This document shows positions 1 to 62,394 of a DNA stretch of 62,394 bases, one piece after another. Source of the stretch: a virus (Duplodnaviria > Caudoviricetes); IMG/VR virus record IMGVR_UViG_3300037483_001825, positions 1-62,394 of that record. One strand, written 5' to 3'. A model generated the notes under the pieces. That model ran no database searches. It was not told the origin of the DNA and worked only from the letters and a program-made list of their open reading frames with translations. The stretch's first letter is position 1. Every line of letters starts with the position of its first letter. Made by a program: the position numbers and the translations under genes.

Positions 1-1104
1 ATGAAATTTATAGATCTATTTGCCGGCATTGGAGGGTTCAGATATGGACTTGAAAAAGCTAGCTCAAAGTTTAGATGCGAATACTCGAATGAGTGGGATA
101 AATATGCAAACCAAATCTACAAAAAACACTATGGAGAATGCGACATCCGGGATATCAGAACAGTCGATACAAAAGACATCCCCGACCACGATCTCTTCTG
201 TGCTGGCTTTCCTTGTCAATCATTTAGCATCGCAGGAAAAAGATTGGGATTTGAAGACACCAGAGGGACGATGTTTTTTGAAATCGCTCGGATTATCAGA
301 AACAAAAGACCCCAATATTTTCTCCTTGAAAATGTTAAAGGGCTACTTAGTCATGACCAAGGAAAAACTTTCCAGACAATACTTGGGGTTCTCTCCGATC
401 TGGGGTATGAGTATCAATGGCAAGTTCTTAACAGCAAGAATTTCGGAGTTCCCCAAAACAGGGAAAGAGTGTTCATTGTCGGACATCTTAGAGAAACGAG
501 TCGACCAGAAATATTTCCTATCGGAGAAAGCTACGCAGTTCTTAATAAGAAGAAGCCGGCAAAACAAAGAATCGGGCCGAGGATTTCGAGCACGATTGAT
601 GCCCGTTATGGGTCCCTGCGAAATTCAGGAGAAACCTACCTCCACTACATAGGTGGAGTAACTGGAAAAAGAGATATGTTGATAAAAGACAACAAACAAA
701 ACAGTAGAAATTTTAGCCAAGGTCAGCGCGTGTATGCAGCTGATGGGATTGCTTCTACTCTAGCAGGTAATGCCGGTGGGCTTGGTGGAAAAACCGGCCT
801 GTATGCAATTCCTGTACTAACTCCTGATAGAAAAAGGAAACGCCAAAATGGTCGGAGGTTTAAAACCAATGGCGAGCCAGCGTTTACTCTTACAAGCCAG
901 GATCGACACGGAGTATTTGATGGTTTGAAGATCAGAAGACTAACTCCTACTGAATGTGAGCGCCTGCAAGGTTTTCCTGATGATTGGACACAAGATTTGA
1001 GCGATACCCAACGATACAAGTGTTTGGGCAACGCAGTCACAACAACAGTAATAACAAAAATAGGCAAATTGCTTATTCAAACAAAGGAGGTGAATCAACT
1101 ATGA
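1..1104 (+). CDS. dcm: C5 cytosine DNA methyltransferase
   Basis: LFAGIGG (motif I), GFPCQ (catalytic Cys), ENV, QNRER, C-terminal RRLTPTECERLQGF..GNAV. Confidence 0.95.
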   Translation: MKFIDLFAGIGGFRYGLEKASSKFRCEYSNEWDKYANQIYKKHYGECDIRDIRTVDTKDIPDHDLFCAGFPCQSFSIAGKRLGFEDTRGTMFFEIARIIRNKRPQYFLLENVKGLLSHDQGKTFQTILGVLSDLGYEYQWQVLNSKNFGVPQNRERVFIVGHLRETSRPEIFPIGESYAVLNKKKPAKQRIGPRISSTIDARYGSLRNSGETYLHYIGGVTGKRDMLIKDNKQNSRNFSQGQRVYAADGIASTLAGNAGGLGGKTGLYAIPVLTPDRKRKRQNGRRFKTNGEPAFTLTSQDRHGVFDGLKIRRLTPTECERLQGFPDDWTQDLSDTQRYKCLGNAVTTTVITKIGKLLIQTKEVNQL

Positions 1105-1274
1105 AAGCAGGATCTAAAGGATCAACGCCTAAAAACCCAAAGTATCATTTTGAAGGCACAAAAAATAATAAAAGCGGAAATAAAGTTTATATGGTCGTTG
1201 AACTAAAAACAAGCAAAATTCTCGAGTGGAATGAAAAAACCTTTAAGAAAAATGAATCTCAAGTTGAGTACTAA
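1101..1274 (+). CDS. small basic phage hypothetical protein
   Basis: ATG 1101 after AAGGAGGTGA SD, ATGA overlap with dcm; 3' part of ORF 984..1274. Confidence 0.7.
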   Translation: MKAGSKGSTPKNPKYHFEGTKNNKSGNKVYMVVELKTSKILEWNEKTFKKNESQVEY

Positions 1275-1278
1275 AAAT

Positions 1279-1542
1279 ATGATTAAAACAAAACCAGAAT
1301 TACTAGAAGAAATATATAACAAGGTACATGAGGAAATCATCCGCATGGAGATTGCGATTGGCACATTGACCGATGTTCCGGATGACAAAGTGATAGAAAC
1401 GGTGGTCAAAAAATCTCCTCTAGGTGCCAGAGAGGAAAATTTAACCAAGAAGGATATTCTGGCCAGATATTCTGAGGACATCGAAAAACGCAGAAAAGTC
1501 CTAAATATTATCGAAACAATGCGTGACAAAGAAAAATTGTGA
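1279..1542 (+). CDS. phage hypothetical protein
   Basis: ORF 1231..1542; likely start ATG 1279 just after previous stop. Confidence 0.65.
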   Translation: MIKTKPELLEEIYNKVHEEIIRMEIAIGTLTDVPDDKVIETVVKKSPLGAREENLTKKDILARYSEDIEKRRKVLNIIETMRDKEKL

Positions 1543-1545
1543 CCT

Positions 1546-1698
1546 ATGAATCAAAAGAAAACCAAGATGCTCAAAAAACTGGCTAAAAGCTATGGTGTTC
1601 CGTTTAATGCCATGAAAAAACGTTATGCCAGCTTGAACAACATACAAAGAGATCAGTTGGCTAAAGAGTTACAGCGAATTAACAGAAATAGCTTATGA
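1546..1698 (+). CDS. small basic hypothetical protein (50 aa, MNQKKTKMLKKLAKSYGV...)
   Basis: Read manually; fills operon gap, ATGA-coupled to next ORF. Confidence 0.55.
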   Translation: MNQKKTKMLKKLAKSYGVPFNAMKKRYASLNNIQRDQLAKELQRINRNSL

Positions 1699-1871
1699 AA
1701 AATGTGATTTATCCATTACTAAAAGAAGGACATGTCTCAAGAAAATTGCAGGAAGAAACACGCAGACGATTGATCCCATTACTGCCAGTAGATGGTCCCG
1801 TGATACCTATTTATTCTCGCTTAATTCTAAAAATAAAGTTGCTTATTAAAAAGGTATTAAAACAATTATGA
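1695..1871 (+). CDS. small hypothetical protein (58 aa, MKNVIYPLLKEG...)
   Basis: Read manually; ATGA overlaps at both ends. Confidence 0.55.
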   Translation: MKNVIYPLLKEGHVSRKLQEETRRRLIPLLPVDGPVIPIYSRLILKIKLLIKKVLKQL

Positions 1872-3127
1872 CCGACAAAACATATCCTACTATTACCATC
1901 ACATCACTAAGATTTGCCGAGTATAACCCAAGGAAAGTCTCCAGAAGCGTGATTGAGCAGCTCAAGAGATCGCTCACTGAGTTTGGGTGTCCGGTCCCCG
2001 TTGTAATCAATACTCACAAAGATAGAAAAAACGTTGTTGTTGGAGGAGAAAAACGGGTGCGGGCAGCAACAGAGCTGGGATGGACAGAGGTGCCTTACTC
2101 TACTGTCTCTTTACCGCTTGAAAAAGAAAAAGCTCTCAATCTGGCACTGAATAAAATTGAAGATCAGTGGGACGAAGAAAAACTGGCTCAAGTTATAACA
2201 GACCTCACGCAATCAGATTTTGATATCTCAATTACCGGATTTAACGAGGTTGAAGTCAGTAACCTTCTTGATACCACAATGCTTCTGGAAGCTGAAGATG
2301 AGAAACCCTGGGACACGGAAGAAGAAATTAGGCAAATTACAGACCCAATTTCCAAATATGGAGAGGTATACCAAATCGGTCCCCACAGGCTCATGTGCGG
2401 CGATTCTACGAACCCAGAGGACATTAAAAAGCTAATGGATGGCAAGTCTGCGGATATGGTATTTACTGACCCACCTTATAACGTTGCTCACACAAGTAAA
2501 GAAAAACAAGGTAAGTTCCACACGGAAAAAGGAATTATCCTTGGGGATGATCAAAGCCAAGAGGACTTCAAAAAATTTACAGAAGGATTTTTCAATAGTA
2601 TGAGAGAAGCCCTCAAACCTGGTGGCATTATTTATGTTTGCACCGGATACACTTCCTACCCCTTATTTTATTACCAGATGTTTAATTCTGGTTTTGTATT
2701 TAGTAGCGCGATTGTCTGGGTGAAGCCATCATTTGCCGTCGGTTGGAGTGATTATAAAAAGCAATACGAGCAGATTATGAAGGGTAAAAGAGGTAAAGGA
2801 AAAACCAAGGCAGAAAGTATTATTTACGGTTGGAAACAAGGAGAAAAACATATCTTCACTGGCGAAGCAAATGAAAGCGATGTCTGGGATATGCCCAGAA
2901 AAGCGGTTACTGAGATGGTTCACCCTACTGAGAAACCGGAGTGGCTAATTATGAAAGCTGTCAAAGGTGGTAGTAGGCGCGGACAGGTGGTCCTTGATTT
3001 ATTCGGAGGGTCTGGCAGCACGCTTATTGCAGCACATAAAATTGGCAGAGTTGCATACCTAATGGAGCGAGATGAGAAGTTTTGTGACTTGATTCGCAAA
3101 AGAACCAAACGTCTCAAATTAAATTAA
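1868..3127 (+). CDS. ParB-like domain / N6-N4 DNA methyltransferase fusion
   Basis: N-terminal ParB-type YNPR..GGEKRVRAA; DPPY, HPTEKP, DLFGGSGS; typical upstream of terminase. Confidence 0.92.
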   Translation: MTDKTYPTITITSLRFAEYNPRKVSRSVIEQLKRSLTEFGCPVPVVINTHKDRKNVVVGGEKRVRAATELGWTEVPYSTVSLPLEKEKALNLALNKIEDQWDEEKLAQVITDLTQSDFDISITGFNEVEVSNLLDTTMLLEAEDEKPWDTEEEIRQITDPISKYGEVYQIGPHRLMCGDSTNPEDIKKLMDGKSADMVFTDPPYNVAHTSKEKQGKFHTEKGIILGDDQSQEDFKKFTEGFFNSMREALKPGGIIYVCTGYTSYPLFYYQMFNSGFVFSSAIVWVKPSFAVGWSDYKKQYEQIMKGKRGKGKTKAESIIYGWKQGEKHIFTGEANESDVWDMPRKAVTEMVHPTEKPEWLIMKAVKGGSRRGQVVLDLFGGSGSTLIAAHKIGRVAYLMERDEKFCDLIRKRTKRLKLN

Positions 3128-3129
3128 AT

Positions 3130-3732
3130 ATGGCAACCAGAAAAAAGAAAAATTCAACGATAAAGCTGGCAACTTCTAAGTTGTCAGGAGAGACAGAACA
3201 ACAATATGTTGCGTGGCTTGTGTACTGCGATTCTGGGACCCTTGATAAACTCTTTCGCCTCTGGGAAGGACTTCACCAAGGCTTCACTGAAACTTCACCG
3301 GAATTAGCTGGTATACGAGGTCGTTTGGGAGATCTTGTAACAAGAAGAACTCTTGCTACGTGGTCAAAGAAATTTCAATGGGTTATGCGCCGAGACATGA
3401 AGCTTGCAGAAGACCTTGAAGCACTCCGTGAAGAAACAAAGCGCATAGCTACAAACCGAAAACACAAAGTAGCAGAAGCTTTTAAGCGCACGCTCGACCT
3501 GAAAATTAGACAGCTGCGAAAAGGAGAAATTGTCTCGACTAGTGATGTTAAAGCTTTATGGGAAATGTTTAGGACAGAACTTGGTCTGTCTACGGGAAAG
3601 TCTGAAATAGCTCATACCATTAATGAAGAAGATCAGAAGCCACCAACACCAGAGGAAGACGAGCTAGGAAAAGAAATTGACCAAGCAATCAAAGACTATT
3701 ATGACAAAAAACGAAGAGCATCAAAAAAATAG
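3130..3732 (+). CDS. terS: putative terminase small subunit
   Basis: Immediately upstream of terL; helical protein with WSKKFQW motif. Confidence 0.6.
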   Translation: MATRKKKNSTIKLATSKLSGETEQQYVAWLVYCDSGTLDKLFRLWEGLHQGFTETSPELAGIRGRLGDLVTRRTLATWSKKFQWVMRRDMKLAEDLEALREETKRIATNRKHKVAEAFKRTLDLKIRQLRKGEIVSTSDVKALWEMFRTELGLSTGKSEIAHTINEEDQKPPTPEEDELGKEIDQAIKDYYDKKRRASKK

Positions 3733-5257
3733 TATTTTATTTTGGATCACAGAGAACGAAATAAAAAATGAGAATGGCAATCCCATTGAGTTCGAGGATC
3801 ATAATTTCATGCTTGATGTCTATTCAGACCGCTCACCGGTTCAGGTAATCCGCAAAGGCTCCCAGGTTGGCGCCAGTACGATGGAGATATTACGAGCCTT
3901 TCATGCTGCCCGTTTCTGGGGCATCAACCAGATATACACGCTTCCAACGGTCGATGATGTAAGCGAATTTGTCAAAAGCAAGGTTAACAGACTTATAAAA
4001 GTAAACCCATGCATCTTGGAAGGCGTCAGCTCAAGAGATACCGATTCGATTGAACAAAAGCAGATCGGTAAGTCGTTTCTCTTTTTCAAGGGAACCTTCA
4101 CTGAAAAAGAAGCCATCATGCTTACCTCAGACCGCAATATTCATGACGAACTGGATAAATCCAAGCCAGAAGTGGTTAGAGATTACACCTCCCGTATGGG
4201 CTACTCAAAAATAAGAAGCCAACACTTCTTCTCAACTCCTACTACTCCAGACTATGGTGTAGACAAGATTTTTGAGCAATCAGATCAGAAGCACTGGCGA
4301 TTTAATTGTCCATACTGCAATTTCAGACAACATATGGATTGGGATAAAAATGTGGATGAAAGTCGTGGAATTTATATTTGCCACAAGTGCAGAAAAGAAA
4401 TAACTCCAACAGAGATCAATAAATTAGGCAGTTGGGAAGCCCGTTATCCGGGAAGATCAATTTCAGGGTATTGGATCAGCCAGATGCATTGTCCCTGGAA
4501 AAGTGCAGCGGATCTAATCAAAGAAAAAAAAGATGCTGATGACGATACTTACTTTTTCAACTTTGTTTTGGGTTTGCCATATTTATCAAGTGAGCAAAAA
4601 ATACCCTCAAGCCTCTTTGTTCGCAACATGACTGACTCAAAGGTCAACTCCTCAGAAGAATATAGCGTGATGGGTATTGATACCGGAATGGGTTCTGGCA
4701 AGGGAAATCACGTAATGATTGGCAATAAGCTGGGTATTTTCTGGATAGGTATTCTCCAGGATCAAGAAGGCCAAGATCGATGGAAACAAACCAGTGACCT
4801 CATAAAATTCTTTGATGTTAGAGTAATAGTAATCGATGGGCAGCCCTATACTCAAGAAGCCTTTGCTTTAGCCAAGGAATTTCCTTACAGAGTTTACCTA
4901 AGCTGGTTCAAGGACGACCCGAAAATGCTCGAAGTGGTCAGATTTTTTGATGAAAAAGAAAGTAAAAACACAGAGTTTGAAGATGAAATAAAAGTACTCT
5001 CTTCCCGTACAAGAATAATGGACGAGACTATTTCTGCTCTAAGGCAGGGAAATATAAAATTTGCGGTCTCTTCTGACCATCCGGCATTTAAGGTGCTGAT
5101 AAAACACGCTCAGACCATGTATGCACGCACAGTGACGGATAAGCTGGGGCAATCAAAGCGCGAATGGGCTAATACTGGCCCTAATGACTTCTGGTTAGCA
5201 CTTATCTACTGGCATATAGCATTGAGAAAAAGATTGAAATATGAGCCAAACAAATAA
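3677..5257 (+). CDS. terL: terminase large subunit (GpA-like); likely start 3701
   Basis: RKGSQVGAST Walker A-like, HDELD Walker B, STPT, CPYC/CHKC Zn finger, MGIDTG nuclease motif, C-terminal NDF. Confidence 0.9.
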   Translation: MTKQSKTIMTKNEEHQKNSILFWITENEIKNENGNPIEFEDHNFMLDVYSDRSPVQVIRKGSQVGASTMEILRAFHAARFWGINQIYTLPTVDDVSEFVKSKVNRLIKVNPCILEGVSSRDTDSIEQKQIGKSFLFFKGTFTEKEAIMLTSDRNIHDELDKSKPEVVRDYTSRMGYSKIRSQHFFSTPTTPDYGVDKIFEQSDQKHWRFNCPYCNFRQHMDWDKNVDESRGIYICHKCRKEITPTEINKLGSWEARYPGRSISGYWISQMHCPWKSAADLIKEKKDADDDTYFFNFVLGLPYLSSEQKIPSSLFVRNMTDSKVNSSEEYSVMGIDTGMGSGKGNHVMIGNKLGIFWIGILQDQEGQDRWKQTSDLIKFFDVRVIVIDGQPYTQEAFALAKEFPYRVYLSWFKDDPKMLEVVRFFDEKESKNTEFEDEIKVLSSRTRIMDETISALRQGNIKFAVSSDHPAFKVLIKHAQTMYARTVTDKLGQSKREWANTGPNDFWLALIYWHIALRKRLKYEPNK

Positions 5258-5462
5258 ACTAACTACCAATACCATCATGGTCAGTAAGGCTGAGCAGAAG
5301 ATTATTCAGGATATTCGCAGCGTAAAATTTGGACGAGTGGAAATCTTTATTCAAAACGGCAAGCCCTACAGAAAAGAAGTGACCGAGCAACAAAGAATTT
5401 CTCCTGAAGATGGCGGGAGTGCTGGAGAAGTTTCTAAAAAGCAGAGTGCTGTAGAAATCTAG
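5241..5462 (+). CDS. DUF2292/YezD-like small protein
   Basis: IRSVKFGRVEIFIQNGKPYRKEVTEQQR fits the DUF2292 pattern (I.[FY]G.V.I.IQ[DN]GK...E..E..R). Confidence 0.7.
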   Translation: MSQTNKLTTNTIMVSKAEQKIIQDIRSVKFGRVEIFIQNGKPYRKEVTEQQRISPEDGGSAGEVSKKQSAVEI

Positions 5463-5469
5463 CAGAAAT

Positions 5470-5497
5470 TTGACTTCTTGAGGAAGTTGATGATAAT
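5470..5497 (+). promoter_or_regulatory. sigma70-like promoter at left edge of island 1
   Basis: TTGACT-16nt-GATAAT. Confidence 0.4.
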
Positions 5498-5513
5498 TGC
5501 TTATTGAAAACCT

Positions 5514-5636
5514 ATGAAACAAGAAAACTACGCCGATCCAAAACTAGAAAAACGCCTCGCCAGCTTCTTTGGGATAGTGTATGTAATCGTTATCATTTTA
5601 TTAGCACTTAGCGGACTATTATGGCTACTCAGATAA
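5514..5636 (+). CDS. 40-aa single-pass membrane peptide
   Basis: Read manually: MKQENYADPKLEKRLASFFGIVYVIVIILLALSGLLWLLR. Confidence 0.5.
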   Translation: MKQENYADPKLEKRLASFFGIVYVIVIILLALSGLLWLLR

Positions 5637-5809
5637 CAAAGCAAGATTTTCAGAAGTATGTGCGCGTTCAGCGATCGGGTAAAACAAACATGTTTGACGT
5701 AGCAATGGTTGAGAGCCTGTCCGGATTATCACGCAATAAGATCATCGACATAATAAAAAACTACAACGAGTATATAAAACACTGGAAAGTGTCCCCTGTT
5801 GGCGCTTGA
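5621..5809 (+). CDS. DUF5049-like small protein
   Basis: VQRSGKTNMFDV resembles the R.SG.TNMFD motif of DUF5049. Confidence 0.55.
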   Translation: MATQITKQDFQKYVRVQRSGKTNMFDVAMVESLSGLSRNKIIDIIKNYNEYIKHWKVSPVGA

Positions 5810-5844
5810 CTTACTTGAGGTGTTTACATATGTTTGGGTTCAGA

Positions 5845-5991
5845 ATGAAAGCCACAGTATTAAAAACCACCACAGACAAAGAACAAGTCAAAAAACTAAT
5901 CATTAAAAAGGTTGTACAGGCAGAAAAACTTGTTTTAGAAATAAAAGAACTCATTAAGAAGACCGACTTACTTCAGGAAAATAGACGCTAG
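5845..5991 (+). CDS. small coiled-coil hypothetical protein
   Basis: 3' part of ORF 5806..5991, ATG 5845. Confidence 0.4.
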   Translation: MKATVLKTTTDKEQVKKLIIKKVVQAEKLVLEIKELIKKTDLLQENRR

Positions 5992-6044
5992 CTTCCCCCA
6001 TCTCCGTATTTTTTCGCTATAATTGACTAAGAACGTAAGTAAAA

Positions 6045-6072
6045 TGTTACTTTTCTTATGCCGTCCCGTTTA
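6045..6072 (+). promoter_or_regulatory. candidate ECF autoregulatory promoter
   Basis: TGTTAC-16nt-CGTTTA upstream of ECF sigma gene; overlaps CCGTCCC/GGGACGG inverted repeat. Confidence 0.45.
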
Positions 6073-6108
6073 CTTAAGTAAAGAGGTGGGACGGGACTAA
6101 CTAAAAAC

Positions 6109-6612
6109 ATGATGAAACCACCTTTTGAAAATGTAGTCAAAGACTACATCCGACTAGTTTATTTTTTTGCTAAAAAGTCCCTGTCTCAGCAGGAAGATGT
6201 TGATGACGCTGTACAAGAAACATTTTTAAAAGCTATGAAAGCATACGAAAACTTTAATTTTAAAAGCGAAGGCCAACTCAAAAGCTGGCTACTTACTATC
6301 TGCAGACACGTCATAACTGACATGTTCAGATCAAATAAAAACCATCTATCAATTGAACAAAACAACATTCAGTTGTTTGACGACAGCGATGTGGAGGTTT
6401 TGCTGGAAGCAAAGATCACCCATGAAGAAGATATTAATAAAGTTACTTCTGCACTAAAAAAACTAAAGCCACTTGAGCAGGAAATCATCAGACTGCGTGT
6501 CAATGAAGAAATGTCTTTTGACGATATAGCCAATGCCCTTGACTCCAAGGAGCCAGCAGTAAAAATGCGTTTTTATAGAGCTGTTGTAAAACTCAAAGAA
6601 TCACTGATATGA
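6109..6612 (+). CDS. ECF RNA polymerase sigma factor
   Basis: Region 2 DDAVQETFLKA..KSWLLTICRH; region 4 MSFDDIANAL..AVKMRFYRA. Confidence 0.93.
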   Translation: MMKPPFENVVKDYIRLVYFFAKKSLSQQEDVDDAVQETFLKAMKAYENFNFKSEGQLKSWLLTICRHVITDMFRSNKNHLSIEQNNIQLFDDSDVEVLLEAKITHEEDINKVTSALKKLKPLEQEIIRLRVNEEMSFDDIANALDSKEPAVKMRFYRAVVKLKESLI

Positions 6613-7628
6613 AACTAAAAAATATTATCCGATCATACTTTCTTAAAGAGAGCAAAAATGAGTTTAAGCACATCAGTATGTTGGAGAAACAAATCTTGGC
6701 CCGAGTAAAGGAAGAAAAAGAACTAGAAGCAGATCTGAATAAATCATTTTCTCCACCCCAAAATCCATTTTGGTCGTTTCGTTTACCACTAGCTTTCGCA
6801 ACCATAGTTGTCCTTGTTTTGTTTGTAGGTTTCATGAGTAGTAAATCACCTGCTTTAGCCAAGGGGTCTATCATCGATGCACTTATCAGTCTTAAAAACC
6901 AACTGCAGCAAGAGCTCACAGACTTGCTCAGTAACGACCCTTCCTACAGAGATAAAAATACCCAGAAATATAAACAAGCGCAACAAGAATGGTGCACAGT
7001 CAGTGCCAGGCCTGCTGAAGACCAGGAAAAAGCTGTATCATCTATAAGAGAATTTCTGGATAGACCGGATGCCAACGCCACCTACGAATGTATCAGGAAT
7101 CCAAACGAAAACGAGGATGAACAACCAAGAGTCGAAAGCTACATAGTGGACTTTGATCGGTTTATTATCGATACAGAAACAAACCTCATTGTCGAAATGT
7201 CGCCCAAAGAAGGTAGCTGGGGAACAAATAAGGATGGCTCTCGCTGGTTTAGCCCTCAAAAAGACTATGACTATACACCGCGCTACACACTAGCTGAAGC
7301 AGAAATCCTAGCCCGCGAGTTCATCCAGGGCCATCAAAAAGCGATCGGGGAAATAGATCTCAGTAAACTAACCCTTGAGGCTGGAAGTAAAGGCGAGAAT
7401 GATCAAAATACTAACTTTTTCTTTACCTGGAAAGGTGAACAAAAAAAGAGGAAGCTAGATCACCCCTACACGACCTGCAGAGCAGATATAAATAAGGAAG
7501 ATGCTGATAGTTTCCAAGATGGACTTCCCTGCATTACAGTCAAGGAAGAATTTTTTACACCTCAACTCTCCATTACTTTCACCCAAGGCGGGCAATTGTT
7601 TAGCTTTATTAACGAGCTAGGTGACTAA
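6609..7628 (+). CDS. putative anti-sigma factor (single TM, extracellular domain)
   Basis: ATGA-coupled to ECF sigma; TM LAFATIVVLVLFVGF. Confidence 0.7.
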   Translation: MKLKNIIRSYFLKESKNEFKHISMLEKQILARVKEEKELEADLNKSFSPPQNPFWSFRLPLAFATIVVLVLFVGFMSSKSPALAKGSIIDALISLKNQLQQELTDLLSNDPSYRDKNTQKYKQAQQEWCTVSARPAEDQEKAVSSIREFLDRPDANATYECIRNPNENEDEQPRVESYIVDFDRFIIDTETNLIVEMSPKEGSWGTNKDGSRWFSPQKDYDYTPRYTLAEAEILAREFIQGHQKAIGEIDLSKLTLEAGSKGENDQNTNFFFTWKGEQKKRKLDHPYTTCRADINKEDADSFQDGLPCITVKEEFFTPQLSITFTQGGQLFSFINELGD

Positions 7629-7953
7629 TTTGATCCTTAAAGTAAGCCGAATAAGAGAAGTGTTAAACCAATAAAAAACAGACTGCATTTACTACATTCA
7701 CGCTAGCGATGGGGGAACCCACTCCAGCGTATCCTTCGCAGAGCTTGAGCTAAATATAGACCGGTAACTCCAATAGTTCTTCCCATAGCGACTTACACAA
7801 AACACCACTAACAAACAGGACTTGACATTCTCAAATTGTTTTGCAATCATTGATGTATGAGAAGTAAGAAATGTAAGATTACGCTTACCATACATAACCC
7901 ATCTAGCTTCAGATCGATTTACACCAAGAGTCTTTCAAATCTCTTTCCCTTGC

Positions 7954-7987
7954 AAACCCCGATTAACAGCGAAGTCTGGGTTTTTTT
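7954..7987 (+). terminator. hairpin plus T-tract in leader of 8029 gene
   Basis: AAACCCCGATT..AAGTCTGGGTTTTTTT imperfect stem. Confidence 0.35.
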
Positions 7988-8028
7988 ATAACTAAAGCTG
8001 TAGAAAGGAGGTGAAAAAATAAAAAGCT

Positions 8029-8811
8029 ATGAAGGTACACAATCAACTTTCCAAAAAGTATCTCGCAATCCTTCCCTTGCTGGCAGTATTTGTACTCGTT
8101 GGTGTGGTTGCATCTAAGACGACACCAGTCGGAGCACAACAAGATCCAGTTCAGGCGAAAATAGAATCCTTAACCAAGAAACTTCAGGATGCTATTGCTG
8201 ATGCTCAACAAAACGGCGAGTTTACAACCAATGAGTTTGGTGAAAGAGTCTATGCCGGTGAGACAGCAGAGCAGATGAAGAAGCTCCATGACGATGTCTC
8301 GAATGAGATTCGGGAGTTGGATGCCCGTCCAGAAGCTGAGAGAGCTGTAACGATTAACACAATTAACGACTGGAATGATCGTTTTCTCTACAAAGTTCCG
8401 GACCAGCCAAGACAGGAAGTACAGTATTCTCGAAAAATTGGCGGCATTCAGAACTTCAAGAAAGATGGAGTTGAGGTCTATTTTTCCCAGGATTATGCGT
8501 ACCAAGTTGATGTTGCCACCGGAAAAGTTCTAGATGCATACATTCGGCCAAAAGAAGTTGGCGAGCCCAAAGAGTTCATGGATATGACTCCTCGCTATGA
8601 CGCAGCTCAGTTAGAGCAAATGGCCAAAGATGTAATTGCAACTCAGAACTTAGGTGTCGACCTTGACAAACTTGAACTCGAAAGAGGTCAAAAAGTCGGT
8701 ACGTATTTCTATACCTGGCATGGAGAAGATGGTAAATCCCTACAAGTGGCATTTACTCAAGGCGGGCAATTGATCGGCTATACCAATGCAGGCTTTTTTG
8801 ACAATCTATGA
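8029..8811 (+). CDS. secreted protein paralogous to anti-sigma ectodomain
   Basis: Signal peptide, strong SD; shares TPRY..A, DL.KL.LE.G.K, F.TW.GE, FTQGGQL with 6609 gene. Confidence 0.8.
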   Translation: MKVHNQLSKKYLAILPLLAVFVLVGVVASKTTPVGAQQDPVQAKIESLTKKLQDAIADAQQNGEFTTNEFGERVYAGETAEQMKKLHDDVSNEIRELDARPEAERAVTINTINDWNDRFLYKVPDQPRQEVQYSRKIGGIQNFKKDGVEVYFSQDYAYQVDVATGKVLDAYIRPKEVGEPKEFMDMTPRYDAAQLEQMAKDVIATQNLGVDLDKLELERGQKVGTYFYTWHGEDGKSLQVAFTQGGQLIGYTNAGFFDNL

Positions 8812-9428
8812 AAAAACTAAACGTTCTATCTAAATTGTTTTTAAGCTTGGCAGTGGTAGCCGGCATTGCTCTCTTCGGAGCTGCCCAGGGAGTCTCTGCA
8901 TATAACGAGAGGACGATTATCTGTTCCGGCGGTGCATACTTTGACAGGTATGGACCAGGTCAATACTGGTGGGAGCACGGGAGTATGGGGTGGTGTCACA
9001 ATCCAAACAACTGGTGCGAAAATGGACAATGTTCAAACCAGTCGCCATACAACGGTGCCCCGTACAGTATGTGGAAGACCTACTCAGGTTGTTCTCTGAG
9101 CAACTATGCGAGATGGAATATGGGTAACATTGCCCAGTGGAGTTACTGGTACACTTTTGTGCCAAGCAACTACGCGACGACGACAAATGCCCCATATCAG
9201 ATTACCTACAACGGCGGAAGCGGTTATAGCTTCTCGATCAACCAAAATGCTTACTATAATCGATGGATATCGTTGCCAACAACAAGCAACTATTACCAGA
9301 TTATGAACACCTGGTTGACCGACGTAACCTGTGAGGGTTCTACTACACAGATAGGTTTCGATGAAACTGAGATCTGTAAAGAAGCCAATTCGTCCAGCGC
9401 CTACTGTCCAGGTAGCCATAATCCTTAA
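8808..9428 (+). CDS. secreted Cys/aromatic-rich protein with golvesin/CBM-like beta-sandwich
   Basis: Signal peptide ..GVSA; YARW..FVPSNYATTTNAPY.I...INQ....WISL. Confidence 0.6.
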   Translation: MKKLNVLSKLFLSLAVVAGIALFGAAQGVSAYNERTIICSGGAYFDRYGPGQYWWEHGSMGWCHNPNNWCENGQCSNQSPYNGAPYSMWKTYSGCSLSNYARWNMGNIAQWSYWYTFVPSNYATTTNAPYQITYNGGSGYSFSINQNAYYNRWISLPTTSNYYQIMNTWLTDVTCEGSTTQIGFDETEICKEANSSSAYCPGSHNP

Positions 9429-9443
9429 ACCAAGGATGAGGCA

Positions 9444-9476
9444 AGGAATCTAGCTCTGAACAGGGCTAGATTTCCT
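9444..9476 (+). terminator. hairpin after secreted-protein pair
   Basis: AGGAATCTAGCTCTG-AA-CAGGGCTAGATTTCCT. Confidence 0.6.
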
Positions 9477-9561
9477 GTTGGTAAGGGTAATAAGTAAGCA
9501 AAGTAAGAATAATTTGACTTTACTTATCTTTGTGGAGATAATGTTGAGAAACAAAGTAAAT

Positions 9562-10104
9562 ATGAAAAATACAACACTTAAACCAGCTAAAAACTACTTA
9601 CTCTACGGGTTAGCAATTCTCATAGTTGCAGGAATTTCCTTTCAGATATTCCGGCCGAAAATTGATCAATCTCAATTCCAACCCATTGATAAAAGCACTT
9701 GGGAGGGACACACAGTAGCAGATTACTTCATAGACAAGCTACGCATGACACCAGAAGAAGCTCAAGACTCAGAAAAACTAGGAGCCAGCTTCTACGTAAC
9801 CGAAAACATGACCCTTGATGCACTTATCGGCAACCTTCACTACTACGGCTTTGTACGCGACGAGGATGCCCTCAGATACGCCTTAGAAAACTCAGAAGAC
9901 ACAAACCCAGGCAAAGACAATGCCATAAAAATAGGCGAAAACACAATTGACCGAGGAGTATACGGCCTGGGAACACAAATGACTGCCTGGGAAATTGCCC
10001 GAATCCTCCTCCACTACCCCCAGGAAGTAAAAACAGATTATGGTTATATGTTTATGCCAGGTGGTCCTTATATGGGAGAACCACAAGGAAGACCCTTAAA
10101 GTAA
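9562..10104 (+). CDS. membrane-anchored protein with MltG/YceG N-terminal-like domain
   Basis: N-terminal TM; LIGNLHYYGFVRDEDAL..G.Y.L...MTAWEIARIL; ORF 9478..10104. Confidence 0.55.
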   Translation: MKNTTLKPAKNYLLYGLAILIVAGISFQIFRPKIDQSQFQPIDKSTWEGHTVADYFIDKLRMTPEEAQDSEKLGASFYVTENMTLDALIGNLHYYGFVRDEDALRYALENSEDTNPGKDNAIKIGENTIDRGVYGLGTQMTAWEIARILLHYPQEVKTDYGYMFMPGGPYMGEPQGRPLK

Positions 10105-10670
10105 TGAAAATAAAGCCAATCACCATCGCCGCTACTTTTATTATTGCTGTCAGCGGCACTTATTTGTATTCTCAAAGAACAATCTCTTCTTCCTCAACTA
10201 ACGAACCAATAACCCTGCAAGACAGTGAGCCAACAAATATACCGGAAGCGTCTCCCAGTAGACCCCTCAAGGAAGATGAAAAGTTCATCGGATCTATGGG
10301 CTTATATGTCACGGTCCCCGAAGGAATGAATTTTAGGCAAAATCCAGCAACAGAGCATGCTGTTAACTTTTATATCGAATCCGGGCCTCAGGAGAAACCA
10401 ACTTATCAGTTTTATGCTATCTTCCAACCCAACAGCAATATAGCTGAAAAAGGACTGGAGCAAGCAAAGAAGGAAATGGACCAAGAATCAATCCAAGAAG
10501 CCACTGTAGACGGCCTCAAGGGCGTAGAAGGGCTAATTATCGGACCAAAGGGACGTTACCATACAATCATAATCAAGGACGGAAAACTTATGTCATTTTC
10601 TACTTACCCACCGACCGAGGAAAACAAAGCGATTACAGAGCAGATATTATCGACTGTGAGCTTTGAGTAG
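10104..10670 (+). CDS. membrane-anchored PsbP-like protein
   Basis: N-terminal TM; TVDGLKG..., EQILSTVSF C-terminus. Confidence 0.5.
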   Translation: MKIKPITIAATFIIAVSGTYLYSQRTISSSSTNEPITLQDSEPTNIPEASPSRPLKEDEKFIGSMGLYVTVPEGMNFRQNPATEHAVNFYIESGPQEKPTYQFYAIFQPNSNIAEKGLEQAKKEMDQESIQEATVDGLKGVEGLIIGPKGRYHTIIIKDGKLMSFSTYPPTEENKAITEQILSTVSFE

Positions 10671-10678
10671 AGTTAATC

Positions 10679-11965
10679 TTACTCGTAATACCAACCCCAG
10701 CCAGGATTCTCCACCTCAACTATCTTGCTTTTTAGCATTTTGTACATACCATCTTCCTCGACAGTCTGCCAGGTACCCTCATAGTAGTGATAGTCAACTT
10801 CACCATCGTTCCAGTTCTTAGTCGAAAATTTAATAGAAACGGTATCATCGGTATCTTCAAAGGTTTTGGTGGAAATAACATCCACATCCAGAATGTCAGT
10901 AAATCTATTTGTCCATTCCTCAAAATTGGTTTTTGTTAGGTACTCACGACTCAGGAGCGCAAAACCATCATCCATCCGTCGAGCTTTAAGATAAGTGTAA
11001 AAGGCCTCGACTGCTTTCTCAGGTGAGACTGAAGCATCAACTTCAATTTTGGTAATATTTTGATCGGTGAGATCGGGCACTGCCATTTTAGCCCAGTCAG
11101 CACTAATGAAGAGTGAGATGCCAGCCAAGCTCATGGTGTTAACACCAACCACTTCACCACATTGATCAATCAGTGGACCACCACTCATTCCTTCGACCAA
11201 GCTAATATCAGTCTGGATGTATGCCATAGATGCTTGCTTGGACTTCCTAAAGTCAATCATTCTTCCCTTGAGAAGCGTTGCATCACCTGTTAGCCCGGTC
11301 CCAAGCGGGTAGCCTGCAGCAATCAATTGTTCGTCTTCCAGCACCGAAACTCTATCGGGTAAAAGCATAACTAAATCTGGATATGTGCCATTTATGTATA
11401 GTAATGCCAGATCGGCTTCTTTATTGCCGACAATCTTGATTACGGTAATAAACTCTCCATTCGGAAAGATTACCTTTGGGCTTGGTTCATCTGCAATAAC
11501 ATGGAAGTTAGTCAAGATTTGATCGGGGGCAATGAAGAACCCTGTGCCCTCTGAGTAGCCACCAACTACCCTTACTACCGAGTTTTGTACCTTATCTCGC
11601 ACTCCCACGCCACAGAAAAATTTGTCGAGGTTTCCATACTCCTTGGACAAATAATCGAAAATTACAAACAACGAAGCAATCATGTAAACCATGGTTCCCA
11701 TCACAAACATAGCTTTCAAAAAGTTCTTCAAACTTTTGAACGGAAAGACGATGATATCGATAACTATCTTTATCAGAGAAATAAGAAACTTAAAAGAAAA
11801 AGTAACCAAATAATAGGCTGTGTAGCTTATGAGTTTAATTGGAAATAAATAGAGAGGGAAAACAAGTCTCTTGAGGTACACACGAAATCTATTCAAAAGG
11901 CTCTTTGTTTTAGCCTTAATGCCCTTCGATAGCTTATCAAAATACTTTTCTAAAATATCTGTCAT
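10679..11965 (-). CDS. membrane-anchored trypsin-like (S1C) serine protease
   Basis: GTGFFI, LTNFH (His), ADLA (Asp), GMSGGP (Ser); hydrophobic N-terminus. Confidence 0.9.
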   Translation of the reverse strand: MTDILEKYFDKLSKGIKAKTKSLLNRFRVYLKRLVFPLYLFPIKLISYTAYYLVTFSFKFLISLIKIVIDIIVFPFKSLKNFLKAMFVMGTMVYMIASLFVIFDYLSKEYGNLDKFFCGVGVRDKVQNSVVRVVGGYSEGTGFFIAPDQILTNFHVIADEPSPKVIFPNGEFITVIKIVGNKEADLALLYINGTYPDLVMLLPDRVSVLEDEQLIAAGYPLGTGLTGDATLLKGRMIDFRKSKQASMAYIQTDISLVEGMSGGPLIDQCGEVVGVNTMSLAGISLFISADWAKMAVPDLTDQNITKIEVDASVSPEKAVEAFYTYLKARRMDDGFALLSREYLTKTNFEEWTNRFTDILDVDVISTKTFEDTDDTVSIKFSTKNWNDGEVDYHYYEGTWQTVEEDGMYKMLKSKIVEVENPGWGWYYE

Positions 11966-12025
11966 TTTTATTGTTCAATTTTGTAGGCAGCTTTTCGATA
12001 TGCACAACTTTTGTGCCTGTGATAG

Positions 12026-12337
12026 CTAGTGTGCCACTTTGGGCGATTTAAAAAATACCACCGCAACAATCAAATCTATAATAGACCAAAGGAAGCGCTC
12101 AAAATAAAGAGGATTGATCGGATTAAAAACGATAGCAATAATTATCATTAATATCATCCACTGCGTATTTTTTTCTTTGTGATAAAGATTGGCAGAAAAA
12201 GCGGCCGCTCCAAATACAACGAACCTGAGAAATTGGTAAAAAAAATACGGCCAAATAGGAATTATTGCCACCAACAACAGAATGACCGCAATTTTTGAGA
12301 AGAGAATTCTATAATTTGATTGTTGGTTGCTAATCAT
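12026..12337 (-). CDS. DUF6804-like small membrane protein
   Basis: PYFFYQFLRFVV, IAIVFNPINP, WSIID. Confidence 0.65.
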   Translation of the reverse strand: MISNQQSNYRILFSKIAVILLLVAIIPIWPYFFYQFLRFVVFGAAAFSANLYHKEKNTQWMILMIIIAIVFNPINPLYFERFLWSIIDLIVAVVFFKSPKVAH

Positions 12338-12339
12338 AA

Positions 12340-13419
12340 TTATGACCTTTCTAGGTCACCAAATTGTTCGTAATAAGCAACTTCTTCCATCGTGACGGAG
12401 GGGTTGAATTTCTCAACCGAATCAATTAGCATTTTTTCATCAATAAGATTCTTGTTCTGGAATACGGCTGCGCGCGCTGACTCTGTGACAATTAGTTCGA
12501 TATCTGACCCCACATAGTTTTCAGTCATTTTTGCTAGTTTTTCAAAATCTATATTCTTGTCATATGGCCTACCAGAAAGACAGATCTTAAACATCTCTTT
12601 TCTAGCATCAAAGTCTGGTGGTCCAACAAAAACACGCTTATCCATTCTTCCTGATCTTAAGATTGCTGTATCAATCATGTGAGGGCGGTTAGTAGCTCCC
12701 ACCACTAAGATTTTATTCTGACCAGCATTATTTAATTGGATCAGAAATTCATTAATTTCTTCCTTTTTCGTGTCGGCATGTGAACCAAGCTCTTCTCTCT
12801 TTGGCACCAATCCCTCTATCTCATCAATAAACACTATGGATGGTGCTTGAAGCTTTGCCATTTCAAAAACTTTGCCAATATTGCCTACGGCACCATGAAC
12901 ATATGATGTCGCTACTGAGGAGGGATTCATTTCGATAAAGTTATATCCGAGTTCTTCAGATAATTTTTTTACAATGAATGTTTTGCCACACCCTGGAGGT
13001 CCAAAAAGCAATATGCCATTCGGAATACCAAGTTTAAATTTTTTATATTTTTCCGGATTCAGTAGTGGCTCAATAACTTCGTTTATCAGCAAGCTCTTTA
13101 GGGGGTTCATTCCTGCAACACAGTCAAAACCACGCAAGACTGTTAGATCGTCAATGACAGCTGTTATCTTGTCGTGTGAGTGCTCATCAATAATCACGCC
13201 TAAATACTTTTTCCCAGAGATATCGAGATTTACAAGCTCGTACTTTTGGTTCCTATCGATAATTTCATCCTGTTGAATATTGGTAAATAGAAAAAGAAAC
13301 TTCTCATTCGAAAGAGTATAAATTTCTGTAAAAAATATTTTTTCAATGCGTGCAACTACAGTCAAGTTGTCTTTGAGCTTGTAGCCTGGGAATAAAATTG
13401 GTTTAGTTGGTGTGGACAT
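12340..13419 (-). CDS. classic-clade AAA+ ATPase (Cdc48/FtsH-type single domain)
   Basis: GPPGCGKT, FIDEIE, GATNRP..ID.AILRSGRMD. Confidence 0.92.
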   Translation of the reverse strand: MSTPTKPILFPGYKLKDNLTVVARIEKIFFTEIYTLSNEKFLFLFTNIQQDEIIDRNQKYELVNLDISGKKYLGVIIDEHSHDKITAVIDDLTVLRGFDCVAGMNPLKSLLINEVIEPLLNPEKYKKFKLGIPNGILLFGPPGCGKTFIVKKLSEELGYNFIEMNPSSVATSYVHGAVGNIGKVFEMAKLQAPSIVFIDEIEGLVPKREELGSHADTKKEEINEFLIQLNNAGQNKILVVGATNRPHMIDTAILRSGRMDKRVFVGPPDFDARKEMFKICLSGRPYDKNIDFEKLAKMTENYVGSDIELIVTESARAAVFQNKNLIDEKMLIDSVEKFNPSVTMEEVAYYEQFGDLERS

Positions 13420-13423
13420 ATTT

Positions 13424-14032
13424 TTACCTTAGTGAACAGTTTTGTTCTAGATATTTATTGTGAGCCTCGACCTGAGTATTGAACTTATCAATTCGAGTAT
13501 CAAGTGTGGTCACATCTCTTTCGTATGATGCTAGTTTAAGATTATATGTATCAACTGTATCATTGTAGTCATCAATTTCCCATTGCGATGAATACTCGTT
13601 AACATAACTATTCTCAATTTCTCTCTGCAGGCGTTCGATCTCATTAGCTCGAGTTTCCATAGAGCGTTGAGCATTAGCAAGTTTTTGTTCACTTTCGGTT
13701 GGCGACAGCGCAACCGCCTTATCGTAGTGATATTGAGAGCACCTGTACTCCCCATAATCAACACTTTCATCGTCGACAGCAACATTGTTAACCTGGTTGG
13801 TATTTGGAGAAGTGTAGGTTGATGAAGAGGTGCTATTATCATCGGAAGAACCAATCCAAAATATCACTATTATTACTCCCGCTAGTATTAAGAATAGTTT
13901 CCAATTAGATTTTGCCGAACCAGAGTTCTTTACTACTTTCGTAGTATTCTTACGAATCGATTGCTTTGGTTTTTCCGGATTTTTATCCAAAAAGTCTAAA
14001 TCTATTTCTAATTTTTTATCCTTATTTTTCAT
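13424..14032 (-). CDS. single-pass membrane protein with coiled coil
   Basis: TM LFLILAGVIIVIFWIG; two Cys flank coiled coil; N-terminal KKLEIDLDFLD. Confidence 0.7.
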   Translation of the reverse strand: MKNKDKKLEIDLDFLDKNPEKPKQSIRKNTTKVVKNSGSAKSNWKLFLILAGVIIVIFWIGSSDDNSTSSSTYTSPNTNQVNNVAVDDESVDYGEYRCSQYHYDKAVALSPTESEQKLANAQRSMETRANEIERLQREIENSYVNEYSSQWEIDDYNDTVDTYNLKLASYERDVTTLDTRIDKFNTQVEAHNKYLEQNCSLR

Positions 14033-14038
14033 AAATAG

Positions 14039-14755
14039 TTATTCTAATGCACTGAAGAAAATGATAAGAGTGTACAAAATTGCTGGCGCCACAATAAACC
14101 ATCCTATGGCGCGTTTTTTCTCTACATGCATTGTTTCTCTTACTGCCATATAGCTTAAGCGAATTGTATAAATAATAGCTGCAACGAAAACAAAGAAAAA
14201 CACAACGTCGACTGTAGAAGCATCAGAGTAGTAATAATTTAGGTAATCCTCACCGTACGTCATCTGATTTAATAACAGCATAAGAATGCTTGTAAGGGAT
14301 ATTGGTAGTGAAGTGAAAAGATTAATATTGCGAGACATATTTATATCTTGTTTTCCCTTTGACCATCCAACTCGGACGTTATAGAACCAACCACCAATGT
14401 AGTATCCGAGTGCGCCAGTAAAGATGCCACTTAGAATCACGATTGCCCATATTTTACCCCAGCTAGTGTAGTCCTGAAGTGAACCCGTGAGGTTGTCAGC
14501 GGCTGAGCCTATACCAAATAACCAGACCAACAGAAGGAGGTATGGTGGTTTTTTTGATACTAAATAATTCTTGCAGAATCCATTGAAGTCGGAATAGCAC
14601 TCTTTCAAATATTCGAGAAGGTTCACTTTACTAACGGAAGAGGAAACAGGAGTAGTTGCCACTGGCTTAGTTGCCTGCTCCCGCTCAGTTGACTTTGGGC
14701 TTTCATCTAAGAAATCAAAATCTAAAGATATTTTCTTATTCATATGTTCATCCAA
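14039..14755 (-). CDS. multi-pass membrane protein (Yip1-like)
   Basis: About 5 TM helices; N-terminal KKISLDFDFLD. Confidence 0.65.
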   Translation of the reverse strand: MDEHMNKKISLDFDFLDESPKSTEREQATKPVATTPVSSSVSKVNLLEYLKECYSDFNGFCKNYLVSKKPPYLLLLVWLFGIGSAADNLTGSLQDYTSWGKIWAIVILSGIFTGALGYYIGGWFYNVRVGWSKGKQDINMSRNINLFTSLPISLTSILMLLLNQMTYGEDYLNYYYSDASTVDVVFFFVFVAAIIYTIRLSYMAVRETMHVEKKRAIGWFIVAPAILYTLIIFFSALE

Positions 14756-16343
14756 ATATTGCTCCTAAAATTATCATAATAACGATCCAAACGATCCAGC
14801 TGATGACGTTTGACTTTGTATTTTCTGCTTTCTTATTCTTAATCACATCGCCAAGTCCCGCATAATAGTAAGAATTGAGGAGAATCTTTATTGCCATTTG
14901 CTCCCATCGTTCATCGAATGCATCATCTATTTTTTTCAGCATTTTGTTTTGAACCTCGTCGACGTCGTTTGCGTTCTCTGCTGTAAGAATTTTTACATTG
15001 TTCTTTATCAAATCAAGCCAAGAGTCAATTACGCCCTTATCTACATCATAAATCTCAATGTTTTCGTAAACGATCGAGGCAGTCTTTTGGAGAATGGGGC
15101 GTGCCTCGTCGTGCTTGCCAGCTTCGAATAGTTTTTTACCCTCGACGAACTCAAACACTGCGTACATGGTCACAGCTTCTTTTTTTTTGTTGTCCATCGC
15201 ATCCTTAAATTCAGGGTCTTTGCTCTCAGACTTTTTCTGGTCAATAAGATCTAAGGCCTCATCGAACTTTTTATCGTTCATGAGAGCCATGATGGGAGCT
15301 GCTGCATTTAAGAACTTTTTATTCTTCTTAAACTGATCAAGGTCTTGCTTTAGTTTATTCTCCATTCCGGATGTACCCACGAATTGTATTGCAACATTCA
15401 AGAGTTGCTCTGCTTTTGGCATATCATCGAGATTGTTATGAATGTCAAGAACAATTGAGCGGATAGCAGCGGCCGCGCGGTCACGTATTGTTTTTGACTG
15501 GCTATCGTCGTATAGTCCTAGATCGATCAATTTATTGCAACAATTTTGAATCTTAGTAACATGCTGTTTTATCTGAGTCGCTTCCTCTTTGTCTAATTCC
15601 CCATCATCAGACACCTTCATAACTTCAAGCTTCTCGACAGCTTCAGTTATCTCATGGAATATAGGAGCCATTATCACTTTCTCCGTTTTTTCTCCACGCA
15701 AATTAAATAGTTTAGTGAACTCCGCCACATAGGAATCGTCTCCACGTGCATGGCTAATCTCAGCATAGAGATCAGAAAGGAAAGAAGTGGCCCGTTTCTG
15801 GAAATCCGAAATGATATCTTGGTCGGTATCAAGCTCGTCGTGGTGTTTATATATTTTTGTAAAAGCAGTCCAGAATTTTGATGAGTTGATAATCTCATGC
15901 CAGATTTTTAAAGACTCTTTGAGATATTGCTTATTGTCCTCTTTGAATAGCAAGATGCAGTACAAAAGCGCGAGGTTCTTTTTATAAAACATCGCTTTAG
16001 TGGAGTCGCCATCGGCGTTGTGTTTCCAAACTCTTATCGCTTCCTCAGGGTTTTTCTTGCGGAGGATCCCTACCGCTTGTTCATCTACCTCGTCGGAAAT
16101 ATAAAACCAAAAGAAGTAATCTTTGATTTGCTTCTTAGGTGAGGTAAGTTTTTGCACAGCATCCTTGACCGCATGTTCCGTCCGGAAGTCGTCGAATACT
16201 CTAATGTCGAGATCATATTCCGGTGTGTCGTCGATCTGTAGGAATTTGACGATCTCCTTCGCGCGTTTTTGCACATCTCGCTGTGCGGCCGATGTGTCGA
16301 GTCCAAGGATGTGATATGCATTATTTTTTAATAGGTTTGACAT
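14748..16343 (-). CDS. J-domain-like/helical-repeat protein with C-terminal TM anchor
   Basis: NNAYHILGLDTSAAQRDVQKR resembles J-domain helices I-II but no HPD; C-terminal WIVWIVIMIILGAIFG. Confidence 0.65.
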   Translation of the reverse strand: MSNLLKNNAYHILGLDTSAAQRDVQKRAKEIVKFLQIDDTPEYDLDIRVFDDFRTEHAVKDAVQKLTSPKKQIKDYFFWFYISDEVDEQAVGILRKKNPEEAIRVWKHNADGDSTKAMFYKKNLALLYCILLFKEDNKQYLKESLKIWHEIINSSKFWTAFTKIYKHHDELDTDQDIISDFQKRATSFLSDLYAEISHARGDDSYVAEFTKLFNLRGEKTEKVIMAPIFHEITEAVEKLEVMKVSDDGELDKEEATQIKQHVTKIQNCCNKLIDLGLYDDSQSKTIRDRAAAAIRSIVLDIHNNLDDMPKAEQLLNVAIQFVGTSGMENKLKQDLDQFKKNKKFLNAAAPIMALMNDKKFDEALDLIDQKKSESKDPEFKDAMDNKKKEAVTMYAVFEFVEGKKLFEAGKHDEARPILQKTASIVYENIEIYDVDKGVIDSWLDLIKNNVKILTAENANDVDEVQNKMLKKIDDAFDERWEQMAIKILLNSYYYAGLGDVIKNKKAENTKSNVISWIVWIVIMIILGAIFG

Positions 16344-16346
16344 AAA

Positions 16347-18860
16347 TTATTTGGTGATACCTGACATATTACCCTGTATCATTTTCTGTTCACTTGGAGG
16401 GAGAAGGAGCATTAGATTGTGTACCGACCTTTTGAGCTCTTCTACATTGCCAAGTTCAAGAGCACGTTGACCTTTGTTCATGTAGTATTCTGCTTCCTTC
16501 GGGCTCGTCCAAGCATGGCTCGTTTCTTTTATCTTGTTGAACATATAGACCCATGATGCAGGATTCGAGAAAAGAGCCTTATTGTTGAGTTCCTCAAGTT
16601 GTTCGAGTGAACGACTAAGCATTACCTTATCCTCCTTGCCAATTGCCAGATCAGCTTCTTCCTTGATCACGCGCAGCTGGTCTTGGTGCATAGTCTGCTC
16701 TGTCTGTTCACTCCATTCGTTGATTATCTCTTCCACACTTTTCACTTTTTCCTCGTATTCAGATTTGAGCTGTGGGAACTCTTTCATTTTTTCGATGCCA
16801 TCAAGGCGAATCTTTAAGTCCTTGAGTTGCTTATCAGCTTTTCGCTTTTCATCCTCATCAACATTTGCAGTCGCCAAACTACCCTCAAGCGACTGTACGA
16901 GATTCTGTAGCTTACCTTTCTCTTCAGGAGTGCAGGATTGCTCGACTTTCTTTGCTCGATCACTCTGATCTTTGAGTTGTGTCTCCATTTCTTCAACGCT
17001 CAAGTTTTCCGCATGAATTGTTGCACGCGCACTGAACGTAAGATCGATTGATGGAATAAACGCCTCCACCTTAACCTCACGCGATTCATTTACTTCGATT
17101 GTGAGTGAAATCTCTGTACCTTCAGGTAGATCATAAGGGAGCTTCTCTCCAGTTACCTTAAGATCACAGATGAACTGGTTCTGATCAGGTACAACTGATT
17201 CGCCTTCACGTATTTTGATCGGGAGCGCATTCTCTTTGTCTCCTTTGACTAGCGACTTGAGGGTCTTATAAGTGCGTGTGTCTTTAAGAGGAAGAATACT
17301 GTTTTTCTCAAAAATCACTTCGAACTCCTCATTCATGGCGAAATTGGCACCGCTAAATCCTCGCTTCACAACACCAACTCCAATGGAGTGAGGTATTGGT
17401 GCACCAGATACTGAAAGGCCGTGTGTTATAGAGAACGACTCTGGTTCGGTCTTGATCGGATTTCCTTCCGCATCAAACAAGTAAATCCAGAAAAGAGTGG
17501 TCTTGTTTTTATCTAGGTTTACTGTCTCGATGAACTTGCTGTTCTTAAGCTTTATTTTCTTTCCGCTAAAAAGCCCTCCTTCACTCTGTACCTGGATGAA
17601 ATAATCCTCATCTGAATCCTTAAGTTCTTCTACAACGCCGGTCAGAGTTTCTTCAGTCTCGGATGTAAGGGATTCGTAATTGAGGCGCAAAGTCTTGATC
17701 GAAGAATCAGTAGACTTTTTTGATTCAAGAAATTCTTTTGGAACTTTCTGACTTACAGCATAAATGCATGCGCCACGAGCGACGACCGTCAGTGGATCAG
17801 ATGTGGTGTCAACCTCAATTTTTAGATCTGTTTCCAATCGGTTTTTTATGTACGGGATCATGGTGGGTCCACCTACAAGCACGATCCGTGAGATGGAGGA
17901 CTGTTTCACCCCGGCGTCCTTGATCGTCTCCTTGCTTAACTCGATGGTTTTATCAACAAATGGCTTTATTAGCTTCTCAAAGTCCGTACGAGTGAAAGGT
18001 ATTGTGAGATATATTTCTCTACCATTATCATCTTCACCGATTTTCTCGACTTCGATAGTAGTCTCTTCTGTTTGTGAAAGAGTGATCTTCGCAGTTTCTG
18101 CGTAGTATTTTAGCTTGGCAAATATGCTGCGGTATTTTTTACTACTACGCGTGAAGTCTTTAATATTGTGTTTTTCCAGAATAGCTGGGACTATCACTTT
18201 ATCCACGACAGCCCAATCAAAATCTTTTCCTCCAAGAAAGTTATCACCATTGTGACCAAGCACGGAAAGAGAGCCGTCTTTTGAAGAAATCAAAGCCACG
18301 TCGAACGTACCGCCACCTAAATCATAAACCAGCCAGTTCTCATTCTGGGCATTCATAAAACCGTATGCAATCGCTGCAGCAATTGGCTCCTGTATTAAAA
18401 CTACATGCTTGAAGCCGGCCACATTGCCTGCACGCTTAGTCGCCTCAGCTTGTAAAGTGGAAAAGTACGCTGGTATCGTAATAACTACACCAGTAGTAGG
18501 TGTGCCAGGATACTTGCGGAGGACATCCTCTTTGAGACTTATTAATATTTCACCTGAGATTTCTTCCGGTGACATATCTTCGTCGAGTCGATCAAAGTGG
18601 ACTTTGTCTGATGTACCCATCAATCGTTTTACTTCTGCTTTGTTGTTTGAAAATTCTTCTTCTGATGCATCTTTATAAAGGCGTTCGTATGATCTTTTAC
18701 CAACTACTTTATTTTTTGATTTGTCGACGCCAAAAACTGAAGGTGTGTATTCATCATTGAAAATGTTTTTTACCACTTCTGCGTGACCTTTATTATTTGC
18801 GGCAACTTCGGAATTTGTTGTTCCCAGATCTATGCCGATTTGTATGTTCTGATTGCTCAT
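16347..18860 (-). CDS. Hsp70 family chaperone (non-canonical, 837 aa)
   Basis: GIDLGTTNS, TPSV, VITIPAYF, EPIAAA, YDLGGGTFD, LGGKDFD, VLVGG; insertion before substrate-binding domain and extended helical tail. Confidence 0.95.
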   Translation of the reverse strand: MSNQNIQIGIDLGTTNSEVAANNKGHAEVVKNIFNDEYTPSVFGVDKSKNKVVGKRSYERLYKDASEEEFSNNKAEVKRLMGTSDKVHFDRLDEDMSPEEISGEILISLKEDVLRKYPGTPTTGVVITIPAYFSTLQAEATKRAGNVAGFKHVVLIQEPIAAAIAYGFMNAQNENWLVYDLGGGTFDVALISSKDGSLSVLGHNGDNFLGGKDFDWAVVDKVIVPAILEKHNIKDFTRSSKKYRSIFAKLKYYAETAKITLSQTEETTIEVEKIGEDDNGREIYLTIPFTRTDFEKLIKPFVDKTIELSKETIKDAGVKQSSISRIVLVGGPTMIPYIKNRLETDLKIEVDTTSDPLTVVARGACIYAVSQKVPKEFLESKKSTDSSIKTLRLNYESLTSETEETLTGVVEELKDSDEDYFIQVQSEGGLFSGKKIKLKNSKFIETVNLDKNKTTLFWIYLFDAEGNPIKTEPESFSITHGLSVSGAPIPHSIGVGVVKRGFSGANFAMNEEFEVIFEKNSILPLKDTRTYKTLKSLVKGDKENALPIKIREGESVVPDQNQFICDLKVTGEKLPYDLPEGTEISLTIEVNESREVKVEAFIPSIDLTFSARATIHAENLSVEEMETQLKDQSDRAKKVEQSCTPEEKGKLQNLVQSLEGSLATANVDEDEKRKADKQLKDLKIRLDGIEKMKEFPQLKSEYEEKVKSVEEIINEWSEQTEQTMHQDQLRVIKEEADLAIGKEDKVMLSRSLEQLEELNNKALFSNPASWVYMFNKIKETSHAWTSPKEAEYYMNKGQRALELGNVEELKRSVHNLMLLLPPSEQKMIQGNMSGITK

Positions 18861-18873
18861 AAATTATTATTCC

Positions 18874-19395
18874 TTAGTTGCTTAGTAGTATGATCTTGGC
18901 CTTTTTAACAACCTGCCCTTTAACCAAGATGGTTGGCTCAACTGTTTCTTTTACGGTTTGCGTTGTCACGCTCTGATCTTTTTCCACCGATAGAACGTCG
19001 AGGTTTAATCCGTCATTGAATTTTTGATTGGTATAATCCACAATCTCGATGTCGTAATTCGAGATATACCGTTTAAACTTATGCACGGAATTCTCCAGCC
19101 CTTTCCTCTGACTTTCCGGAAGGGTGTCAGCCACTTTCGCCAGTCGCTGTTCGATGCGCCACACTTCCGTCGCTAGTTCGACAAGCTCGGCGACACCGGT
19201 AGAAAGATTTATAGACTTAGGAGCAACGGCGTATTTAATTTCTTCGCTGATTTTTTTATAAAGTTCGTCAAATTTATCGAACTTCTCTGTCTGTTGATTT
19301 GACTTGTGAGTAAAGAAATACAAAAAGGCGAGAACAGAAGGAATGCCTACGGCAAGTATTATTATGAAGATTGGATTTGAAAATAAATTGTTCAT
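18874..19395 (-). CDS. membrane-anchored GrpE-like protein
   Basis: N-terminal TM, helical core, C-terminal VKETVEPTILVKGQVVKKAKIIL GrpE-type beta domain; adjacent to Hsp70. Confidence 0.7.
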   Translation of the reverse strand: MNNLFSNPIFIIILAVGIPSVLAFLYFFTHKSNQQTEKFDKFDELYKKISEEIKYAVAPKSINLSTGVAELVELATEVWRIEQRLAKVADTLPESQRKGLENSVHKFKRYISNYDIEIVDYTNQKFNDGLNLDVLSVEKDQSVTTQTVKETVEPTILVKGQVVKKAKIILLSN

Positions 19396-19396
19396 A

Positions 19397-19609
19397 TTAT
19401 TTTTTCATTAAAACATCAAGTGAAACACCCAATGCATCTGCTATTTTTTTGACAGTATCAATGGTGGGATTGGGCGTTGCTCCCGCTTCTATTTTTGCAA
19501 TGGTATGGAAAGCTAAATTTGCCTTTTTTGACAAGACATCTTGAGAAATACCGAGTTTGTTTCGGTATTTCTTTATATTTTCGCCGATTGTTGCCTCTTG
19601 CTTTGACAT
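19397..19609 (-). CDS. XRE-family HTH regulator
   Basis: IGENIKKYR..SQ..L..IE.G...NPTIDTVKKIADALGVSLD. Confidence 0.92.
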   Translation of the reverse strand: MSKQEATIGENIKKYRNKLGISQDVLSKKANLAFHTIAKIEAGATPNPTIDTVKKIADALGVSLDVLMKK

Positions 19610-19620
19610 AATATTCGTAT

Positions 19621-19650
19621 AGCTATATTATAACTAGTTGTATTATAGCT
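19621..19650. promoter_or_regulatory. 30-bp imperfect palindrome, candidate operator of Hsp70 operon
   Basis: AGCTATATTATAAC-TA-GTTGTATTATAGCT, 12/14 arm match, 11 nt upstream of HTH start. Confidence 0.55.
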
Positions 19651-19751
19651 AATTTTTGAATTTTATCAACTAAATGTATTCTTTCTAACGTGCTCAATAT
19701 AATTGAAAAGAAAATAAATGAATGGCTGAGGTGGCAATCGCTGTAATTTCT

Positions 19752-20846
19752 TTATTTTACAATCTTCATTAAATCTTCCTCCCGCTCGTAGGCTTTTAAC
19801 CTCCCGGAAACAATACCTAAACGGTAGTAGATACCTTCACTCATCAAACGCCAGTTAGTGCTCCCTAGAGCAGATTCAATGACCTTTTTTATTGTGTGGG
19901 TGCTGTCATATTCTTCTCGGTCATCTTTGCTGTCGGTGGCACTGAATTCAACGACTACAAACTTGCCCATTTCCGGCTTGTTAAATTCAAGATCAATATA
20001 GCCATTATCAGCGATTGCTTTAGAAATCAGATCTTTAAGCTGATTGAGTTTTAGTTTTTTAAGTTTCTTAGCTTTCTGAAAAATTGGATCTTTTTCCTTT
20101 TTCTCCTGCTCCTTCCATTTTTTGGATAGAGCTACAATGCCATCCAGACTGGCAACGGCTTTCGGTCCCGACTCATCATTTAAGCAAAATTCAGAGCGGT
20201 ACTCTTCCAAAAGCTTGCGCTGTCTTTCTTCTTCCTTTTCCCTCTCAATACGCTTATTTTTAGAATCTATGACATCAACTTCTTTAAATGAACATTTTGG
20301 GCAATAAGTGATAGTGGTAAGCTTCTCTCCTTTTTCTTCGTATTTGGTCTTGAGCTCTACATCGCAGTCTTTGCACTTGGGTCTTTTGAAGTCCCAAGGA
20401 GAGCCATCCTCATAGAAAATTTGTCGTTTCTGGCATTTCAAACACTCAAAAATAAAGGACACCCTCATATTATCGTCGTAGGCATCGTGGAGAGTTTTAT
20501 CAATGACTTTAGTAGCAGAATCGCATTTGTCGCAGCGTACCCCGTCAGGAGGCGTAGCGTTATCAATTTTTTCTTGGCGCCTCCGATCAGCTTCCATCCA
20601 TTCTGAAATACGTTCTTTTTTGTGACGATATCGATTGATTTTTGTAACGTTAACTGTGTAGCTACAGCACTTGTGCACTTCTTTGTCGAAATCAGTATCA
20701 GGTTCTTTAGTCTTTAACTCCTCCCGATGTTGCTCCATTCCCTTACGCAAACTCCAATACCATTCTAAGCATTCCTCGATGGTGTGGAGGTCGTATCGAT
20801 CAATATATGCCTGTTCTTCTTCTAAATATTTAATGTCGGATAACAT
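19752..20846 (-). CDS. hypothetical protein with two Zn ribbons
   Basis: CDKC/CLKC and CKDC/CPKC pairs. Confidence 0.7.
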   Translation of the reverse strand: MLSDIKYLEEEQAYIDRYDLHTIEECLEWYWSLRKGMEQHREELKTKEPDTDFDKEVHKCCSYTVNVTKINRYRHKKERISEWMEADRRRQEKIDNATPPDGVRCDKCDSATKVIDKTLHDAYDDNMRVSFIFECLKCQKRQIFYEDGSPWDFKRPKCKDCDVELKTKYEEKGEKLTTITYCPKCSFKEVDVIDSKNKRIEREKEEERQRKLLEEYRSEFCLNDESGPKAVASLDGIVALSKKWKEQEKKEKDPIFQKAKKLKKLKLNQLKDLISKAIADNGYIDLEFNKPEMGKFVVVEFSATDSKDDREEYDSTHTIKKVIESALGSTNWRLMSEGIYYRLGIVSGRLKAYEREEDLMKIVK

Positions 20847-20873
20847 ATGCTACTTTCTGGGCAGCACAACTTA

Positions 20874-21026
20874 TTAACTTCTCTCACTTTCTAGATCATC
20901 CAATAAACCCTCGGCATCTTCTAGTTCACCACTCTCAATGAGATCTGCAATCTCGTCCCGCTCTTCATCGAAAGTTACATCTTCTAAATCTTCAAGTCTT
21001 GACTCTAAATCGTCACGATTACTCAT
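20874..21026 (-). CDS. 50-aa highly acidic protein (DNA-mimic candidate)
   Basis: Read manually: MSNRDDLESRLEDLEDVTFDEERDEIADLIESGELEDAEGLLDDLESERS; overlaps DUF2779 stop. Confidence 0.6.
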   Translation of the reverse strand: MSNRDDLESRLEDLEDVTFDEERDEIADLIESGELEDAEGLLDDLESERS

Positions 21027-22527
21027 AAGCAATTTTTCTTAGTACTTCCAATATCCTGACCATAGCAAAAGTGTCGAGGGTACAATACTTACTTAAGTCC
21101 TCCATAATCTGTGGTCTTTTATCTAGGTGTTTGCCTTCTAGAACAGCCTGCGTCCACATTCTTCTTGCAAGGAGGCCATTCCCAACATTTAGTTCTTTGT
21201 AGCTCAACTCGGAAGCCAGGACTGGCATTACCCTCTTTACAGAAGCACTACCAAAGAAATCTTTGTGGAAATACCACATCTCCGAAAACGGTGTCATTAG
21301 GTCATCAATTCGCTCGTTAAGCTCAGCCAGAAACTCTGCATGTTCAGGATATAGAGCAACCATGCGATCATTACAACCTTTTTCGTAGCTCATGTTCCAA
21401 GTAAGAACCGTTCCCTCATTGCCGATATTTTGCTTGAGTTGCTTTAGTAGACCTGGCATTGGATTAGAATTTTCTGCGTGCAGATATTCATAGTGCTCAA
21501 GCTCAGCATCTGGAGTACGAAGTACATGCAACGAGTATTGGAATGGATAATCTTTATAAGGGCTCATGCCATCAAAAAATGGAATCACCGATGACAGGGT
21601 TTCATAATCGAAGAAGTAGAGCGGGTATTGCAAATCTTCTAGAAATTCTCTGATCTTTTCTTTATCTACAATTGGCTTATCTTCTCTAGTGGTTTTTATT
21701 TGAGCAAATTGTTTTGGTCTTAAAACAAGTTCATCTGGGACGTCAGCTATTCGAGTAATACCAGCATCCTCCAATTTTCCAATTTGTTCACTACTTGGAT
21801 AACTCAATTCATAAACATTGTATGGGTCACCATTTGGTTTGAGAGTTTTATAAATTGTCAGCCATTCTTGAAACCACTGAGAGACACCGGGGACACCAAC
21901 TCTATTAACATGACGAAGTGAAATATCTGGGATCTCTTGTTTGTTTAAAACTGCCTGAGCTATGGCCACTTGTTCTTCTGTGATATTTTTGAGCGCGCGA
22001 ACCTTTTCTGATATATCAGTTTGGCTACAAATGATGTTGGGGTCAATCTCGCCATTTCTCTCATATTCTTTGTTGGCATGTATAACCAAGATATTTCTTA
22101 CAGAATAACCAGATTTTTCTAGAACCAAAAGCTGGAATGCTAAGTCGTATTCATGTTCTGGTTTTGCCTTGGTGCTGGCTTTTATTTCAATTAAGTCGAA
22201 TTCTTTTTCTCCAACTTTTTTTAGAATATCAAAAATACAAGTTAAACCATCGACTTCCAATCGACCTTGAAAAATAGTTTGAGTGCCTTTGCTAATTTCT
22301 TGAAGAGTTTTTCCTGTAAGTGCTAGGTATTCATCAAAATTGTTAAATCCTATCCTGATCGCATCGGGAAATAGTTTTTCTACGTAGCTTTCAAACTCGT
22401 GTCCTGCATCAAACATGGCTTGCAGGTCGTCATCAATAGGAGGTAATTTGCTCTTGTCGAATTTCTTGAGCCACAACCATGCAGGGTGGCGGAGAAATAA
22501 CATATAGTCTGATTTAGATAGTTGCAT
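21019..22527 (-). CDS. DUF2779-domain protein (PD-(D/E)xK-like N-terminus, RNase H-like C-terminus)
   Basis: LSKSDY, DIL...IEIKAST, DLAFQ, YPLYFFDYET, PFQYSLH, YCTLDT. Confidence 0.85.
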   Translation of the reverse strand: MQLSKSDYMLFLRHPAWLWLKKFDKSKLPPIDDDLQAMFDAGHEFESYVEKLFPDAIRIGFNNFDEYLALTGKTLQEISKGTQTIFQGRLEVDGLTCIFDILKKVGEKEFDLIEIKASTKAKPEHEYDLAFQLLVLEKSGYSVRNILVIHANKEYERNGEIDPNIICSQTDISEKVRALKNITEEQVAIAQAVLNKQEIPDISLRHVNRVGVPGVSQWFQEWLTIYKTLKPNGDPYNVYELSYPSSEQIGKLEDAGITRIADVPDELVLRPKQFAQIKTTREDKPIVDKEKIREFLEDLQYPLYFFDYETLSSVIPFFDGMSPYKDYPFQYSLHVLRTPDAELEHYEYLHAENSNPMPGLLKQLKQNIGNEGTVLTWNMSYEKGCNDRMVALYPEHAEFLAELNERIDDLMTPFSEMWYFHKDFFGSASVKRVMPVLASELSYKELNVGNGLLARRMWTQAVLEGKHLDKRPQIMEDLSKYCTLDTFAMVRILEVLRKIAYE

Positions 22528-22548
22528 AGATAAATTATTTGTTAGTTA

Positions 22549-24492
22549 TTAGACAGCTAAGAAGTGACATTGTTTATACTGATTTTTAATAATATAGAGA
22601 TTCTTTCTTGGCCTTGTTAACATGACATAGAGCTTATTGAGTTCTTGAACATAATCATAAATATGACCAGCAGTTGCCTGAAACGATCTTGTTCCAAAGA
22701 TAGCAAAATGCACTCCATAGTTTGACTTGTGTGGGAGATCTTCAATTTTCTGAACAATAACTTGCTCATATTCCAAGCCTTTAATCTTATGAATATGCTT
22801 TATCTCAAAAGTTAGTTTTTCAGGACTTGAGCGCGTAATATAGGCTAGGAAATTTGCAAGTGTTGGTTCAGTAACAGCATCGATATTGGTTATCTTATCT
22901 GACTCCGAGATCGTGTTAAATATAGATTCCTCTCCATCAGCAACCTCTAGAGTATTATTTAAGCTTGCAACTAGTCGTTCAGTAAAGCCAACGAACTCAT
23001 TAAAGACCGTACTGGCCGGATCAAGTGGCGAAGTTATATTAATAGCATCAACTGTAATGCTTGAAAGTGACTGTGACGGCATATCAACATTTAGCTTATC
23101 TGAGAGAAGCAATCCCATAGAATAAATGAACTTCTCAAGTGATCTTTGATATTTGAGCCTGTTGTTGTAAAAGTGATGTTTTAAAATTAAGTATCTAACA
23201 AACAGTGAAAAGTATTTAAACCCATACCGTTCCTCATAATCCTTGTATAGCTCAGCATATAAACTGAAGCCGTCTCCGTCATTGGTGTTGTCATGAAGCA
23301 TATATTGTTTATATACATCGATTGAGTTGAAGCGGTTGATACCAATACAACAGACTTCTTGATCTAGAAGCTCATTGAACTTCAAATTTACGATCTCGCT
23401 GACGGCTGAAACGGTAGTTTTGACAATTACTTTCCCATCACCACCGTTTCCATGTAGATCTTCAGCAATTTCCAAGTCTTCTAAATATCCAACAATATCC
23501 TTGCTTGGTAACTGTTGAACCATTTGTGAATCTTTGACTTTTCGTAAAACGGAGTTGTAGTTCTTTTTAGCATATTCAAAAACTTCGTCAGAACAACGGT
23601 GGCTTTTGTCTAGCTTAATTTCACACTCATCTCCATCATGTAGTTGTTTAAAGAAGTTGCGCATATCATACATACTTCTAGGGTTTGCTCCAGCGAAGCC
23701 ATAAATAGATTGGTTTGGGTCCCCAACCATAAACCATTTTGTATCAGAATCTTTTTTAATTCGGCTACCACTGAGTGCTTCAATGATTTTGCACTGTATC
23801 TCGGATACATCTTGAAACTCATCAATAAATATCCAATCAATAGACTTATTTAAAACGCGCCTGACAACAGGGTTATTTTGAATAATAAAAAGCGACAATA
23901 ATGGCACTAAATTAAAGTCGATAAGTCTTTGTGAGTTTAGGAAGTTGAGATATTCATTAACAGTATGGGTGTCAACAGAATTACTAGTAATCTTCAATGA
24001 ACCATTAGAAAATTTAAAATTGTAATATATTTTCTCTGTTTTAAGTATTTCTTGGATGTCAGATTCTTTAATTTTCTTATCTATTAAGTAGGCAATAAGA
24101 TCTGTGCCGTGCTCGTTAAAATCAAAGTATTTTTTGTAAACCCTAAATCCGTTTTTTTCGCTTCTATACAAATAAGAAAATGGAGCCAAGACATATTGCA
24201 AACAAAATTTATGGAATGTCAGAAAATCAATTTTTTTCATTTGTTCAGTATCTAATATTAGTGAACAACTTGTTTCCAGATCTTCTACATTCACATTAGT
24301 ATAGGAGATACAACACAACTTATTTAGCCTAGGATCGTCTATCAATAAGTTTTTTATTTTTAGAGTCAAGATAGTTGTCTTTCCACTGCCAGGAAGTGCA
24401 CGGACTAAAGTATCTTTATTACGCTCTAATATCTCTATCTGTTTTGGTGATAGGTCAAAGTCTGTTCCTAGTTTTAGTCTGTAATTAGCCAT
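22549..24492 (-). CDS. gajB: UvrD-like helicase, GajB-like
   Basis: ALPGSGKT, DEFQD, GDPNQSIYGF, HKIKGLEY, LYVMLTR; overlaps OLD nuclease gene. Confidence 0.75.
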   Translation of the reverse strand: MANYRLKLGTDFDLSPKQIEILERNKDTLVRALPGSGKTTILTLKIKNLLIDDPRLNKLCCISYTNVNVEDLETSCSLILDTEQMKKIDFLTFHKFCLQYVLAPFSYLYRSEKNGFRVYKKYFDFNEHGTDLIAYLIDKKIKESDIQEILKTEKIYYNFKFSNGSLKITSNSVDTHTVNEYLNFLNSQRLIDFNLVPLLSLFIIQNNPVVRRVLNKSIDWIFIDEFQDVSEIQCKIIEALSGSRIKKDSDTKWFMVGDPNQSIYGFAGANPRSMYDMRNFFKQLHDGDECEIKLDKSHRCSDEVFEYAKKNYNSVLRKVKDSQMVQQLPSKDIVGYLEDLEIAEDLHGNGGDGKVIVKTTVSAVSEIVNLKFNELLDQEVCCIGINRFNSIDVYKQYMLHDNTNDGDGFSLYAELYKDYEERYGFKYFSLFVRYLILKHHFYNNRLKYQRSLEKFIYSMGLLLSDKLNVDMPSQSLSSITVDAINITSPLDPASTVFNEFVGFTERLVASLNNTLEVADGEESIFNTISESDKITNIDAVTEPTLANFLAYITRSSPEKLTFEIKHIHKIKGLEYEQVIVQKIEDLPHKSNYGVHFAIFGTRSFQATAGHIYDYVQELNKLYVMLTRPRKNLYIIKNQYKQCHFLAV

Positions 24493-26732
24493 GAGATTCC
24501 ATCTTTGATGTACTTGGGCATAATGAACTCAGGCAGATCATTAAAGGGTGTAATACCAATCTCTGGATCTGGAGTACCGCCCCAAGTTTCAATTTCGGTA
24601 CCATCTTTGAGTAATTTTGCCTTCAACAAAGATGATAGATATAAAGATATGGAAGGCTTAGAGACTTCGTGGCCCAGGATGTCATTGAAGAATTGCTCAA
24701 ACTTAGCCTTATCTACTCCGTGATCAGCAATTTCCTGGGCAAAACTATCAATGGCACCTAGTTTCCTTGCAAAGGTATCATCGGTTTTGAAGTAATCTCC
24801 ATCCTTCATAAACCTATACAAAATAAGCTTGAGGTAATCAATGTTGTTTTTGCTTAGGTCATCCGGTATTGGCAAAAAGAAACAATCAATTTCGAAAGTG
24901 TAAATATTTTTCTTTGTATTCAGTTGAGTCGTAGCAACATTGTCTGGGTTAAGCTCATTATATTTTGCCTCATAGTCAGTAACTACTTGTGCATCCAGAT
25001 GAGAATCACCATCTCTAAGATTTAAACACTTATTGTTAAGCCCCATAGCTTGATCATTCTGAAAAAGAGCATTAAACGGATCAAATATTTTCCCACCCAC
25101 CTCAACAACTTCTATGCCTTCACTATCAATATCGACATTACTTTCAGGTCGTTGCTGATTTAACTGGGTGTTAATAATTGTGCCGACTGAGTATTTTTCT
25201 GAGAGCCCTTCAACCAAAACAACTTTCCGTGCAAAAAGCAATGAAGATCTCGTGGCATCCAGGTATTGTTTTACTATTCTTCTGTTGTGGCTGTAAGTAA
25301 CATCGTTAAGCCGTAGGACACTGTCAATGTTTATAGCTTTTGCCTGATTAACCCCTTTTTGCAAAACAACAAGATTCTTCAGATCGGATTTGGAAGCCAA
25401 ATGGGTTGAGTGAGAAGTTTGGATTACTTGGGTGAAAGCAAAAAATTGTTTAGCTTCTTCATCAGTTTCATCCTCAGCTACTGCTTTCATTTCCATTAGT
25501 TTCTGAGTTTTGTTTTCTATTTGTGTATGAAGGTATTTCTGATTCTGAACATCAAGATGTGCTTCTGGCTCTTCAATGAGTAATAGATTGTAGACAATAC
25601 GAACCTTCTCATCCGTATCATTCAAAATAAGCTCTTTCTTCAATTCGAATAGAGCAAAGATTGCAGATATATAAGCAAGGTTTTGATAACCAAGCCCAAT
25701 AGTCTCCATATCCTGATCAGTTTTCAGGTCTTCTTTGAGATTAACTAAGAAGTTGAAATATCGACCGATGTTCTCTAAGGTAACTCTTGGGGTGCCAATA
25801 ATTAAGTCTGCCTTATCTGACAATAAGTTGATGTCTTTGTTTTGTAGTCTTGTCTCTATTTCTTCAAGAATACTGTTAGCTTCAGGAATAGCTCCACTTG
25901 ATCTGAGATTTTTGAAGGCATCTGAAACTTCTTTGGATATTTGGTTGTTATTGCTATTTTTTATGCCACCTCTAATCAACTGGGAAACTAAAGAACGATA
26001 ACCGAAGTAAAAGTCATTTTTGACATCTCTAAGGGCATCTAGTGCGAGCAGATTGATATGTTTTCGAACCTTGTTAGGATAAGACTGCTTTGAGAGCTGT
26101 TTTTCAAAGGGAGCTGTGGGATCAACTCTTAGTGCCTCAATATTGTCTTCCGATAGGTAAAAATACTTATATAGATCTTCTTTGTTTGGGCAAGCATATA
26201 AACCGGAGATAACAGTGTCCCCATACTCCTTAATGCTTCCGTCTGGCAGATAGTAATATCCTGAAGGGTGATATTTCCCGGCCACTAGGAAACTGATGTA
26301 ATCTTCGACCAGATCATAATTACCATCCTTATTCATCGCTGAAGGGGCAAAAACAAATGAGATGTTAGCTTCAAGACTGTCTGTAGATTGAGATGAAGAA
26401 AGAACACTCTCTTCGTTGTAAACGGGGGCTATTGAATGCAATAACGACTGTATTTCTTCTTTATCAGTTACATTACTAAAGGTTATTGTAATAACAATAT
26501 GCTCACCGTTCTTCCAACACTCATCGTCCTTACTCCAGCAAAAATCCTCTTCTGTAAGCCTCTTCTCCCAGGGCGCAATGCTGGAATCTAGAACAAGTCT
26601 GACAGCTTGAAGGAAGTTTGTTTTCCCGGAATTATTCCCACCGATAATCGTCAAAGGACTTCCATCAGGAATAAATAGATCAAACTTTTCAAAGTTGCGA
26701 TAATTTTTGATGTAGACTCTTGATATATACAT
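24474..26732 (-). CDS. gajA: OLD-family ABC ATPase/TOPRIM nuclease, GajA-like
   Basis: GGNNSGKT, GLGYQN, IEEPEAHL, TSHS, TOPRIM LVEGLSE and DGD. Confidence 0.8.
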   Translation of the reverse strand: MYISRVYIKNYRNFEKFDLFIPDGSPLTIIGGNNSGKTNFLQAVRLVLDSSIAPWEKRLTEEDFCWSKDDECWKNGEHIVITITFSNVTDKEEIQSLLHSIAPVYNEESVLSSSQSTDSLEANISFVFAPSAMNKDGNYDLVEDYISFLVAGKYHPSGYYYLPDGSIKEYGDTVISGLYACPNKEDLYKYFYLSEDNIEALRVDPTAPFEKQLSKQSYPNKVRKHINLLALDALRDVKNDFYFGYRSLVSQLIRGGIKNSNNNQISKEVSDAFKNLRSSGAIPEANSILEEIETRLQNKDINLLSDKADLIIGTPRVTLENIGRYFNFLVNLKEDLKTDQDMETIGLGYQNLAYISAIFALFELKKELILNDTDEKVRIVYNLLLIEEPEAHLDVQNQKYLHTQIENKTQKLMEMKAVAEDETDEEAKQFFAFTQVIQTSHSTHLASKSDLKNLVVLQKGVNQAKAINIDSVLRLNDVTYSHNRRIVKQYLDATRSSLLFARKVVLVEGLSEKYSVGTIINTQLNQQRPESNVDIDSEGIEVVEVGGKIFDPFNALFQNDQAMGLNNKCLNLRDGDSHLDAQVVTDYEAKYNELNPDNVATTQLNTKKNIYTFEIDCFFLPIPDDLSKNNIDYLKLILYRFMKDGDYFKTDDTFARKLGAIDSFAQEIADHGVDKAKFEQFFNDILGHEVSKPSISLYLSSLLKAKLLKDGTEIETWGGTPDPEIGITPFNDLPEFIMPKYIKDGISWLITD

Positions 26733-26765
26733 ATTTGTTTAGGTTAAATCAGTTTTTTGCACTGG

Positions 26766-29700
26766 TCATAATGAGTTTTCAATAATAGCAATCTCTTCTG
26801 GTGTTAGCTTGTAAAGTTTGTATACCAATTTGTCGATTTGAGATTCGAGTTCGTCAATTTCAAATTGTTTCGATTTTATAATTTCAGAGCCTTTATTGGT
26901 TGTCGAGAGGATTTCTTTAACATATTCATCAATTTTTCCTGCAATGGAATTGTTCTTTTCGTCAAGTGTTGGTACTGGTAAATTCTCTATTTCGTAGCAA
27001 TTGACATTGCTATTTGTACTTGTTTTTTTAAATATCCAATTCAATAAATACGAGTTGTAGAGACCTAGTAAAAAGAAGATACTGTAATTTTCATCATTGG
27101 AAATGACATAGTTACACGAGTTTGCACAGAATTGTCCCTTCGGTATGATCGTCATTATCAATCTACGTTCGTCATCTACGCCTGTAATTCCCTGCATACC
27201 AATACGCAAAGATTCGTGGTGACGACTTTTTTACTAGATTTGTAATCGTGTAGGTAAGAGTCTACATTCAAGTATTCAACCTCTCCCTGGCTTAATTCGT
27301 CTGTAAGTTTGTATCGTTGAATAGCTGCACCCTTTAGGACTTTTGGTTTGTTGGAATCATTTGAAAAATATTTTTTATGGAAAGTCATGTTAAGCTCGCC
27401 TTCAAGGCAAGAGGCCGGTGCTTTAGGATTATTCCTGTAAATTTTTGTGAACAGTTTCTTGGTATGTTGATCCAACATTGGAATCTGTGCAGAAAAAGGG
27501 TCAAAAGTGAGTATTTCACTTTTCGAATACTCAATCGAGATACTGGAGTCCATGTATTTAGATTCCCAAACATTAAGTCTAAAGTTGTAGTCTTCTTTTT
27601 CAATTTTTCTTGAGATTAAAATGCAAACACTCATTTTTACAGCTTCAAAGACCCGTCGCTTTGCATTATCCCTTTCAGGGAAAGAGTCTACTTGGATAAT
27701 TTGTTGTGTTTCAAAAAAGAATTTTCGCAATAGCTTTGCAGAATTATCCCCAAGGAAAGAGTTTTGAAAGATTTCGCATAAAACGCCACCTTCTTTTTGC
27801 AACTGCGCAGACCGTGCTAAAAACAACTTATATGTATTGAGTTTCCCTCCTCTAGCAATTTTATATAGATCTAGCTTTTTAATGATTTTTATATCATCTT
27901 TTTTATCACCTTGATAAACATCATAAGGAGGATTAGCTATGACAAGATCGAAGCCAGTTGAAATGCCAAACATCCACTCAGGGTCAAACCACGATGTGGA
28001 CTTATGGTTAAATGGTTCCCAACTAGTTAATTTTTGTGTTAACTCAGCTCTAGCAACACCCATGAATCCATGTTCTTTAATCAACTCATCAACCAATCTT
28101 TTTTGAGCAGTCACAAATTCAGTTTTCAGTTGTTCTCTCTCTATTCCGGAAGCGTTAAAGTATTGGTCTCTAATGTTTTTGAGGTCATCAATCTTTTCTC
28201 TGTCATCAAATAAACCGTTTTGTTGACCCGATTTATCAATATCTGGCAGACTGTATAGGGTGTTTGCAGTGACGAATTTAAAATCTAAGTTTGGAAGCGG
28301 TTCAATTCCTCTATTTTCTAGAGAATCATCAACACGTTCGTCAACAACCAAAGTAAGAAAACATCTTAATCTAGAAATCTCTGTAGCAATCGTTTGAATA
28401 TCCACGCCATAAATATTTTCTCTGATTACTCCAAGTTTGCGAATATAGTCAAAATTCTTGTGTGAAAACTCTCTTTCGATGACACGCCTAATTTCAGGAG
28501 AGGTATTTTGTAGTTGTTTTTTGAACCACAATTGTCCATCAGGATCAACCTGTTGCAGAATGAAAACCATTTTTTGTAATGCTCCAATGGGAAAAGCTCC
28601 AGAACCACAAGCAGGGTCTAAGATTTTAATTTTTTCTATAGCGTTAATGATTTTTTGTTTTTCAAGTCTATCTAGAGGGTATTCAGCATCATCATTTAAG
28701 TCATAGGTTACTGCAGCACGAAGCTTGGCCTGCTCAATATTCGTTTTTTCTTGTAAATAAAGAAGTAGGCTTTCATCTATCATAAAGTCAACTATTTCTC
28801 TTGGGGTGTAGTAACTACCAGTACTTTTTCTGATAGACTCGCCTGTTTCTGGATTGATTTCGGCAAGGAGATTTTCGAAAATTCTTCCTAGCATTTCAGG
28901 GTCAATAGACAGTTCCTCGTCAAAACTAGTGTTTTCATCAATAGTAAAGTTATATGTTTCTAAAATTTTGAAAAATGACACAAACCATTCGTCTGGTACA
29001 ACTAAAGTATTATGATAAATTGACTGATCTCCGTTTCTCCGCTTGTAGTAGTCACTCTCATGAGGTGAAAATAGTCCGCCGTTTAGATAGGGAATTAAGG
29101 AATATGGTTTGTCATAATAGGGATCTTTTCGAGACCTTACAGGTTGATTTAGTACTTCAAAAAATATTGGCTCAAGCACTGAATGATAATAATCTGGATG
29201 GTTTTCAATTCCTCTTAACGACACCAACTCATGAGGCATTAGTGAAATATTCGATTCACTTCGTTTTTCTCTCAAAAACCAACAGAATATTATTCTACCG
29301 ATTAGTCTTACAGCAAATTCAGAATTAACTTGACTACCACTAGCCACAGAAGGTAGTTGTAATAATGATTTGTAAGATTTTTTATTCTTACCTGAGCCTA
29401 ATGTGCCACCAACTAATTTGACAAAACTTTCTGATATCTCATTGTAAAATTCTTTATTTACGACTTCCAATGAAAATCTGCTCTTCAAATCCTCAAGATC
29501 ATTAATGAGGCCTTTGCTAATAAGAAACTTTGTTGGTGTATTGACCTTTGCTCTAGGTCCTAGGAAAAAAGAGTATCGCCTGGGGTTTGAGTATGCCAGT
29601 GTAACCTTGCCAGCTTCTGTTCGTTTAGGGTTTGCAGTCATTAGGGAAAATCGCCAATCATCGCTGTCAGGAGAATGAAATACAGCGAGAGCCTGGAAGG

Positions 29701-29950
29701 TGGCACTTTGCTTCATGACTTGAAACGCATCCTTTGCAAGTGCAATGCGTTTGTTAAATGAACCTGAATATTCAAATTCAAAAACATGGAGGTCGAGAGA
29801 TTCACTTCTACCTAGGCTCTGTGCTCTGTTGAAAGATTTGTAGTTGCTAATAGAGATAGGCCTAATGTCGCTTTGAAAGTCCTTGAGGAAAACCTCTTTT
29901 AAGAAGCTGGTAAACTGATCACGATTGTATTTTTCATTTAGATTCATCAT
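26766..29950 (-). pseudogene. type IIG/Eco57I-like restriction-modification enzyme, frameshifted at an A6 run (27227-27232)
   Basis: YLNGGLF, GSYYTP, DPACGSG, NPPY in 27176..29950; TaqI-C-like specificity part continues in 26766..27209 in another frame. Confidence 0.8.
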
Positions 29951-32900
29951 ACTAATTGCTCTGCGAATAGAAGCAGTTCTTCTTCACCTTCGGTACGTCC
30001 TGCCCTGGTAAGCATGTTGCGTATATATGTTTCAGGAACAATTTCAAAGAGCTGTTGGCGGGCATTCTCTACATTTCTAAGATCAAGACGTGAGATGTCT
30101 TTCAAAGAACCATCGCTCAAATCATCCAGTGTTTTAATAATGGAAATAATGTCCTCACAATAATCACGAGTTGTAGGCATTTCATCTGCAATTACCTTAA
30201 GGACATGAATGGCCTTGGCTCTTCGACCTTGAATTTTTGGTAACTCATGTTTCCCAAATAGCTTCTCCTTGGCTGTATTAAATGCCATGATAAAGTCGTC
30301 ACCAACTGATTCTCCTTTATCCTCTGGCTTCGCCTGAAAGTAAGATAAAGCAGATTCGGCAGCCACAACATCAGCTTCTACTTGATCCACACCATATGTA
30401 AAAATAGAATTGGAGCCTTTCTTTCCGAATACAACAACACCTTGTTTTCCGGTGTTACTACGTTTAATTCTACTTCTCCTTGGCAGGCGGTGAATTTTAT
30501 CCATGTCCTTAGTTTTAAGCGCCTTTTCGTAAGCTTCCCTGTGCGGAGCATCCCAAGACAATTGCTCATCTTGTTGTTTTGCTTTATCAAATTCGTCTTT
30601 GAAAAAGCTCGTTAATTCCTCATCGCTTGTAAGAGTTCTCGTATCACTGCCGACAACGGCATTAATAAGTTTTATTTTTAGAGTAGAGATTGATTTGAGT
30701 CTGGTTTCTTCTTCACCCACTGCTGTTGGGAAACAATTGTAAACATACAGATAATCAAACACTTTTTTGTTAATACGATTGATACGTCCTACTCTTTGGA
30801 TCACTCTAGTGGGATTATAAGGAATATCGTAGTTGATAACTATTCCAGCTCTGTGTAAGTTGAAACCTTCGCTTAGAGCATCAGTTGCCAATAGGACGTC
30901 GTAGTCGTTCTCCTGTAACTCTTGAGGATAGGAAGCGTCAAAGTTTGCTTTAATGATCTTTTTATAGGTATCAGTACCTTCTGCTGCCGTATATCTGGTA
31001 ACACGATTAAAGCCGCGCTTTTGAAGTTCTCGGTGAAGATAATCAACAGTGTCTTTGTAGCTTGAAAAGATAACAATTTTTCTATCTGGGTTTTCTGATA
31101 AGAACCCTTTCAGTTTTAATACAAGTTCGTCTAGCTTTGGATCTAGATCAGCATAATTGGAATTGGAATACCATTGACGATGAATTGATCTAAGTAACTC
31201 AGTATCGTGTCGGACATCCTCGATGAACTTAGGATTCAACAAACTCTTGTCAATCTCTAGAAATCCCTTCTTGCTTCTCAAAAGCTCTAAATCTTGAGCA
31301 AGGGAGTCTCCTTCCTCTCCATCTTCCAAATCATAGTCTTTGGGATCTGGAAATTGCCCCTTTTTCATAATTGGCACAGATCCAAGTTCGTTCCACCAGT
31401 TTTCTATTTTTTCATTGGATTCAATCATCTTCTCAAGGGTAGAGCGGAAGGCATCTCTTGAACTTTCAAAACGCATAACCAGAAGTCGTCTCATAAATTG
31501 CGCCAAGTTAGACTGAGCGATTTTAATGTCCTCAACATCCTCGAATTCTTCTTTATATTTTTCAATGAACTTTTTCCTACTTTCCTCACTCATGTACTCT
31601 GAGGCGGTTGGTTTATAGCGAGCTCCTATAAATCCCTGATTTTCAGGTTTTGTGATCAAACCGAGAGTTTCGATATAAAGATCATATAAATCTCCAAGGT
31701 CATATTCGAGTAAGTTAGGCCCCTTCACTTCTGAGAAATCAACGCCTTGAGCAGCTAAGTCTTCTCTATATCTAGTGATATATTTAAGATCTAACCTGGA
31801 ACGACGAATAAGAATAGGTTCGATGAGTCTTCGTTGTTCAATTGCTATTTCTTTTGCCTCCTTGTCTACTTCATCTGCATTCAAGTCTCTCGCCATGTCT
31901 CGTCTCAGCTTCTTGTATCGCTGAATTAGCTCTCGATATCTCAAACTTAAATTATCGACAGAACGCATTGTGGATTGGCCAGGAGTTTGAAAGAGTTTTA
32001 GAAGGGCGAAAACATCCTTGGGATCGTTGTTAAATGGTGTTGCAGTAAGTAGCAGTACTTTGTTATCAGGATTTCCTCTACAGACTTGGTGAAGTAATTT
32101 GTAATCGTTTGTGTCTTCGTTACGATATCGATGAGCTTCATCCAACACGAATAAAATTGGTTCTCTGGATTCTTTATATCTTTCATAAACCTCATTTATC
32201 TTGCCAGAGCTGAATACCTTTGATCCACGGATGCCAAATTGCTCTTTATAATCATCCCACTGAGGAATAAGGTGAGGTGGCGAAATGATAACTGTACGCA
32301 TGTCCATATTGTGAGCTACAGCCGCAGAAATAATACTTTTACCTAAGCCAACCACATCAGCTAAAATTGCTCCATCGTATTTTTTCAGTTTATCTATAAC
32401 CATCTTAATAGCATCAATCTGGTACTCAAGATCGTTATACAAACCCTTTGTGATAACCTTAGGGGTTTGCAGTGAATTCACCTCAGTTTGGTGAAACAAT
32501 TCATGCAAGATCCGAATGCAAATATCGTATGGATTAGGAATGGCATATTTCCAAATTCGAGGCTTGATAGTCTTTATGAAGTCATCCTTGGTATTAATAT
32601 CAGCGATTGCAATAGACTGAGAATCACTCCACATACGTTCAAATTCAGATTGATACTCTGTGAATTTGCTCTTTTCTCGACTAGAATCATTAAGCTCTCC
32701 TTGACCAATTAAGCCTCTATAAGTCAAATTGCTTGATCCCATGAACATGGTCCCAGGAAAGTCACCGCTCTGAGAAGCATCAGGTTTATTGTGAACAAGG
32801 TAAAACTTTCCATGATAATCAGATACTGTTTTCCGAATTTCCAACGTTCCGTTTTTAAGCTTCTCTAAATATAGATCAAAAACTTCGTTTGACTGATCGC

Positions 32901-33231
32901 TATCGAAAATATCGCTGTCATTCATAAAGCCGACAAACGCATCAACATAATTTAATTTACGAACTGTCCTGGAATTAGTATTGTCACGAGATTGCCACTT
33001 GGAGAGATCGATATCACCTTCTTTTGACTGTTGAACAATCTTAGGTATTAATTGAGGATCAACTTCCAAACCCACCAAGATTCTGATCTTTTTATCCTTT
33101 AACTGCTCAAACAGCGCTTGAAATCCTGAAAAATAGAAAAAACCAACTGCAATATCTACACTATCAGCAGTTTGGAGCGCATTCTTTAGTGCCTCCTGCA
33201 AAGTCTGGTTTTTATTATCAATCAGTGCCAT
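29947..33231 (-). CDS. PLD-nuclease / SNF2-like helicase fusion
   Basis: HGKFY + GSSNLT (PLD), ADVVGLGKS, DEAH, TATP, SEGFNL, QRVGRINR. Confidence 0.88.
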   Translation of the reverse strand: MALIDNKNQTLQEALKNALQTADSVDIAVGFFYFSGFQALFEQLKDKKIRILVGLEVDPQLIPKIVQQSKEGDIDLSKWQSRDNTNSRTVRKLNYVDAFVGFMNDSDIFDSDQSNEVFDLYLEKLKNGTLEIRKTVSDYHGKFYLVHNKPDASQSGDFPGTMFMGSSNLTYRGLIGQGELNDSSREKSKFTEYQSEFERMWSDSQSIAIADINTKDDFIKTIKPRIWKYAIPNPYDICIRILHELFHQTEVNSLQTPKVITKGLYNDLEYQIDAIKMVIDKLKKYDGAILADVVGLGKSIISAAVAHNMDMRTVIISPPHLIPQWDDYKEQFGIRGSKVFSSGKINEVYERYKESREPILFVLDEAHRYRNEDTNDYKLLHQVCRGNPDNKVLLLTATPFNNDPKDVFALLKLFQTPGQSTMRSVDNLSLRYRELIQRYKKLRRDMARDLNADEVDKEAKEIAIEQRRLIEPILIRRSRLDLKYITRYREDLAAQGVDFSEVKGPNLLEYDLGDLYDLYIETLGLITKPENQGFIGARYKPTASEYMSEESRKKFIEKYKEEFEDVEDIKIAQSNLAQFMRRLLVMRFESSRDAFRSTLEKMIESNEKIENWWNELGSVPIMKKGQFPDPKDYDLEDGEEGDSLAQDLELLRSKKGFLEIDKSLLNPKFIEDVRHDTELLRSIHRQWYSNSNYADLDPKLDELVLKLKGFLSENPDRKIVIFSSYKDTVDYLHRELQKRGFNRVTRYTAAEGTDTYKKIIKANFDASYPQELQENDYDVLLATDALSEGFNLHRAGIVINYDIPYNPTRVIQRVGRINRINKKVFDYLYVYNCFPTAVGEEETRLKSISTLKIKLINAVVGSDTRTLTSDEELTSFFKDEFDKAKQQDEQLSWDAPHREAYEKALKTKDMDKIHRLPRRSRIKRSNTGKQGVVVFGKKGSNSIFTYGVDQVEADVVAAESALSYFQAKPEDKGESVGDDFIMAFNTAKEKLFGKHELPKIQGRRAKAIHVLKVIADEMPTTRDYCEDIISIIKTLDDLSDGSLKDISRLDLRNVENARQQLFEIVPETYIRNMLTRAGRTEGEEELLLFAEQLV

Positions 33232-33233
33232 AG

Positions 33234-33422
33234 TTATTTGTTTTTCTTGTTAATAAACTTCTCAATATCTTCCTTCTTATAACGTCTCACCCTTTTTACC
33301 CCAATTCTCACGGCCGTAAGCACGCCTTTTTTATCCCAGAGCCTAAGAGTATTTGGGTGCACTTTCAAAATTTGTGCCGCTTCACTCAGTGTTAATAGTT
33401 CTTCCATAGGCTTACTTACCAT
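33234..33422 (-). CDS. MerR/excisionase-like HTH protein
   Basis: LLTLSEAAQILKVHPNTLRLWDKKG..RRY. Confidence 0.85.
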   Translation of the reverse strand: MVSKPMEELLTLSEAAQILKVHPNTLRLWDKKGVLTAVRIGVKRVRRYKKEDIEKFINKKNK

Positions 33423-33558
33423 TAGATACTAATAGAATACAAAATATTTCCATTTATTTCAACAGTTCATTATACCTTCAATCAGGCTTTTACACTTACC
33501 AACATTAACGAACTAGCATTTTTATACCCAATTTTATAGCCTAAAAGAATAAATTAAC

Positions 33559-33630
33559 CGCCTAACGAATCTATCGGGGCTTGGGATTCTCTATTTTTCC
33601 AAAAGTAGACGAACCTAAGCCCTTTTTTTT
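33559..33630 (+). promoter_or_regulatory. conserved leader motif copy 1 overlapping a terminator-like hairpin
   Basis: CGCCTAACGAATCTATCGGGGCT, stem 33577-33622, then T8, 16 nt before portal ATG. Confidence 0.65.
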
Positions 33631-33646
33631 GTTAGTCAACACCACT

Positions 33647-35536
33647 ATGCCAAAACCCAAAGTCAAAGAAACTAAAATCACACCCCAGAAAAGATACCAG
33701 CCTTCTGAGCGTGACGAAGAACTCTTAAAAAAATGGAAGGCTCGATTTAAGCGAGCTAAAGAGTTTCGTGAACCATACCAAGCAAAATGGCTGAGAATGT
33801 ACAGGCTTTACCGTGCGTACCAACATAAACAGAATTACGCTTACAACACCCGACTGATGCCCCCGATTGCCTTTGAGATTGTCAAAACAGTTGTTTCCCG
33901 CCTTGCTACTGCCAAGCGCAAAACACGAATAATACCTAGAGATAAAGGGGACGTTGAATCAACTTCTTTACTGTCCTGGGACGACTTGGTGAATTATGAC
34001 TTCGACATTATCGAGTTGGCCAAGAAACTCCCCAACTGGATAGAGTCTTCAGTGTTGTATGGAAATGGGATAGTCAAGCTTGCATGGAAAATGAAAAGCA
34101 GGAAGAAATCTGATGGCTCGTTTAAAACTCTATATGATGACCCCACCATGATCTTGTGTGATCTTTGGGACTTCCTGCCGGCTCCGGAAACAGAAGATCT
34201 TCAAGAAGGCTGTCCTTGGCTCATTCATCGGATAATAAAAACCAAGGAAAAAATCACCAAAGAAGAAGAAAGTCGTGGTGAAAATAACATTTATAAGAAT
34301 CTGGAGTTTTGTGAACCTAAAGTCGTAGAGGATTGGAAAAAAGAGCGATACGAGATTAACACTAAAAAGATGTCGCAAATTGACGGCGATATCAAAAAAG
34401 CTGACACTGGGGAGCAAAAAGTCTTACCGGCTAAAAATGATCAAGAGAAACAACTGGAACTATGGGAATGCTGGGACTATGAGGATGACGAGTTGGTGGT
34501 TATTGCTAACGGCGAAGTTGTAATTAGAGATGATGAAAACCCCTACTTGGATATAAATGACGGGCATATTTTTGTTGACTTGCCTGATATGTCACTACTT
34601 TGGGAATTTTGGGCTACTGGCCATGTTGAGCCAGTTGAAAGCACCATCATGGAGATTGCTGATCTTCGTAATCAGCGTATGGATGATGTGATCTTGATGT
34701 TAGATCCAGTAGTCAAGATTCGCAAAGACACTGGCATAACTAAAAATGACATCATCTTCTCACCAGGTGCGGTGTGGGAACTCAGGAAAATGGATGATGT
34801 GGTGATTGAACGTCCTCCTGAAATCAGCTTAATGGGGCTCAATGAGGACAAACTCCTAAGGGATGAGATATCCAGAACTCTAGCTCTAGGTGAGTACCTG
34901 CAGGGTCTTCCCAGATCGTCAAGCGAGCCACTTGGCAAGGTAGCAATGTTATTAGGTCAAAGCAATTTGCGACTAAGCATAAACGCACAAAATATTTCCA
35001 ATGCGTTAACAACTGTGGCCAATATTCTTATTCAGCTAAATCGTGAATTCTTAAGTGAAGACAAACTCTATCGTATTGTGGGAAACAATGTCAATTTCAA
35101 GGAATTTAAATCTGACGACAAGAAAGTCCATGTAGATGCCATTGTAGAGGTTGAGCCGGTGATACCGCCTGATAAACAAGCCAGACTAAATCAAATTTTA
35201 CTCTTATACGATAAATTCATTGCCCAAGACAAACCGGACCCCAGCGATCCAGTGGGTATAAAACAGTGGTTGGTTCGCAAACGAGCTCTACAAAAGATGA
35301 TTTTAGAGGAGTTGGATTTCGAACAATACGTCGATATCCTGCTTGGTCCCGAAGTGACATTAAAGCAGGAGGAGGCTGAAGAAGCGCCACCGAAAGTGGA
35401 AGCCGTTGCCCCTGTGGCGCCTTCTAACGGCACTTTGCCTGCAAATACAACCAAAGCACCACCTATGGCGGATACGAACAAAATTAGAGAGTTAATCGGG
35501 AAAATTCCAGAGTTAGGTAAAATGCTTACAAATTGA
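33647..35536 (+). CDS. portal protein (podovirus-like)
   Basis: ~630 aa; YGNGIVKLAW, DLWDFLP.P, N.RMD; size and position; ORF track start 33581 lies inside the hairpin. Confidence 0.8.
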   Translation: MPKPKVKETKITPQKRYQPSERDEELLKKWKARFKRAKEFREPYQAKWLRMYRLYRAYQHKQNYAYNTRLMPPIAFEIVKTVVSRLATAKRKTRIIPRDKGDVESTSLLSWDDLVNYDFDIIELAKKLPNWIESSVLYGNGIVKLAWKMKSRKKSDGSFKTLYDDPTMILCDLWDFLPAPETEDLQEGCPWLIHRIIKTKEKITKEEESRGENNIYKNLEFCEPKVVEDWKKERYEINTKKMSQIDGDIKKADTGEQKVLPAKNDQEKQLELWECWDYEDDELVVIANGEVVIRDDENPYLDINDGHIFVDLPDMSLLWEFWATGHVEPVESTIMEIADLRNQRMDDVILMLDPVVKIRKDTGITKNDIIFSPGAVWELRKMDDVVIERPPEISLMGLNEDKLLRDEISRTLALGEYLQGLPRSSSEPLGKVAMLLGQSNLRLSINAQNISNALTTVANILIQLNREFLSEDKLYRIVGNNVNFKEFKSDDKKVHVDAIVEVEPVIPPDKQARLNQILLLYDKFIAQDKPDPSDPVGIKQWLVRKRALQKMILEELDFEQYVDILLGPEVTLKQEEAEEAPPKVEAVAPVAPSNGTLPANTTKAPPMADTNKIRELIGKIPELGKMLTN

Positions 35537-35545
35537 GAGTTGGCT

Positions 35546-35573
35546 TTGATTTATTGCCTTGAGTGAATATAAT
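35546..35573 (+). promoter_or_regulatory. sigma70-like promoter at left edge of island 2
   Basis: TTGATT-16nt-TATAAT, 7 nt before ATG 35581 (possibly leaderless). Confidence 0.5.
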
Positions 35574-35580
35574 TGAAAGT

Positions 35581-35832
35581 ATGAAGGTAAGAAAAGTAAA
35601 ACTCTTCATAACAATGCTTATGGCAATATTGTTTGCAATAGTCGGCATAATCGTTGGTTATCAACTTAGAGGCAATTCCAGACCAACTAGCTGTGCAGAA
35701 CTCGGCGCAACTTATCTTGAAATTGGAAAAGAAGAGTTGGGGATAACAGACTTCGGATCAGACGAATGGATAAGGTTAATTGATGATGAAACAAAGTTTA
35801 CGAATGACTGTTACAAAAGCATGAATAAATAG
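35581..35832 (+). CDS. small membrane-anchored protein
   Basis: N-terminal TM, two Cys. Confidence 0.6.
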   Translation: MKVRKVKLFITMLMAILFAIVGIIVGYQLRGNSRPTSCAELGATYLEIGKEELGITDFGSDEWIRLIDDETKFTNDCYKSMNK

Positions 35833-35833
35833 T

Positions 35834-37396
35834 ATGGATAAAATAACCCTCTCCTTCCAAACAATCTCCTTGCTTATCAACTCAGGTGAATCAAAAAAAG
35901 CACTACAGAGATTAACTGAGTTCGAAAGGGAAAACTCTGATGACAAAAGGCTGGTATTTTATAAGCCTGGTTTTCTAGTTGATATAGGAAATGACCTCAG
36001 AGATGAAAAAGTCATTAGTGAGGGTATCAATATTGGCGAGCAAACATTATTAAAAACAAACAATAACAAGACAAAGGCTTATCTCCACTACTGCCTGGCA
36101 AATGGGTACACATGTCTATATCAGCTTACTGAAAGAATGGGTGGTGCTGTGGACAGAACCATACCTCAAAGCGAGAATCTTCTCAAGGCTAAACAACACT
36201 TGCTTCAAGCCACACATATTGAAATTGATGACTCAAGTCTAGAAGTCCAATTGTTGGTTAATCTGGGAAACTGCTTAGACACATTTGGTAGAGGGATTGA
36301 GGCAATTCACGCTTATGACAAGGCTCTTCGTTTGAGTAAAAACTTCCCAATGGCAGTAGCTAATAGAGCAAAGGCACTTCGGGGTTTTGCTGAGATTTCT
36401 GATAAATATCGACCTTCGATATATGTTACGGCTTACCAGGATATTAAATCGGTCCTAGATGATTCAAGGCTTGTACAAGTTGGTGGGCTTGAAGCAAAAA
36501 AGGAATTTGAGCGTGAGCTTATCTACATCGAGTCTCGTTTTGAAGATAAATCACTACTCAAGAAAAAAATTAAACACCCTCGATATAAAACTAATGGACT
36601 TACCAAGTTTGAAAAATACTACTTAGATTTCTGCAGTCACGAAAGGCTGTTTCTGAACTTTCATATTCATGACGACTTTTGCGAAGCAGCAATTGAAGAT
36701 CCTGTGTTCATCAGACTGATTACGAAAGTTGATGATAACGATACATTCTACAGCTTTGCAAAACAACTCAACCAGATCAAGGAAGATTACGCCGTAGCCA
36801 GGTTGAATCTGGTCCTATCCCAATACAAGCAAAAGTCGTTCGACAGCATTAGTAAGAGAACTAGTTATGTATATGCTTTGGACTATTCCCAATTTAATCT
36901 TTACATTGGTTTGCTGAAGTCGGCGTTTAAAGATGCCTTTAACATTCTGGACAAGATAGCCGTATTTATTAACGACTATTATGACTTGGGACTCAAAGAA
37001 AATAACATTTATTTTGTTACTGCATCCATCTGGGAAGGTAAAGGAATTATCAGGAAAGAAATACTTAACTCTGAAAACTTAAGCCTTTATGCTTTATACG
37101 ATATTTATCGTGATTTTAAATCAAATAGATATCAAAAAATGAAGCAAATCAGAAACGTTCTCACTCACAGAAGACTCATTGTTTTTGATTCCATAATTAC
37201 AAGTGTTGATGATAAGACTGATAAACACAACATAGATTCTGACACCTTTTTTAAGGAAACACTAGATCTGATGCGTCTAACTAAGGCAGCAATTATTTAC
37301 TTGATTAATTTTGTTAATACTGAGGAAGAAAAGAAAAAGAAAGCGAATGGAAAGTTAATATTGGATATGCCTGTGGATACGTCTCAGTTTCTGTAA
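35834..37396 (+). CDS. TPR + LA2681-like HEPN domain protein (putative Abi RNase)
   Basis: TPR NLGNCLDTFGR..EAI..YDKAL; FLN.H, NQIKEDY..AR, F..LDKIA, RNVLTH (RxxxxH). Confidence 0.8.
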   Translation: MDKITLSFQTISLLINSGESKKALQRLTEFERENSDDKRLVFYKPGFLVDIGNDLRDEKVISEGINIGEQTLLKTNNNKTKAYLHYCLANGYTCLYQLTERMGGAVDRTIPQSENLLKAKQHLLQATHIEIDDSSLEVQLLVNLGNCLDTFGRGIEAIHAYDKALRLSKNFPMAVANRAKALRGFAEISDKYRPSIYVTAYQDIKSVLDDSRLVQVGGLEAKKEFERELIYIESRFEDKSLLKKKIKHPRYKTNGLTKFEKYYLDFCSHERLFLNFHIHDDFCEAAIEDPVFIRLITKVDDNDTFYSFAKQLNQIKEDYAVARLNLVLSQYKQKSFDSISKRTSYVYALDYSQFNLYIGLLKSAFKDAFNILDKIAVFINDYYDLGLKENNIYFVTASIWEGKGIIRKEILNSENLSLYALYDIYRDFKSNRYQKMKQIRNVLTHRRLIVFDSIITSVDDKTDKHNIDSDTFFKETLDLMRLTKAAIIYLINFVNTEEEKKKKANGKLILDMPVDTSQFL

Positions 37397-37436
37397 GACT
37401 TTTCCGGTAATTTTTTATATAATCTAGGTACATCCT

Positions 37437-39536
37437 ATGGAACAAAAAGCTGATCACACTATGGAGAGAGAAACACCTACAACCTTACACGCTCTGCGCA
37501 AAGATAACCAAACAGAAATTTTGGGGCATTTTTCTCCTGACCAACAGCAGGAAATTCAACACAGACAGCAAATTCTCTCCTCCTTGGCATACTTTATTGG
37601 TAAAGACTTTCAAATACCTGTTGAGCTAAATAAACCTGGTGCTGGCTGGCATTGGGACTTTGGTAAAAATATTATTCGCATCGACCCCAAAGATTTACTT
37701 GAAAAAGATATGGACTACCTGCGTTTTGTTATTTCCCATGAAGGTGGTCATAGGCGTGTTTCACGAACAGAGGATATTCCCACCGAAACCTGGCAAAAGC
37801 CTGGCTTCTCTTTCATGATGAACGCAATTGAAGACCCCAGAACAAATAATTTTGTAGCTGAAGCTTACCCTCGCTTTCGTGACCAGATGGACATTGCTTA
37901 TCAAGAAGATCTAGATTTTGAGGGTAAAACAAAAGAAAAAGCTCAGGATCAGTTGGGCTACACCCCACGATTTATGCAAGCCGGTTTTGAGTACATTCGT
38001 CAATGGTACAGAGAAACTCAAGGCGAAGAATTGGGAACTTTGAGTGAAGACTTACCGGAAGAAGTAAAAACTGTAGTTAACCAGACCTTGGAAAGTGCGC
38101 GGGATTCTTGGTTGCGTTACCCTTCAAAACAGGAGGCTGATGAGAGTGAAGAACTAATCAGAAGGTATGCCAATGTCAGTTATGAAATTAACAGAGATGA
38201 AGTCTGGCCAAAATTTCAGAAACTGGTTGAGGAGGATATGCAAGACCAGGAAATGCAGGAGTTTATGAAAGATATGCAGGGTGATGGGGAAGGTGATGGA
38301 CAACAAGGACTCCCACAGGAACTTTCTGATTCACTTACAGAGGATGAGCAAAAAGAATTAGAAGAAGCGATAGAAAATGCCCAGCAAGGAAATCAAACTG
38401 GTTCGGAAGGTACCGGCCAATCTAAGGCAATTGATCTTGACTCTCTTTCTGAAGGTCTTAAACAAAAAATTAAGGATTATATTGATTCTCTACCAGAAGA
38501 TGTCAAACGGGAGTTAGCGGAGAAAGCACAGCAGGCTCTACAGGACTTCGAGCGTGAAGTAAATGAAGAATTTGAAGGAAAGCTATCAGATAATCCAGAA
38601 AAACTAGCACAGCGCGGTGAAACTACTGAAAGTCAAAAAAAAGAGTCAAGACAGGAATCAGAAGATGAAAGTGAAACTGAGAACCGCCCAGAGCAAACTA
38701 CTGACCAAAAACGATTTAAAGACTTGATAGAAAAAGCCTTGCTTGGAGATGAAAATACTTATGAAGAATATCGTCGCGATGTACTTCCCTTGATTGACAC
38801 GCTTGAGTCTGACTTGCGAGAAATTTTTGTAGCCAGAAGATCTCAAAAATGGCAAACAGGGTTCAAATCTGGAAAGCGCATCGATATTAAACGTAGAATG
38901 CAAGAAAAGGCGTTAGGGATTTCTGCAGTCGAAAGCAGAGCTTGGCAAAAGCGTGAAGTTCCTCAGGAAAAAGATTATGCGATTAGTTTACTAGTCGATT
39001 TGTCGGGCTCCATGCGAGGACAAAAAATTAGAGAGACATTCAGAGCGGCAGTTGTGCTCGCTGAGGTGCTTAACAGACTCTCAATCAACACCGAAATTCT
39101 TGGTTTCAATGACAGGCTTTATGAATACCAACCATTTGGGCAAGACATGAGCCGTGAGGTAAGAGAACACATGGGTGGAATACTTCAGGAAGTAGATACT
39201 TCTGCCGCTGCACACAATGATGACGGCTGGGCTGTACAACAAGCTTCAGAGAGATTAGCGCGTCAAACCGCAGCTGAGAAATTTTTATTTGTACTTTCTG
39301 ATGGTCTACCAGAAGAATCAAGCGCCCACTCTGGACTAGAGTATGAGCTTGGCAAAACTGTTAATCAGATAATGCGGGATACAGATCAAAAATTAATTGG
39401 TCTGGGTATTGGTCCCGGAACAGATCATGTCGGGAGATATTATCCAAATAGTGTGGCAAATATTGGAGTGCGCGAAATGTCGGAGAAATTAGCTGATATT
39501 ATTAGAGAAGTAATCGCCAATTATGACACTTTCTAG
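37437..39536 (+). CDS. metallopeptidase-like + vWA domain protein (CobT-like architecture)
   Basis: HEGGH (HExxH) and NAIEDPR; acidic linker; MIDAS DLSGS, NDDG, LSDG. Confidence 0.85.
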   Translation: MEQKADHTMERETPTTLHALRKDNQTEILGHFSPDQQQEIQHRQQILSSLAYFIGKDFQIPVELNKPGAGWHWDFGKNIIRIDPKDLLEKDMDYLRFVISHEGGHRRVSRTEDIPTETWQKPGFSFMMNAIEDPRTNNFVAEAYPRFRDQMDIAYQEDLDFEGKTKEKAQDQLGYTPRFMQAGFEYIRQWYRETQGEELGTLSEDLPEEVKTVVNQTLESARDSWLRYPSKQEADESEELIRRYANVSYEINRDEVWPKFQKLVEEDMQDQEMQEFMKDMQGDGEGDGQQGLPQELSDSLTEDEQKELEEAIENAQQGNQTGSEGTGQSKAIDLDSLSEGLKQKIKDYIDSLPEDVKRELAEKAQQALQDFEREVNEEFEGKLSDNPEKLAQRGETTESQKKESRQESEDESETENRPEQTTDQKRFKDLIEKALLGDENTYEEYRRDVLPLIDTLESDLREIFVARRSQKWQTGFKSGKRIDIKRRMQEKALGISAVESRAWQKREVPQEKDYAISLLVDLSGSMRGQKIRETFRAAVVLAEVLNRLSINTEILGFNDRLYEYQPFGQDMSREVREHMGGILQEVDTSAAAHNDDGWAVQQASERLARQTAAEKFLFVLSDGLPEESSAHSGLEYELGKTVNQIMRDTDQKLIGLGIGPGTDHVGRYYPNSVANIGVREMSEKLADIIREVIANYDTF

Positions 39537-39553
39537 TATACTATGCATATCAT

Positions 39554-39961
39554 ATGACAAATACATTTGAAGATTTTCTAAAATACACTAAATCCCAAAA
39601 AGAAGTTTCTCTAGTGATTGCTAAGGATGATAATGAGTTTGATAGTTTCTTAAAGAAGCTGGGTGATGCTCAGTTTAGACAGGCAGTTGATACTTCTGAC
39701 TTGTTTAAGCATATTACAAAGGCTTCAAAATCTTTTGTAGCAGTCAAAGACACTTTGTCTAAGGATCTATATGATTTTGCAGTGCAGTACCCTACTGGTC
39801 AGGTTGAGATTTACGATAAGTTTAATTTAAAATCCCAAATAATTACACCAGTTTATAACGATGTTACTGTTGTTTACGTATTAACTAAGGCTGCCCTTAA
39901 GAAAACCCAGGAGTCCGGGTTTAGGATTCTTGAGATAGCAGGTATTACATATCAAAGCTAA
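39554..39961 (+). CDS. hypothetical protein between vWA and AAA genes
   Basis: 135 aa, tightly spaced in operon; YDFAVQYPTGQVEI. Confidence 0.7.
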   Translation: MTNTFEDFLKYTKSQKEVSLVIAKDDNEFDSFLKKLGDAQFRQAVDTSDLFKHITKASKSFVAVKDTLSKDLYDFAVQYPTGQVEIYDKFNLKSQIITPVYNDVTVVYVLTKAALKKTQESGFRILEIAGITYQS

Positions 39962-39966
39962 AAACT

Positions 39967-41910
39967 ATGCCAGACGAATCCATGGAGAGACATCAATTTA
40001 CGCCACCACCAGAATATCCTGTTGAGGAGAACCGTGATACTGTCGCCTATCTAGGTGTCCGATTACCCAAAGCTCAAAATGCAGAAGGACATTTTGTCCC
40101 CAGCCGAGAACAATATGCCGATTACATAAACGATAAGTTTTCTCTTGGGTTACAAAAGGACATTGCAGTCAGCTGGCTACAAGGTGATCCGATATTGATC
40201 GAAGGTGGAACTAGTATTGGTAAAACCACTACGGTCAGGAAAATGGCAGCAGATCTGGGTTGGGAAGTTCATTATGCCAACCTAAACGGTGCAACAGATG
40301 TTGAAGACCTGATGGGTAGATACATCCCCAATCCCGACAAAAGAAGTGCTGATGATCCAGAGTATATATTCGCAGACGGAAAAGTTACTTCAGGTTTAAG
40401 ACAGGAAGACGGCAAAGTTAAAGTAATTATTCTAGATGAATTTAATTCAGCTGCTCCAAACATTGTTATTCGACTTCATGAAGTTTTAGATGCAGTCAAT
40501 CGCGGTGAAGCCGTTGTTTTATCAGAAGACGCATCTGAATCCATTCCTGTCAGCAAAGAAGCTACTAAAGTAGTGGCTCTTATGAACCCCCCTGGTAAAG
40601 GGTATTTTGGCAGGGAGCCATTGGATCCGGCACAATTAAGGCGTTGGGTGTACCTAAAAGCTCCTTCTGAATTACCTGATGACACCTTCTCCTACTCTAC
40701 AGATGCTCTATTTACTTTAGCTTCTCTGGAAGAAGAAGTTTCCCCTGAAGACTTTCTGATTTCACAGGACTACGCCTTGCATCCAGAGCAACTACAGGAA
40801 ATACAGGGAATTGATTCAATTTTAGGAAAATACAAAGAGTTTCATAAAGCAGCAAAAGAGTTGGTTAAAGGCAGGCGAATAGCGGCAGACCAGCCTCAGC
40901 CGTTTACTTATGATGATAGAATGGAGCCTAGGCGCGTTCGTGACTTCATCCTGAGATTTTACAACGGTGATATAAATGAAACGTTTCAGGCCGCCCTACG
41001 CTATTACTATTCAAATAAGTTGGATTCAGAAGTAGATAAACAAAAACTTGAAGAATTAATTCAACATGTAGAATACATTGCTCCCCAGAATGTCTCCCCA
41101 AGGCGTGGCTTTGACCGCAACTCAGCCTCAGTTCCCGAAAGGCAAAGAGAGACAATCGAAGTATCTCAAGAACAGAATGCCTGGAGCGATGTTCTAGGGA
41201 CTAATGTGGAAGTTCCTCCTCTGCCAGCGAAAATAACACCAGAGGTCCAAAGAAACCTTGAACGCCTTGGATTTGAATTAAGGTATATTCCCAGACTTGA
41301 TATGGGTACACTAGATGAGCTTCAACGTAATGGCCAGGAGAAATTTCTTGACGAGATCCAAAGTCGTTACCCTAACTGGCGTCGATATGAAACCTTATCC
41401 AGTGAACAAAGAGAAGATCACAGAGTCGGAAGAAATCTGGAAGAGTGGTTTTGGGGATTGGCAAAGGACGGAAGAATGGACTTCCCTCGGCTACCAGGCA
41501 CTTGGGTGGCCGTAGAAACTATGCAGAAGCCTCCCTATGGGGAACATTACGACAAAACTCCAGTAAGCGAGGGTTTGGGACTTGAAGATCGTTTTAGTGT
41601 TTCTTGGGACGATGCTCACAGGGCAATTGAGAATAACAAAAGTGAGCTTTTGAGGGAAATTGGCTTACCGTCTTCAGCTGAAGTGAGAATGTTAGAAGCC
41701 GTTGAATGGAACTTACTTGCCAATCGTGAAGGTTGGGGTTCTACCAACACCTATGAATGGACGAATACTGAAGTTCGTGATGACGGCGGTTCTACCCGTG
41801 TCATTGTTGGCAACTCCGGCCTTGGTGGTGCCGCCAACGCCAATTGGAATCTTCCGACGCACTCGTGTGGCCGCCTTGGTTTCCGTGTCGCTGTAGTTCT
41901 TGGAACTTGA
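39967..41910 (+). CDS. DGR target: MoxR/AAA_5-type ATPase with C-terminal CLec (FGE-like) variable domain
   Basis: GGTSIGKT, IILDEFN, MNPP..GREPLDPAQLRRW; C-terminal RMLEAVEW, TYEWT, LGFRVAV; contains VR. Confidence 0.9.
   Translation: MPDESMERHQFTPPPEYPVEENRDTVAYLGVRLPKAQNAEGHFVPSREQYADYINDKFSLGLQKDIAVSWLQGDPILIEGGTSIGKTTTVRKMAADLGWEVHYANLNGATDVEDLMGRYIPNPDKRSADDPEYIFADGKVTSGLRQEDGKVKVIILDEFNSAAPNIVIRLHEVLDAVNRGEAVVLSEDASESIPVSKEATKVVALMNPPGKGYFGREPLDPAQLRRWVYLKAPSELPDDTFSYSTDALFTLASLEEEVSPEDFLISQDYALHPEQLQEIQGIDSILGKYKEFHKAAKELVKGRRIAADQPQPFTYDDRMEPRRVRDFILRFYNGDINETFQAALRYYYSNKLDSEVDKQKLEELIQHVEYIAPQNVSPRRGFDRNSASVPERQRETIEVSQEQNAWSDVLGTNVEVPPLPAKITPEVQRNLERLGFELRYIPRLDMGTLDELQRNGQEKFLDEIQSRYPNWRRYETLSSEQREDHRVGRNLEEWFWGLAKDGRMDFPRLPGTWVAVETMQKPPYGEHYDKTPVSEGLGLEDRFSVSWDDAHRAIENNKSELLREIGLPSSAEVRMLEAVEWNLLANREGWGSTNTYEWTNTEVRDDGGSTRVIVGNSGLGGAANANWNLPTHSCGRLGFRVAVVLGT
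41776..41897 (+). repeat. DGR variable repeat (VR)
   Basis: 122-bp match to 42370-42491; 12 of 13 mismatches at TR adenines. Confidence 0.95.
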
Positions 41911-41956
41911 TCTCTTGAATTCTTGGTTCTTTTGGATTCTTGTTACTTGGTCCCTT

Positions 41957-41973
41957 GACCCGCGAAGCGGGTC
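41957..41973 (+). other. DGR cis hairpin/cruciform downstream of VR
   Basis: GACCCGC-GAA-GCGGGTC, perfect 7-bp stem with GAA loop. Confidence 0.85.
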
Positions 41974-42030
41974 GATTTTAGTGATTTTTTTATGTCTTCA
42001 CAATATGTAGACTATAGATAGCATTTACCC

Positions 42031-42060
42031 TTGATTTTAGGCACTACTCTTCTTTATACT
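42031..42060 (+). promoter_or_regulatory. candidate promoter for TR RNA
   Basis: TTGATT-18nt-TATACT. Confidence 0.45.
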
Positions 42061-42369
42061 TCAACTTAGATTTTGTTAATGAAAATACGGGCACGCTCGT
42101 GTTTCGCAAAGTCGCTCTTCTTTAGAGCTAGACCAGAGTCCTTATGGTTAAGGCTGTAGGGAGCGTGTCGATAAAGGAGGGATAAAACTACTTGCTTACT
42201 TTTGAAGGTCTCAGGGAAACCAGAGCCGATTAAAATACAGGAGAGAGTTCTTAAGCAATTAGGGACAATCTTGGTAAAGAGTAAAAATTCAAAATAGTAC
42301 GTTAAAGAAACCAGTGGCAACAATGAAAGGCTTAATATCCTTTCAGGAAAGAAAGTAAGCAACGCGAAA

Positions 42370-42491
42370 CGTGATGACGGCGATTCTAACCGTGTCATCG
42401 TTGGCAACTCCGACAATGGTGGTGCCGCCAACGCCAATTGGAATCATCCGACGAACTCGAATGACAACCTTGGTTTCCGTGTCGCTGTAGT
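42370..42491 (+). ncRNA. DGR template repeat (TR)
   Basis: A-rich copy of VR: 27 adenines, 9 AAY codons in the VR frame, only one third-position A. Confidence 0.95.
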
Positions 42492-42531
42492 CTTATCTCA
42501 ACCTGCACAAATAAACTGTACCAAGCCAGAG

Positions 42532-42918
42532 TCAGGAATTATAGGTGGATGCTTTAATCCAGCCGCCAAGCATCCTACCTATTTCCTGTAGTTTGGATTC
42601 AAGAAGGAGGTAATTTTTGTTATCAATAATCTTTAAATCTTTACAACAACGTATGAGTACTTTAAGAACATCGAGTTTAATACTAGCACCCTGTAGAGTT
42701 GGCACTTTTTCAGACTTTGAAAGCTGGCTTGCAGTGACGATATCTTCAATCAGCCCCAGCATACCATTTTCAATTTTTTGCCCGATAGAGTACCGGTCTT
42801 TTTTAGGAAAATGAGCTACAAGTTGATAAAAGAATTTGTAGAGCTCGTATGTTTTATGAAAAACCGGTATGTCTAAATTAAGCCTGCCCGGTTCAAAGCT
42901 TTTATGAGAATCTGGCAT
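42532..42918 (-). CDS. avd: DGR accessory variability determinant (four-helix bundle)
   Basis: FPKKDRYSIGQKI ... EIGRMLGGWIK; lies between TR and RT. Confidence 0.88.
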   Translation of the reverse strand: MPDSHKSFEPGRLNLDIPVFHKTYELYKFFYQLVAHFPKKDRYSIGQKIENGMLGLIEDIVTASQLSKSEKVPTLQGASIKLDVLKVLIRCCKDLKIIDNKNYLLLESKLQEIGRMLGGWIKASTYNS

Positions 42919-43941
42919 AATAATTACAATCAGATTATAACACTTGAAAACTTATTTCAGGCATGGGAAGAATTCCTCAAAGGTAAAAAAAGCAAAGCTG
43001 ATGTCGAAATATTCGGGCGAAATTTAGAAGATAATATCTTTACTTTATATGAGGAACTTGAGAAAAAGGCTTATCGTCACGGAAATTATCAGGAATTTTA
43101 CGTCAGAGATCCTAAGGTCCGTCATATCCATAAAGCTTGTGTAAAGGACAGGGTGGTTCATCATCTTACAAGTAGCGTGCTGGAGGAGGTTTTTGATCCC
43201 ACTTTTTATCCTCACTCCTACTCATGCAGAAAGAATAAAGGGACACATAAAGCTGTCCAGACTTTTGTAAAAATGTCCAGAAAAGCCAGTAAAAATAACA
43301 CCTCAAAATTACTGGTTTTGAAATGCGATATCAAAAAGTTTTTTGCAAATGTTGATCACGAAATTCTGATTAAGCTGCTCAGAAGAAGAATTAGTGATAA
43401 AGACTTTATTAATCTTTTAACAGAGATAATCACCAGTTTTAAGTTACTTAATCAAAATTGCGGAATGCCCATAGGTAACTTAACGTCACAACTTTTTGCC
43501 AATATTTATATGGATCCCCTAGATCAATTTGTGAAACATAATCTTGGAGTTAAATACTACATACGATATGCCGATGATTTTGTTGTTATGTCGGACAATC
43601 GCAAGTATTTGGAAGAAATTCTTTTACAAATGAAAAGTTTTCTTGATACAGAATTAAAACTTACCTTGCATCCAAATAAAATTCACATTGTGGATTATTA
43701 CCTTGGTGTTGATTTTTTAGGATACGTGATTTTTCCAAAATACATTCTGCCTCGAACAAAAACAAAAAGAAGGATTTTTAGAAAACTAGAGGAAACATCC
43801 CAAAAAATAAAAGATGGCATCCTCCTTCCGGAGGCACTCGATCAGGCTCTTCAGTCTTATCTAGGACATTTGTCACACTGCAATAGCTACAAACTGTCTC
43901 AAGAAATAAAAAACCATGCCCTCTTTTTTCAGACTAATTAA
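42904..43941 (+). CDS. DGR reverse transcriptase
   Basis: PKVR.I, DRVVHH, SYSCR..KGTH, CDIKKFF, GMPIGNLTSQLFANIY, RYADD, DFLGY; 345 aa, no maturase/endonuclease tail. Confidence 0.95.
   Translation: MRIWHNNYNQIITLENLFQAWEEFLKGKKSKADVEIFGRNLEDNIFTLYEELEKKAYRHGNYQEFYVRDPKVRHIHKACVKDRVVHHLTSSVLEEVFDPTFYPHSYSCRKNKGTHKAVQTFVKMSRKASKNNTSKLLVLKCDIKKFFANVDHEILIKLLRRRISDKDFINLLTEIITSFKLLNQNCGMPIGNLTSQLFANIYMDPLDQFVKHNLGVKYYIRYADDFVVMSDNRKYLEEILLQMKSFLDTELKLTLHPNKIHIVDYYLGVDFLGYVIFPKYILPRTKTKRRIFRKLEETSQKIKDGILLPEALDQALQSYLGHLSHCNSYKLSQEIKNHALFFQTN
42934..42942 (-). promoter_or_regulatory. extended -10 promoter for avd inside RT 5' end
   Basis: Minus strand TGTTATAAT, 15 nt upstream of avd ATG. Confidence 0.5.
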
Positions 43942-44153
43942 AAAGTGAATAATTCTTGCATTTCGACTTTAAGAGCTTTGGCCAGCCTGTGAATATTATC
44001 AAGGGAGACATTTTGTTCTCCCCTTTCAACCGAGCCAATATATGTCCTATGAATGTCGGCCTTAAAACCCAACTCTTCCTGGGACAATTGTGCTTCCTTT
44101 CTTAGGAATCTTAGTCGTTTGCCGAATTTTTTTCTAACATTATATTTTGGCAT
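43938..44153 (-). CDS. XRE HTH, RM controller (C-protein)-like
   Basis: FGKRLRFLR...SQEELG...IHRTYIGSVERGEQNVSLDNIHRLAKAL. Confidence 0.9.
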   Translation of the reverse strand: MPKYNVRKKFGKRLRFLRKEAQLSQEELGFKADIHRTYIGSVERGEQNVSLDNIHRLAKALKVEMQELFTF

Positions 44154-44185
44154 ATTACCCTTGACTAAAAGAGTAGTTTTTTGCA

Positions 44186-44211
44186 GACAATAACTCTACA
44201 GACGATAACTA
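44186..44211 (-). promoter_or_regulatory. C-box-like tandem operator
   Basis: Minus strand TAGTTATCGTC-TGTA-GAGTTATTGTC, 15-bp period. Confidence 0.55.
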
Positions 44212-44237
44212 GCATTTGTGCTACAATTAGCCCTGAA

Positions 44238-44549
44238 ATGAAGAAAAATATGGCTATAGAATTTTATGAATTCAGCCCCATTGAAGGCATTAGTGATGAG
44301 GCTCTTCTTAAGGCTGTTAAAAAAGCCCAATACAGCTTTTTCAGAAAGCAAGAGGGCTTCATTGGATGTGAAATTCTTAAATCAGGAAAAAACTGGGTGA
44401 GCATTAGCTACTGGAAAAATGTTGAGGTGGCTAGAAGAACACTCGATCAGTTCCTAAATCATTCAAGCAGTCTACCCTTTGTACAAATGATATCTCCAAG
44501 CAGTGAACGTCGCTTATACATGCGACGGAAAATGTCCTCCAAGAAATAA
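44238..44549 (+). CDS. ABM/dimeric alpha-beta barrel-like protein
   Basis: FFRKQEGFIGCEIL...WVSISYWKN; 3' part of ORF 44181..44549. Confidence 0.55.
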   Translation: MKKNMAIEFYEFSPIEGISDEALLKAVKKAQYSFFRKQEGFIGCEILKSGKNWVSISYWKNVEVARRTLDQFLNHSSSLPFVQMISPSSERRLYMRRKMSSKK

Positions 44550-44631
44550 TCTCCTATTTAATCACCATAAACTGACACAAAGTTTATTGCGATCTATTTT
44601 CTTCTTGATTAGACTGTAACCATTAGGAAGT

Positions 44632-44704
44632 CGCCTAACGAAACAATCGGGGCTGTAGCTTCTGAATATACGCAAGATAAGCGTGTGTTTAGAAGTTGCA
44701 GCCC
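44632..44704 (+). promoter_or_regulatory. conserved leader motif copy 2 with 24-bp RNA stem
   Basis: CGCCTAACGAAACAATCGGGGCT; stem 44650-44673/44681-44704 with five G-U pairs and no mismatches. Confidence 0.7.
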
Positions 44705-44737
44705 TATTTAGTTTCCTAAAGGGATTGAAGTAAAAAA

Positions 44738-45136
44738 ATGAAAACACTTAATCAAAACATTCATACAGCCACATTGCTCCCCATAGGGTCAATTAGTGAG
44801 ACTACTGAGGGTGATTCAGTTGATACCTATCTGTCCAACAGGCCAGCCTATGATTCGGGATTGATTGATATTGCGATTGGAGATCTGGGTGACCAAACCT
44901 CAACCAAAGTAAAGATTGAGGAGTCAGACGCAGCAGACTTTTCAAGCGGAGTAAGCGTAGCGGTGGGTGGCGATGAAATTACTGTTACAGCTGATACAGG
45001 TTACAAAATGCAGATTGATCGCAAGAAAAGATATTTCAGGGCAGTTGTGACGATTGATGGCGGTTCGTCCCCCTCTGCTGAAGTCTATGTCGGAGCATTA
45101 CTATGGAACGCCCAACGACCGTTCCCATTCACTTAA
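44738..45136 (+). CDS. putative phage structural/decoration protein
   Basis: Beta-rich, KRYFRAVVT; head module position. Confidence 0.55.
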   Translation: MKTLNQNIHTATLLPIGSISETTEGDSVDTYLSNRPAYDSGLIDIAIGDLGDQTSTKVKIEESDAADFSSGVSVAVGGDEITVTADTGYKMQIDRKKRYFRAVVTIDGGSSPSAEVYVGALLWNAQRPFPFT

Positions 45137-45146
45137 AGGAAAAATT

Positions 45147-45476
45147 ATGGAAAACGACCAAACTAACCAAAACAAAAAACCCATGCCGGAGCAAAGCCCG
45201 AAAGAGCCTGCTCCTGAGACAAACACCTCAAATCAGCCAGATGAGACTCAGACCTGGGACAAAGTCGATTCTCTCTTTACGGTGGCCAGAAATACTTATT
45301 TTCAGGGGCAGTCAACTTTCTTGGAAGTACTAGACAGCTTAATTGCCACCCTGCAGGACATGAGGGAAAACGAAGTTCGGCCACTTGGTGGCCTGGGTGC
45401 ACAGAAGAAAAGTATGAACTTAGAAGACCAGGAACAATCAGAGGAAGAAGCTCCTCCGGCTAATCCGAATTTATAA
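45147..45476 (+). CDS. phage hypothetical protein
   Basis: 3' part of ORF 45054..45476, ATG 45147. Confidence 0.6.
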   Translation: MENDQTNQNKKPMPEQSPKEPAPETNTSNQPDETQTWDKVDSLFTVARNTYFQGQSTFLEVLDSLIATLQDMRENEVRPLGGLGAQKKSMNLEDQEQSEEEAPPANPNL

Positions 45477-45478
45477 AA

Positions 45479-45733
45479 ATGGTTAACAATATTGACGAAA
45501 AACTAGAACGTGGTCGAGCAGTTTGGGAAATGACTCAAACAGAAGGCTGGCACATCATCGAAAGCTTGGTCAGTAAAGAAATTGAAATTGAAACCAAAGA
45601 TCTGCTGGATTGCCCAGTAGAAGAAGACCTTGAACATAAGCAACTGATCAAGGCATACAAAAAAGTTTTGAGTATGGTTGCAGGCGTTATTAAAGAGCGC
45701 GATGAAACCGCTCAAAGCTTAAGAAAGGAATAG
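45479..45733 (+). CDS. small phage protein of portal-scaffold interval
   Basis: TEGWHII helical protein upstream of scaffold. Confidence 0.6.
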   Translation: MVNNIDEKLERGRAVWEMTQTEGWHIIESLVSKEIEIETKDLLDCPVEEDLEHKQLIKAYKKVLSMVAGVIKERDETAQSLRKE

Positions 45734-45737
45734 ACCT

Positions 45738-46568
45738 ATGAACGAAGAACAAATGAAACAAAAAGAACAAGAAGAATTAAAAGCTTTACTGGATGCTCCC
45801 GATGATGAGGAGTCATCTGCAGATGAGGCAAAAGAAAATGAAAATCCAGATGAAAAAGAACCAAAGGACAAGGACCAGCCAGATAAAAAAGATAAATCTA
45901 TGAACGACAAAAATAAATCAAAAGACAAAAAGAAAGATAGTAAAGATAAGGATCGTTGGCACGGTAAAAGCCGTGAGGAAATTATCAAAGAGTACGAATC
46001 TCTTGAGAAAAACGAAAAACCTGATGAGGATGAAGGTAACGAAGATATGGAGAATCAAGACGAGAATGAAGCACTCAATCTTCCCAGCGCAGAAGAATTG
46101 CAAAAAATGACTCCTACAGACTTTGCTAAATGGGTCATGACTCGTATCGATGAAGGGGTCAAACGAACTATCGAAGTTCAGGAAAAAGTACGCACGGCTG
46201 TCCAAAAAGAAATTGAAGAAGCCAAGAAAGACCATCCGTTGCATGAACCTGATTACAGAAAGATGGCCCAAACAATAATCGATGCTGCCAGTGCCAAAGG
46301 CACTACGGTCTCACTGAAAGAAGCATGTATGCAGGTCGATGCTTTCCTTGGCAAACATAAGAGTGACGAGTCTGAGGATAGCAATAAAGGTGAATCTGAA
46401 GAATTATCAGATCAAGAAAAGAGCCGCCTGAAAAAGGCAAAAGCTCAAGTTGAGAGTGGAGCGGGCGCTCCGACTCAACCCGATGGCTCGGATGCCGAAA
46501 CAAAACGCATCCAGAAAGCTCTCGCCGGAACCGGGTCAAAAAGCCCCTTGGGAGGGTTAGGAATCTAA
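45738..46568 (+). CDS. capsid scaffolding protein
   Basis: Highly charged/low complexity, HGKSREEIIKEYESLEK, directly upstream of capsid. Confidence 0.7.
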   Translation: MNEEQMKQKEQEELKALLDAPDDEESSADEAKENENPDEKEPKDKDQPDKKDKSMNDKNKSKDKKKDSKDKDRWHGKSREEIIKEYESLEKNEKPDEDEGNEDMENQDENEALNLPSAEELQKMTPTDFAKWVMTRIDEGVKRTIEVQEKVRTAVQKEIEEAKKDHPLHEPDYRKMAQTIIDAASAKGTTVSLKEACMQVDAFLGKHKSDESEDSNKGESEELSDQEKSRLKKAKAQVESGAGAPTQPDGSDAETKRIQKALAGTGSKSPLGGLGI

Positions 46569-46605
46569 CCACCCACGTTATTAAGAAAGGAGGTGAAAAA
46601 ATAAT

Positions 46606-47775
46606 ATGCCAGCATCAGCAACAGGAATCAGAGGTACAGGAAATGTCGGAGCGACACGCAAATATGACGTGGCGGATGTTGTATCGCTTTTGGATGTCAA
46701 TCGATATCCTCTAGTAGCGATATTGACAAATGCAGGTAAAGATCCGGCAACCGGCGAAGGAGAGGCTCTGAAAAAAAGAGAATCTTCTGATCCAGAATTC
46801 AAATGGTTTGAAGATGAATTCGGCAAACGACAACTCACAGGATCCAGCACAGTTGATCCAGATGGAGGCAACTTAACCATTACTGGTCAATCCCAGTATT
46901 TACAGGTTGGCGACATTATCTTGGTTTCAGCCCAAAAATGGGTCTTCCAAGTCACTGCAATCGTAGACGCTAACACGGTTACTGTCGGGGCTGAGTTAGG
47001 TGGGGCAACTGGATCGGCCGCTTCCGCAGTCGGAGACGTTTGGCTCATTGGTAACGCCAATGAAGAAGGTGCCGGTTTGCGAGATATCAAGTCGACAACT
47101 ATCGCCGAAGTAGCAAACTACTGTCAGATTTTCCGAACTCCAGTAGGTATCACAGAAACCGCCAGGAATACGCAGGGTTGGGTGAAAGAAAACGACTTTG
47201 ATTACCAAAGGCGCAAAAAAGGTATCGAGCATTATGTCGATATCGAGCGAACCTTTATGTTTGGTAAGAAAGGAATCGTAACATCAGGAACTCATCCGAA
47301 ACGCTTTACCAACGGTATTTTAGGGAGAATTGCCACTTACGCATCGGCCAACGTTGACACCGAGTCAGAATTTGACTCATGGCTGGAAAGTCTCTTTGCT
47401 CACGGCAATACAGAGAAATATCTGTTTGCATCTGCAGCAGTTGTTTCGATGGTTAACGGTTGGGCTAAAGGGAAGCTCCAAGTGGTTAACCCCACAAAAG
47501 CTTATGGACTGCGAATCGTGACTTATGACTCCCCGCACGGAACTCTGCATATCATCAAGCATCCGCTACTGATCGGAACGACTTACGGTAATTACGCCGT
47601 TGGTTTAGATATGGAGGCCTTGACCTACCGCTACCTGACAAATCGTGACACCAAGCTTTTGACTAATCGTCAAAATCCCGGTGAAGACAGCCAAGTTGAC
47701 GAGTACCTGACCGAATGTGGTCTGCAAATGGAACAAGAACAACGCCACGCCATTATGAGCGTAGGTTCACTCTAA
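46606..47775 (+). CDS. major capsid protein (DUF5309/SU10-like)
   Basis: KWFEDE, NEEGA, NYCQIFR, DIERTFMFG, YDSPHGTL, E.GLQM; strong SD. Confidence 0.85.
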   Translation: MPASATGIRGTGNVGATRKYDVADVVSLLDVNRYPLVAILTNAGKDPATGEGEALKKRESSDPEFKWFEDEFGKRQLTGSSTVDPDGGNLTITGQSQYLQVGDIILVSAQKWVFQVTAIVDANTVTVGAELGGATGSAASAVGDVWLIGNANEEGAGLRDIKSTTIAEVANYCQIFRTPVGITETARNTQGWVKENDFDYQRRKKGIEHYVDIERTFMFGKKGIVTSGTHPKRFTNGILGRIATYASANVDTESEFDSWLESLFAHGNTEKYLFASAAVVSMVNGWAKGKLQVVNPTKAYGLRIVTYDSPHGTLHIIKHPLLIGTTYGNYAVGLDMEALTYRYLTNRDTKLLTNRQNPGEDSQVDEYLTECGLQMEQEQRHAIMSVGSL

Positions 47776-47853
47776 AGCCTATCTAGGACTGAAAAAACTT
47801 ATGAAAGAAATTACTAAAAACCGGAAGTCACTACACACTTTCTTACTCAGTGT

Positions 47854-47889
47854 AGTCGCCTAAGAAGGGGTGAGCGTTATCACCCCTTC
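47854..47889 (+). terminator. degenerate motif copy (AGTCGCCTAAGAA) plus 10-bp hairpin after capsid gene
   Basis: GAAGGGGTGA-GCGTTA-TCACCCCTTC. Confidence 0.5.
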
Positions 47890-47947
47890 AAACTCAAGTC
47901 TGGAACTCTATTAAGTCAGACAACAAAGAAAGTGAGGTGAAAAAATT

Positions 47948-48586
47948 ATGACAGAAGCAACTGAAAAACAATTACAAGACATGAACATGGCTGAGCTGTG
48001 GAATGAGGCCAAGCGACTAGGAATTTCTAAAGCAGGCAAAAAGGATGAACTTATTTCCCGTATTAGGAAAGCTCAGGAGTCCGGTGAGCAAAAACCATCG
48101 GAAGAAAAATCCAACTCTGAGAATCAACTCACAAAACAGTCCTCAGACAAGGAAGCTGCTCAAAAAGCTGAGCCAGCCAAGGAGGTTGTATACATTTCCC
48201 GTTATCTCGAATTGAAATTGGTTATGAATCCTTCTTACCTCAAAGAGGTTGGAGGCAAGGTATTAATCATCCGAGGTAAATACATTCAGTTCCACGAAGG
48301 TGTTTATAAGACTAAGGATCAGGAGGAAATCGAGTATTTGGACAATCATCCTAATTTCGGCAGTGTATTCAGGAAAGTTCAAACGACAGATCTTAAAGGC
48401 GGGAAAAGTGTTGATCAGATTTATCAAGAGAAATTCCGAACTCTTGAAGAAAGAGAAAAAGAAGTAGCAGCTAGAGAAAAAGCTCTGCAGAAAAAAGAGG
48501 TTGAAATGAAAGGTGCTGCAGAGGGAGCTGACACTCAAAAATCTGTAACAGGAATTAGAAGTACGGCTGAACAGCCACAGTTTTAA
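47948..48586 (+). CDS. Rho-N/SAP-like HeH domain phage protein
   Basis: MNMAELWNEAKRLGISKAGKKDELISRI. Confidence 0.7.
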   Translation: MTEATEKQLQDMNMAELWNEAKRLGISKAGKKDELISRIRKAQESGEQKPSEEKSNSENQLTKQSSDKEAAQKAEPAKEVVYISRYLELKLVMNPSYLKEVGGKVLIIRGKYIQFHEGVYKTKDQEEIEYLDNHPNFGSVFRKVQTTDLKGGKSVDQIYQEKFRTLEEREKEVAAREKALQKKEVEMKGAAEGADTQKSVTGIRSTAEQPQF

Positions 48587-48592
48587 AAAGAT

Positions 48593-48889
48593 ATGTCCAG
48601 CAATAGTAGACCTACCTTTACGACTGCCCAACTGACTCTGACAAATCAGGATGAATGGTACCCACTATCTGATATTAAAGTCGGAGAAGGTTGCGAGGTT
48701 GTTATTAAAAGTAAAGCCAGTAACACAGGCGAGATCAAAGTTGCCCATGACGATACTGATAGTAAAAACGAGCCATTTATTCTTGATAACCCTGGCGACA
48801 GTTTATCTTTGCGCATTAAAAACACAACCCAAATAGTGGTCAGTTCGTCAGTAGCAGGACAAGTTGTGGAAGTAATAACCGAAAAATAA
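48593..48889 (+). CDS. small beta-rich structural protein
   Basis: VVIKSKASNTG.I.V..., LDNPGDSLSL. Confidence 0.6.
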   Translation: MSSNSRPTFTTAQLTLTNQDEWYPLSDIKVGEGCEVVIKSKASNTGEIKVAHDDTDSKNEPFILDNPGDSLSLRIKNTTQIVVSSSVAGQVVEVITEK

Positions 48890-48891
48890 AT

Positions 48892-49506
48892 ATGGCCAAA
48901 TTTAATAGCGCAAAATCAGGAAACTTAGATACAAAGCTCGACAGCATTATTGTCACCAAACTTAAAATCTTGGGAAACAATGATGATGGAGAGGAAGACT
49001 ACGATACCAGTTGGTATCCAAATGGTTTTGGGTCAAATCAAATTAGTGTTGGAAATGATAACACCGGCAGTTGTGATACAGGACTGAGATTTCTTCGAGC
49101 ATATATTCCTAATAACGCCAAAGTAACCAGCGCCATATTAAGGGTTAAAGCTGCCGTCAATTCCACCAAGAGACCAACCTTAAAAGTCAAAGGCATTTTA
49201 GAAGCAAGTCCAAGCCCTTTCGCTGGAGATGGAAGTGACCGTCCGTCAACAAGAAGTAAAACAACTGCGGCTGTTGATTGGGATATTACAGAAGATTGGG
49301 TACTAAATTCCTGGTATGAATCCCCGAATATTGCCTCAGTTATTAACGAGCTTATTCAACAAGCTGAATTTGATGGAAAAGCCCTTGGACTAGTGATTGA
49401 AGACGATAGTAGCCCTGCAAACCAGTATGAAAACATTTGGGACTTTAACAGTGGAGCTGCAAACGCAGCTGAACTGGAATTAACAATCGAACCAAATGTT
49501 ACTTAA
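48892..49506 (+). CDS. structural protein, one copy of a repeated beta-sandwich domain
   Basis: Paralogous to both N-terminal repeats of 49798 gene (DDGEE, GLRF..IP..A....A.L, RPS.R.KT...V.W, ESP). Confidence 0.7.
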   Translation: MAKFNSAKSGNLDTKLDSIIVTKLKILGNNDDGEEDYDTSWYPNGFGSNQISVGNDNTGSCDTGLRFLRAYIPNNAKVTSAILRVKAAVNSTKRPTLKVKGILEASPSPFAGDGSDRPSTRSKTTAAVDWDITEDWVLNSWYESPNIASVINELIQQAEFDGKALGLVIEDDSSPANQYENIWDFNSGAANAAELELTIEPNVT

Positions 49507-49532
49507 CTAAATGAAAAGGAGGTGAAAAAGCC

Positions 49533-49847
49533 ATGCAAGAAAACGATATAGCTCTACTAGAACAAATAGTCAAAGCAATAGCTGACAAACCAGAAAAAGT
49601 CGTGATTGAACGCAAAGTCGATGAAATGGGTGTTTTGTTAGTTGTTCGTTTAGACAACCAAGATGCTGGTGCCTTAATTGGCAAGGAAGGCTCGACCATA
49701 GCTGCTATCAGAAGAATCATGAAGTTGGTGGGAGTCAAGAACAACGCCAGGATCAACGTCAAATTAGACGTGCCACCTAAAAGCAACAAAAAAGATTATG
49801 ACAAACCAAGTACTGAAGATCAAAGCAACAATCCAAGAAAACTCTGA
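49533..49847 (+). CDS. khpA: KhpA-like KH-domain RNA-binding protein
   Basis: LEQIVKAIADKPEKV..DEMGVLL..D.GALIGKEG.T..AIR..VG.KNNARINVK; own SD. Confidence 0.85.
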   Translation: MQENDIALLEQIVKAIADKPEKVVIERKVDEMGVLLVVRLDNQDAGALIGKEGSTIAAIRRIMKLVGVKNNARINVKLDVPPKSNKKDYDKPSTEDQSNNPRKL

Positions 49848-51462
49848 TGACGGCAAAGAGGCTGGTACTTCGACTTGGAATAAAGATGGTAATTCATCAA
49901 GCGTTATAACTATTGGCAACTTTACCGGCACTCAAACGGCCGCTTTCAGATTTAGAGGAATTGATATTCCTCAGTTTTCAAAGATTTTTCTTGCCAGATT
50001 GAAACTGCGTCCTGCAGTCAGCGATGGTAGTGATTTTACTGTCAATTTGAAAATCAAAGGGATCAAAGAGCCTGATCCTGCTCCGTTCAAGTCAGATGGT
50101 ACTAATCGCCCCTCAACAAGAAACAAAACCATTAATTCCATAGATTGGGACATTATAAAAAAATGGAATGTCCATGAGTGGGTTCAAACACCCAATTTGA
50201 ACTTAGTCGTGGAAGAACTTGTTGCCCAACCAAACTGGAAGTCGGGAAATGTATTGGCTTTTGCTATAGAAGACGATGGCAGCCCTTCTGATCAATCAAA
50301 AACCTGCTATGACTTTAGTAAAGGCGAGGGCTATCAGGCGGAACTGGAAATTTATTATCTCCCCCAAGGTTTGCACGAACAAATCACAATTGGTCTTATT
50401 CAAGGTAATGACCGGGATGGTGAAGAAGATTACAAAACTACCTGGTACCCAAGTGGCTTCCAGAACAACATGACCACTTTTGGCGATGACGGTAGTCTAG
50501 ATCCTGACGAATCAGCCAACGATGCCGGCTTTATTTTCAGCCCCATTTCTCTGCCTCAAGGGGCAGAAATCCTTTCAGCAAAACTGTTGGTAACAAGCCC
50601 GATACAAAATAATGGTCATGCCAACATTCTCGTTAAAGGTATTGCAGAAGATGATGCTGCAGTTTTTCTCTCTAATGGTTCCAATAGACCATCACTGAGA
50701 AATAAAACCAACGCAGAAGTACAGTGGAATACTGGTCATGCAGAAGCAGGAGTGCTGATAGGCGACCACTGGACGGCAGAAAGCGTATATGAATCTCCAG
50801 AACTGAAAGAAGTCATCCAGGAGATTGTTGACCGCCCCGGCTGGACAGGAAGCAAATTGGGTATTGTCCTAGAAAACTATTTTTCGGGGCACGGCAATAC
50901 AAAATACATTTGGGATTATAACCAGGATTCCGGTAAGTATGCTCCTCAACTAGTTATAGCTTGGACTCATGAACGCAAGGTAACAACGCGCGATAAAGAT
51001 GTTGAAGTATATAACAAAGCCAATTATCCCGAATTTATTATTGTTCACCACTCCGCTACACCAAGAGACAACACTTACTTTCAAACCATCAAAAGGGCTC
51101 ATATTGGCTATGGCTGGGATGATATCGGCTATCACAAGTGGATTGCGGGAGCGCTTGATGGTGACGGGGTTTTGATACTAGGAAGACCTGACAATGTCAT
51201 TGGAGCTCACTGTGGCAGCAACAAAATGAATTACAGGTCCCTAGGCGTGGTGCTCTGTGGCAATTTCCACAACAACGAAACCCCAACGACAGCTCAACTA
51301 TCGACCTTACAGGCTGTTTTAGACAACTTAAGACAAGAGCGAAGTATTCCAAAAGAACGTGTTTTGGGTCACGGAGAAGTTCCTGAGTCGGCAACTGACT
51401 GCCCGGGAAATGCCTTGCTGCCATACGTTCAGAATTATCGAACAACTGGAAACCTCCAGTAG
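49798..51462 (+). CDS. two repeated domains + N-acetylmuramoyl-L-alanine amidase (Amidase_2)
   Basis: IIVHHSAT, GWDDIGYH, GAHC, GVVLCGNF, GHGEV..TDCPG. Confidence 0.85.
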   Translation: MTNQVLKIKATIQENSDDGKEAGTSTWNKDGNSSSVITIGNFTGTQTAAFRFRGIDIPQFSKIFLARLKLRPAVSDGSDFTVNLKIKGIKEPDPAPFKSDGTNRPSTRNKTINSIDWDIIKKWNVHEWVQTPNLNLVVEELVAQPNWKSGNVLAFAIEDDGSPSDQSKTCYDFSKGEGYQAELEIYYLPQGLHEQITIGLIQGNDRDGEEDYKTTWYPSGFQNNMTTFGDDGSLDPDESANDAGFIFSPISLPQGAEILSAKLLVTSPIQNNGHANILVKGIAEDDAAVFLSNGSNRPSLRNKTNAEVQWNTGHAEAGVLIGDHWTAESVYESPELKEVIQEIVDRPGWTGSKLGIVLENYFSGHGNTKYIWDYNQDSGKYAPQLVIAWTHERKVTTRDKDVEVYNKANYPEFIIVHHSATPRDNTYFQTIKRAHIGYGWDDIGYHKWIAGALDGDGVLILGRPDNVIGAHCGSNKMNYRSLGVVLCGNFHNNETPTTAQLSTLQAVLDNLRQERSIPKERVLGHGEVPESATDCPGNALLPYVQNYRTTGNLQ

Positions 51463-51473
51463 AAAACAAAAAT

Positions 51474-52178
51474 ATGCAATTACAAGAATTTAGACAAGAC
51501 TTAAACGCCAGGATAACCGCTTCAAAAGTAAGCGGTTTCTGGAAAGATTCTGACAAAGATCGTTGGATCAATAAGGCCATTATTCGCGCCTGCAACTTTG
51601 CCCGTTGGAAGTTTCTAAGCAAGCACGCCACTCAACTAACAGAACTCAATCCGGACGGTTCAGGAAAAGAATCTTACTTCCTGCCGTTTGACTTCAAGCC
51701 TGGTGGAATGATTTTTCTCTCTGTAGATGGTGAGGAATACCACAAAGCTACGGAAAACCAGTATCTGAGCCGAAAGTCAGACAACAAGATTGCACCTACA
51801 TTCCACCCTTCTCTAGATGTTGTTCATCCTTCAACCCACACCGATTGGCGTTGGCAAAAAGTATATGCCGTTATAGGAGATCAATACTTTCTGGATCCGG
51901 TGTTTGAAACAGCAGGAAAAGTGATTGATCTCTTTTATAAACGCCGACCGGTAAGGTTGGTTGAAGAAACTGACGAGCCGATTACTCCAGAGGAAATGGA
52001 CGAGCCAATTCTCAAGCTGGCCCTAGGTACTTGTTTAGCTAAAGCTCCAGGTAGAAAAAACGATGGCGAAAAAGAAGTTGTCGAGGCACATGCCCTACTA
52101 CAGCAGCTAAAAGACCGTGAAGACGAAGAACCATCGAGCGTCTTTGTCGGCCAAGCCAAAAATATCAGATGGTCATAA
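51474..52178 (+). CDS. putative head-tail adaptor
   Basis: WINKA..RAC..W.F, Y.LP.DF, D.P..PEE; position. Confidence 0.6.
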   Translation: MQLQEFRQDLNARITASKVSGFWKDSDKDRWINKAIIRACNFARWKFLSKHATQLTELNPDGSGKESYFLPFDFKPGGMIFLSVDGEEYHKATENQYLSRKSDNKIAPTFHPSLDVVHPSTHTDWRWQKVYAVIGDQYFLDPVFETAGKVIDLFYKRRPVRLVEETDEPITPEEMDEPILKLALGTCLAKAPGRKNDGEKEVVEAHALLQQLKDREDEEPSSVFVGQAKNIRWS

Positions 52179-52184
52179 AACATT

Positions 52185-53630
52185 ATGAATGCATACAGAA
52201 TACAAGGATTTAGAGGAGGAATAGCAGATGATCCCTACCAAGGTGTTAGGGAATCTTTCCGTTTTGGCTACGGACTAAACATTCGTGGTGAAGAAAATTT
52301 GCTGAAGTGCAATCAACGCCTCAAAGAAGATTTAGATAGCGACACTGTAGTAACTGACCTCATCCTATTCTTTGTGCCCGCTTCAAACGGCAATTTATAT
52401 GGTTTTGGAGATACTGGTCGTATTTACAGAAAACAAGGCGGTAGCGGAGCCTGGGAGCTGGTTTACACAGATTCAAACGGAAAGATAACAGGAGCTGCTG
52501 AATATACCAATAACGATGGAGCGGATAACTACGTACCATATCTTTATTGGGCAACCGAAACCAAAGTAAGCAGAATAAAACTCTCAGGAGATTGGTCAAC
52601 AGATGTAGAACACGACTGGCAGTCATTGGATGGCGATCCCAGCTGGCACACCATGAGCGAAGCGCTTGGAGTTTTACTCATCTGTGACTCAAAGGACTTG
52701 GCAATGGTCGATTACGAAGGTGGCTTTAACCTGGATGCTATTGATCTTCCTCTTGGCCATAGAAATAAGTGCCTATTCGGTTTGGATCAACTGGTGATAT
52801 TCGGATCAACCAAAGGCGACAAAGTAGAAGAAGGGTGGCTGTGGACATGGGACAAAATTCAACCTTCTTGGATCCAAAGACGGATGGTTGCCGAGCGCGG
52901 TATTAATGCTCTTTTGCAAGGTGAGTTTTTACTCATTCAGGCAGGTGTCAGGGGCGGACTTTATTTCTGGGACACGTCTAGTCTTCTTCGTATCAAAAAG
53001 CTTCCCGGTGAGTACGGTTGGGTGAATCCTGGAGGCGTGACTATTATGGGCGGCTTGCCCCTACTTGGTGTTAATGGCAGCGATAAGTGCGGCATCTACT
53101 CTTACGGACGACTTAACAAAAATGACCCCTATGCTTTAAATCTTGAGTACGTACCTTCTCATGGTCAGCTTGAAAGTGTCCTGCTGGGAGCTTTGACCAT
53201 GTATGAAGATAAGCTCCACTGTTCATGGAAAAACGGTTCAGAGTTTGGTGTGGATGTTGTCGATGCTGATAACAAAGCTGAAGCACGATTTGAAGGACTG
53301 GTCTTTGATGGTGGAGAGTCATTTACTCAAAAAGGATTCCGCCACATTAAGCTAGTGACTAAACCCCTCCCTCAGGACTGCAGTGTTGAAATTTTCTTCA
53401 AAGTAAATCAGCAAGCAGAGTGGCAAAAAGCCACCATGCAAGATGGGGCAGAACTTTTTGATAAGGAAGGTAAGTCAAAAGCCATATTTACTATCGAAAC
53501 CGGCGGTGATGAAGAAGATCCGGGAGCGGGCGAAGAATACGAACTGGCCATGAACCTACACCCTAACGGCAACGACACTCCGGAAATTATTTCAGCAACC
53601 ACTTATTTCGATCCCTTGGGAATTTTATAA
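52185..53630 (+). CDS. putative tail nozzle/stabilisation protein
   Basis: Starts with FRGG, beta-propeller-like; follows adaptor. Confidence 0.55.
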   Translation: MNAYRIQGFRGGIADDPYQGVRESFRFGYGLNIRGEENLLKCNQRLKEDLDSDTVVTDLILFFVPASNGNLYGFGDTGRIYRKQGGSGAWELVYTDSNGKITGAAEYTNNDGADNYVPYLYWATETKVSRIKLSGDWSTDVEHDWQSLDGDPSWHTMSEALGVLLICDSKDLAMVDYEGGFNLDAIDLPLGHRNKCLFGLDQLVIFGSTKGDKVEEGWLWTWDKIQPSWIQRRMVAERGINALLQGEFLLIQAGVRGGLYFWDTSSLLRIKKLPGEYGWVNPGGVTIMGGLPLLGVNGSDKCGIYSYGRLNKNDPYALNLEYVPSHGQLESVLLGALTMYEDKLHCSWKNGSEFGVDVVDADNKAEARFEGLVFDGGESFTQKGFRHIKLVTKPLPQDCSVEIFFKVNQQAEWQKATMQDGAELFDKEGKSKAIFTIETGGDEEDPGAGEEYELAMNLHPNGNDTPEIISATTYFDPLGIL

Positions 53631-53634
53631 AACT

Positions 53635-54966
53635 ATGCTAACCAAACAAATAGATAAAGTACTGGAAAACAAGAAGATACAGGATCAGCCATTTCCTGAG
53701 GTTGTGCCGCATGGCCATAATGGAGTTGACTCCCCACTACTGGCTCCCAATTCAGTTGACAGCGTCAATATAAAGCCAGGAGCAGTGAATGACACCAAAC
53801 TTGATGACTTTTCTGTTACCGAACAAAAGTTGGCAGATGCCGCTGTAGCAACCCAAAAAATAAAAGATGATGCCATTACAGCCGCAAAAGTTTACAAAGC
53901 CGGATCTGTCATTACTCTGTCGGCTCAGATCGAAGAAGCTATTATTCTTACAGCTCATATTGGATTGGCACAAATTACTAACTCCCGGATAGCCAACGCA
54001 TCTATATCGACTGCCAAAATCCAAACGGCGGCTATCACCAACGCAGAAATAGCCGATGCGGCCATAACCAATGCCAAAATCGGAGCCTTAGAAGTCGGTA
54101 ACTCTCGAATAGCAAATGCCGCCATTAGCACGGCCAAGATACAAGATGCTGCAATAACCACTGCTGAAATAGCTGACGCTTCTATTACCAGTGCCAAAAT
54201 CGGCTTGCTTCAGGTGGGTAATTCCAGAATCATGAACGCCGCTATTTCAACCGCAAAAATTCAGGACTTGGCGGTTACCAATGCAGAAGTTAATGATTTA
54301 AACGCAGGCAAAGTGAATGCTGGCCAGATGAGTGCTGACAGAGTTTATGGTGGTACAGGTTACTTCAACTCAGTCAATATCCTAATGTCTGGTCTTGAAG
54401 CTCTAAATGTGGCTGGTAATATTAACAAAACCGGCACTTCAAACTTCTCTATCCCGCACCCCCGGAAAAAGGGCCATAGATTGGTGTATACTGGGATTGA
54501 GGCAGCAGAAGTTCTCCTCGTTTATCGAGGAACAGCAAATCTCAGTAACGGACAGACACGAATTGACTTCCCAGACCACTTTATAGCGGTCAGCGATCCC
54601 CGAAATATCACTGCATACTTGACTCCCCGAGCCGATTGTAACGGTTTGTATATCTCAGAACTAACAAATGAGTATCTCTTAGTAAAAGAGTTGCTCATTG
54701 GTGTATCTAATATAGCGTTTGATTTCTGCGTCTATACCGTTCGTGATGGGTATTTTGATTTCGAATTTGAACCGGAAGGCGAACCATTACTCAAACAAGG
54801 CGGTGAAGACGAATTAGTTTTCAAACAGAAATATCTAGAACACCAAGTAAGCCTCATGAGAAAACGGGGTGGTCCTGATATAGAGGACAGAATTGCCGAT
54901 TACAGGCGAAGATTCATCACTATGTCAGGTAGAGAGGAGATTAATTCATATGTTCAGAAAAACTAA
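53635..54966 (+). CDS. tail fibre-like protein with ITxAKI repeats
   Basis: HGHNGVDS; 10-aa repeats in 40-aa super-repeat; C-terminal F.IPHP..YRG..L.NG domain. Confidence 0.7.
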   Translation: MLTKQIDKVLENKKIQDQPFPEVVPHGHNGVDSPLLAPNSVDSVNIKPGAVNDTKLDDFSVTEQKLADAAVATQKIKDDAITAAKVYKAGSVITLSAQIEEAIILTAHIGLAQITNSRIANASISTAKIQTAAITNAEIADAAITNAKIGALEVGNSRIANAAISTAKIQDAAITTAEIADASITSAKIGLLQVGNSRIMNAAISTAKIQDLAVTNAEVNDLNAGKVNAGQMSADRVYGGTGYFNSVNILMSGLEALNVAGNINKTGTSNFSIPHPRKKGHRLVYTGIEAAEVLLVYRGTANLSNGQTRIDFPDHFIAVSDPRNITAYLTPRADCNGLYISELTNEYLLVKELLIGVSNIAFDFCVYTVRDGYFDFEFEPEGEPLLKQGGEDELVFKQKYLEHQVSLMRKRGGPDIEDRIADYRRRFITMSGREEINSYVQKN

Positions 54967-55195
54967 AAAACTAGACAAATCAGATCTTGATGAACTGCAG
55001 GCAAGGATGCAGATGATCAACCAATACAAATTGGTAGTTCAGGCGTTAGAGGCTCAGAAAGATCGCTGGCTTATAAACAAGTATTTCAAGTATGGGCTGG
55101 ATATGAGTAGTGAATACACCTTTGACCTTGGTACCGGAAAGATTAGCCAGGTAACTGCAAACAAAACCGGTGGACAGAAAGGAGGTGTTTCCTAA
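54950..55195 (+). CDS. small phage protein
   Basis: 3' part of ORF 54893..55195. Confidence 0.55.
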   Translation: MFRKTKKLDKSDLDELQARMQMINQYKLVVQALEAQKDRWLINKYFKYGLDMSSEYTFDLGTGKISQVTANKTGGQKGGVS

Positions 55196-56265
55196 TGGCA
55201 GATAAACAATATGGTGGCTGGTACTGGCAACCCAATGATAGTAAAGCTCTTCGCTGGTGGGGCACTGACTCCTCAGGCAAAGATGTTTGGACTGAGGGAG
55301 ATGAACCTACAAAACAACAGTCAATCTCGAACCTTAGCACAGGACTTTCTGAATTAAGTGGTGGTTCGGACAAGATTTTAGGTTTTGACATTGGAACACT
55401 CAACACCAAATTTCAGGATACCTATAAACAAGCTCAGGAGCTTTCTGGTGACTTGGAAGGATATCAAACAAAGCGATATGACGAAGAATACAGCAAAGCA
55501 AAATTAGACACACTCAAAGATACTATCAGTACCTTAGACACTGACATAGCTGCTGAGAAAAATGTTCGTGATGAATCAGTCAGTAAAATAAGAAAAAATC
55601 CCGGTTACTCTGCAGCCACTATAACTGGAGAGTCAGGAGAGGTGCAAAGGCTAGCTAATGCAAAAATCAACAATTTCATTCAAGAGAGAAATGCTAAAGC
55701 TGAGGATTATAATGCCCGCCTTGGTGAAATAACCCGCAAGGTGGCTTTGGAAACCCAAGGCAAGGAAGCTAAGTTAAACAATCTACGCTATGATCTTCAA
55801 TTTTTGGGTGGATTGGTCAATACCTACAACCAGGTAAGGTCGTCTGAGCTATCGGCAGCAAAAGAAGAAGATCGCTGGGAAAAAGAGTTTGAACTAAAGC
55901 TTTATGAAGCTCAAACTAACCGGTCAAAAGCCGGTGGCTCAAGCAGTACATATGCAAAACAGCAAGTTAAAGATGCCTTCGGGAACGTCATAGGGTTCTT
56001 TGACCCATCATTAGGAACTACCAGTTTATACGAGCAACCCTCTGAAGAATCGACAGGCACAACTGTAAATGAAGGTGATCTTCGTACCGAAATACGCGCT
56101 GCTTGGAAACAAGGCTTTACCCCTGATCAGCTTAAAACGAATCTTTCAAGTGTGAATACAGACAAAGGTAAAAACGCATCAAGCATTATCGATGAAGAAT
56201 GGCAACTTAAAAATCAGCCTGGAGTAATGGGTTTCTTAAGACGACTATTTACGCCTGGAGTATAA
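55195..56265 (+). CDS. putative internal virion/ejection protein
   Basis: Helical/coiled coil, strong SD, precedes giant protein. Confidence 0.5.
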   Translation: MADKQYGGWYWQPNDSKALRWWGTDSSGKDVWTEGDEPTKQQSISNLSTGLSELSGGSDKILGFDIGTLNTKFQDTYKQAQELSGDLEGYQTKRYDEEYSKAKLDTLKDTISTLDTDIAAEKNVRDESVSKIRKNPGYSAATITGESGEVQRLANAKINNFIQERNAKAEDYNARLGEITRKVALETQGKEAKLNNLRYDLQFLGGLVNTYNQVRSSELSAAKEEDRWEKEFELKLYEAQTNRSKAGGSSSTYAKQQVKDAFGNVIGFFDPSLGTTSLYEQPSEESTGTTVNEGDLRTEIRAAWKQGFTPDQLKTNLSSVNTDKGKNASSIIDEEWQLKNQPGVMGFLRRLFTPGV

Positions 56266-56270
56266 AAATT

Positions 56271-59200
56271 ATGGACAACTTTCTAAGTAACCTCAAAACA
56301 AATATTACATCGTCTATCCAAGCGACCGGACAGACAATTGGTGATTTGTTTGGTAAGTCTCAAAAAACAGTCGGTAAAGTGGCGAAGATGGGTTCTCAGA
56401 AAATTGAAAATATTCTGACTCCACTAGAAAAGCTAAAACCTGAACAAAGTGAGTTCTCTATTCCCGGACCAACAGTTGGGTCATATAAACCATTCAAAAA
56501 TATCTACGTTGAAGCCACGGCGCAAACTCTTGGCCTTGGTGCGCGTGACACAGACGTTCTGGAGCGTTTGCCTAAGGCAACAATCGGAGCTCTCAAAGGG
56601 GCCGGAGATGGATTAGCGCAAGCATTAACTTTCGGCTGGTGGGATCCAGAAATTAAATATGCCAATGATGTTGAAGAAATGGCCGGAAAAATGACTGAAG
56701 TTGAGTTTAACGTCTTGGGAACCATTGGCACATTTGTAGTTGGAGGTGGACTGGTTCAAGGTGCCCTTAAAGGAGTGCCTCTTTTAGGTAGAGTTGCAAC
56801 CATTGCTCCGAAAACTTTTAGTGTTCTATCAAATGGACTCACTTTTGCGGGATTAACTCAACTACAGAAGGAAGAAGCACAGAAGGATGCACAACAACGA
56901 TCAAAAGATTTCGTAAGCGATTTCGCTCTTGGAGGTGCATTTTCTATTGCCGGAATGAAGCCTTCATTTATAAAGTCCTCTGCCATTATCGGACCGGCCA
57001 CTTATGTAACTTCGCTCATAAAGGGTGAATCGAGTGAAGACGCGCTTAAGAACACAGCCGCCATGATGGGATTGCATTCACTCAATTTTGCTGTAGCCAA
57101 GTATCTACCGAATAAATCAGCCGCCGAAAAACAAATTGAAAAAGTAGCTGGAGAGCAGTTAAAAATTACCAAGAATCAGGCGTTGAACTACTTGGGAGTT
57201 AATGAAAAAGCTAGCGCTCAAGAAATCAAACAAGCCTGGAAAAATAAGGTGGTTAATATTACCAAGCAATTCCCGGCTCAAGCCAAACAAACTCCTCAGG
57301 AGATGGGTCAGTTCAATCAGGCTTGGAATACTGCTAACCGTGCCTATGAATTTTTATCAAAAGTGAGTAATCCAACTGGTTACACTGGTAAGACATTCAG
57401 GCAAGAGTTCCAAGATCTTTACTACCAGCTCTGGAGAGATGTGCCAAATAAGCGAGCAATTGTTGTGAGAGCAGTCAGAAATATGCCGGCAGGGCTATCA
57501 ATTAGAGCCACGCTTAACAATACACAAAGAAATGAAATAGTTACGGCTTTGGGTGGCAAGAGTGCCAAAACAAGGCTTGGTAAGGTTGCTGAATTGACTG
57601 ATGCCGACTTAGTGACGGTCGCCATGGAAAATAAAATAGATGTTACCCCATCCAAACCTACAATTAAAACTTTACCAGCAACGCAACCTACAACTTCAAT
57701 AAGCAAAGAAACAACTCAGCCAGAGTTACGACAAGTTATTGATGAGACCTTTGATCGTATTCCCGAATGGATAAAGAAAAGATATTCCAGTGTTGAAGCT
57801 GGCAAACAAATACTTCAGGAAGGCTATGAACGAGGCTTAGCCTTATCAAAACAAGCCAGTGATATTGTGCCAAATAAACCAGTAATCTCATATCATGGTA
57901 CCACCAAAGCAATTGCAGACATCATTCAAAAAACTGGATTCAAAGTTCCAGAGGCAGAAACCTTTCTAGAATCAGGGGGCAGAAAATACGGCGAAGGGGT
58001 TTATTTACAGCCTGGAAATAAAGGGGCCATGTCTGGAGCACTTTTTTATGGAAAGCGTGCTGACCCATCCGGAATGGGCGCGAACTTGGCCATCATCGAA
58101 ACTGAGTTTACACCAAAAAAACCATTCATTATTGATCTGCCACAAAAGTTCATGGGCTTTGGCGCTGGGCAGTGGGGTAAGTTTATACATCAAGTCCTTG
58201 GCAAAACAGATCTCGATCAGAGCATAAATACTTATCTCAAAGACAAAACAGCTAGGCTGTTAGTTGATACTGCACTCAGAAAAGCAGGATACGACTCAGT
58301 AGTTCTTAAAGCTGCAGGTGAAGCTGATTTATTGGTTGCCCTCAACCCCAAAGACATAAAAATAACCAAAGTTTATTCTGACAAAGAAGGTTCTTTGGAA
58401 ACCTTCAGGCGCGGATACGATAAAGCTTTTAGCAACTCAGCCACTGTTAATAATTCAATCAGCCAGACAGAATCAAAAACACCTAAAATTGTTGAAAAAC
58501 TATCAACCCAGGAGAAAACAGCGGTAAAGGCAAGTGAGATTAAAGATAAATACCGAAGACCAGAAGAAATTGAACTGGAGCAAGCTGAGCGTGCCCCTGA
58601 TCCCAAGGAGGTTTCCAATGAACCAATCTTTCAGGAACGAAGAAGTGGTAGTGTTGTCGCACCCGATACTCAAAGGGCTGATGAGCTTGTATCAGCTCCT
58701 CCAGTCTCTCCACCTAGGCCTCCTCAGGAAACATCTATTGGATCAGATGATTTGCCACCTGATGGTACTGCACTAAAGCAAATAGATGCTATGGTCGGGA
58801 AACTTTCACCTGCCGCCAGTCTTTTAGATAAAGCTAAAAAAGCAATTGAAGTTTTCCCTCGTCTTTTCACCGATCGATTCGCCCCAATTCGTGATTTTGA
58901 AAATAAAGTGAGTAAACTTCAGGGCAAACCTATTGATATAAACTCGAGTCCTTATGTAGGTGCCAGAATGTATGCTGGACGTTTTGGTATCGTAGAAGGT
59001 AACTTCCGAGACCTCTATGCTCTTCTCCAACCTGTAAGAAAAATGAGAGCAGATTTTACTCGATATATTCTAGCCCAGAGAACTTCGGAGCGAGCAGCCA
59101 GAGGAATAGAAAATCCTCTAGGGGTGACTCAATATACAGCAGAGGAAGCTCTCAAAGAATTAAAAAATAAAGTGGGTGATAAATCGTTCCAAACCTTTCA

Positions 59201-61307
59201 ACAGGTTGGCAACGGCATGCAAAATTGGGCAATTCAGTCAATTCTAGAGCCGATGAGAGATGTCGGAGTTTTAAGCAATAAGGCATTTAATGCAGTAGTC
59301 GAAAAGAATAAGAACTGGTTACCATTCCATGTTTTGGAGTTTATCCCTACTCTGGAAGAAGCCGACAAAATGGTGATCGGCTCAGAAACATTTTCTGTCA
59401 GCAAACAAGGAGTAGTTAGTGCATTGGAAGGTACTGACAAAATTATCCGCGATCCCTTTGTTTCAATTATCGATAATCTGACAAAAGCAGTAAGCCTTGT
59501 CGAGAGAAACAAGGTTGCACTAAAACTTGTTGACTTAAGAAAATCACACCCAGATGCTACTAAAGGTTTGATTCGTTACATACCTGAAGGTCAAAACCCT
59601 CCCCAAGAATGGGAATCAATCAGTGTTTTTATTGGTGGCAAAGTTACCCGTTGGGCAGTACCAAAAGAATTGTCGGAAGCCATGCATGCGATGAGTCCTG
59701 CTCAGGCTGGTTTGATGGGTAAACTGGTTATGTTGTCTTCAAAAGCGTTTAAAGCAGGGACTACGACACTTTACTTCCCATTTACCCTGTCAAATGCCGT
59801 TCGTGACTATCAAACAGCCACACTAGTATCAAAGTACGGCTTCAATCCTGCTGTGTGGCTTTCAGGATTTAAAGATGGCTTTCGCTCAGCATTTAAGTGG
59901 GAATCAAAGGCTTATGACGATTTTATGCGTAATCAGGGTGGATATGGCGGCTATATTGAATCCAGCAAAGGGTTGGCCACTGCCTCCGAACAACTATTTC
60001 GCCCACGTTGGATGGAAAGAACAAAAGCGGTTATTAATCCGTTTGAGTTGATTGGAAATTTCTCTGAAGCCATTGAGCTTGCTCCACGGCTTGGAATTTA
60101 CAAGAAGGCTCTTAGCAAAGGAGCTACTCCATTAGAGGCAGCCTTTGAAGCCCGAAATGTCACAGTCGACTTTGCTAAATCCGGAGTAGAAGCACGTCTA
60201 ATAAATATGTGGGTCCCATTTGTGAATGCCAGGTGGCAAGGTTTACTAAATGTCGGCCGAGTACTAAAAGATAATCCTGTTCGAACTGCTGCGCGGGCGA
60301 TGGCACTGACAGTCTTGCCAGGAATTGCCACCTACTTCTATAACGTGATGAATCATGAAGAACTCTGGGACGATATTCCTCAATGGGCAAAAGACACCTA
60401 TTTCATCGTTATTGTCGGCGAGGATAAAGACGAGGAAGGCAACCGTGTTCCCAAGGTAGTTCAAATTCCCAAAGGTGACATAGGAGCAATTTTCTTTAAT
60501 CCTTTAATGTACGCCTTTGAGTATGTCAGAAAACAAGAACCACAGAACTTGTTTAAACTTGGCTTGGAATGGATGAGCCAGCTCGCTCCGGTCCCGTTCA
60601 CTCGTGACGGCGAGCTATCTGCACAAGCATTTTTCTCAGGAGCTCTCCCGCCAATTATTCGCACCCCGCTAGAGATAGCGACTAATACCAACTTCTTTAC
60701 CGGCTTTCCCGTTGTTCCCAGAAGATTGGATAAAGTAGCACCATCGGAACAATATGACAGCAGAACGCCTGATTTAGCAATCACAATAGGACGCGCACTT
60801 GGTGTAAGCCCGATGAAGCTCACACACGCCATTTATGGGCTTACAGGAAGCCTAGCGCGCGAGCTGTTGAGCCCTGCAGATGTTCTTGGATTAACTATGG
60901 ATCGTTTTTACAGAACACACGGTGGTGAGAAGCAACGAATAGCCTGGGACATTAAATACGATACTGAAGTTGGATACAATACGACTCGTTTGCAAATGAA
61001 AAAGATGATAGAGGCTGGCGACCTTCAAGGCGCTCAGCAAATGGCTTTGCGTTGGAATGAAGAAGCAGAAAAACTCATCCCCCAGGTGGTTCCGCTACTA
61101 ATGAAAGATGACCCAAAAGAAGCTGCTCTCTTCCAAAGCAGTATTACTTTTAGTGCAGCAGATTTACAGCGTTTGCTGAAAACAACTCTTCCCGGTGGAG
61201 TTCCCCAAGATAGTGAGAGCAATGGACAGGGATCAACACTTAATCCATTGAAACAAACGCCAGGTTCCACGGACAATCAAAGTATAAAGAGTTTGATTTA
61301 CCGATAA
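56271..61307 (+). CDS. large polyvalent ejection-type protein (J-like, ADP-ribosyltransferase-like, LPD38-like domains)
   Basis: ALNYLGV..AS..EIKQAW..AYEFLS; YHGT..GF..YGEGVY..AGYDSV; C-terminal WDDIPQW.KD.YF..IPKG. Confidence 0.7.
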   Translation: MDNFLSNLKTNITSSIQATGQTIGDLFGKSQKTVGKVAKMGSQKIENILTPLEKLKPEQSEFSIPGPTVGSYKPFKNIYVEATAQTLGLGARDTDVLERLPKATIGALKGAGDGLAQALTFGWWDPEIKYANDVEEMAGKMTEVEFNVLGTIGTFVVGGGLVQGALKGVPLLGRVATIAPKTFSVLSNGLTFAGLTQLQKEEAQKDAQQRSKDFVSDFALGGAFSIAGMKPSFIKSSAIIGPATYVTSLIKGESSEDALKNTAAMMGLHSLNFAVAKYLPNKSAAEKQIEKVAGEQLKITKNQALNYLGVNEKASAQEIKQAWKNKVVNITKQFPAQAKQTPQEMGQFNQAWNTANRAYEFLSKVSNPTGYTGKTFRQEFQDLYYQLWRDVPNKRAIVVRAVRNMPAGLSIRATLNNTQRNEIVTALGGKSAKTRLGKVAELTDADLVTVAMENKIDVTPSKPTIKTLPATQPTTSISKETTQPELRQVIDETFDRIPEWIKKRYSSVEAGKQILQEGYERGLALSKQASDIVPNKPVISYHGTTKAIADIIQKTGFKVPEAETFLESGGRKYGEGVYLQPGNKGAMSGALFYGKRADPSGMGANLAIIETEFTPKKPFIIDLPQKFMGFGAGQWGKFIHQVLGKTDLDQSINTYLKDKTARLLVDTALRKAGYDSVVLKAAGEADLLVALNPKDIKITKVYSDKEGSLETFRRGYDKAFSNSATVNNSISQTESKTPKIVEKLSTQEKTAVKASEIKDKYRRPEEIELEQAERAPDPKEVSNEPIFQERRSGSVVAPDTQRADELVSAPPVSPPRPPQETSIGSDDLPPDGTALKQIDAMVGKLSPAASLLDKAKKAIEVFPRLFTDRFAPIRDFENKVSKLQGKPIDINSSPYVGARMYAGRFGIVEGNFRDLYALLQPVRKMRADFTRYILAQRTSERAARGIENPLGVTQYTAEEALKELKNKVGDKSFQTFQQVGNGMQNWAIQSILEPMRDVGVLSNKAFNAVVEKNKNWLPFHVLEFIPTLEEADKMVIGSETFSVSKQGVVSALEGTDKIIRDPFVSIIDNLTKAVSLVERNKVALKLVDLRKSHPDATKGLIRYIPEGQNPPQEWESISVFIGGKVTRWAVPKELSEAMHAMSPAQAGLMGKLVMLSSKAFKAGTTTLYFPFTLSNAVRDYQTATLVSKYGFNPAVWLSGFKDGFRSAFKWESKAYDDFMRNQGGYGGYIESSKGLATASEQLFRPRWMERTKAVINPFELIGNFSEAIELAPRLGIYKKALSKGATPLEAAFEARNVTVDFAKSGVEARLINMWVPFVNARWQGLLNVGRVLKDNPVRTAARAMALTVLPGIATYFYNVMNHEELWDDIPQWAKDTYFIVIVGEDKDEEGNRVPKVVQIPKGDIGAIFFNPLMYAFEYVRKQEPQNLFKLGLEWMSQLAPVPFTRDGELSAQAFFSGALPPIIRTPLEIATNTNFFTGFPVVPRRLDKVAPSEQYDSRTPDLAITIGRALGVSPMKLTHAIYGLTGSLARELLSPADVLGLTMDRFYRTHGGEKQRIAWDIKYDTEVGYNTTRLQMKKMIEAGDLQGAQQMALRWNEEAEKLIPQVVPLLMKDDPKEAALFQSSITFSAADLQRLLKTTLPGGVPQDSESNGQGSTLNPLKQTPGSTDNQSIKSLIYR

Positions 61308-61311
61308 CCAT

Positions 61312-62394
61312 ATGTCTGACATTATTCGACCAATAGAACCATTTGAACTTACTCAAGGATTTGGAGGAAATCCAGAAGCCTATGCCCGTTTTGGACTTAA
61401 AGGACATAATGGCTGGGATTTAAAAACCAAGTTTCCAGATACTCCTCAAGGTTTCAGATATATTTTCTCCTCCTGGAAGTCACAGTTTTATGCCCAAGGC
61501 AATGAAGGTAACGACGGCTTTGGATTGTACTTTGAAGTTATCGTCCGGCTCTATAACACCCACAAGCTCACATACGCTCACTGCAAATCAATCGAGCATT
61601 TTGAAAATAAAAATGAGGGTGATGCAATGGCTGTCAGTGACAATACCGGCAACAGTACGGGTAGCCATCTACACCTGACTGTAAAACGCGGACAACTTTC
61701 AAATGGTAAGTTTGTCAGCGACAACTACAACAATGGTTACTTTGGAGCTATTAACCCTCAGGAATATTTTGATGAATTGAGAAAATACAAAAAAGAAAAT
61801 GGGGCAACTTCAACTCCTGAAGGCTGTTTGATTCCCAACACACCTGAATGGCGAGTTAAATATGAACAAATAGTCGCCTCAGCTACAAAGTGGCCAGAAG
61901 CATTAAAGATACTTGAGATAAACGATGACCCCAACACTACCCCCACTGACAGAATTAAAAGTGTTATTGGAGGGTATAAAAGCCGTGAAACTGACCTATC
62001 TAACAAGCTAAATGATAAGCAATCAGAATTGGATAAGGCTGGCCAAGAAGTTGTAAACAGGGTTGAGCAAGTAAGCAGGTTGGAAAAGTCACTGCTAGAT
62101 AAGGAAAAGTACTATAAATCCCTAATTGACGCTCTAAATAAGCAGCTCAAAAATGGCTCCGATGCCCTACCGTTGGCACAGGCTCGCATAGGGGTACTGG
62201 AGGGCAAGCTGGATGAAGCTAATAAAGCCAAGGGGAGATCGTTAATTGAGGCTCAAGAATATAAAAGCAAATTTGAAACCTGTCAAAAAGACAAAGGTGA
62301 GATAAAGCCCAACCCTCAGATGATTTTTTCTCTGACTATTCAGTACTTGGGAACATTATTAAGAAGTAAAGGAGGTGATCAGTATGAACAATGA
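61312..62394 (+). CDS. M23 family peptidase with coiled-coil tail (lysin-like)
   Basis: HNGWD, YAH, NTGNSTGSHLH. Confidence 0.85.
   Translation: MSDIIRPIEPFELTQGFGGNPEAYARFGLKGHNGWDLKTKFPDTPQGFRYIFSSWKSQFYAQGNEGNDGFGLYFEVIVRLYNTHKLTYAHCKSIEHFENKNEGDAMAVSDNTGNSTGSHLHLTVKRGQLSNGKFVSDNYNNGYFGAINPQEYFDELRKYKKENGATSTPEGCLIPNTPEWRVKYEQIVASATKWPEALKILEINDDPNTTPTDRIKSVIGGYKSRETDLSNKLNDKQSELDKAGQEVVNRVEQVSRLEKSLLDKEKYYKSLIDALNKQLKNGSDALPLAQARIGVLEGKLDEANKAKGRSLIEAQEYKSKFETCQKDKGEIKPNPQMIFSLTIQYLGTLLRSKGGDQYEQ

What the first reader, a model, noticed from the sequence alone, without database searches (positions are those of the whole stretch)
33559..44704. Repeated RNA switch-like motif at the right edge of both islands, in front of structural genes
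Seen: CGCCTAACGA-N5-TCGGGGCT at 33559 and 44632 (21/23 identical, differences only in the loop). It can fold as GCC-UAA bulge-CGA(N5)UCG-GGGC. Its GGGC is also the 5' base of a mutually exclusive long stem: at copy 1 a stem plus U8 just before the portal; at copy 2 a 24-bp stem whose five non-Watson-Crick positions are all G-U on the + strand, which points to selection at RNA level. A degenerate third copy with hairpin follows the capsid gene (47854). Inference: an undescribed protein-dependent antiterminator for late genes. Candidate ligands are the DUF2292/YezD protein (it would abut copy 1 if island 1 were removed) or KhpA.
Basis: partly seen in the sequence, partly recalled or inferred. 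Interest (0 to 1): 0.85.

Follow-up and report, generated by a model that had tools for sequence, protein, structure and literature searches.

The report
Phage late-gene leader RNA switch
A short conserved RNA hairpin that overlaps a long terminator sits in front of the portal and head genes of a prophage family of ultra-small (CPR) bacteria, and most likely gates the production of virus particles.

Summary
The repeat is real: 2 matches in the window, 0.02 expected by chance. It is conserved. I collected 62 distinct instances from related IMG/VR contigs and prophages in GTDB genomes, most of them labelled Patescibacteria.

Each instance has the same layout: a sigma70-type promoter, a leader of about 20 nt, the hairpin CCU(A/G)ACG-loop-CG(G/A)GG, a 22-30 bp stem that begins inside that hairpin, and a U-tract, followed by the portal or head genes.

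Evidence that it acts as RNA:
- Every P1/P2 cell pairs.
- Some relatives carry an inserted hairpin with compensatory changes.
- The terminator stem covaries.
- Only the + strand folds strongly.

It matches no Rfam family. The proposed third copy at 47854 is a different structure.

The most likely mechanism is a factor-stabilised antiterminator. The DUF2292 protein has comparative support as the factor. It is encoded in all 12 motif-bearing genomes examined closely, is deleted in the one lineage that lost the motif's 5' half, and directly abuts the leader in L157. KhpA does not track the motif. Binding and read-through are untested.

The parts
33537..33542 (+). Putative -10 hexamer (TAGCCT) of the copy-1 promoter. 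The -35 is weak.
   Evidence: Inferred by alignment with relatives. The homologous hexamer is TAGAAT or TACAAT in G005, where copy 2 scores TTGACA-18-TACAAT, 11 of 12. The window's own scan does not reach the threshold here.
33559..33581 (+). Copy 1 of the conserved motif. The P1/P2 hairpin is G60-C80: GCCU/GGGC, AA bulge, CGA/UCG, variable loop.
   Evidence: (covariance model hit 33538-33601, 61.9 bits).
33577..33630 (+). Copy-1 intrinsic terminator: a 22-position stem (33577-33598 / 33601-33622) plus T8. Its first 4 nt are shared with the P1 hairpin.
   Evidence: the minimum-energy fold of the full leader is the terminator, -26.8 kcal/mol, z -4.3.
33647..35536 (+). Portal gene, the first gene controlled by copy 1.
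   Evidence: Pfam SU10_portal, 38.8 bits; 13 related loci.
44610..44615 (+). Putative -10 hexamer (TAGACT) of the copy-2 promoter. TTGCGA lies 17 nt upstream.
   Evidence: Read and aligned to TACAAT of G005. The scan tool instead lists CTGACA-17-TATTTT at 44572-44600, so the exact start site is uncertain.
44632..44654 (+). Copy 2 of the conserved motif (P1/P2 hairpin).
   Evidence: (covariance model hit 44612-44674, 51.5 bits).
44650..44712 (+). Copy-2 terminator: a 24-bp stem (19 Watson-Crick and 5 G-U pairs), a 7-nt loop, then the T-rich tail TATTTAGT.
   Evidence: -45.8 kcal/mol, z -8.9; the - strand gives -24.8.
44738..45136 (+). First gene after copy 2 (132 aa, no Pfam family). It heads the head/tail block that contains the major capsid gene 46606-47775.
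5241..5462 (+). DUF2292-family small protein (73 aa). Its start overlaps the end of the large terminase gene. It is the candidate trans-acting factor.
   Evidence: Pfam PF10055, 26.7 bits against a cut-off of 22. Synteny and distribution.

Best explanation
Each copy is the leader of a late (morphogenesis) transcription unit. The host RNA polymerase starts at a sigma70-type promoter about 20 nt upstream. It first transcribes a small hairpin: P1 is GCCU/GGGC, the bulge is AA or GA, and P2 is CG(A)/(U)CG. It then transcribes a 22-30 bp stem with a U-tract, whose first four nucleotides are the 3' strand of P1.

Left alone, the long stem wins and transcription stops before the portal or head genes. 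A trans-acting factor that binds and stabilises the small hairpin keeps the G-rich base of the terminator sequestered, so the polymerase reads through.

The most likely factor is the phage's own DUF2292 small protein, which is made together with the terminase. That would give a feed-forward cascade from packaging enzyme to particle parts.

Shown here: the conserved anatomy, the RNA-level constraint, the mutual exclusivity, and the gene-distribution link to DUF2292.

Inferred: the transcription start, termination and read-through, any binding, and the identity of the factor. I put DUF2292 as the factor at about 0.35 on its own.
For: (1) Conservation.
- There are exactly 2 copies on one strand in 5 of 5 whole related records.
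- The motif lies upstream of the portal in 35 of 37 GTDB prophage loci that have upstream sequence.
- It is present in 7 of 10 more distant IMG/VR portal loci.
- In all there are 62 distinct instances.

(2) RNA constraint.
- 332 of 332 P1/P2/P3-base cells pair in 58 sequences. Slid registers give 25-58%.
- G:C changes to A:U at the P1 closing pair in 3 sequences, together with the matching change in the terminator's 3' arm.
- L157 has CC:GG changed to UC:GA.
- L093 has a U.G pair changed to U-A.
- The apical loop is 7-8 nt or 25-30 nt. The long form holds a hairpin with at least 7 different compensating stems among 15 distinct loops.

(3) Terminator.
- In 53 distinct hairpins, stem positions 5-9 show 4-7 pair types with 42-52 of 53 paired.
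- All 62 instances have at least 5 T in the 9 nt after the stem.

(4) Strand asymmetry.

(5) Promoter.
- G005 has TTGACA-18-TACAAT, 11 of 12.
- TTGACA-N17-TAAAAT or TATAAT is readable 20-24 nt upstream of the motif in L093-L098, L102, G014 and L157.

(6) Energetics. The hairpin alone is -6.3 kcal/mol against -26.8 and -45.8 for the terminators, so the default state is 'off'.

(7) DUF2292.
- An ORF directly after the terminase gene is present in 8 of 8 motif-bearing phage records.
- It is also in 4 of 4 further motif-bearing host genomes.
- It is absent from G011, G012, G015 and G170.
- In G011 only a 16-codon stub remains.
- In L157 the DUF2292 gene ends immediately before the promoter, leader and portal.

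(8) Phage specificity. Whole host genomes of about 1 Mb carry the element only at the prophage, 1-2 hits each.
Against: - There are no expression or binding data. No RNA run holds the stretch.
- P1/P2 are so conserved that true double-sided covariation is small: 1 pair and 3 cells. The shuffle control for 'pairs with a change on both sides' was reached in 71 of 500 shuffles.
- The extended leader-to-arm pairing (P0) is weak: mean z -0.6, and only 10 of 57 instances at 0.05 or below.
- The DUF2292 link rests on one informative co-loss lineage (G011 and G170 share the same leader type) plus clade boundaries. Any clade-specific gene would share those boundaries.
- G128 has the element without DUF2292.
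- The DUF2292 model is low-confidence (pLDDT 66), and Foldseek finds no RNA-binding fold.
- Some relatives (G009, G010, G014) have a second hairpin with a U-run between the element and the portal start. A purely local switch would not overcome that.
- The window's own promoters score below the scan threshold.
Confidence: 0.5

Rival explanations
1. The element is a processive antitermination site, like the put RNAs of phage HK022 or a nut site. The hairpin, alone or with a host Nus-type or phage factor, modifies the polymerase so that it ignores this terminator and later ones. Competition for the GGGC would then be incidental.
For: Several relatives have a second hairpin plus U-run between the element and the portal start codon (G009, G010, G011, G014). 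That suits a processive mechanism. The element sits promoter-proximal in every instance.
Against: In 62 of 62 instances the motif's 3' strand is the first 4 nt of the terminator stem. A nut- or put-type site does not need that overlap. G011 keeps the promoter and both hairpins without the motif's 5' half. No N-, Q- or NusG-like family turned up in the window ORFs I scanned.
Confidence: 0.15
2. The structure is constitutive rather than a switch. The long stem is a leaky terminator, an RNase III processing site or an mRNA stabiliser that sets the ratio of upstream to downstream products. The small hairpin is just a conserved 5' cap structure.
For: Stems of 22-30 bp are long for terminators and resemble RNase III substrates (recalled knowledge of T7 and lambda, not tested). 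The small hairpin is not more stable than shuffles (z -1.2 and -1.6). P0 is weak.
Against: This reading does not explain the invariant overlap. It does not explain the strict conservation of the bulge and closing pairs across portal identities down to 48%. It does not explain the three-way compensatory changes that keep both alternative pairings.
Confidence: 0.15
3. It is an ON-type riboswitch. A small molecule bound in the internal loop between P1 and P2 stabilises the antiterminator.
For: The layout is that of ON riboswitches with terminator expression platforms: P1 shares nucleotides with the terminator's 5' arm. The unpaired nucleotides are conserved: U(A/G)A, the G/A opposite them, and CUAAA(C/A)G in the long form.
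Against: There is no Rfam match. The apical part is freely replaced, from a 7-nt loop to a 30-nt insert. The remaining core (4+3 bp with a 2-nt bulge) is smaller than any aptamer I can recall. Both copies in a genome change together (L136 has UGA in both), which fits a co-evolving macromolecular partner or gene conversion.
Confidence: 0.1
4. It is a DNA-level site: an operator for a repressor, a recombination or insertion target at island edges, or a polymerase pause or loading site of the Q type.
For: CGA-N5-TCG is a small inverted repeat. The copies mark the right ends of variable cargo regions of 2-20 kb. HTH genes lie nearby (33234-33422 and 43938-44153).
Against: The G-U pairs and folding energies are strand-specific. 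The loop holds a variable-length insert with compensating stems. The flanks are not palindromic. Orientation is always the same, 20-24 nt downstream of a -10 hexamer. G005 has both copies and no cargo.
Confidence: 0.05

Closest known systems
BglG/SacY/LicT-type antitermination at RAT hairpins (recalled knowledge)
   Same: A short imperfect hairpin with a conserved bulge overlaps the 5' arm of an intrinsic terminator in a leader. The hairpin is too weak to win unless a protein clamps it.
   Different: There is no sequence likeness to RAT. No CAT/PRD protein was found in the window ORFs I scanned. The element controls phage morphogenesis genes, not sugar operons. The candidate partner is a roughly 60-75 aa DUF2292 protein.
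Lambda late control: PR' promoter, tR' terminator and Q antiterminator (recalled knowledge)
   Same: A constitutive-looking sigma70 promoter is followed within about 100 nt by a strong terminator in front of the late genes, so late expression depends on antitermination.
   Different: Q is loaded at a DNA site and a sigma-dependent pause and acts processively from one site. Here a conserved RNA hairpin overlaps each terminator, and the module is repeated in front of successive units. No Q-family hit was found.
HK022 put RNAs and lambda N/nut sites (recalled knowledge)
   Same: These are promoter-proximal RNA stem-loops, present in two copies per phage genome, that let the polymerase pass terminators.
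   Different: put and nut do not overlap the terminator they suppress and act over kilobases. No boxA or boxB likeness was seen. Rfam models gave no match.
ON-type transcriptional riboswitches such as the pbuE adenine riboswitch (recalled knowledge)
   Same: P1 of the sensor shares nucleotides with the terminator, and stabilising P1 gives read-through.
   Different: The conserved core is far smaller, its apical part is replaceable, and no ligand is suggested by the gene context.

Membership tests
Any Rfam 15 family (4227 covariance models) | Score at or above the family's gathering threshold | tested here: not met
   0 hits over the whole window at gathering thresholds. With E up to 10 on both leaders, only generic long-hairpin (miRNA) and other sub-threshold hits appeared.
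Intrinsic (Rho-independent) terminator | Stable stem with a G+C-rich base, directly followed by a U-tract, on the transcribed strand | tested here: met
   53 distinct stems have G-C or G-U at positions 0-3 in 53 of 53. At least 5 T in the next 9 nt in 62 of 62 instances. Energies are -26.8 and -45.8 kcal/mol in the window. The tool's simple scan misses the window copies because of their loop and mismatch geometry, but it lists the G005 copy-2 stem.
Terminator/antiterminator attenuator | An upstream structure that shares nucleotides with the terminator stem, so that the two cannot coexist, with both pairings conserved | tested here: met
   P1 (cols 26-29 with 66-69) uses the first 4 nt of the stem in all 58 aligned sequences. 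Three-way compensatory changes occur in L021, L013 and L093.
Terminator/antiterminator attenuator | A regulated change in read-through | not testable with these tools
   No RNA run holds the stretch. This needs transcription assays.
BglG/SacY RAT-CAT system | A CAT RNA-binding domain protein with PRD domains encoded nearby, and the RAT consensus | tested here: not met
   No such Pfam family appeared among the roughly 70 window ORFs scanned. The RAT consensus comparison was from recall only.
Lambda-type Q or N antitermination | A Q- or N-family protein; a nut boxA/boxB site or a QBE with a pause site | tested here: inconclusive
   No Q or N Pfam family appeared in the scanned ORFs. Small ORFs under 50 aa were not scanned, and N proteins are poorly modelled.
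DUF2292 (PF10055) for ORF 5241-5462 | Pfam score above the gathering cut-off | tested here: met
   26.7 bits against 22. 5 of 8 syntenic homologues match at E up to 0.1. The other three were joined by alignment and synteny.
Riboswitch | A conserved ligand-binding core that does not vary across lineages, and association with genes for one metabolite | tested here: inconclusive
   Only the core around the bulge is invariant and the apical part is replaceable. The downstream genes are always virion genes.

The most novel reading that the evidence does not exclude
DUF2292/YezD proteins, which have no known function, are a new family of small RNA-binding antiterminators. In these prophages of CPR bacteria the terminase-coupled DUF2292 protein clamps a roughly 21-nt bulged hairpin, opening the terminators in front of the portal and head genes. 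This is a self-contained RNA-protein late switch. Other mobile elements may borrow it: G128 carries the leader without the protein, next to a serine recombinase and a small-terminase-like gene.
Probability: 0.3. Interest if true: 0.8.

Novelty: new variant of a known kind. Interest (0 to 1): 0.68.

Why it matters
Gene regulation in phages of Patescibacteria (the candidate phyla radiation) is almost unexplored, because neither the hosts nor the phages are cultured. This element would be a defined, testable late-gene switch for that group.

It would give a first functional lead for the DUF2292 family. My full-text search found that family in only 2 papers, and I saw only the search listing.

It would add a compact hairpin-and-terminator module that could serve as a regulatory part.

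It also explains why cargo such as the defence island and the retroelement collects just upstream of these leaders. Each leader restarts regulated late transcription after the insert.

Tried and rejected
Rejected because the sigma gene has no homologue in any of the 10 related records compared. Relatives show ordinary sigma70 hexamers instead.
- KhpA (49533-49847) as the partner. Rejected because it is absent from G006, G007 and G008 and present in the motif-less G011.
- NYN-domain gene directly upstream of G011's altered leader, as a swapped-in partner. Rejected because L140, which has the same leader type, has a YceG-like gene there and no NYN gene.
- Extended leader pairing P0 (CAGAAG with CUUCUG). 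Minimum-energy folds show it in many instances. Against shuffled leaders it is weak: mean z -0.6, 10 of 57 at 0.05 or below. I keep it only as a possibility for the long-form lineages.
- Contiguous extension of P1 beyond 4 bp. Not supported: 16-25 of 51 paired at the next positions.
- Structure of DUF2292. The AlphaFold model is a helix plus a beta-hairpin with pLDDT 66. Foldseek against the PDB gave no match at E 0.001 or below. A PDB sequence profile search gave nothing below E 0.17.
- No RNA holder was listed for the stretch. Read laying was not used because DNA contigs cannot show RNA ends.
- Widening the DUF2292 search in IMG/VR. A3 was too divergent. The 3-sequence A4 returned only its own three contigs.
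- The weak covariance model hit at 19711-19762 (22.7 bits, E 0.022) lacks the core motif when read.
- Seven exact-pattern hits lie outside the family. Five sit in what looks like GC-rich coding sequence without a hairpin or U-run. Two (L062 and L081, the same sequence) remain unexplained and are not hit by the model.
- Literature. Four searches gave no paper on this element or on DUF2292 function. I saw listings and abstract starts only and read no paper. Supplements are closed and were not consulted.


Full report
**What is in the window**

The window is a 62.4-kb IMG/VR record classed as a provirus. Its layout from Pfam scans is:
- 1-10670 on the + strand: two DNA methylases, the large terminase (3677-5257), a DUF2292 small protein (5241-5462) and an ECF-type sigma factor (6109-6612).
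- 10679-33422 on the - strand: a cargo block of defence-like genes.
- 33647-35536: the portal gene.
- 35563-44549: a second cargo block that contains a diversity-generating retroelement.
- From 44738: head and tail genes, including the major capsid gene at 46606-47775.

The reported motif occurs exactly twice, at 33559 and 44632. Both copies are on the + strand and both lie directly in front of the portal and head/tail blocks. Chance expectation is 0.02 matches.

**Conservation**

Portal and capsid homologues retrieved 13 and 32 IMG/VR loci.
- The motif lies in front of the portal in every close relative that has upstream sequence, and in front of the gene after the portal in the closest clade.
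- Five of five whole related records have exactly two copies on one strand, 2 to 20 kb apart.
- In G005 (34.6 kb, 94% complete) the two copies flank the portal directly. The islands therefore came later, as inserts upstream of pre-existing leaders.
- A portal profile reached more distant relatives (58-64% identity). Seven of ten carry a variant, C(C/U)UGACG-loop-CG(G/A)GG. One (L100/G011) keeps the promoter and terminator but lacks the 5' half. Two have nothing.
- The same profile found 40 loci in GTDB genomes, and 25 of the 40 record titles name Patescibacteria lineages.
- Thirty-five of the 37 loci with upstream sequence carry the motif.
- The five whole genomes searched are 0.9-1.1 Mb and carry the element only at the prophage.
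- In a sample of that class, 5 of 151 genomes have it.

**Anatomy**

I collected 62 distinct instances. The order is always the same.

*Promoter.* G005 copy 2 scores TTGACA-18-TACAAT, 11 of 12. TTGACA-N17-TAAAAT or TATAAT can be read in L093-L098, L102, G014 and L157. In the window the homologous -10 hexamers are TAGCCT (33537) and TAGACT (44610), both with poor -35 elements. The scan tool does not call them, so the window's start sites are inferred.

*Leader.* About 18-24 nt.

*Hairpin.* P1 is GCCU/GGGC, the bulge is AA or GA, and P2 is CG/CG.

*Long stem.* It begins with the same GGGC.

*U-tract.* At least 5 T in the next 9 nt in 62 of 62 instances.

**Is it RNA?**

- On a 58-sequence alignment, 332 of 332 cells of P1, P2 and the base of an inserted helix form standard pairs. 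Slid registers give 25-58%.
- Double-sided change in P1/P2 is scarce because the core is nearly invariant. G:C changes to A:U at the closing pair in 3 sequences.
- In those sequences the terminator's 3' arm changes as well, so both alternative pairings survive.
- L157 changes CC:GG to UC:GA. L093 changes a U.G pair to U-A.
- The apical loop is 7-8 nt in some lineages and 25-30 nt in others. The long form holds a hairpin whose stem differs by compensating changes among 15 distinct loops.
- The terminator stem covaries at positions 5-9.
- The + strand folds at -26.8 and -45.8 kcal/mol (z -4.3 and -8.9), against -18.0 and -24.8 on the - strand.
- About 15% of stem pairs are G-U.
- No Rfam family matches.

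**The third copy**

A covariance model built from the alignment finds only the two copies in the window. It finds nothing at 47854 at E up to 10. The region after the capsid gene is a separate conserved two-hairpin structure with its own compensatory changes and no U-tract.

**Mechanism**

The hairpin alone is worth -6.3 kcal/mol. In the full leader the minimum-energy fold is the terminator, so the default state should be termination.

Before the 3' arm is made, the predicted fold of the nascent RNA is the hairpin, often extended by pairing between the leader and the 5' arm. That extension is not clearly above shuffled controls.

The invariant overlap, the conserved bulge and the weak hairpin fit a factor-stabilised antiterminator. 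This works like the RAT hairpins of the BglG/SacY family (recalled), but the defining protein and sequence of that family are absent.

A second hairpin with a U-run in some relatives leaves room for a processive mechanism.

**Which factor?**

*ECF sigma.* It is unique to the window.

*KhpA (49533-49847).* It is missing from three motif-bearing genomes and present in the motif-less G011.

*DUF2292.*
- An ORF overlaps the terminase stop codon in 8 of 8 motif-bearing phage records. Five match Pfam DUF2292, and three were joined by alignment and synteny.
- It is found in four further motif-bearing host genomes.
- It is absent from G011, G012, G015 and G170.
- G011 sits inside the clade (terminase 68% and capsid 79% identical to the window). 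Only a 16-codon stub of the gene remains there.
- In L157 (portal 48% identical) the DUF2292 gene ends just before the promoter-leader-portal unit.

*Caveats.*
- G011 and G170 are one lineage, so this is a single informative co-loss.
- In the class sample, the four strong DUF2292 hits are all in RNA-positive genomes. That only shows the two belong to one phage family.
- G128 has the element without the gene.
- The protein model is uninformative.

**Verdict**

This is a real, undescribed leader RNA with a terminator/antiterminator layout in front of the morphogenesis genes of a prophage family of CPR bacteria. Its kind of mechanism is known. Its sequence, its host group and its candidate partner are new. 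Function and partner remain to be tested.

Noticed in passing
window 39967-43941: Diversity-generating retroelement. The variable repeat (41776-41897) is at the 3' end of an AAA_5 protein gene, and the template repeat is at 42370-42491. 12 of 13 mismatches fall on template adenines. A bAvd gene (42532-42918, - strand) and a reverse transcriptase gene (42904-43941) complete it.
   Followed up: partly
window 10679-33422 (- strand): Cargo block of defence-like genes: OLD-family AAA_15/TOPRIM next to a UvrD helicase (a Gabija-like pair), an Eco57I-type methylase-restriction enzyme, an SNF2 helicase with a PLD nuclease, a Cas4/DUF2779 protein, and an Hsp70-like protein with an AAA ATPase and a trypsin-like protease.
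   Followed up: no
window 47826-47890: Separate conserved two-hairpin RNA after the capsid gene. Relatives show compensatory changes (ACUACAC/GUGUAGU becomes ACUGCAU/AUGCAGU in L021). There is no U-tract. More distant relatives have a different, larger conserved structure in the same place.
   Followed up: partly
window 49533-49847: A KhpA/KhpB-type KH-domain (RNA-binding) protein is encoded inside the late structural block. It is present in some relatives only.
   Followed up: partly
window 6109-6612: An ECF-type sigma factor gene has no homologue in the 10 related records compared. Its targets are unknown.
   Followed up: partly
L125-L164 (GTDB loci): The phage family is integrated in genomes of about 1 Mb. 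25 of 40 record titles name Patescibacteria lineages. The others are labelled Gammaproteobacteria and similar, but their genomes are equally small where checked, for example G020 at 0.9 Mb.
   Followed up: partly
L165 (G128:C1:616000-635999), element near locus position 5597, - strand: A copy-2-type leader stands in front of a DUF5659 gene and a small-terminase-like gene, next to a large serine recombinase. There is no portal, capsid or DUF2292 gene nearby. This could be a satellite or a remnant that borrows the helper phage's late switch.
   Followed up: partly
L062 and L081 (contigs of 132 and 177 kb): An exact 21-nt match to the motif lies 10 nt after a TACTAT hexamer, in a different context with no U-tract terminator. 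It may be chance.
   Followed up: partly
L112, L115, L117, L122, L140: between the element and the portal start: An extra structured region of about 130-150 nt ends in a second hairpin with a U-run immediately before the portal start codon.
   Followed up: no
L010, L136, L139, L160 compared with the window and G001-G004: The two copies within one genome often share the same loop (AAUUGAU or AAUUUAU). In L136 they share the same bulge change (UGA). In the window's subclade the loops differ. This points to gene conversion or co-evolution with a common partner.
   Followed up: no
window 33631-33649: The portal start codon has no recognisable Shine-Dalgarno sequence after the U-tract, whereas other late genes have AAAGGAGGTGA.
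   Followed up: no

Follow-up and report, generated by a model that had tools for sequence, protein, structure and literature searches.

A CPR-type DGR cassette carried by a phage diversifies a MoxR-class ATPase encoded in a fixed three-gene unit, with a possible use in conflict

DGR targets in which a CLec domain is fused to an AAA ATPase are already on record from CPR genomes: they are given as the commonest CPR DGR target in PMC10907252 (Doré et al. 2024), citing Paul 2017, and the excerpts of PMC10907252 also propose that the ATPase of these targets acts as a signal transducer. The latter overtakes one statement of an initial annotation of the DNA studied here, which knew of no function assigned to AAA-fused CPR targets. 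Wu et al. 2018, as excerpted, state that next to nothing is known of links between CPR DGRs and phages, and do not settle on a fold for VR. MoxR-vWA conflict systems with DGR-diversified domains were described by Kaur et al. 2020 (PMC7159879), who left CPR out of their habit statistics. Both AAA-CLec targets in CPR and DGR-diversified MoxR-vWA systems are therefore already published.

The DNA analysed here (the window, 62,394 nucleotides) is a prophage of a tiny-genome CPR bacterium carrying a working DGR. The DGR is complete within 37437-43941, comprising VR, TR, a minus-strand Avd and RT, and its sole target is a MoxR-class AAA+ ATPase of 647 aa (Table 1). The DGR features, the target and the neighbouring genes were all found where the initial annotation had placed them.

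Table 1. Position and assignment of the features in and around the cassette
Feature	Coordinates	Strand	Size	Assignment or remarks
HEPN gene	35834-37396			HEPN_LA2681 1.4e-32, weak TPR
Zincin-vWA protein	37437-39536	+	699 aa	CobT_C 6e-19, VWA 9e-6
p135	39554-39961	+	135 aa	family unassigned
DGR target ATPase	39967-41910	+	647 aa	AAA_5 (Pfam) 1.2e-12 over residues 76-226
Variable repeat (VR)	41776-41897	+	122 nt	codons 604-644 of the ATPase target
GC-rich hairpin, then T run	41955-41975	+		starts 45 nt past the target stop codon
Template repeat (TR)	42370-42491	+	122 nt	27 adenines
Avd accessory protein	42532-42918	-	128 aa	Pfam bAvd 5.3e-23; strand opposite TR and RT
DGR reverse transcriptase	42904-43941	+	345 aa	RVT_1 1.2e-28; PADLOC RT model 1.9e-52
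XRE-type HTH protein	43938-44153	-	71 aa	HTH_3 3e-14

TR and VR differ at 13 positions, 12 of them at TR adenines and one a synonymous C>T change; because only 27 of the 122 TR positions are adenine, the binomial P for this bias is 1.4e-7. All 12 adenine-site changes hit the first or second position of a codon, within codons 608-636 of the 647, and the TR adenines, read in the VR frame, lie mostly within AAY, GAY or CAT codons. Further sequence is available from run X3 (a different sample code) as a single contig of depth 4.3, in which the flanks are identical and VR differs at nine positions, 9/9 at TR adenines (chance about 4e-7). The DGR has recently rewritten VR and mutagenic homing is ongoing, which bears out the earlier proposal that the DGR hypermutates an AAA+ target. 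A search of both strands of the whole window detected no second VR-like copy; the fibre gene is therefore not a DGR target, in agreement with the initial annotation, which had seen no TR-like sequence there.

The order of a minus-strand Avd followed by a plus-strand RT is common to most related loci. The hairpin behind the target has a 9-bp stem with six GC pairs and is the top terminator-like site within 35400-44300; its folding energy of -8.4 kcal/mol (z -4.16) was matched by none of 200 shuffles. It is likely to serve both as terminator of the three-gene unit described below and as the DGR-type inverted repeat 3' of VR. The XRE-type HTH protein, a relative of which adjoins the cassette in 12 of 75 loci, is a possible regulator, its membership of the system being uncertain.

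The target is built from a MoxR-class AAA+ module with its lid (residues 1-373), a disordered linker (374-397) and a 250-aa C-terminal domain (398-647) that carries VR. Walker A (GGTSIGKT, 80-87) and Walker B (D157-E158) are present, and G81, T82, G85, K86, T87, D157, E158, N207, R225 and R226 are invariant across 55 sequences. The AF2 model has a pLDDT of 85.4, and the structures nearest to the fold are CbbQ, NorQ, CHU_0153, RavA and BchI, the NorQ matches including complexes with the NorD vWA domain. With its motifs intact and its fold nearest to solved MoxR members, the target is a MoxR-class ATPase; 426 proteins of its family were recovered at E<=1e-3 among 8000 candidates scored. Its 19-residue hydrophobicity peaks at 0.87 and its N-terminus is acidic, as judged from a Kyte-Doolittle scan alone and no dedicated predictor, from which we infer that there is no TM segment or signal peptide. 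The same scan found no hydrophobic segment or signal-like N-terminus in the ATPase, the zincin-vWA protein or p135, and on sequence grounds the target appears to be cytoplasmic.

The initial annotation had described the target as a CLec-like domain fused to an AAA_5 ATPase lacking a TM segment and signal peptide. The ATPase assignment and the lack of both elements stand, but the C-type lectin fold is suggested by motifs only, and searches did not confirm it. PDB profile searches with the variable domain returned nothing significant (best 5aoh_A, E 0.33, over the VR motif), and a profile comparison with Mtd was not significant either (probability <1%, E 0.085, last 27 columns only). Pfam FGE-sulfatase matched one of 12 members (9.4e-4) and one of 55 (4.7e-3); the fold-match lists for the target are filled throughout by AAA matches. 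Among the homologues, the C-terminal tails of the ATPases vary at fixed VR positions, and A-specific TR/VR pairs of several VR types lie at the 3' end of the ATPase gene in 23 loci, the variable domain having been exchanged between five or more VR types with the ATPase staying the same. DGR evidence was found in 36 of the 48 loci with at least 3 kb of downstream flank, and 12 long-flank loci have the three-gene unit with no DGR nearby, so diversification is not obligatory.

Directly upstream of the target lie the genes for the zincin-vWA protein and p135. In the former, a zincin-like N-terminal domain (~21-262) is joined by an acidic linker of ~190 residues to a C-terminal vWA domain. The zincin-like domain, whose fold matches are mostly zinc metallopeptidases, contains HEGGH at 101-105 and a conserved E132/D133/R135 group. 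Across 73 homologues, conservation is 90% or higher at H101, E102, H105, E132 and D133, a gluzincin-type HExxH motif followed by a third ligand. The vWA domain has a conserved MIDAS motif (D521, S523 and S525 in DxSxS 521-525, with D622). The HExxH and MIDAS motifs seen by the initial annotation are thus both in place, as is the 135-aa protein it had noted beside them. A repeat search found no VR copy in the zincin-vWA gene. For p135, there was no match in Pfam (E<=0.01), PHROG or PADLOC. Its predicted complex with the ATPase has an ipSAE of 0.76 against 0.01 for the best control, a value that expresses the confidence of the model and is not measured. In a benchmark, 58 of 80 solved complexes and 2 of 110 mismatched pairs score at least that high, counts that are only a rough guide here because our own alignments were used for the p135-ATPase prediction. 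Three runs share at least 90% of contacts, the partner pLDDT is 86, and the conserved p135 residues 70-99 are placed on the Walker A/B face. Complex prediction, which the initial annotation had suggested, thus yields a candidate partner for the ATPase, and p135 is predicted to sit on its nucleotide-binding face.

One scan of 185,579 species-representative genomes yielded 73 loci. The three genes (zincin-vWA, p135 and ATPase) are kept together in 68 of 75 related loci (phmmer), mostly in Patescibacteria, and most of the seven misses are cut by contig ends or recovered by BLAST clustering. In 70 of 72 loci the ATPase gene is immediately preceded by the p135 gene, which in turn adjoins the vWA gene in 60 of 70. 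The synteny that the initial annotation had named as a test is therefore conserved: many lineages of Patescibacteria have inherited the three genes together. The HEPN gene, annotated earlier as a toxin, is a neighbour in the window but not a member of the system, being present in 7/75 related loci, all close relatives, and occurring without the cassette in locus L082. Most loci are chromosomal, on contigs belonging to genomes of 0.7-1.8 Mb, and phage structural genes are absent within 10 kb of them. In the window, the cassette lies behind the portal gene, between it and the scaffold/capsid genes. Among 32 related phage loci, two have the cassette and 26 have portal and capsid genes uninterrupted by it; in locus L019 the cassette flanks the portal gene on the opposite side. 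The cassette is cargo that members of this phage family may carry or lack.

Just upstream of the cassette the window encodes Gabija, a type IIG RM and a PLD-Snf2 gene, and the flanks of distant loci match models of RM types I/IIG/III, Mokosh, AbiE and CBASS+NucC, alongside housekeeping genes (MreB, pyruvate kinase and a tRNA synthetase). With PADLOC, the flanks gave 242 families in 147 proteins against 36 in 141 proteins of control regions, a crude control in that one UvrD-like protein, excluded for its size alone, matched 55 helicase models and the control list itself contains MzaA and LmuA matches. The three proteins of the unit have no match among the PADLOC defence models, except for a weak match of the ATPase to mad8 (4e-4).

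What might such a unit do? We regard it as a probable conflict system that can be retargeted, of a type already known in part, and a defence role is plausible. Our preferred description, that of a CPR-type DGR cassette with a cytoplasmic MoxR ATPase as target, set in a fixed three-gene unit whose most likely use is conflict, is one to which we give a little less than an even chance. The ATPase ring would display several copies of the variable domain, which would bind a cytoplasmic protein ligand, while p135 would hold the ATP site (also the ring interface) until ligand binding. The ring would then act via the vWA/MIDAS protein, as in CbbQ-CbbO and NorQ-NorD, and the attached zincin domain might cut either the protein that has been captured or one of the cell's own. 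Other phages, or mobile elements, could thereby be kept from the cell or lysogen, new specificities being furnished by the DGR. A more specific version, which we consider doubtful, is an anticipatory protein-level immune device of ultra-small bacteria and their phages, made up of a DGR-written AAA+ ring, a p135 lock and a zinc peptidase. Here p135 would lock the ATP site of the ring until an invader protein is bound, and the vWA-tethered peptidase would destroy the captured protein or trigger cell suicide; free-standing copies of the variable domain might, in some genomes, tune or extend the repertoire, and phages would carry the device as superinfection-exclusion cargo.

The same parts could be put to other uses. 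A phage or mobile element might employ them in offence or counter-defence, capturing and inactivating changing host proteins such as defence proteins; a binder joined to an unfoldase-like ATPase and a peptidase suits the targeted removal of any cytoplasmic protein, diversification fits an arms race from either side, and the cassette is cargo of a phage. We nevertheless regard this as unlikely, given that most loci are chromosomal and far from phage structural genes, and that the neighbours in the window are defence genes rather than known anti-defence genes. Slightly less likely again is a classical role in surface or symbiont-host contact, in which the variable domain, exported by an unconventional route, would bind an external ligand while the other parts, ATPase and vWA protein, would aid assembly or export. 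Most studied DGR targets do bind external ligands, vWA domains are often adhesive, and host-cell interaction is suggested for some CPR DGRs in the excerpts of PMC10907252; however, the three proteins are free of hydrophobic segments and signal-like N-termini in the scan above, and all are typical soluble parts of MoxR systems.

That the unit is a chaperone-protease for housekeeping or regulation, able to tune its choice of clients and outside any conflict, seems improbable. MoxR-vWA pairs mature Rubisco and NO reductase (as the titles of the matched structures have it), some loci lie amid housekeeping genes and 12 units have no DGR nearby, but the distribution is patchy, the cassette is optional in the phage family that carries it, and a hypermutated client-binding part is hard to reconcile with a fixed cellular client. 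The location of the genes between portal and scaffold/capsid, the usual site of a head protease, would suit a chaperone-protease for virion assembly or maturation, as the excerpts of PMC7824862 propose for a similar jumbo-phage pair of MoxR and metallopeptidase-vWA proteins. This very improbable reading is largely refuted because the cassette is absent from sister phages, 26 related loci running from portal to p132-scaffold-capsid without it; in addition, L019 has it on the portal gene's other side and most loci have no phage structural genes nearby. Least credible of all is a viral CobS/CobT cobaltochelatase pair boosting host cobalamin synthesis. Pfam CobT_C, the PHROG families named cobaltochelatase and porphyrin biosynthesis, 114 phage records with a relative of the vWA part annotated as CobT, and the like reading of a viral cobST cluster in PMC8651126 all point that way. 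Against it, the match is confined to the vWA part, with no phage record covering at least 80% of the protein, the N-terminal part is zincin-like, and the ATPase bears a hypermutated binding domain. To our knowledge, CPR genomes generally lack corrin synthesis.

Conflict thus being the use we favour, how does the locus compare with known systems? The AAA-fused DGR targets of CPR/DPANN (Paul et al. 2017; PMC10907252, PMC5758913; 'UVR4'/Midasin-like in Wu et al. 2018) share its host group and, as excerpted, likewise consist of an AAA ATPase with a C-terminal VR. Those excerpts give no partners, function or phage link, whereas here there are a zincin-vWA protein, p135, phage carriage and swapping of VR types. 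The MoxR-vWA-VMAP ternary systems, as excerpted in PMC7159879 and PMC10907252, are likewise operons that encode a MoxR ATPase, a vWA protein and one further component and have a DGR as neighbour. Their diversified domain is likewise proposed to sense, or to act as effector, in conflicts within the cytoplasm, and fusions of a metallopeptidase to the vWA protein are noted there as rare cases. They differ in bearing the variable FGS/CLec domain on the vWA protein and not, as here, on the MoxR ATPase, and apparently in having as third protein a large tripartite VMAP, p135 being far smaller and matching no Pfam family at E<=0.01. They are also enriched in multicellular bacteria, whereas the present system is in CPR genomes and a CPR phage.

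CbbQ-CbbO and NorQ-NorD pair a MoxR AAA+ protein with a vWA/MIDAS adaptor but serve one fixed client enzyme each; they lack p135, a retroelement and a variable domain, and their vWA partner bears no zincin domain. The 'CobS/CobT' pairs of tailed phages, according to the excerpts of PMC8651126 and PMC7824862, likewise consist of an AAA_5 protein and a vWA protein with an N-terminal peptidase-like region. They resemble the present proteins in the vWA part alone (24-34% identity across residues 438-693, among the 25 of 114 records listed), and they have neither DGR nor p135; no ATPase-VR fusion was found in deposited phages, where two records match, in the AAA part only. With the DGR of the Bordetella phage BPP-1 the locus shares its mechanism (TR, a VR at the 3' end, A-specific changes, Avd, RT and a GC hairpin after VR), but the BPP-1 target Mtd is a tail-fibre protein with an external ligand, and gene order and Avd strand differ. 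Though Paul 2017 may hold part of it, the fixed partnership with a zincin-vWA protein and p135, and its carriage by a phage, appear to be new.

The reading best supported by our data is a structural one: the window carries a DGR of the CPR type, which targets the subunit that bears the sensor in a three-protein MoxR machine. The DGR coordinates and gene list of the initial annotation proved correct when checked again. VR and TR are the only direct repeat pair in the window, and of their 13 mismatches 12 fall at TR adenines, the other being a synonymous C>T; given 27 A in 122 nt, the binomial probability of at least 12 of 13 mismatches at A is 1.4e-7. All A-changes are at codon positions 1 or 2 of AAY, GAY or CAT codons, and they span codons 608-636 of the 647-codon target gene. 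The top terminator-like site of the region is the hairpin that follows this gene. Both strands of the window were searched for a further VR-like copy and none was found, so the DGR has a single target and the fibre gene, in which no TR-like sequence had been noticed earlier, is not among its targets.

Features of the window, by position (nt)
Feature	Position	Strand	Remarks
Terminase large subunit	3677-5257		
Trypsin-like peptidase	10679-11965	minus	
Classical AAA ATPase	12340-13419	minus	
Hsp70-like protein	16347-18860	minus	837 aa
DUF2779/Cas4-like protein	terminase-portal block	minus	
Gabija GajB	22549-24492	minus	
Gabija GajA	24474-26732	minus	
Type IIG restriction-modification enzyme	27176-29950	minus	
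HKD/PLD-Snf2 helicase	29947-33231	minus	
Portal	33581-35536		
HEPN protein	35834-37396		HEPN_LA2681 + TPR
Zincin-vWA gene	37437-39536		
p135	39554-39961		135 aa
Target ATPase	39967-41910	plus	647 aa
VR	41776-41897		122 nt, direct repeat with TR
GC-rich 9-bp hairpin + T run	45 nt past target stop codon		z -4.16
ORF antisense to TR region	42066-42437	minus	123 aa
TR	42370-42491		122 nt; 27 A
Avd	42532-42918	minus	bAvd 5e-23; 3' of TR
RT	42904-43941		RVT_1 1e-28; 3' of TR
XRE-type HTH gene + 122-aa protein	43938-44549	minus (HTH gene)	3' of RT; 122-aa protein with weak ABM-like match
Major capsid protein	46606-47775		
Amidase, tail-fibre-like protein, 1678-aa protein	3' of capsid gene		

The DGR is active. 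Contigs of a run from a different sample, with a different study code (X3), match the window exactly on both VR flanks and differ from it at nine VR positions, all nine at TR adenines (chance about 4e-7). This comparison was made on a single contig of depth 4.3; all four runs were compared as contigs rather than reads, and none of the 24 runs listed was of RNA. In a related locus with an 86% identical target (L006), the triad and the HEPN gene are present, but the 10 kb downstream hold neither Avd nor RT nor TR, and many codons of the VR are still for Asn, as expected of a TR-encoded sequence.

Several smaller features of the DGR region may be recorded here. A transcript running from TR into the RT gene is necessarily antisense to the entire avd gene (42370-42918), a layout that recurs in most related loci. 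The 123-aa ORF on the opposite strand of the TR region is unlikely to be a gene, since conservation of the TR itself accounts for its 'homologues' in 6 loci. The HTH gene and the 122-aa protein accompany the cassette in relatives whose target identity is as low as 66% (L011), and relatives of the HTH gene adjoin it in 12 of 75 loci.

The target's ATPase module is of the AAA_5 family, with Walker A (GGTSIGKT, 80-87), Walker B (D157/E158), N207 and R225-R226 invariant across 55 homologues. An AlphaFold model (pLDDT 85.4) divides the protein into an AAA+ module with lid (1-373), a disordered linker (374-397) and a C-terminal domain of 250 residues. The closest solved structures are MoxR-class ATPases: CHU_0153 (2r44, scoring 17.9), CbbQ (6l1q, 16.8; Foldseek E 8e-12), RavA (16.7), NorQ (15.7, in some entries as a complex with the vWA domain of NorD) and BchI (15.5). 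That the target lacks a signal peptide or TM segment had been claimed from the start, and a Kyte-Doolittle scan, the sole method applied, agrees, finding no hydrophobic segment or signal-like N-terminus in any of the three triad proteins.

For the variable domain the sequence evidence is weak, yet points in one direction. Searches with the full-length model (Foldseek against the PDB, VIA-wide and BFVD) gave AAA matches only, and profiles of 12 and 57 variable-domain sequences had no significant match in the PDB, the larger one aligning the VR motif to chain 5aoh_A at E 0.33. In an hhalign comparison with BPP-1 Mtd, the last 27 columns match the Mtd end (E 0.085, not significant); Pfam FGE-sulfatase gives rare weak matches (1 of 12 members at 9.4e-4, 1 of 55 at 4.7e-3), and the ESM Atlas returned only unnamed clusters of ~250 aa. 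The family is large, with 411 clusters at 50% identity (E<=1e-3), mostly free-standing proteins of about 270-300 aa.

The target family as a whole comprises 426 members at E<=1e-3 among 8000 candidates scored, with source names that include MoxR-like ATPase and Patescibacteria. Across the 120 members listed, tails vary at fixed positions in a constant frame; the last twenty share the ATPase part only and have a different variable tail. One scan of species-representative genomes yielded 73 loci, labelled as deposited as Patescibacteria lineages (50), 'bacterium' only (9) or other (14), and the 14 cassette genomes inspected are 0.7-1.8 Mb in size with a single copy each. The proposal that the vWA gene and the small ORF are conserved together with the target holds across these relatives: phmmer recovers the triad in 68 of 75 loci, p135 lies immediately 5' of the ATPase gene in 70 of 72, and the vWA gene immediately 5' of p135 in 60 of 70, the ten exceptions having an inserted gene or a vWA gene relocated downstream. 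As to the seven loci missed by phmmer, three are truncated by contig ends (L055, L060, L075), two do have p135 by BLAST clustering (L065, L066), one is a distant MoxR (L077) and one has 6.3 kb of upstream sequence without either partner gene (L070). Of the 48 loci whose downstream sequence extends to 3 kb or more, 36 give evidence of a DGR (RT, Avd or an A-specific TR); in twelve loci the flanks are long, yet no DGR lies close by. A-specific TR/VR pairs lie at the ATPase 3' end in 23 loci and are of several VR types.

At least 13 loci (L022, L023, L031, L035, L042, L044, L045, L047, L051, L055, L058, L069 and L073) encode additional free-standing targets, one or, as in L051, two. These proteins of about 330-365 aa share the VR type of the ATPase, and their genes follow the ATPase gene or are placed between those for the vWA protein and p135. 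Three short variable-domain relatives occur together on one 484,806-base contig.

p135 matches no family in Pfam, PHROGs or PADLOC. Its structural neighbours in the ESM Atlas, P-loop-like domains, were not usable, the Atlas model being poor (pLDDT 0.38). We predicted the complex of p135 with the full-length target in three runs, using our own alignments. The score, which is the model's own confidence, was 0.76 in each run against 0.01 for the best control. The same mark was attained in 58 of 80 solved complexes and in 2 of 110 mismatched pairs, figures that apply only roughly given the use of our own alignments. The runs share at least 90% of contacts, with a partner pLDDT of 86. On this prediction, p135 binds the ATPase at the ATP site: its best conserved segment (residues 70-99, with Y73, Q78, Y79, G82, Q83 and P99 among them) is placed against residues 82, 85, 87 and 88 of Walker A and 157-158 of Walker B. 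In AAA+ rings, the Walker A/B face contacts the neighbouring protomer. Because the contacted face thus abuts the next protomer, p135 may gate ring assembly or ATP turnover.

The window is an IMG/VR provirus record, estimated to be 75% complete, and the target protein is found also on a 543,983-base contig. The cassette is cargo and not a core phage gene. Among 32 viral loci whose capsid protein is related (55-96% identity), it is present in two, both from the contigs that also gave L001 and L002; 26 have portal and capsid genes but no intervening cassette, usually with the portal followed directly by p132-p84-scaffold-capsid, three have other genes at the site, and one is too short to judge. 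In L019 the cassette is upstream of the portal gene. Since the cassette is optional and its position varies among related phage loci, we infer that the site behind the portal is a cargo hot spot, and the unit travels as cargo between chromosomes and phages. A role in virion assembly, which has been proposed for a phage MoxR and peptidase-vWA pair (in passages of PMC7824862), ranks low for this unit, as it sits at such a hot spot and is missing from the 26 related phage loci. We also rank low the identification of the ATPase-vWA pair as a cobaltochelatase; viral cobST have been read as cobalamin genes (in part of PMC8651126).

In members of the same capsid group (L079-L110), the hot spot between the portal and the p132 homologue is filled by different genes, for example by those for an ABC ATPase with a permease (L080, L083) or for proteins of 841-842 aa without a known family (L082, L084). 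This other cargo has no clear defence match, 8 of 10 proteins having none and the other two resembling an ABC ATPase and a permease. In two related phages (L095, L096), genes for a DGR RT and Avd lie 5' of the portal gene but those for vWA and ATPase are absent; this DGR must therefore have a different target.

We rejected the neighbouring HEPN protein as a part of the system, which the initial annotation had listed as the next gene upstream: its gene is present in 7 of 75 loci, close relatives only, and travels independently, occurring without the cassette in L082. A minus-strand gene block lies between terminase and portal, and within it a defence island (22549-33231) directly upstream of the portal gene. 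The peptidase, AAA and Hsp70-like genes of the same block (10679-18860) may be another NTPase-chaperone conflict system, of the kind described in parts of PMC7159879. Locus L067 has homologues of the type IIG enzyme and the PLD-Snf2 helicase beside its own triad. The flanks of 14 distant loci hold 147 proteins, among which are PLD, ResIII, HerA, integrase and AbiEii domains, as well as MreB, pyruvate kinase and a tRNA synthetase. PADLOC gave 242 models in these proteins (among them type I, IIG and III RM, Mokosh A/B/C, AbiEi/Eii, a CBASS cyclase with NucC, and SoFic) and 36 in 141 proteins of 15-kb control stretches from the same contigs, MzaA and LmuA matches among them; seven large proteins were excluded from the control for size, one of them a UvrD-like helicase with 55 models alone, and redundant models dominate the count, so we give the comparison no statistical weight. 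The suggested association with defence islands thus stands for the window, with its Gabija and RM genes, and is suggestive but not established, on this crude control, for the distant loci.

Use in conflict is the most likely role of the cassette, favoured by its mobility, patchy distribution, hypermutation and neighbours in the window. In the mechanism that we propose from family behaviour and one predicted complex, the variable domain would bind, remodelling would be driven by ATP via the vWA adaptor, the zincin would cleave and p135 would gate. To the whole, a DGR-diversified MoxR machine with both this mechanism and a conflict role, we give a chance slightly short of even. Through three results, the partnership, the mobility as cargo and the active DGR, what was an orphan target becomes a defined machine open to bench tests. 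Should the defence reading hold, it would represent adaptive-like immunity acting on proteins, not nucleic acids, in organisms not yet cultured, and would provide a natural scaffold for capturing and cleaving proteins in a programmable way.

How far does this extend what has been described? Wu et al. (2018; PMC5758913) report Midasin-like AAA matches in CPR 'UVR4' targets, and the relevant passages assign no fold or function and give no information on phage association; Roux et al. (2021; PMC8144416) leave open, in the part on these targets, whether they are truly non-membrane proteins. Zincin-vWA and p135 partners of CPR AAA-CLec targets are not described in the literature searched, Paul et al. 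2017 and supplements lying outside its scope. Deposited phage genomes have relatives of the vWA part only (114 records, none with at least 80% coverage), and the ATPase-VR fusion is absent from them save for two AAA-only matches. As far as our searches reach, the fixed partnership, the predicted p135 contact, VR-type swapping, the extra free targets and carriage by phages are apparently undescribed. Known systems include, in sections of PMC10907252, AAA-fused variable proteins as the commonest DGR targets in CPR and DGR targets within MoxR ternary systems, and, in sections of PMC7159879, MoxR-vWA-VMAP systems in which metallopeptidase fusions are rare and the vWA protein bears a fused, DGR-diversified FGS domain.
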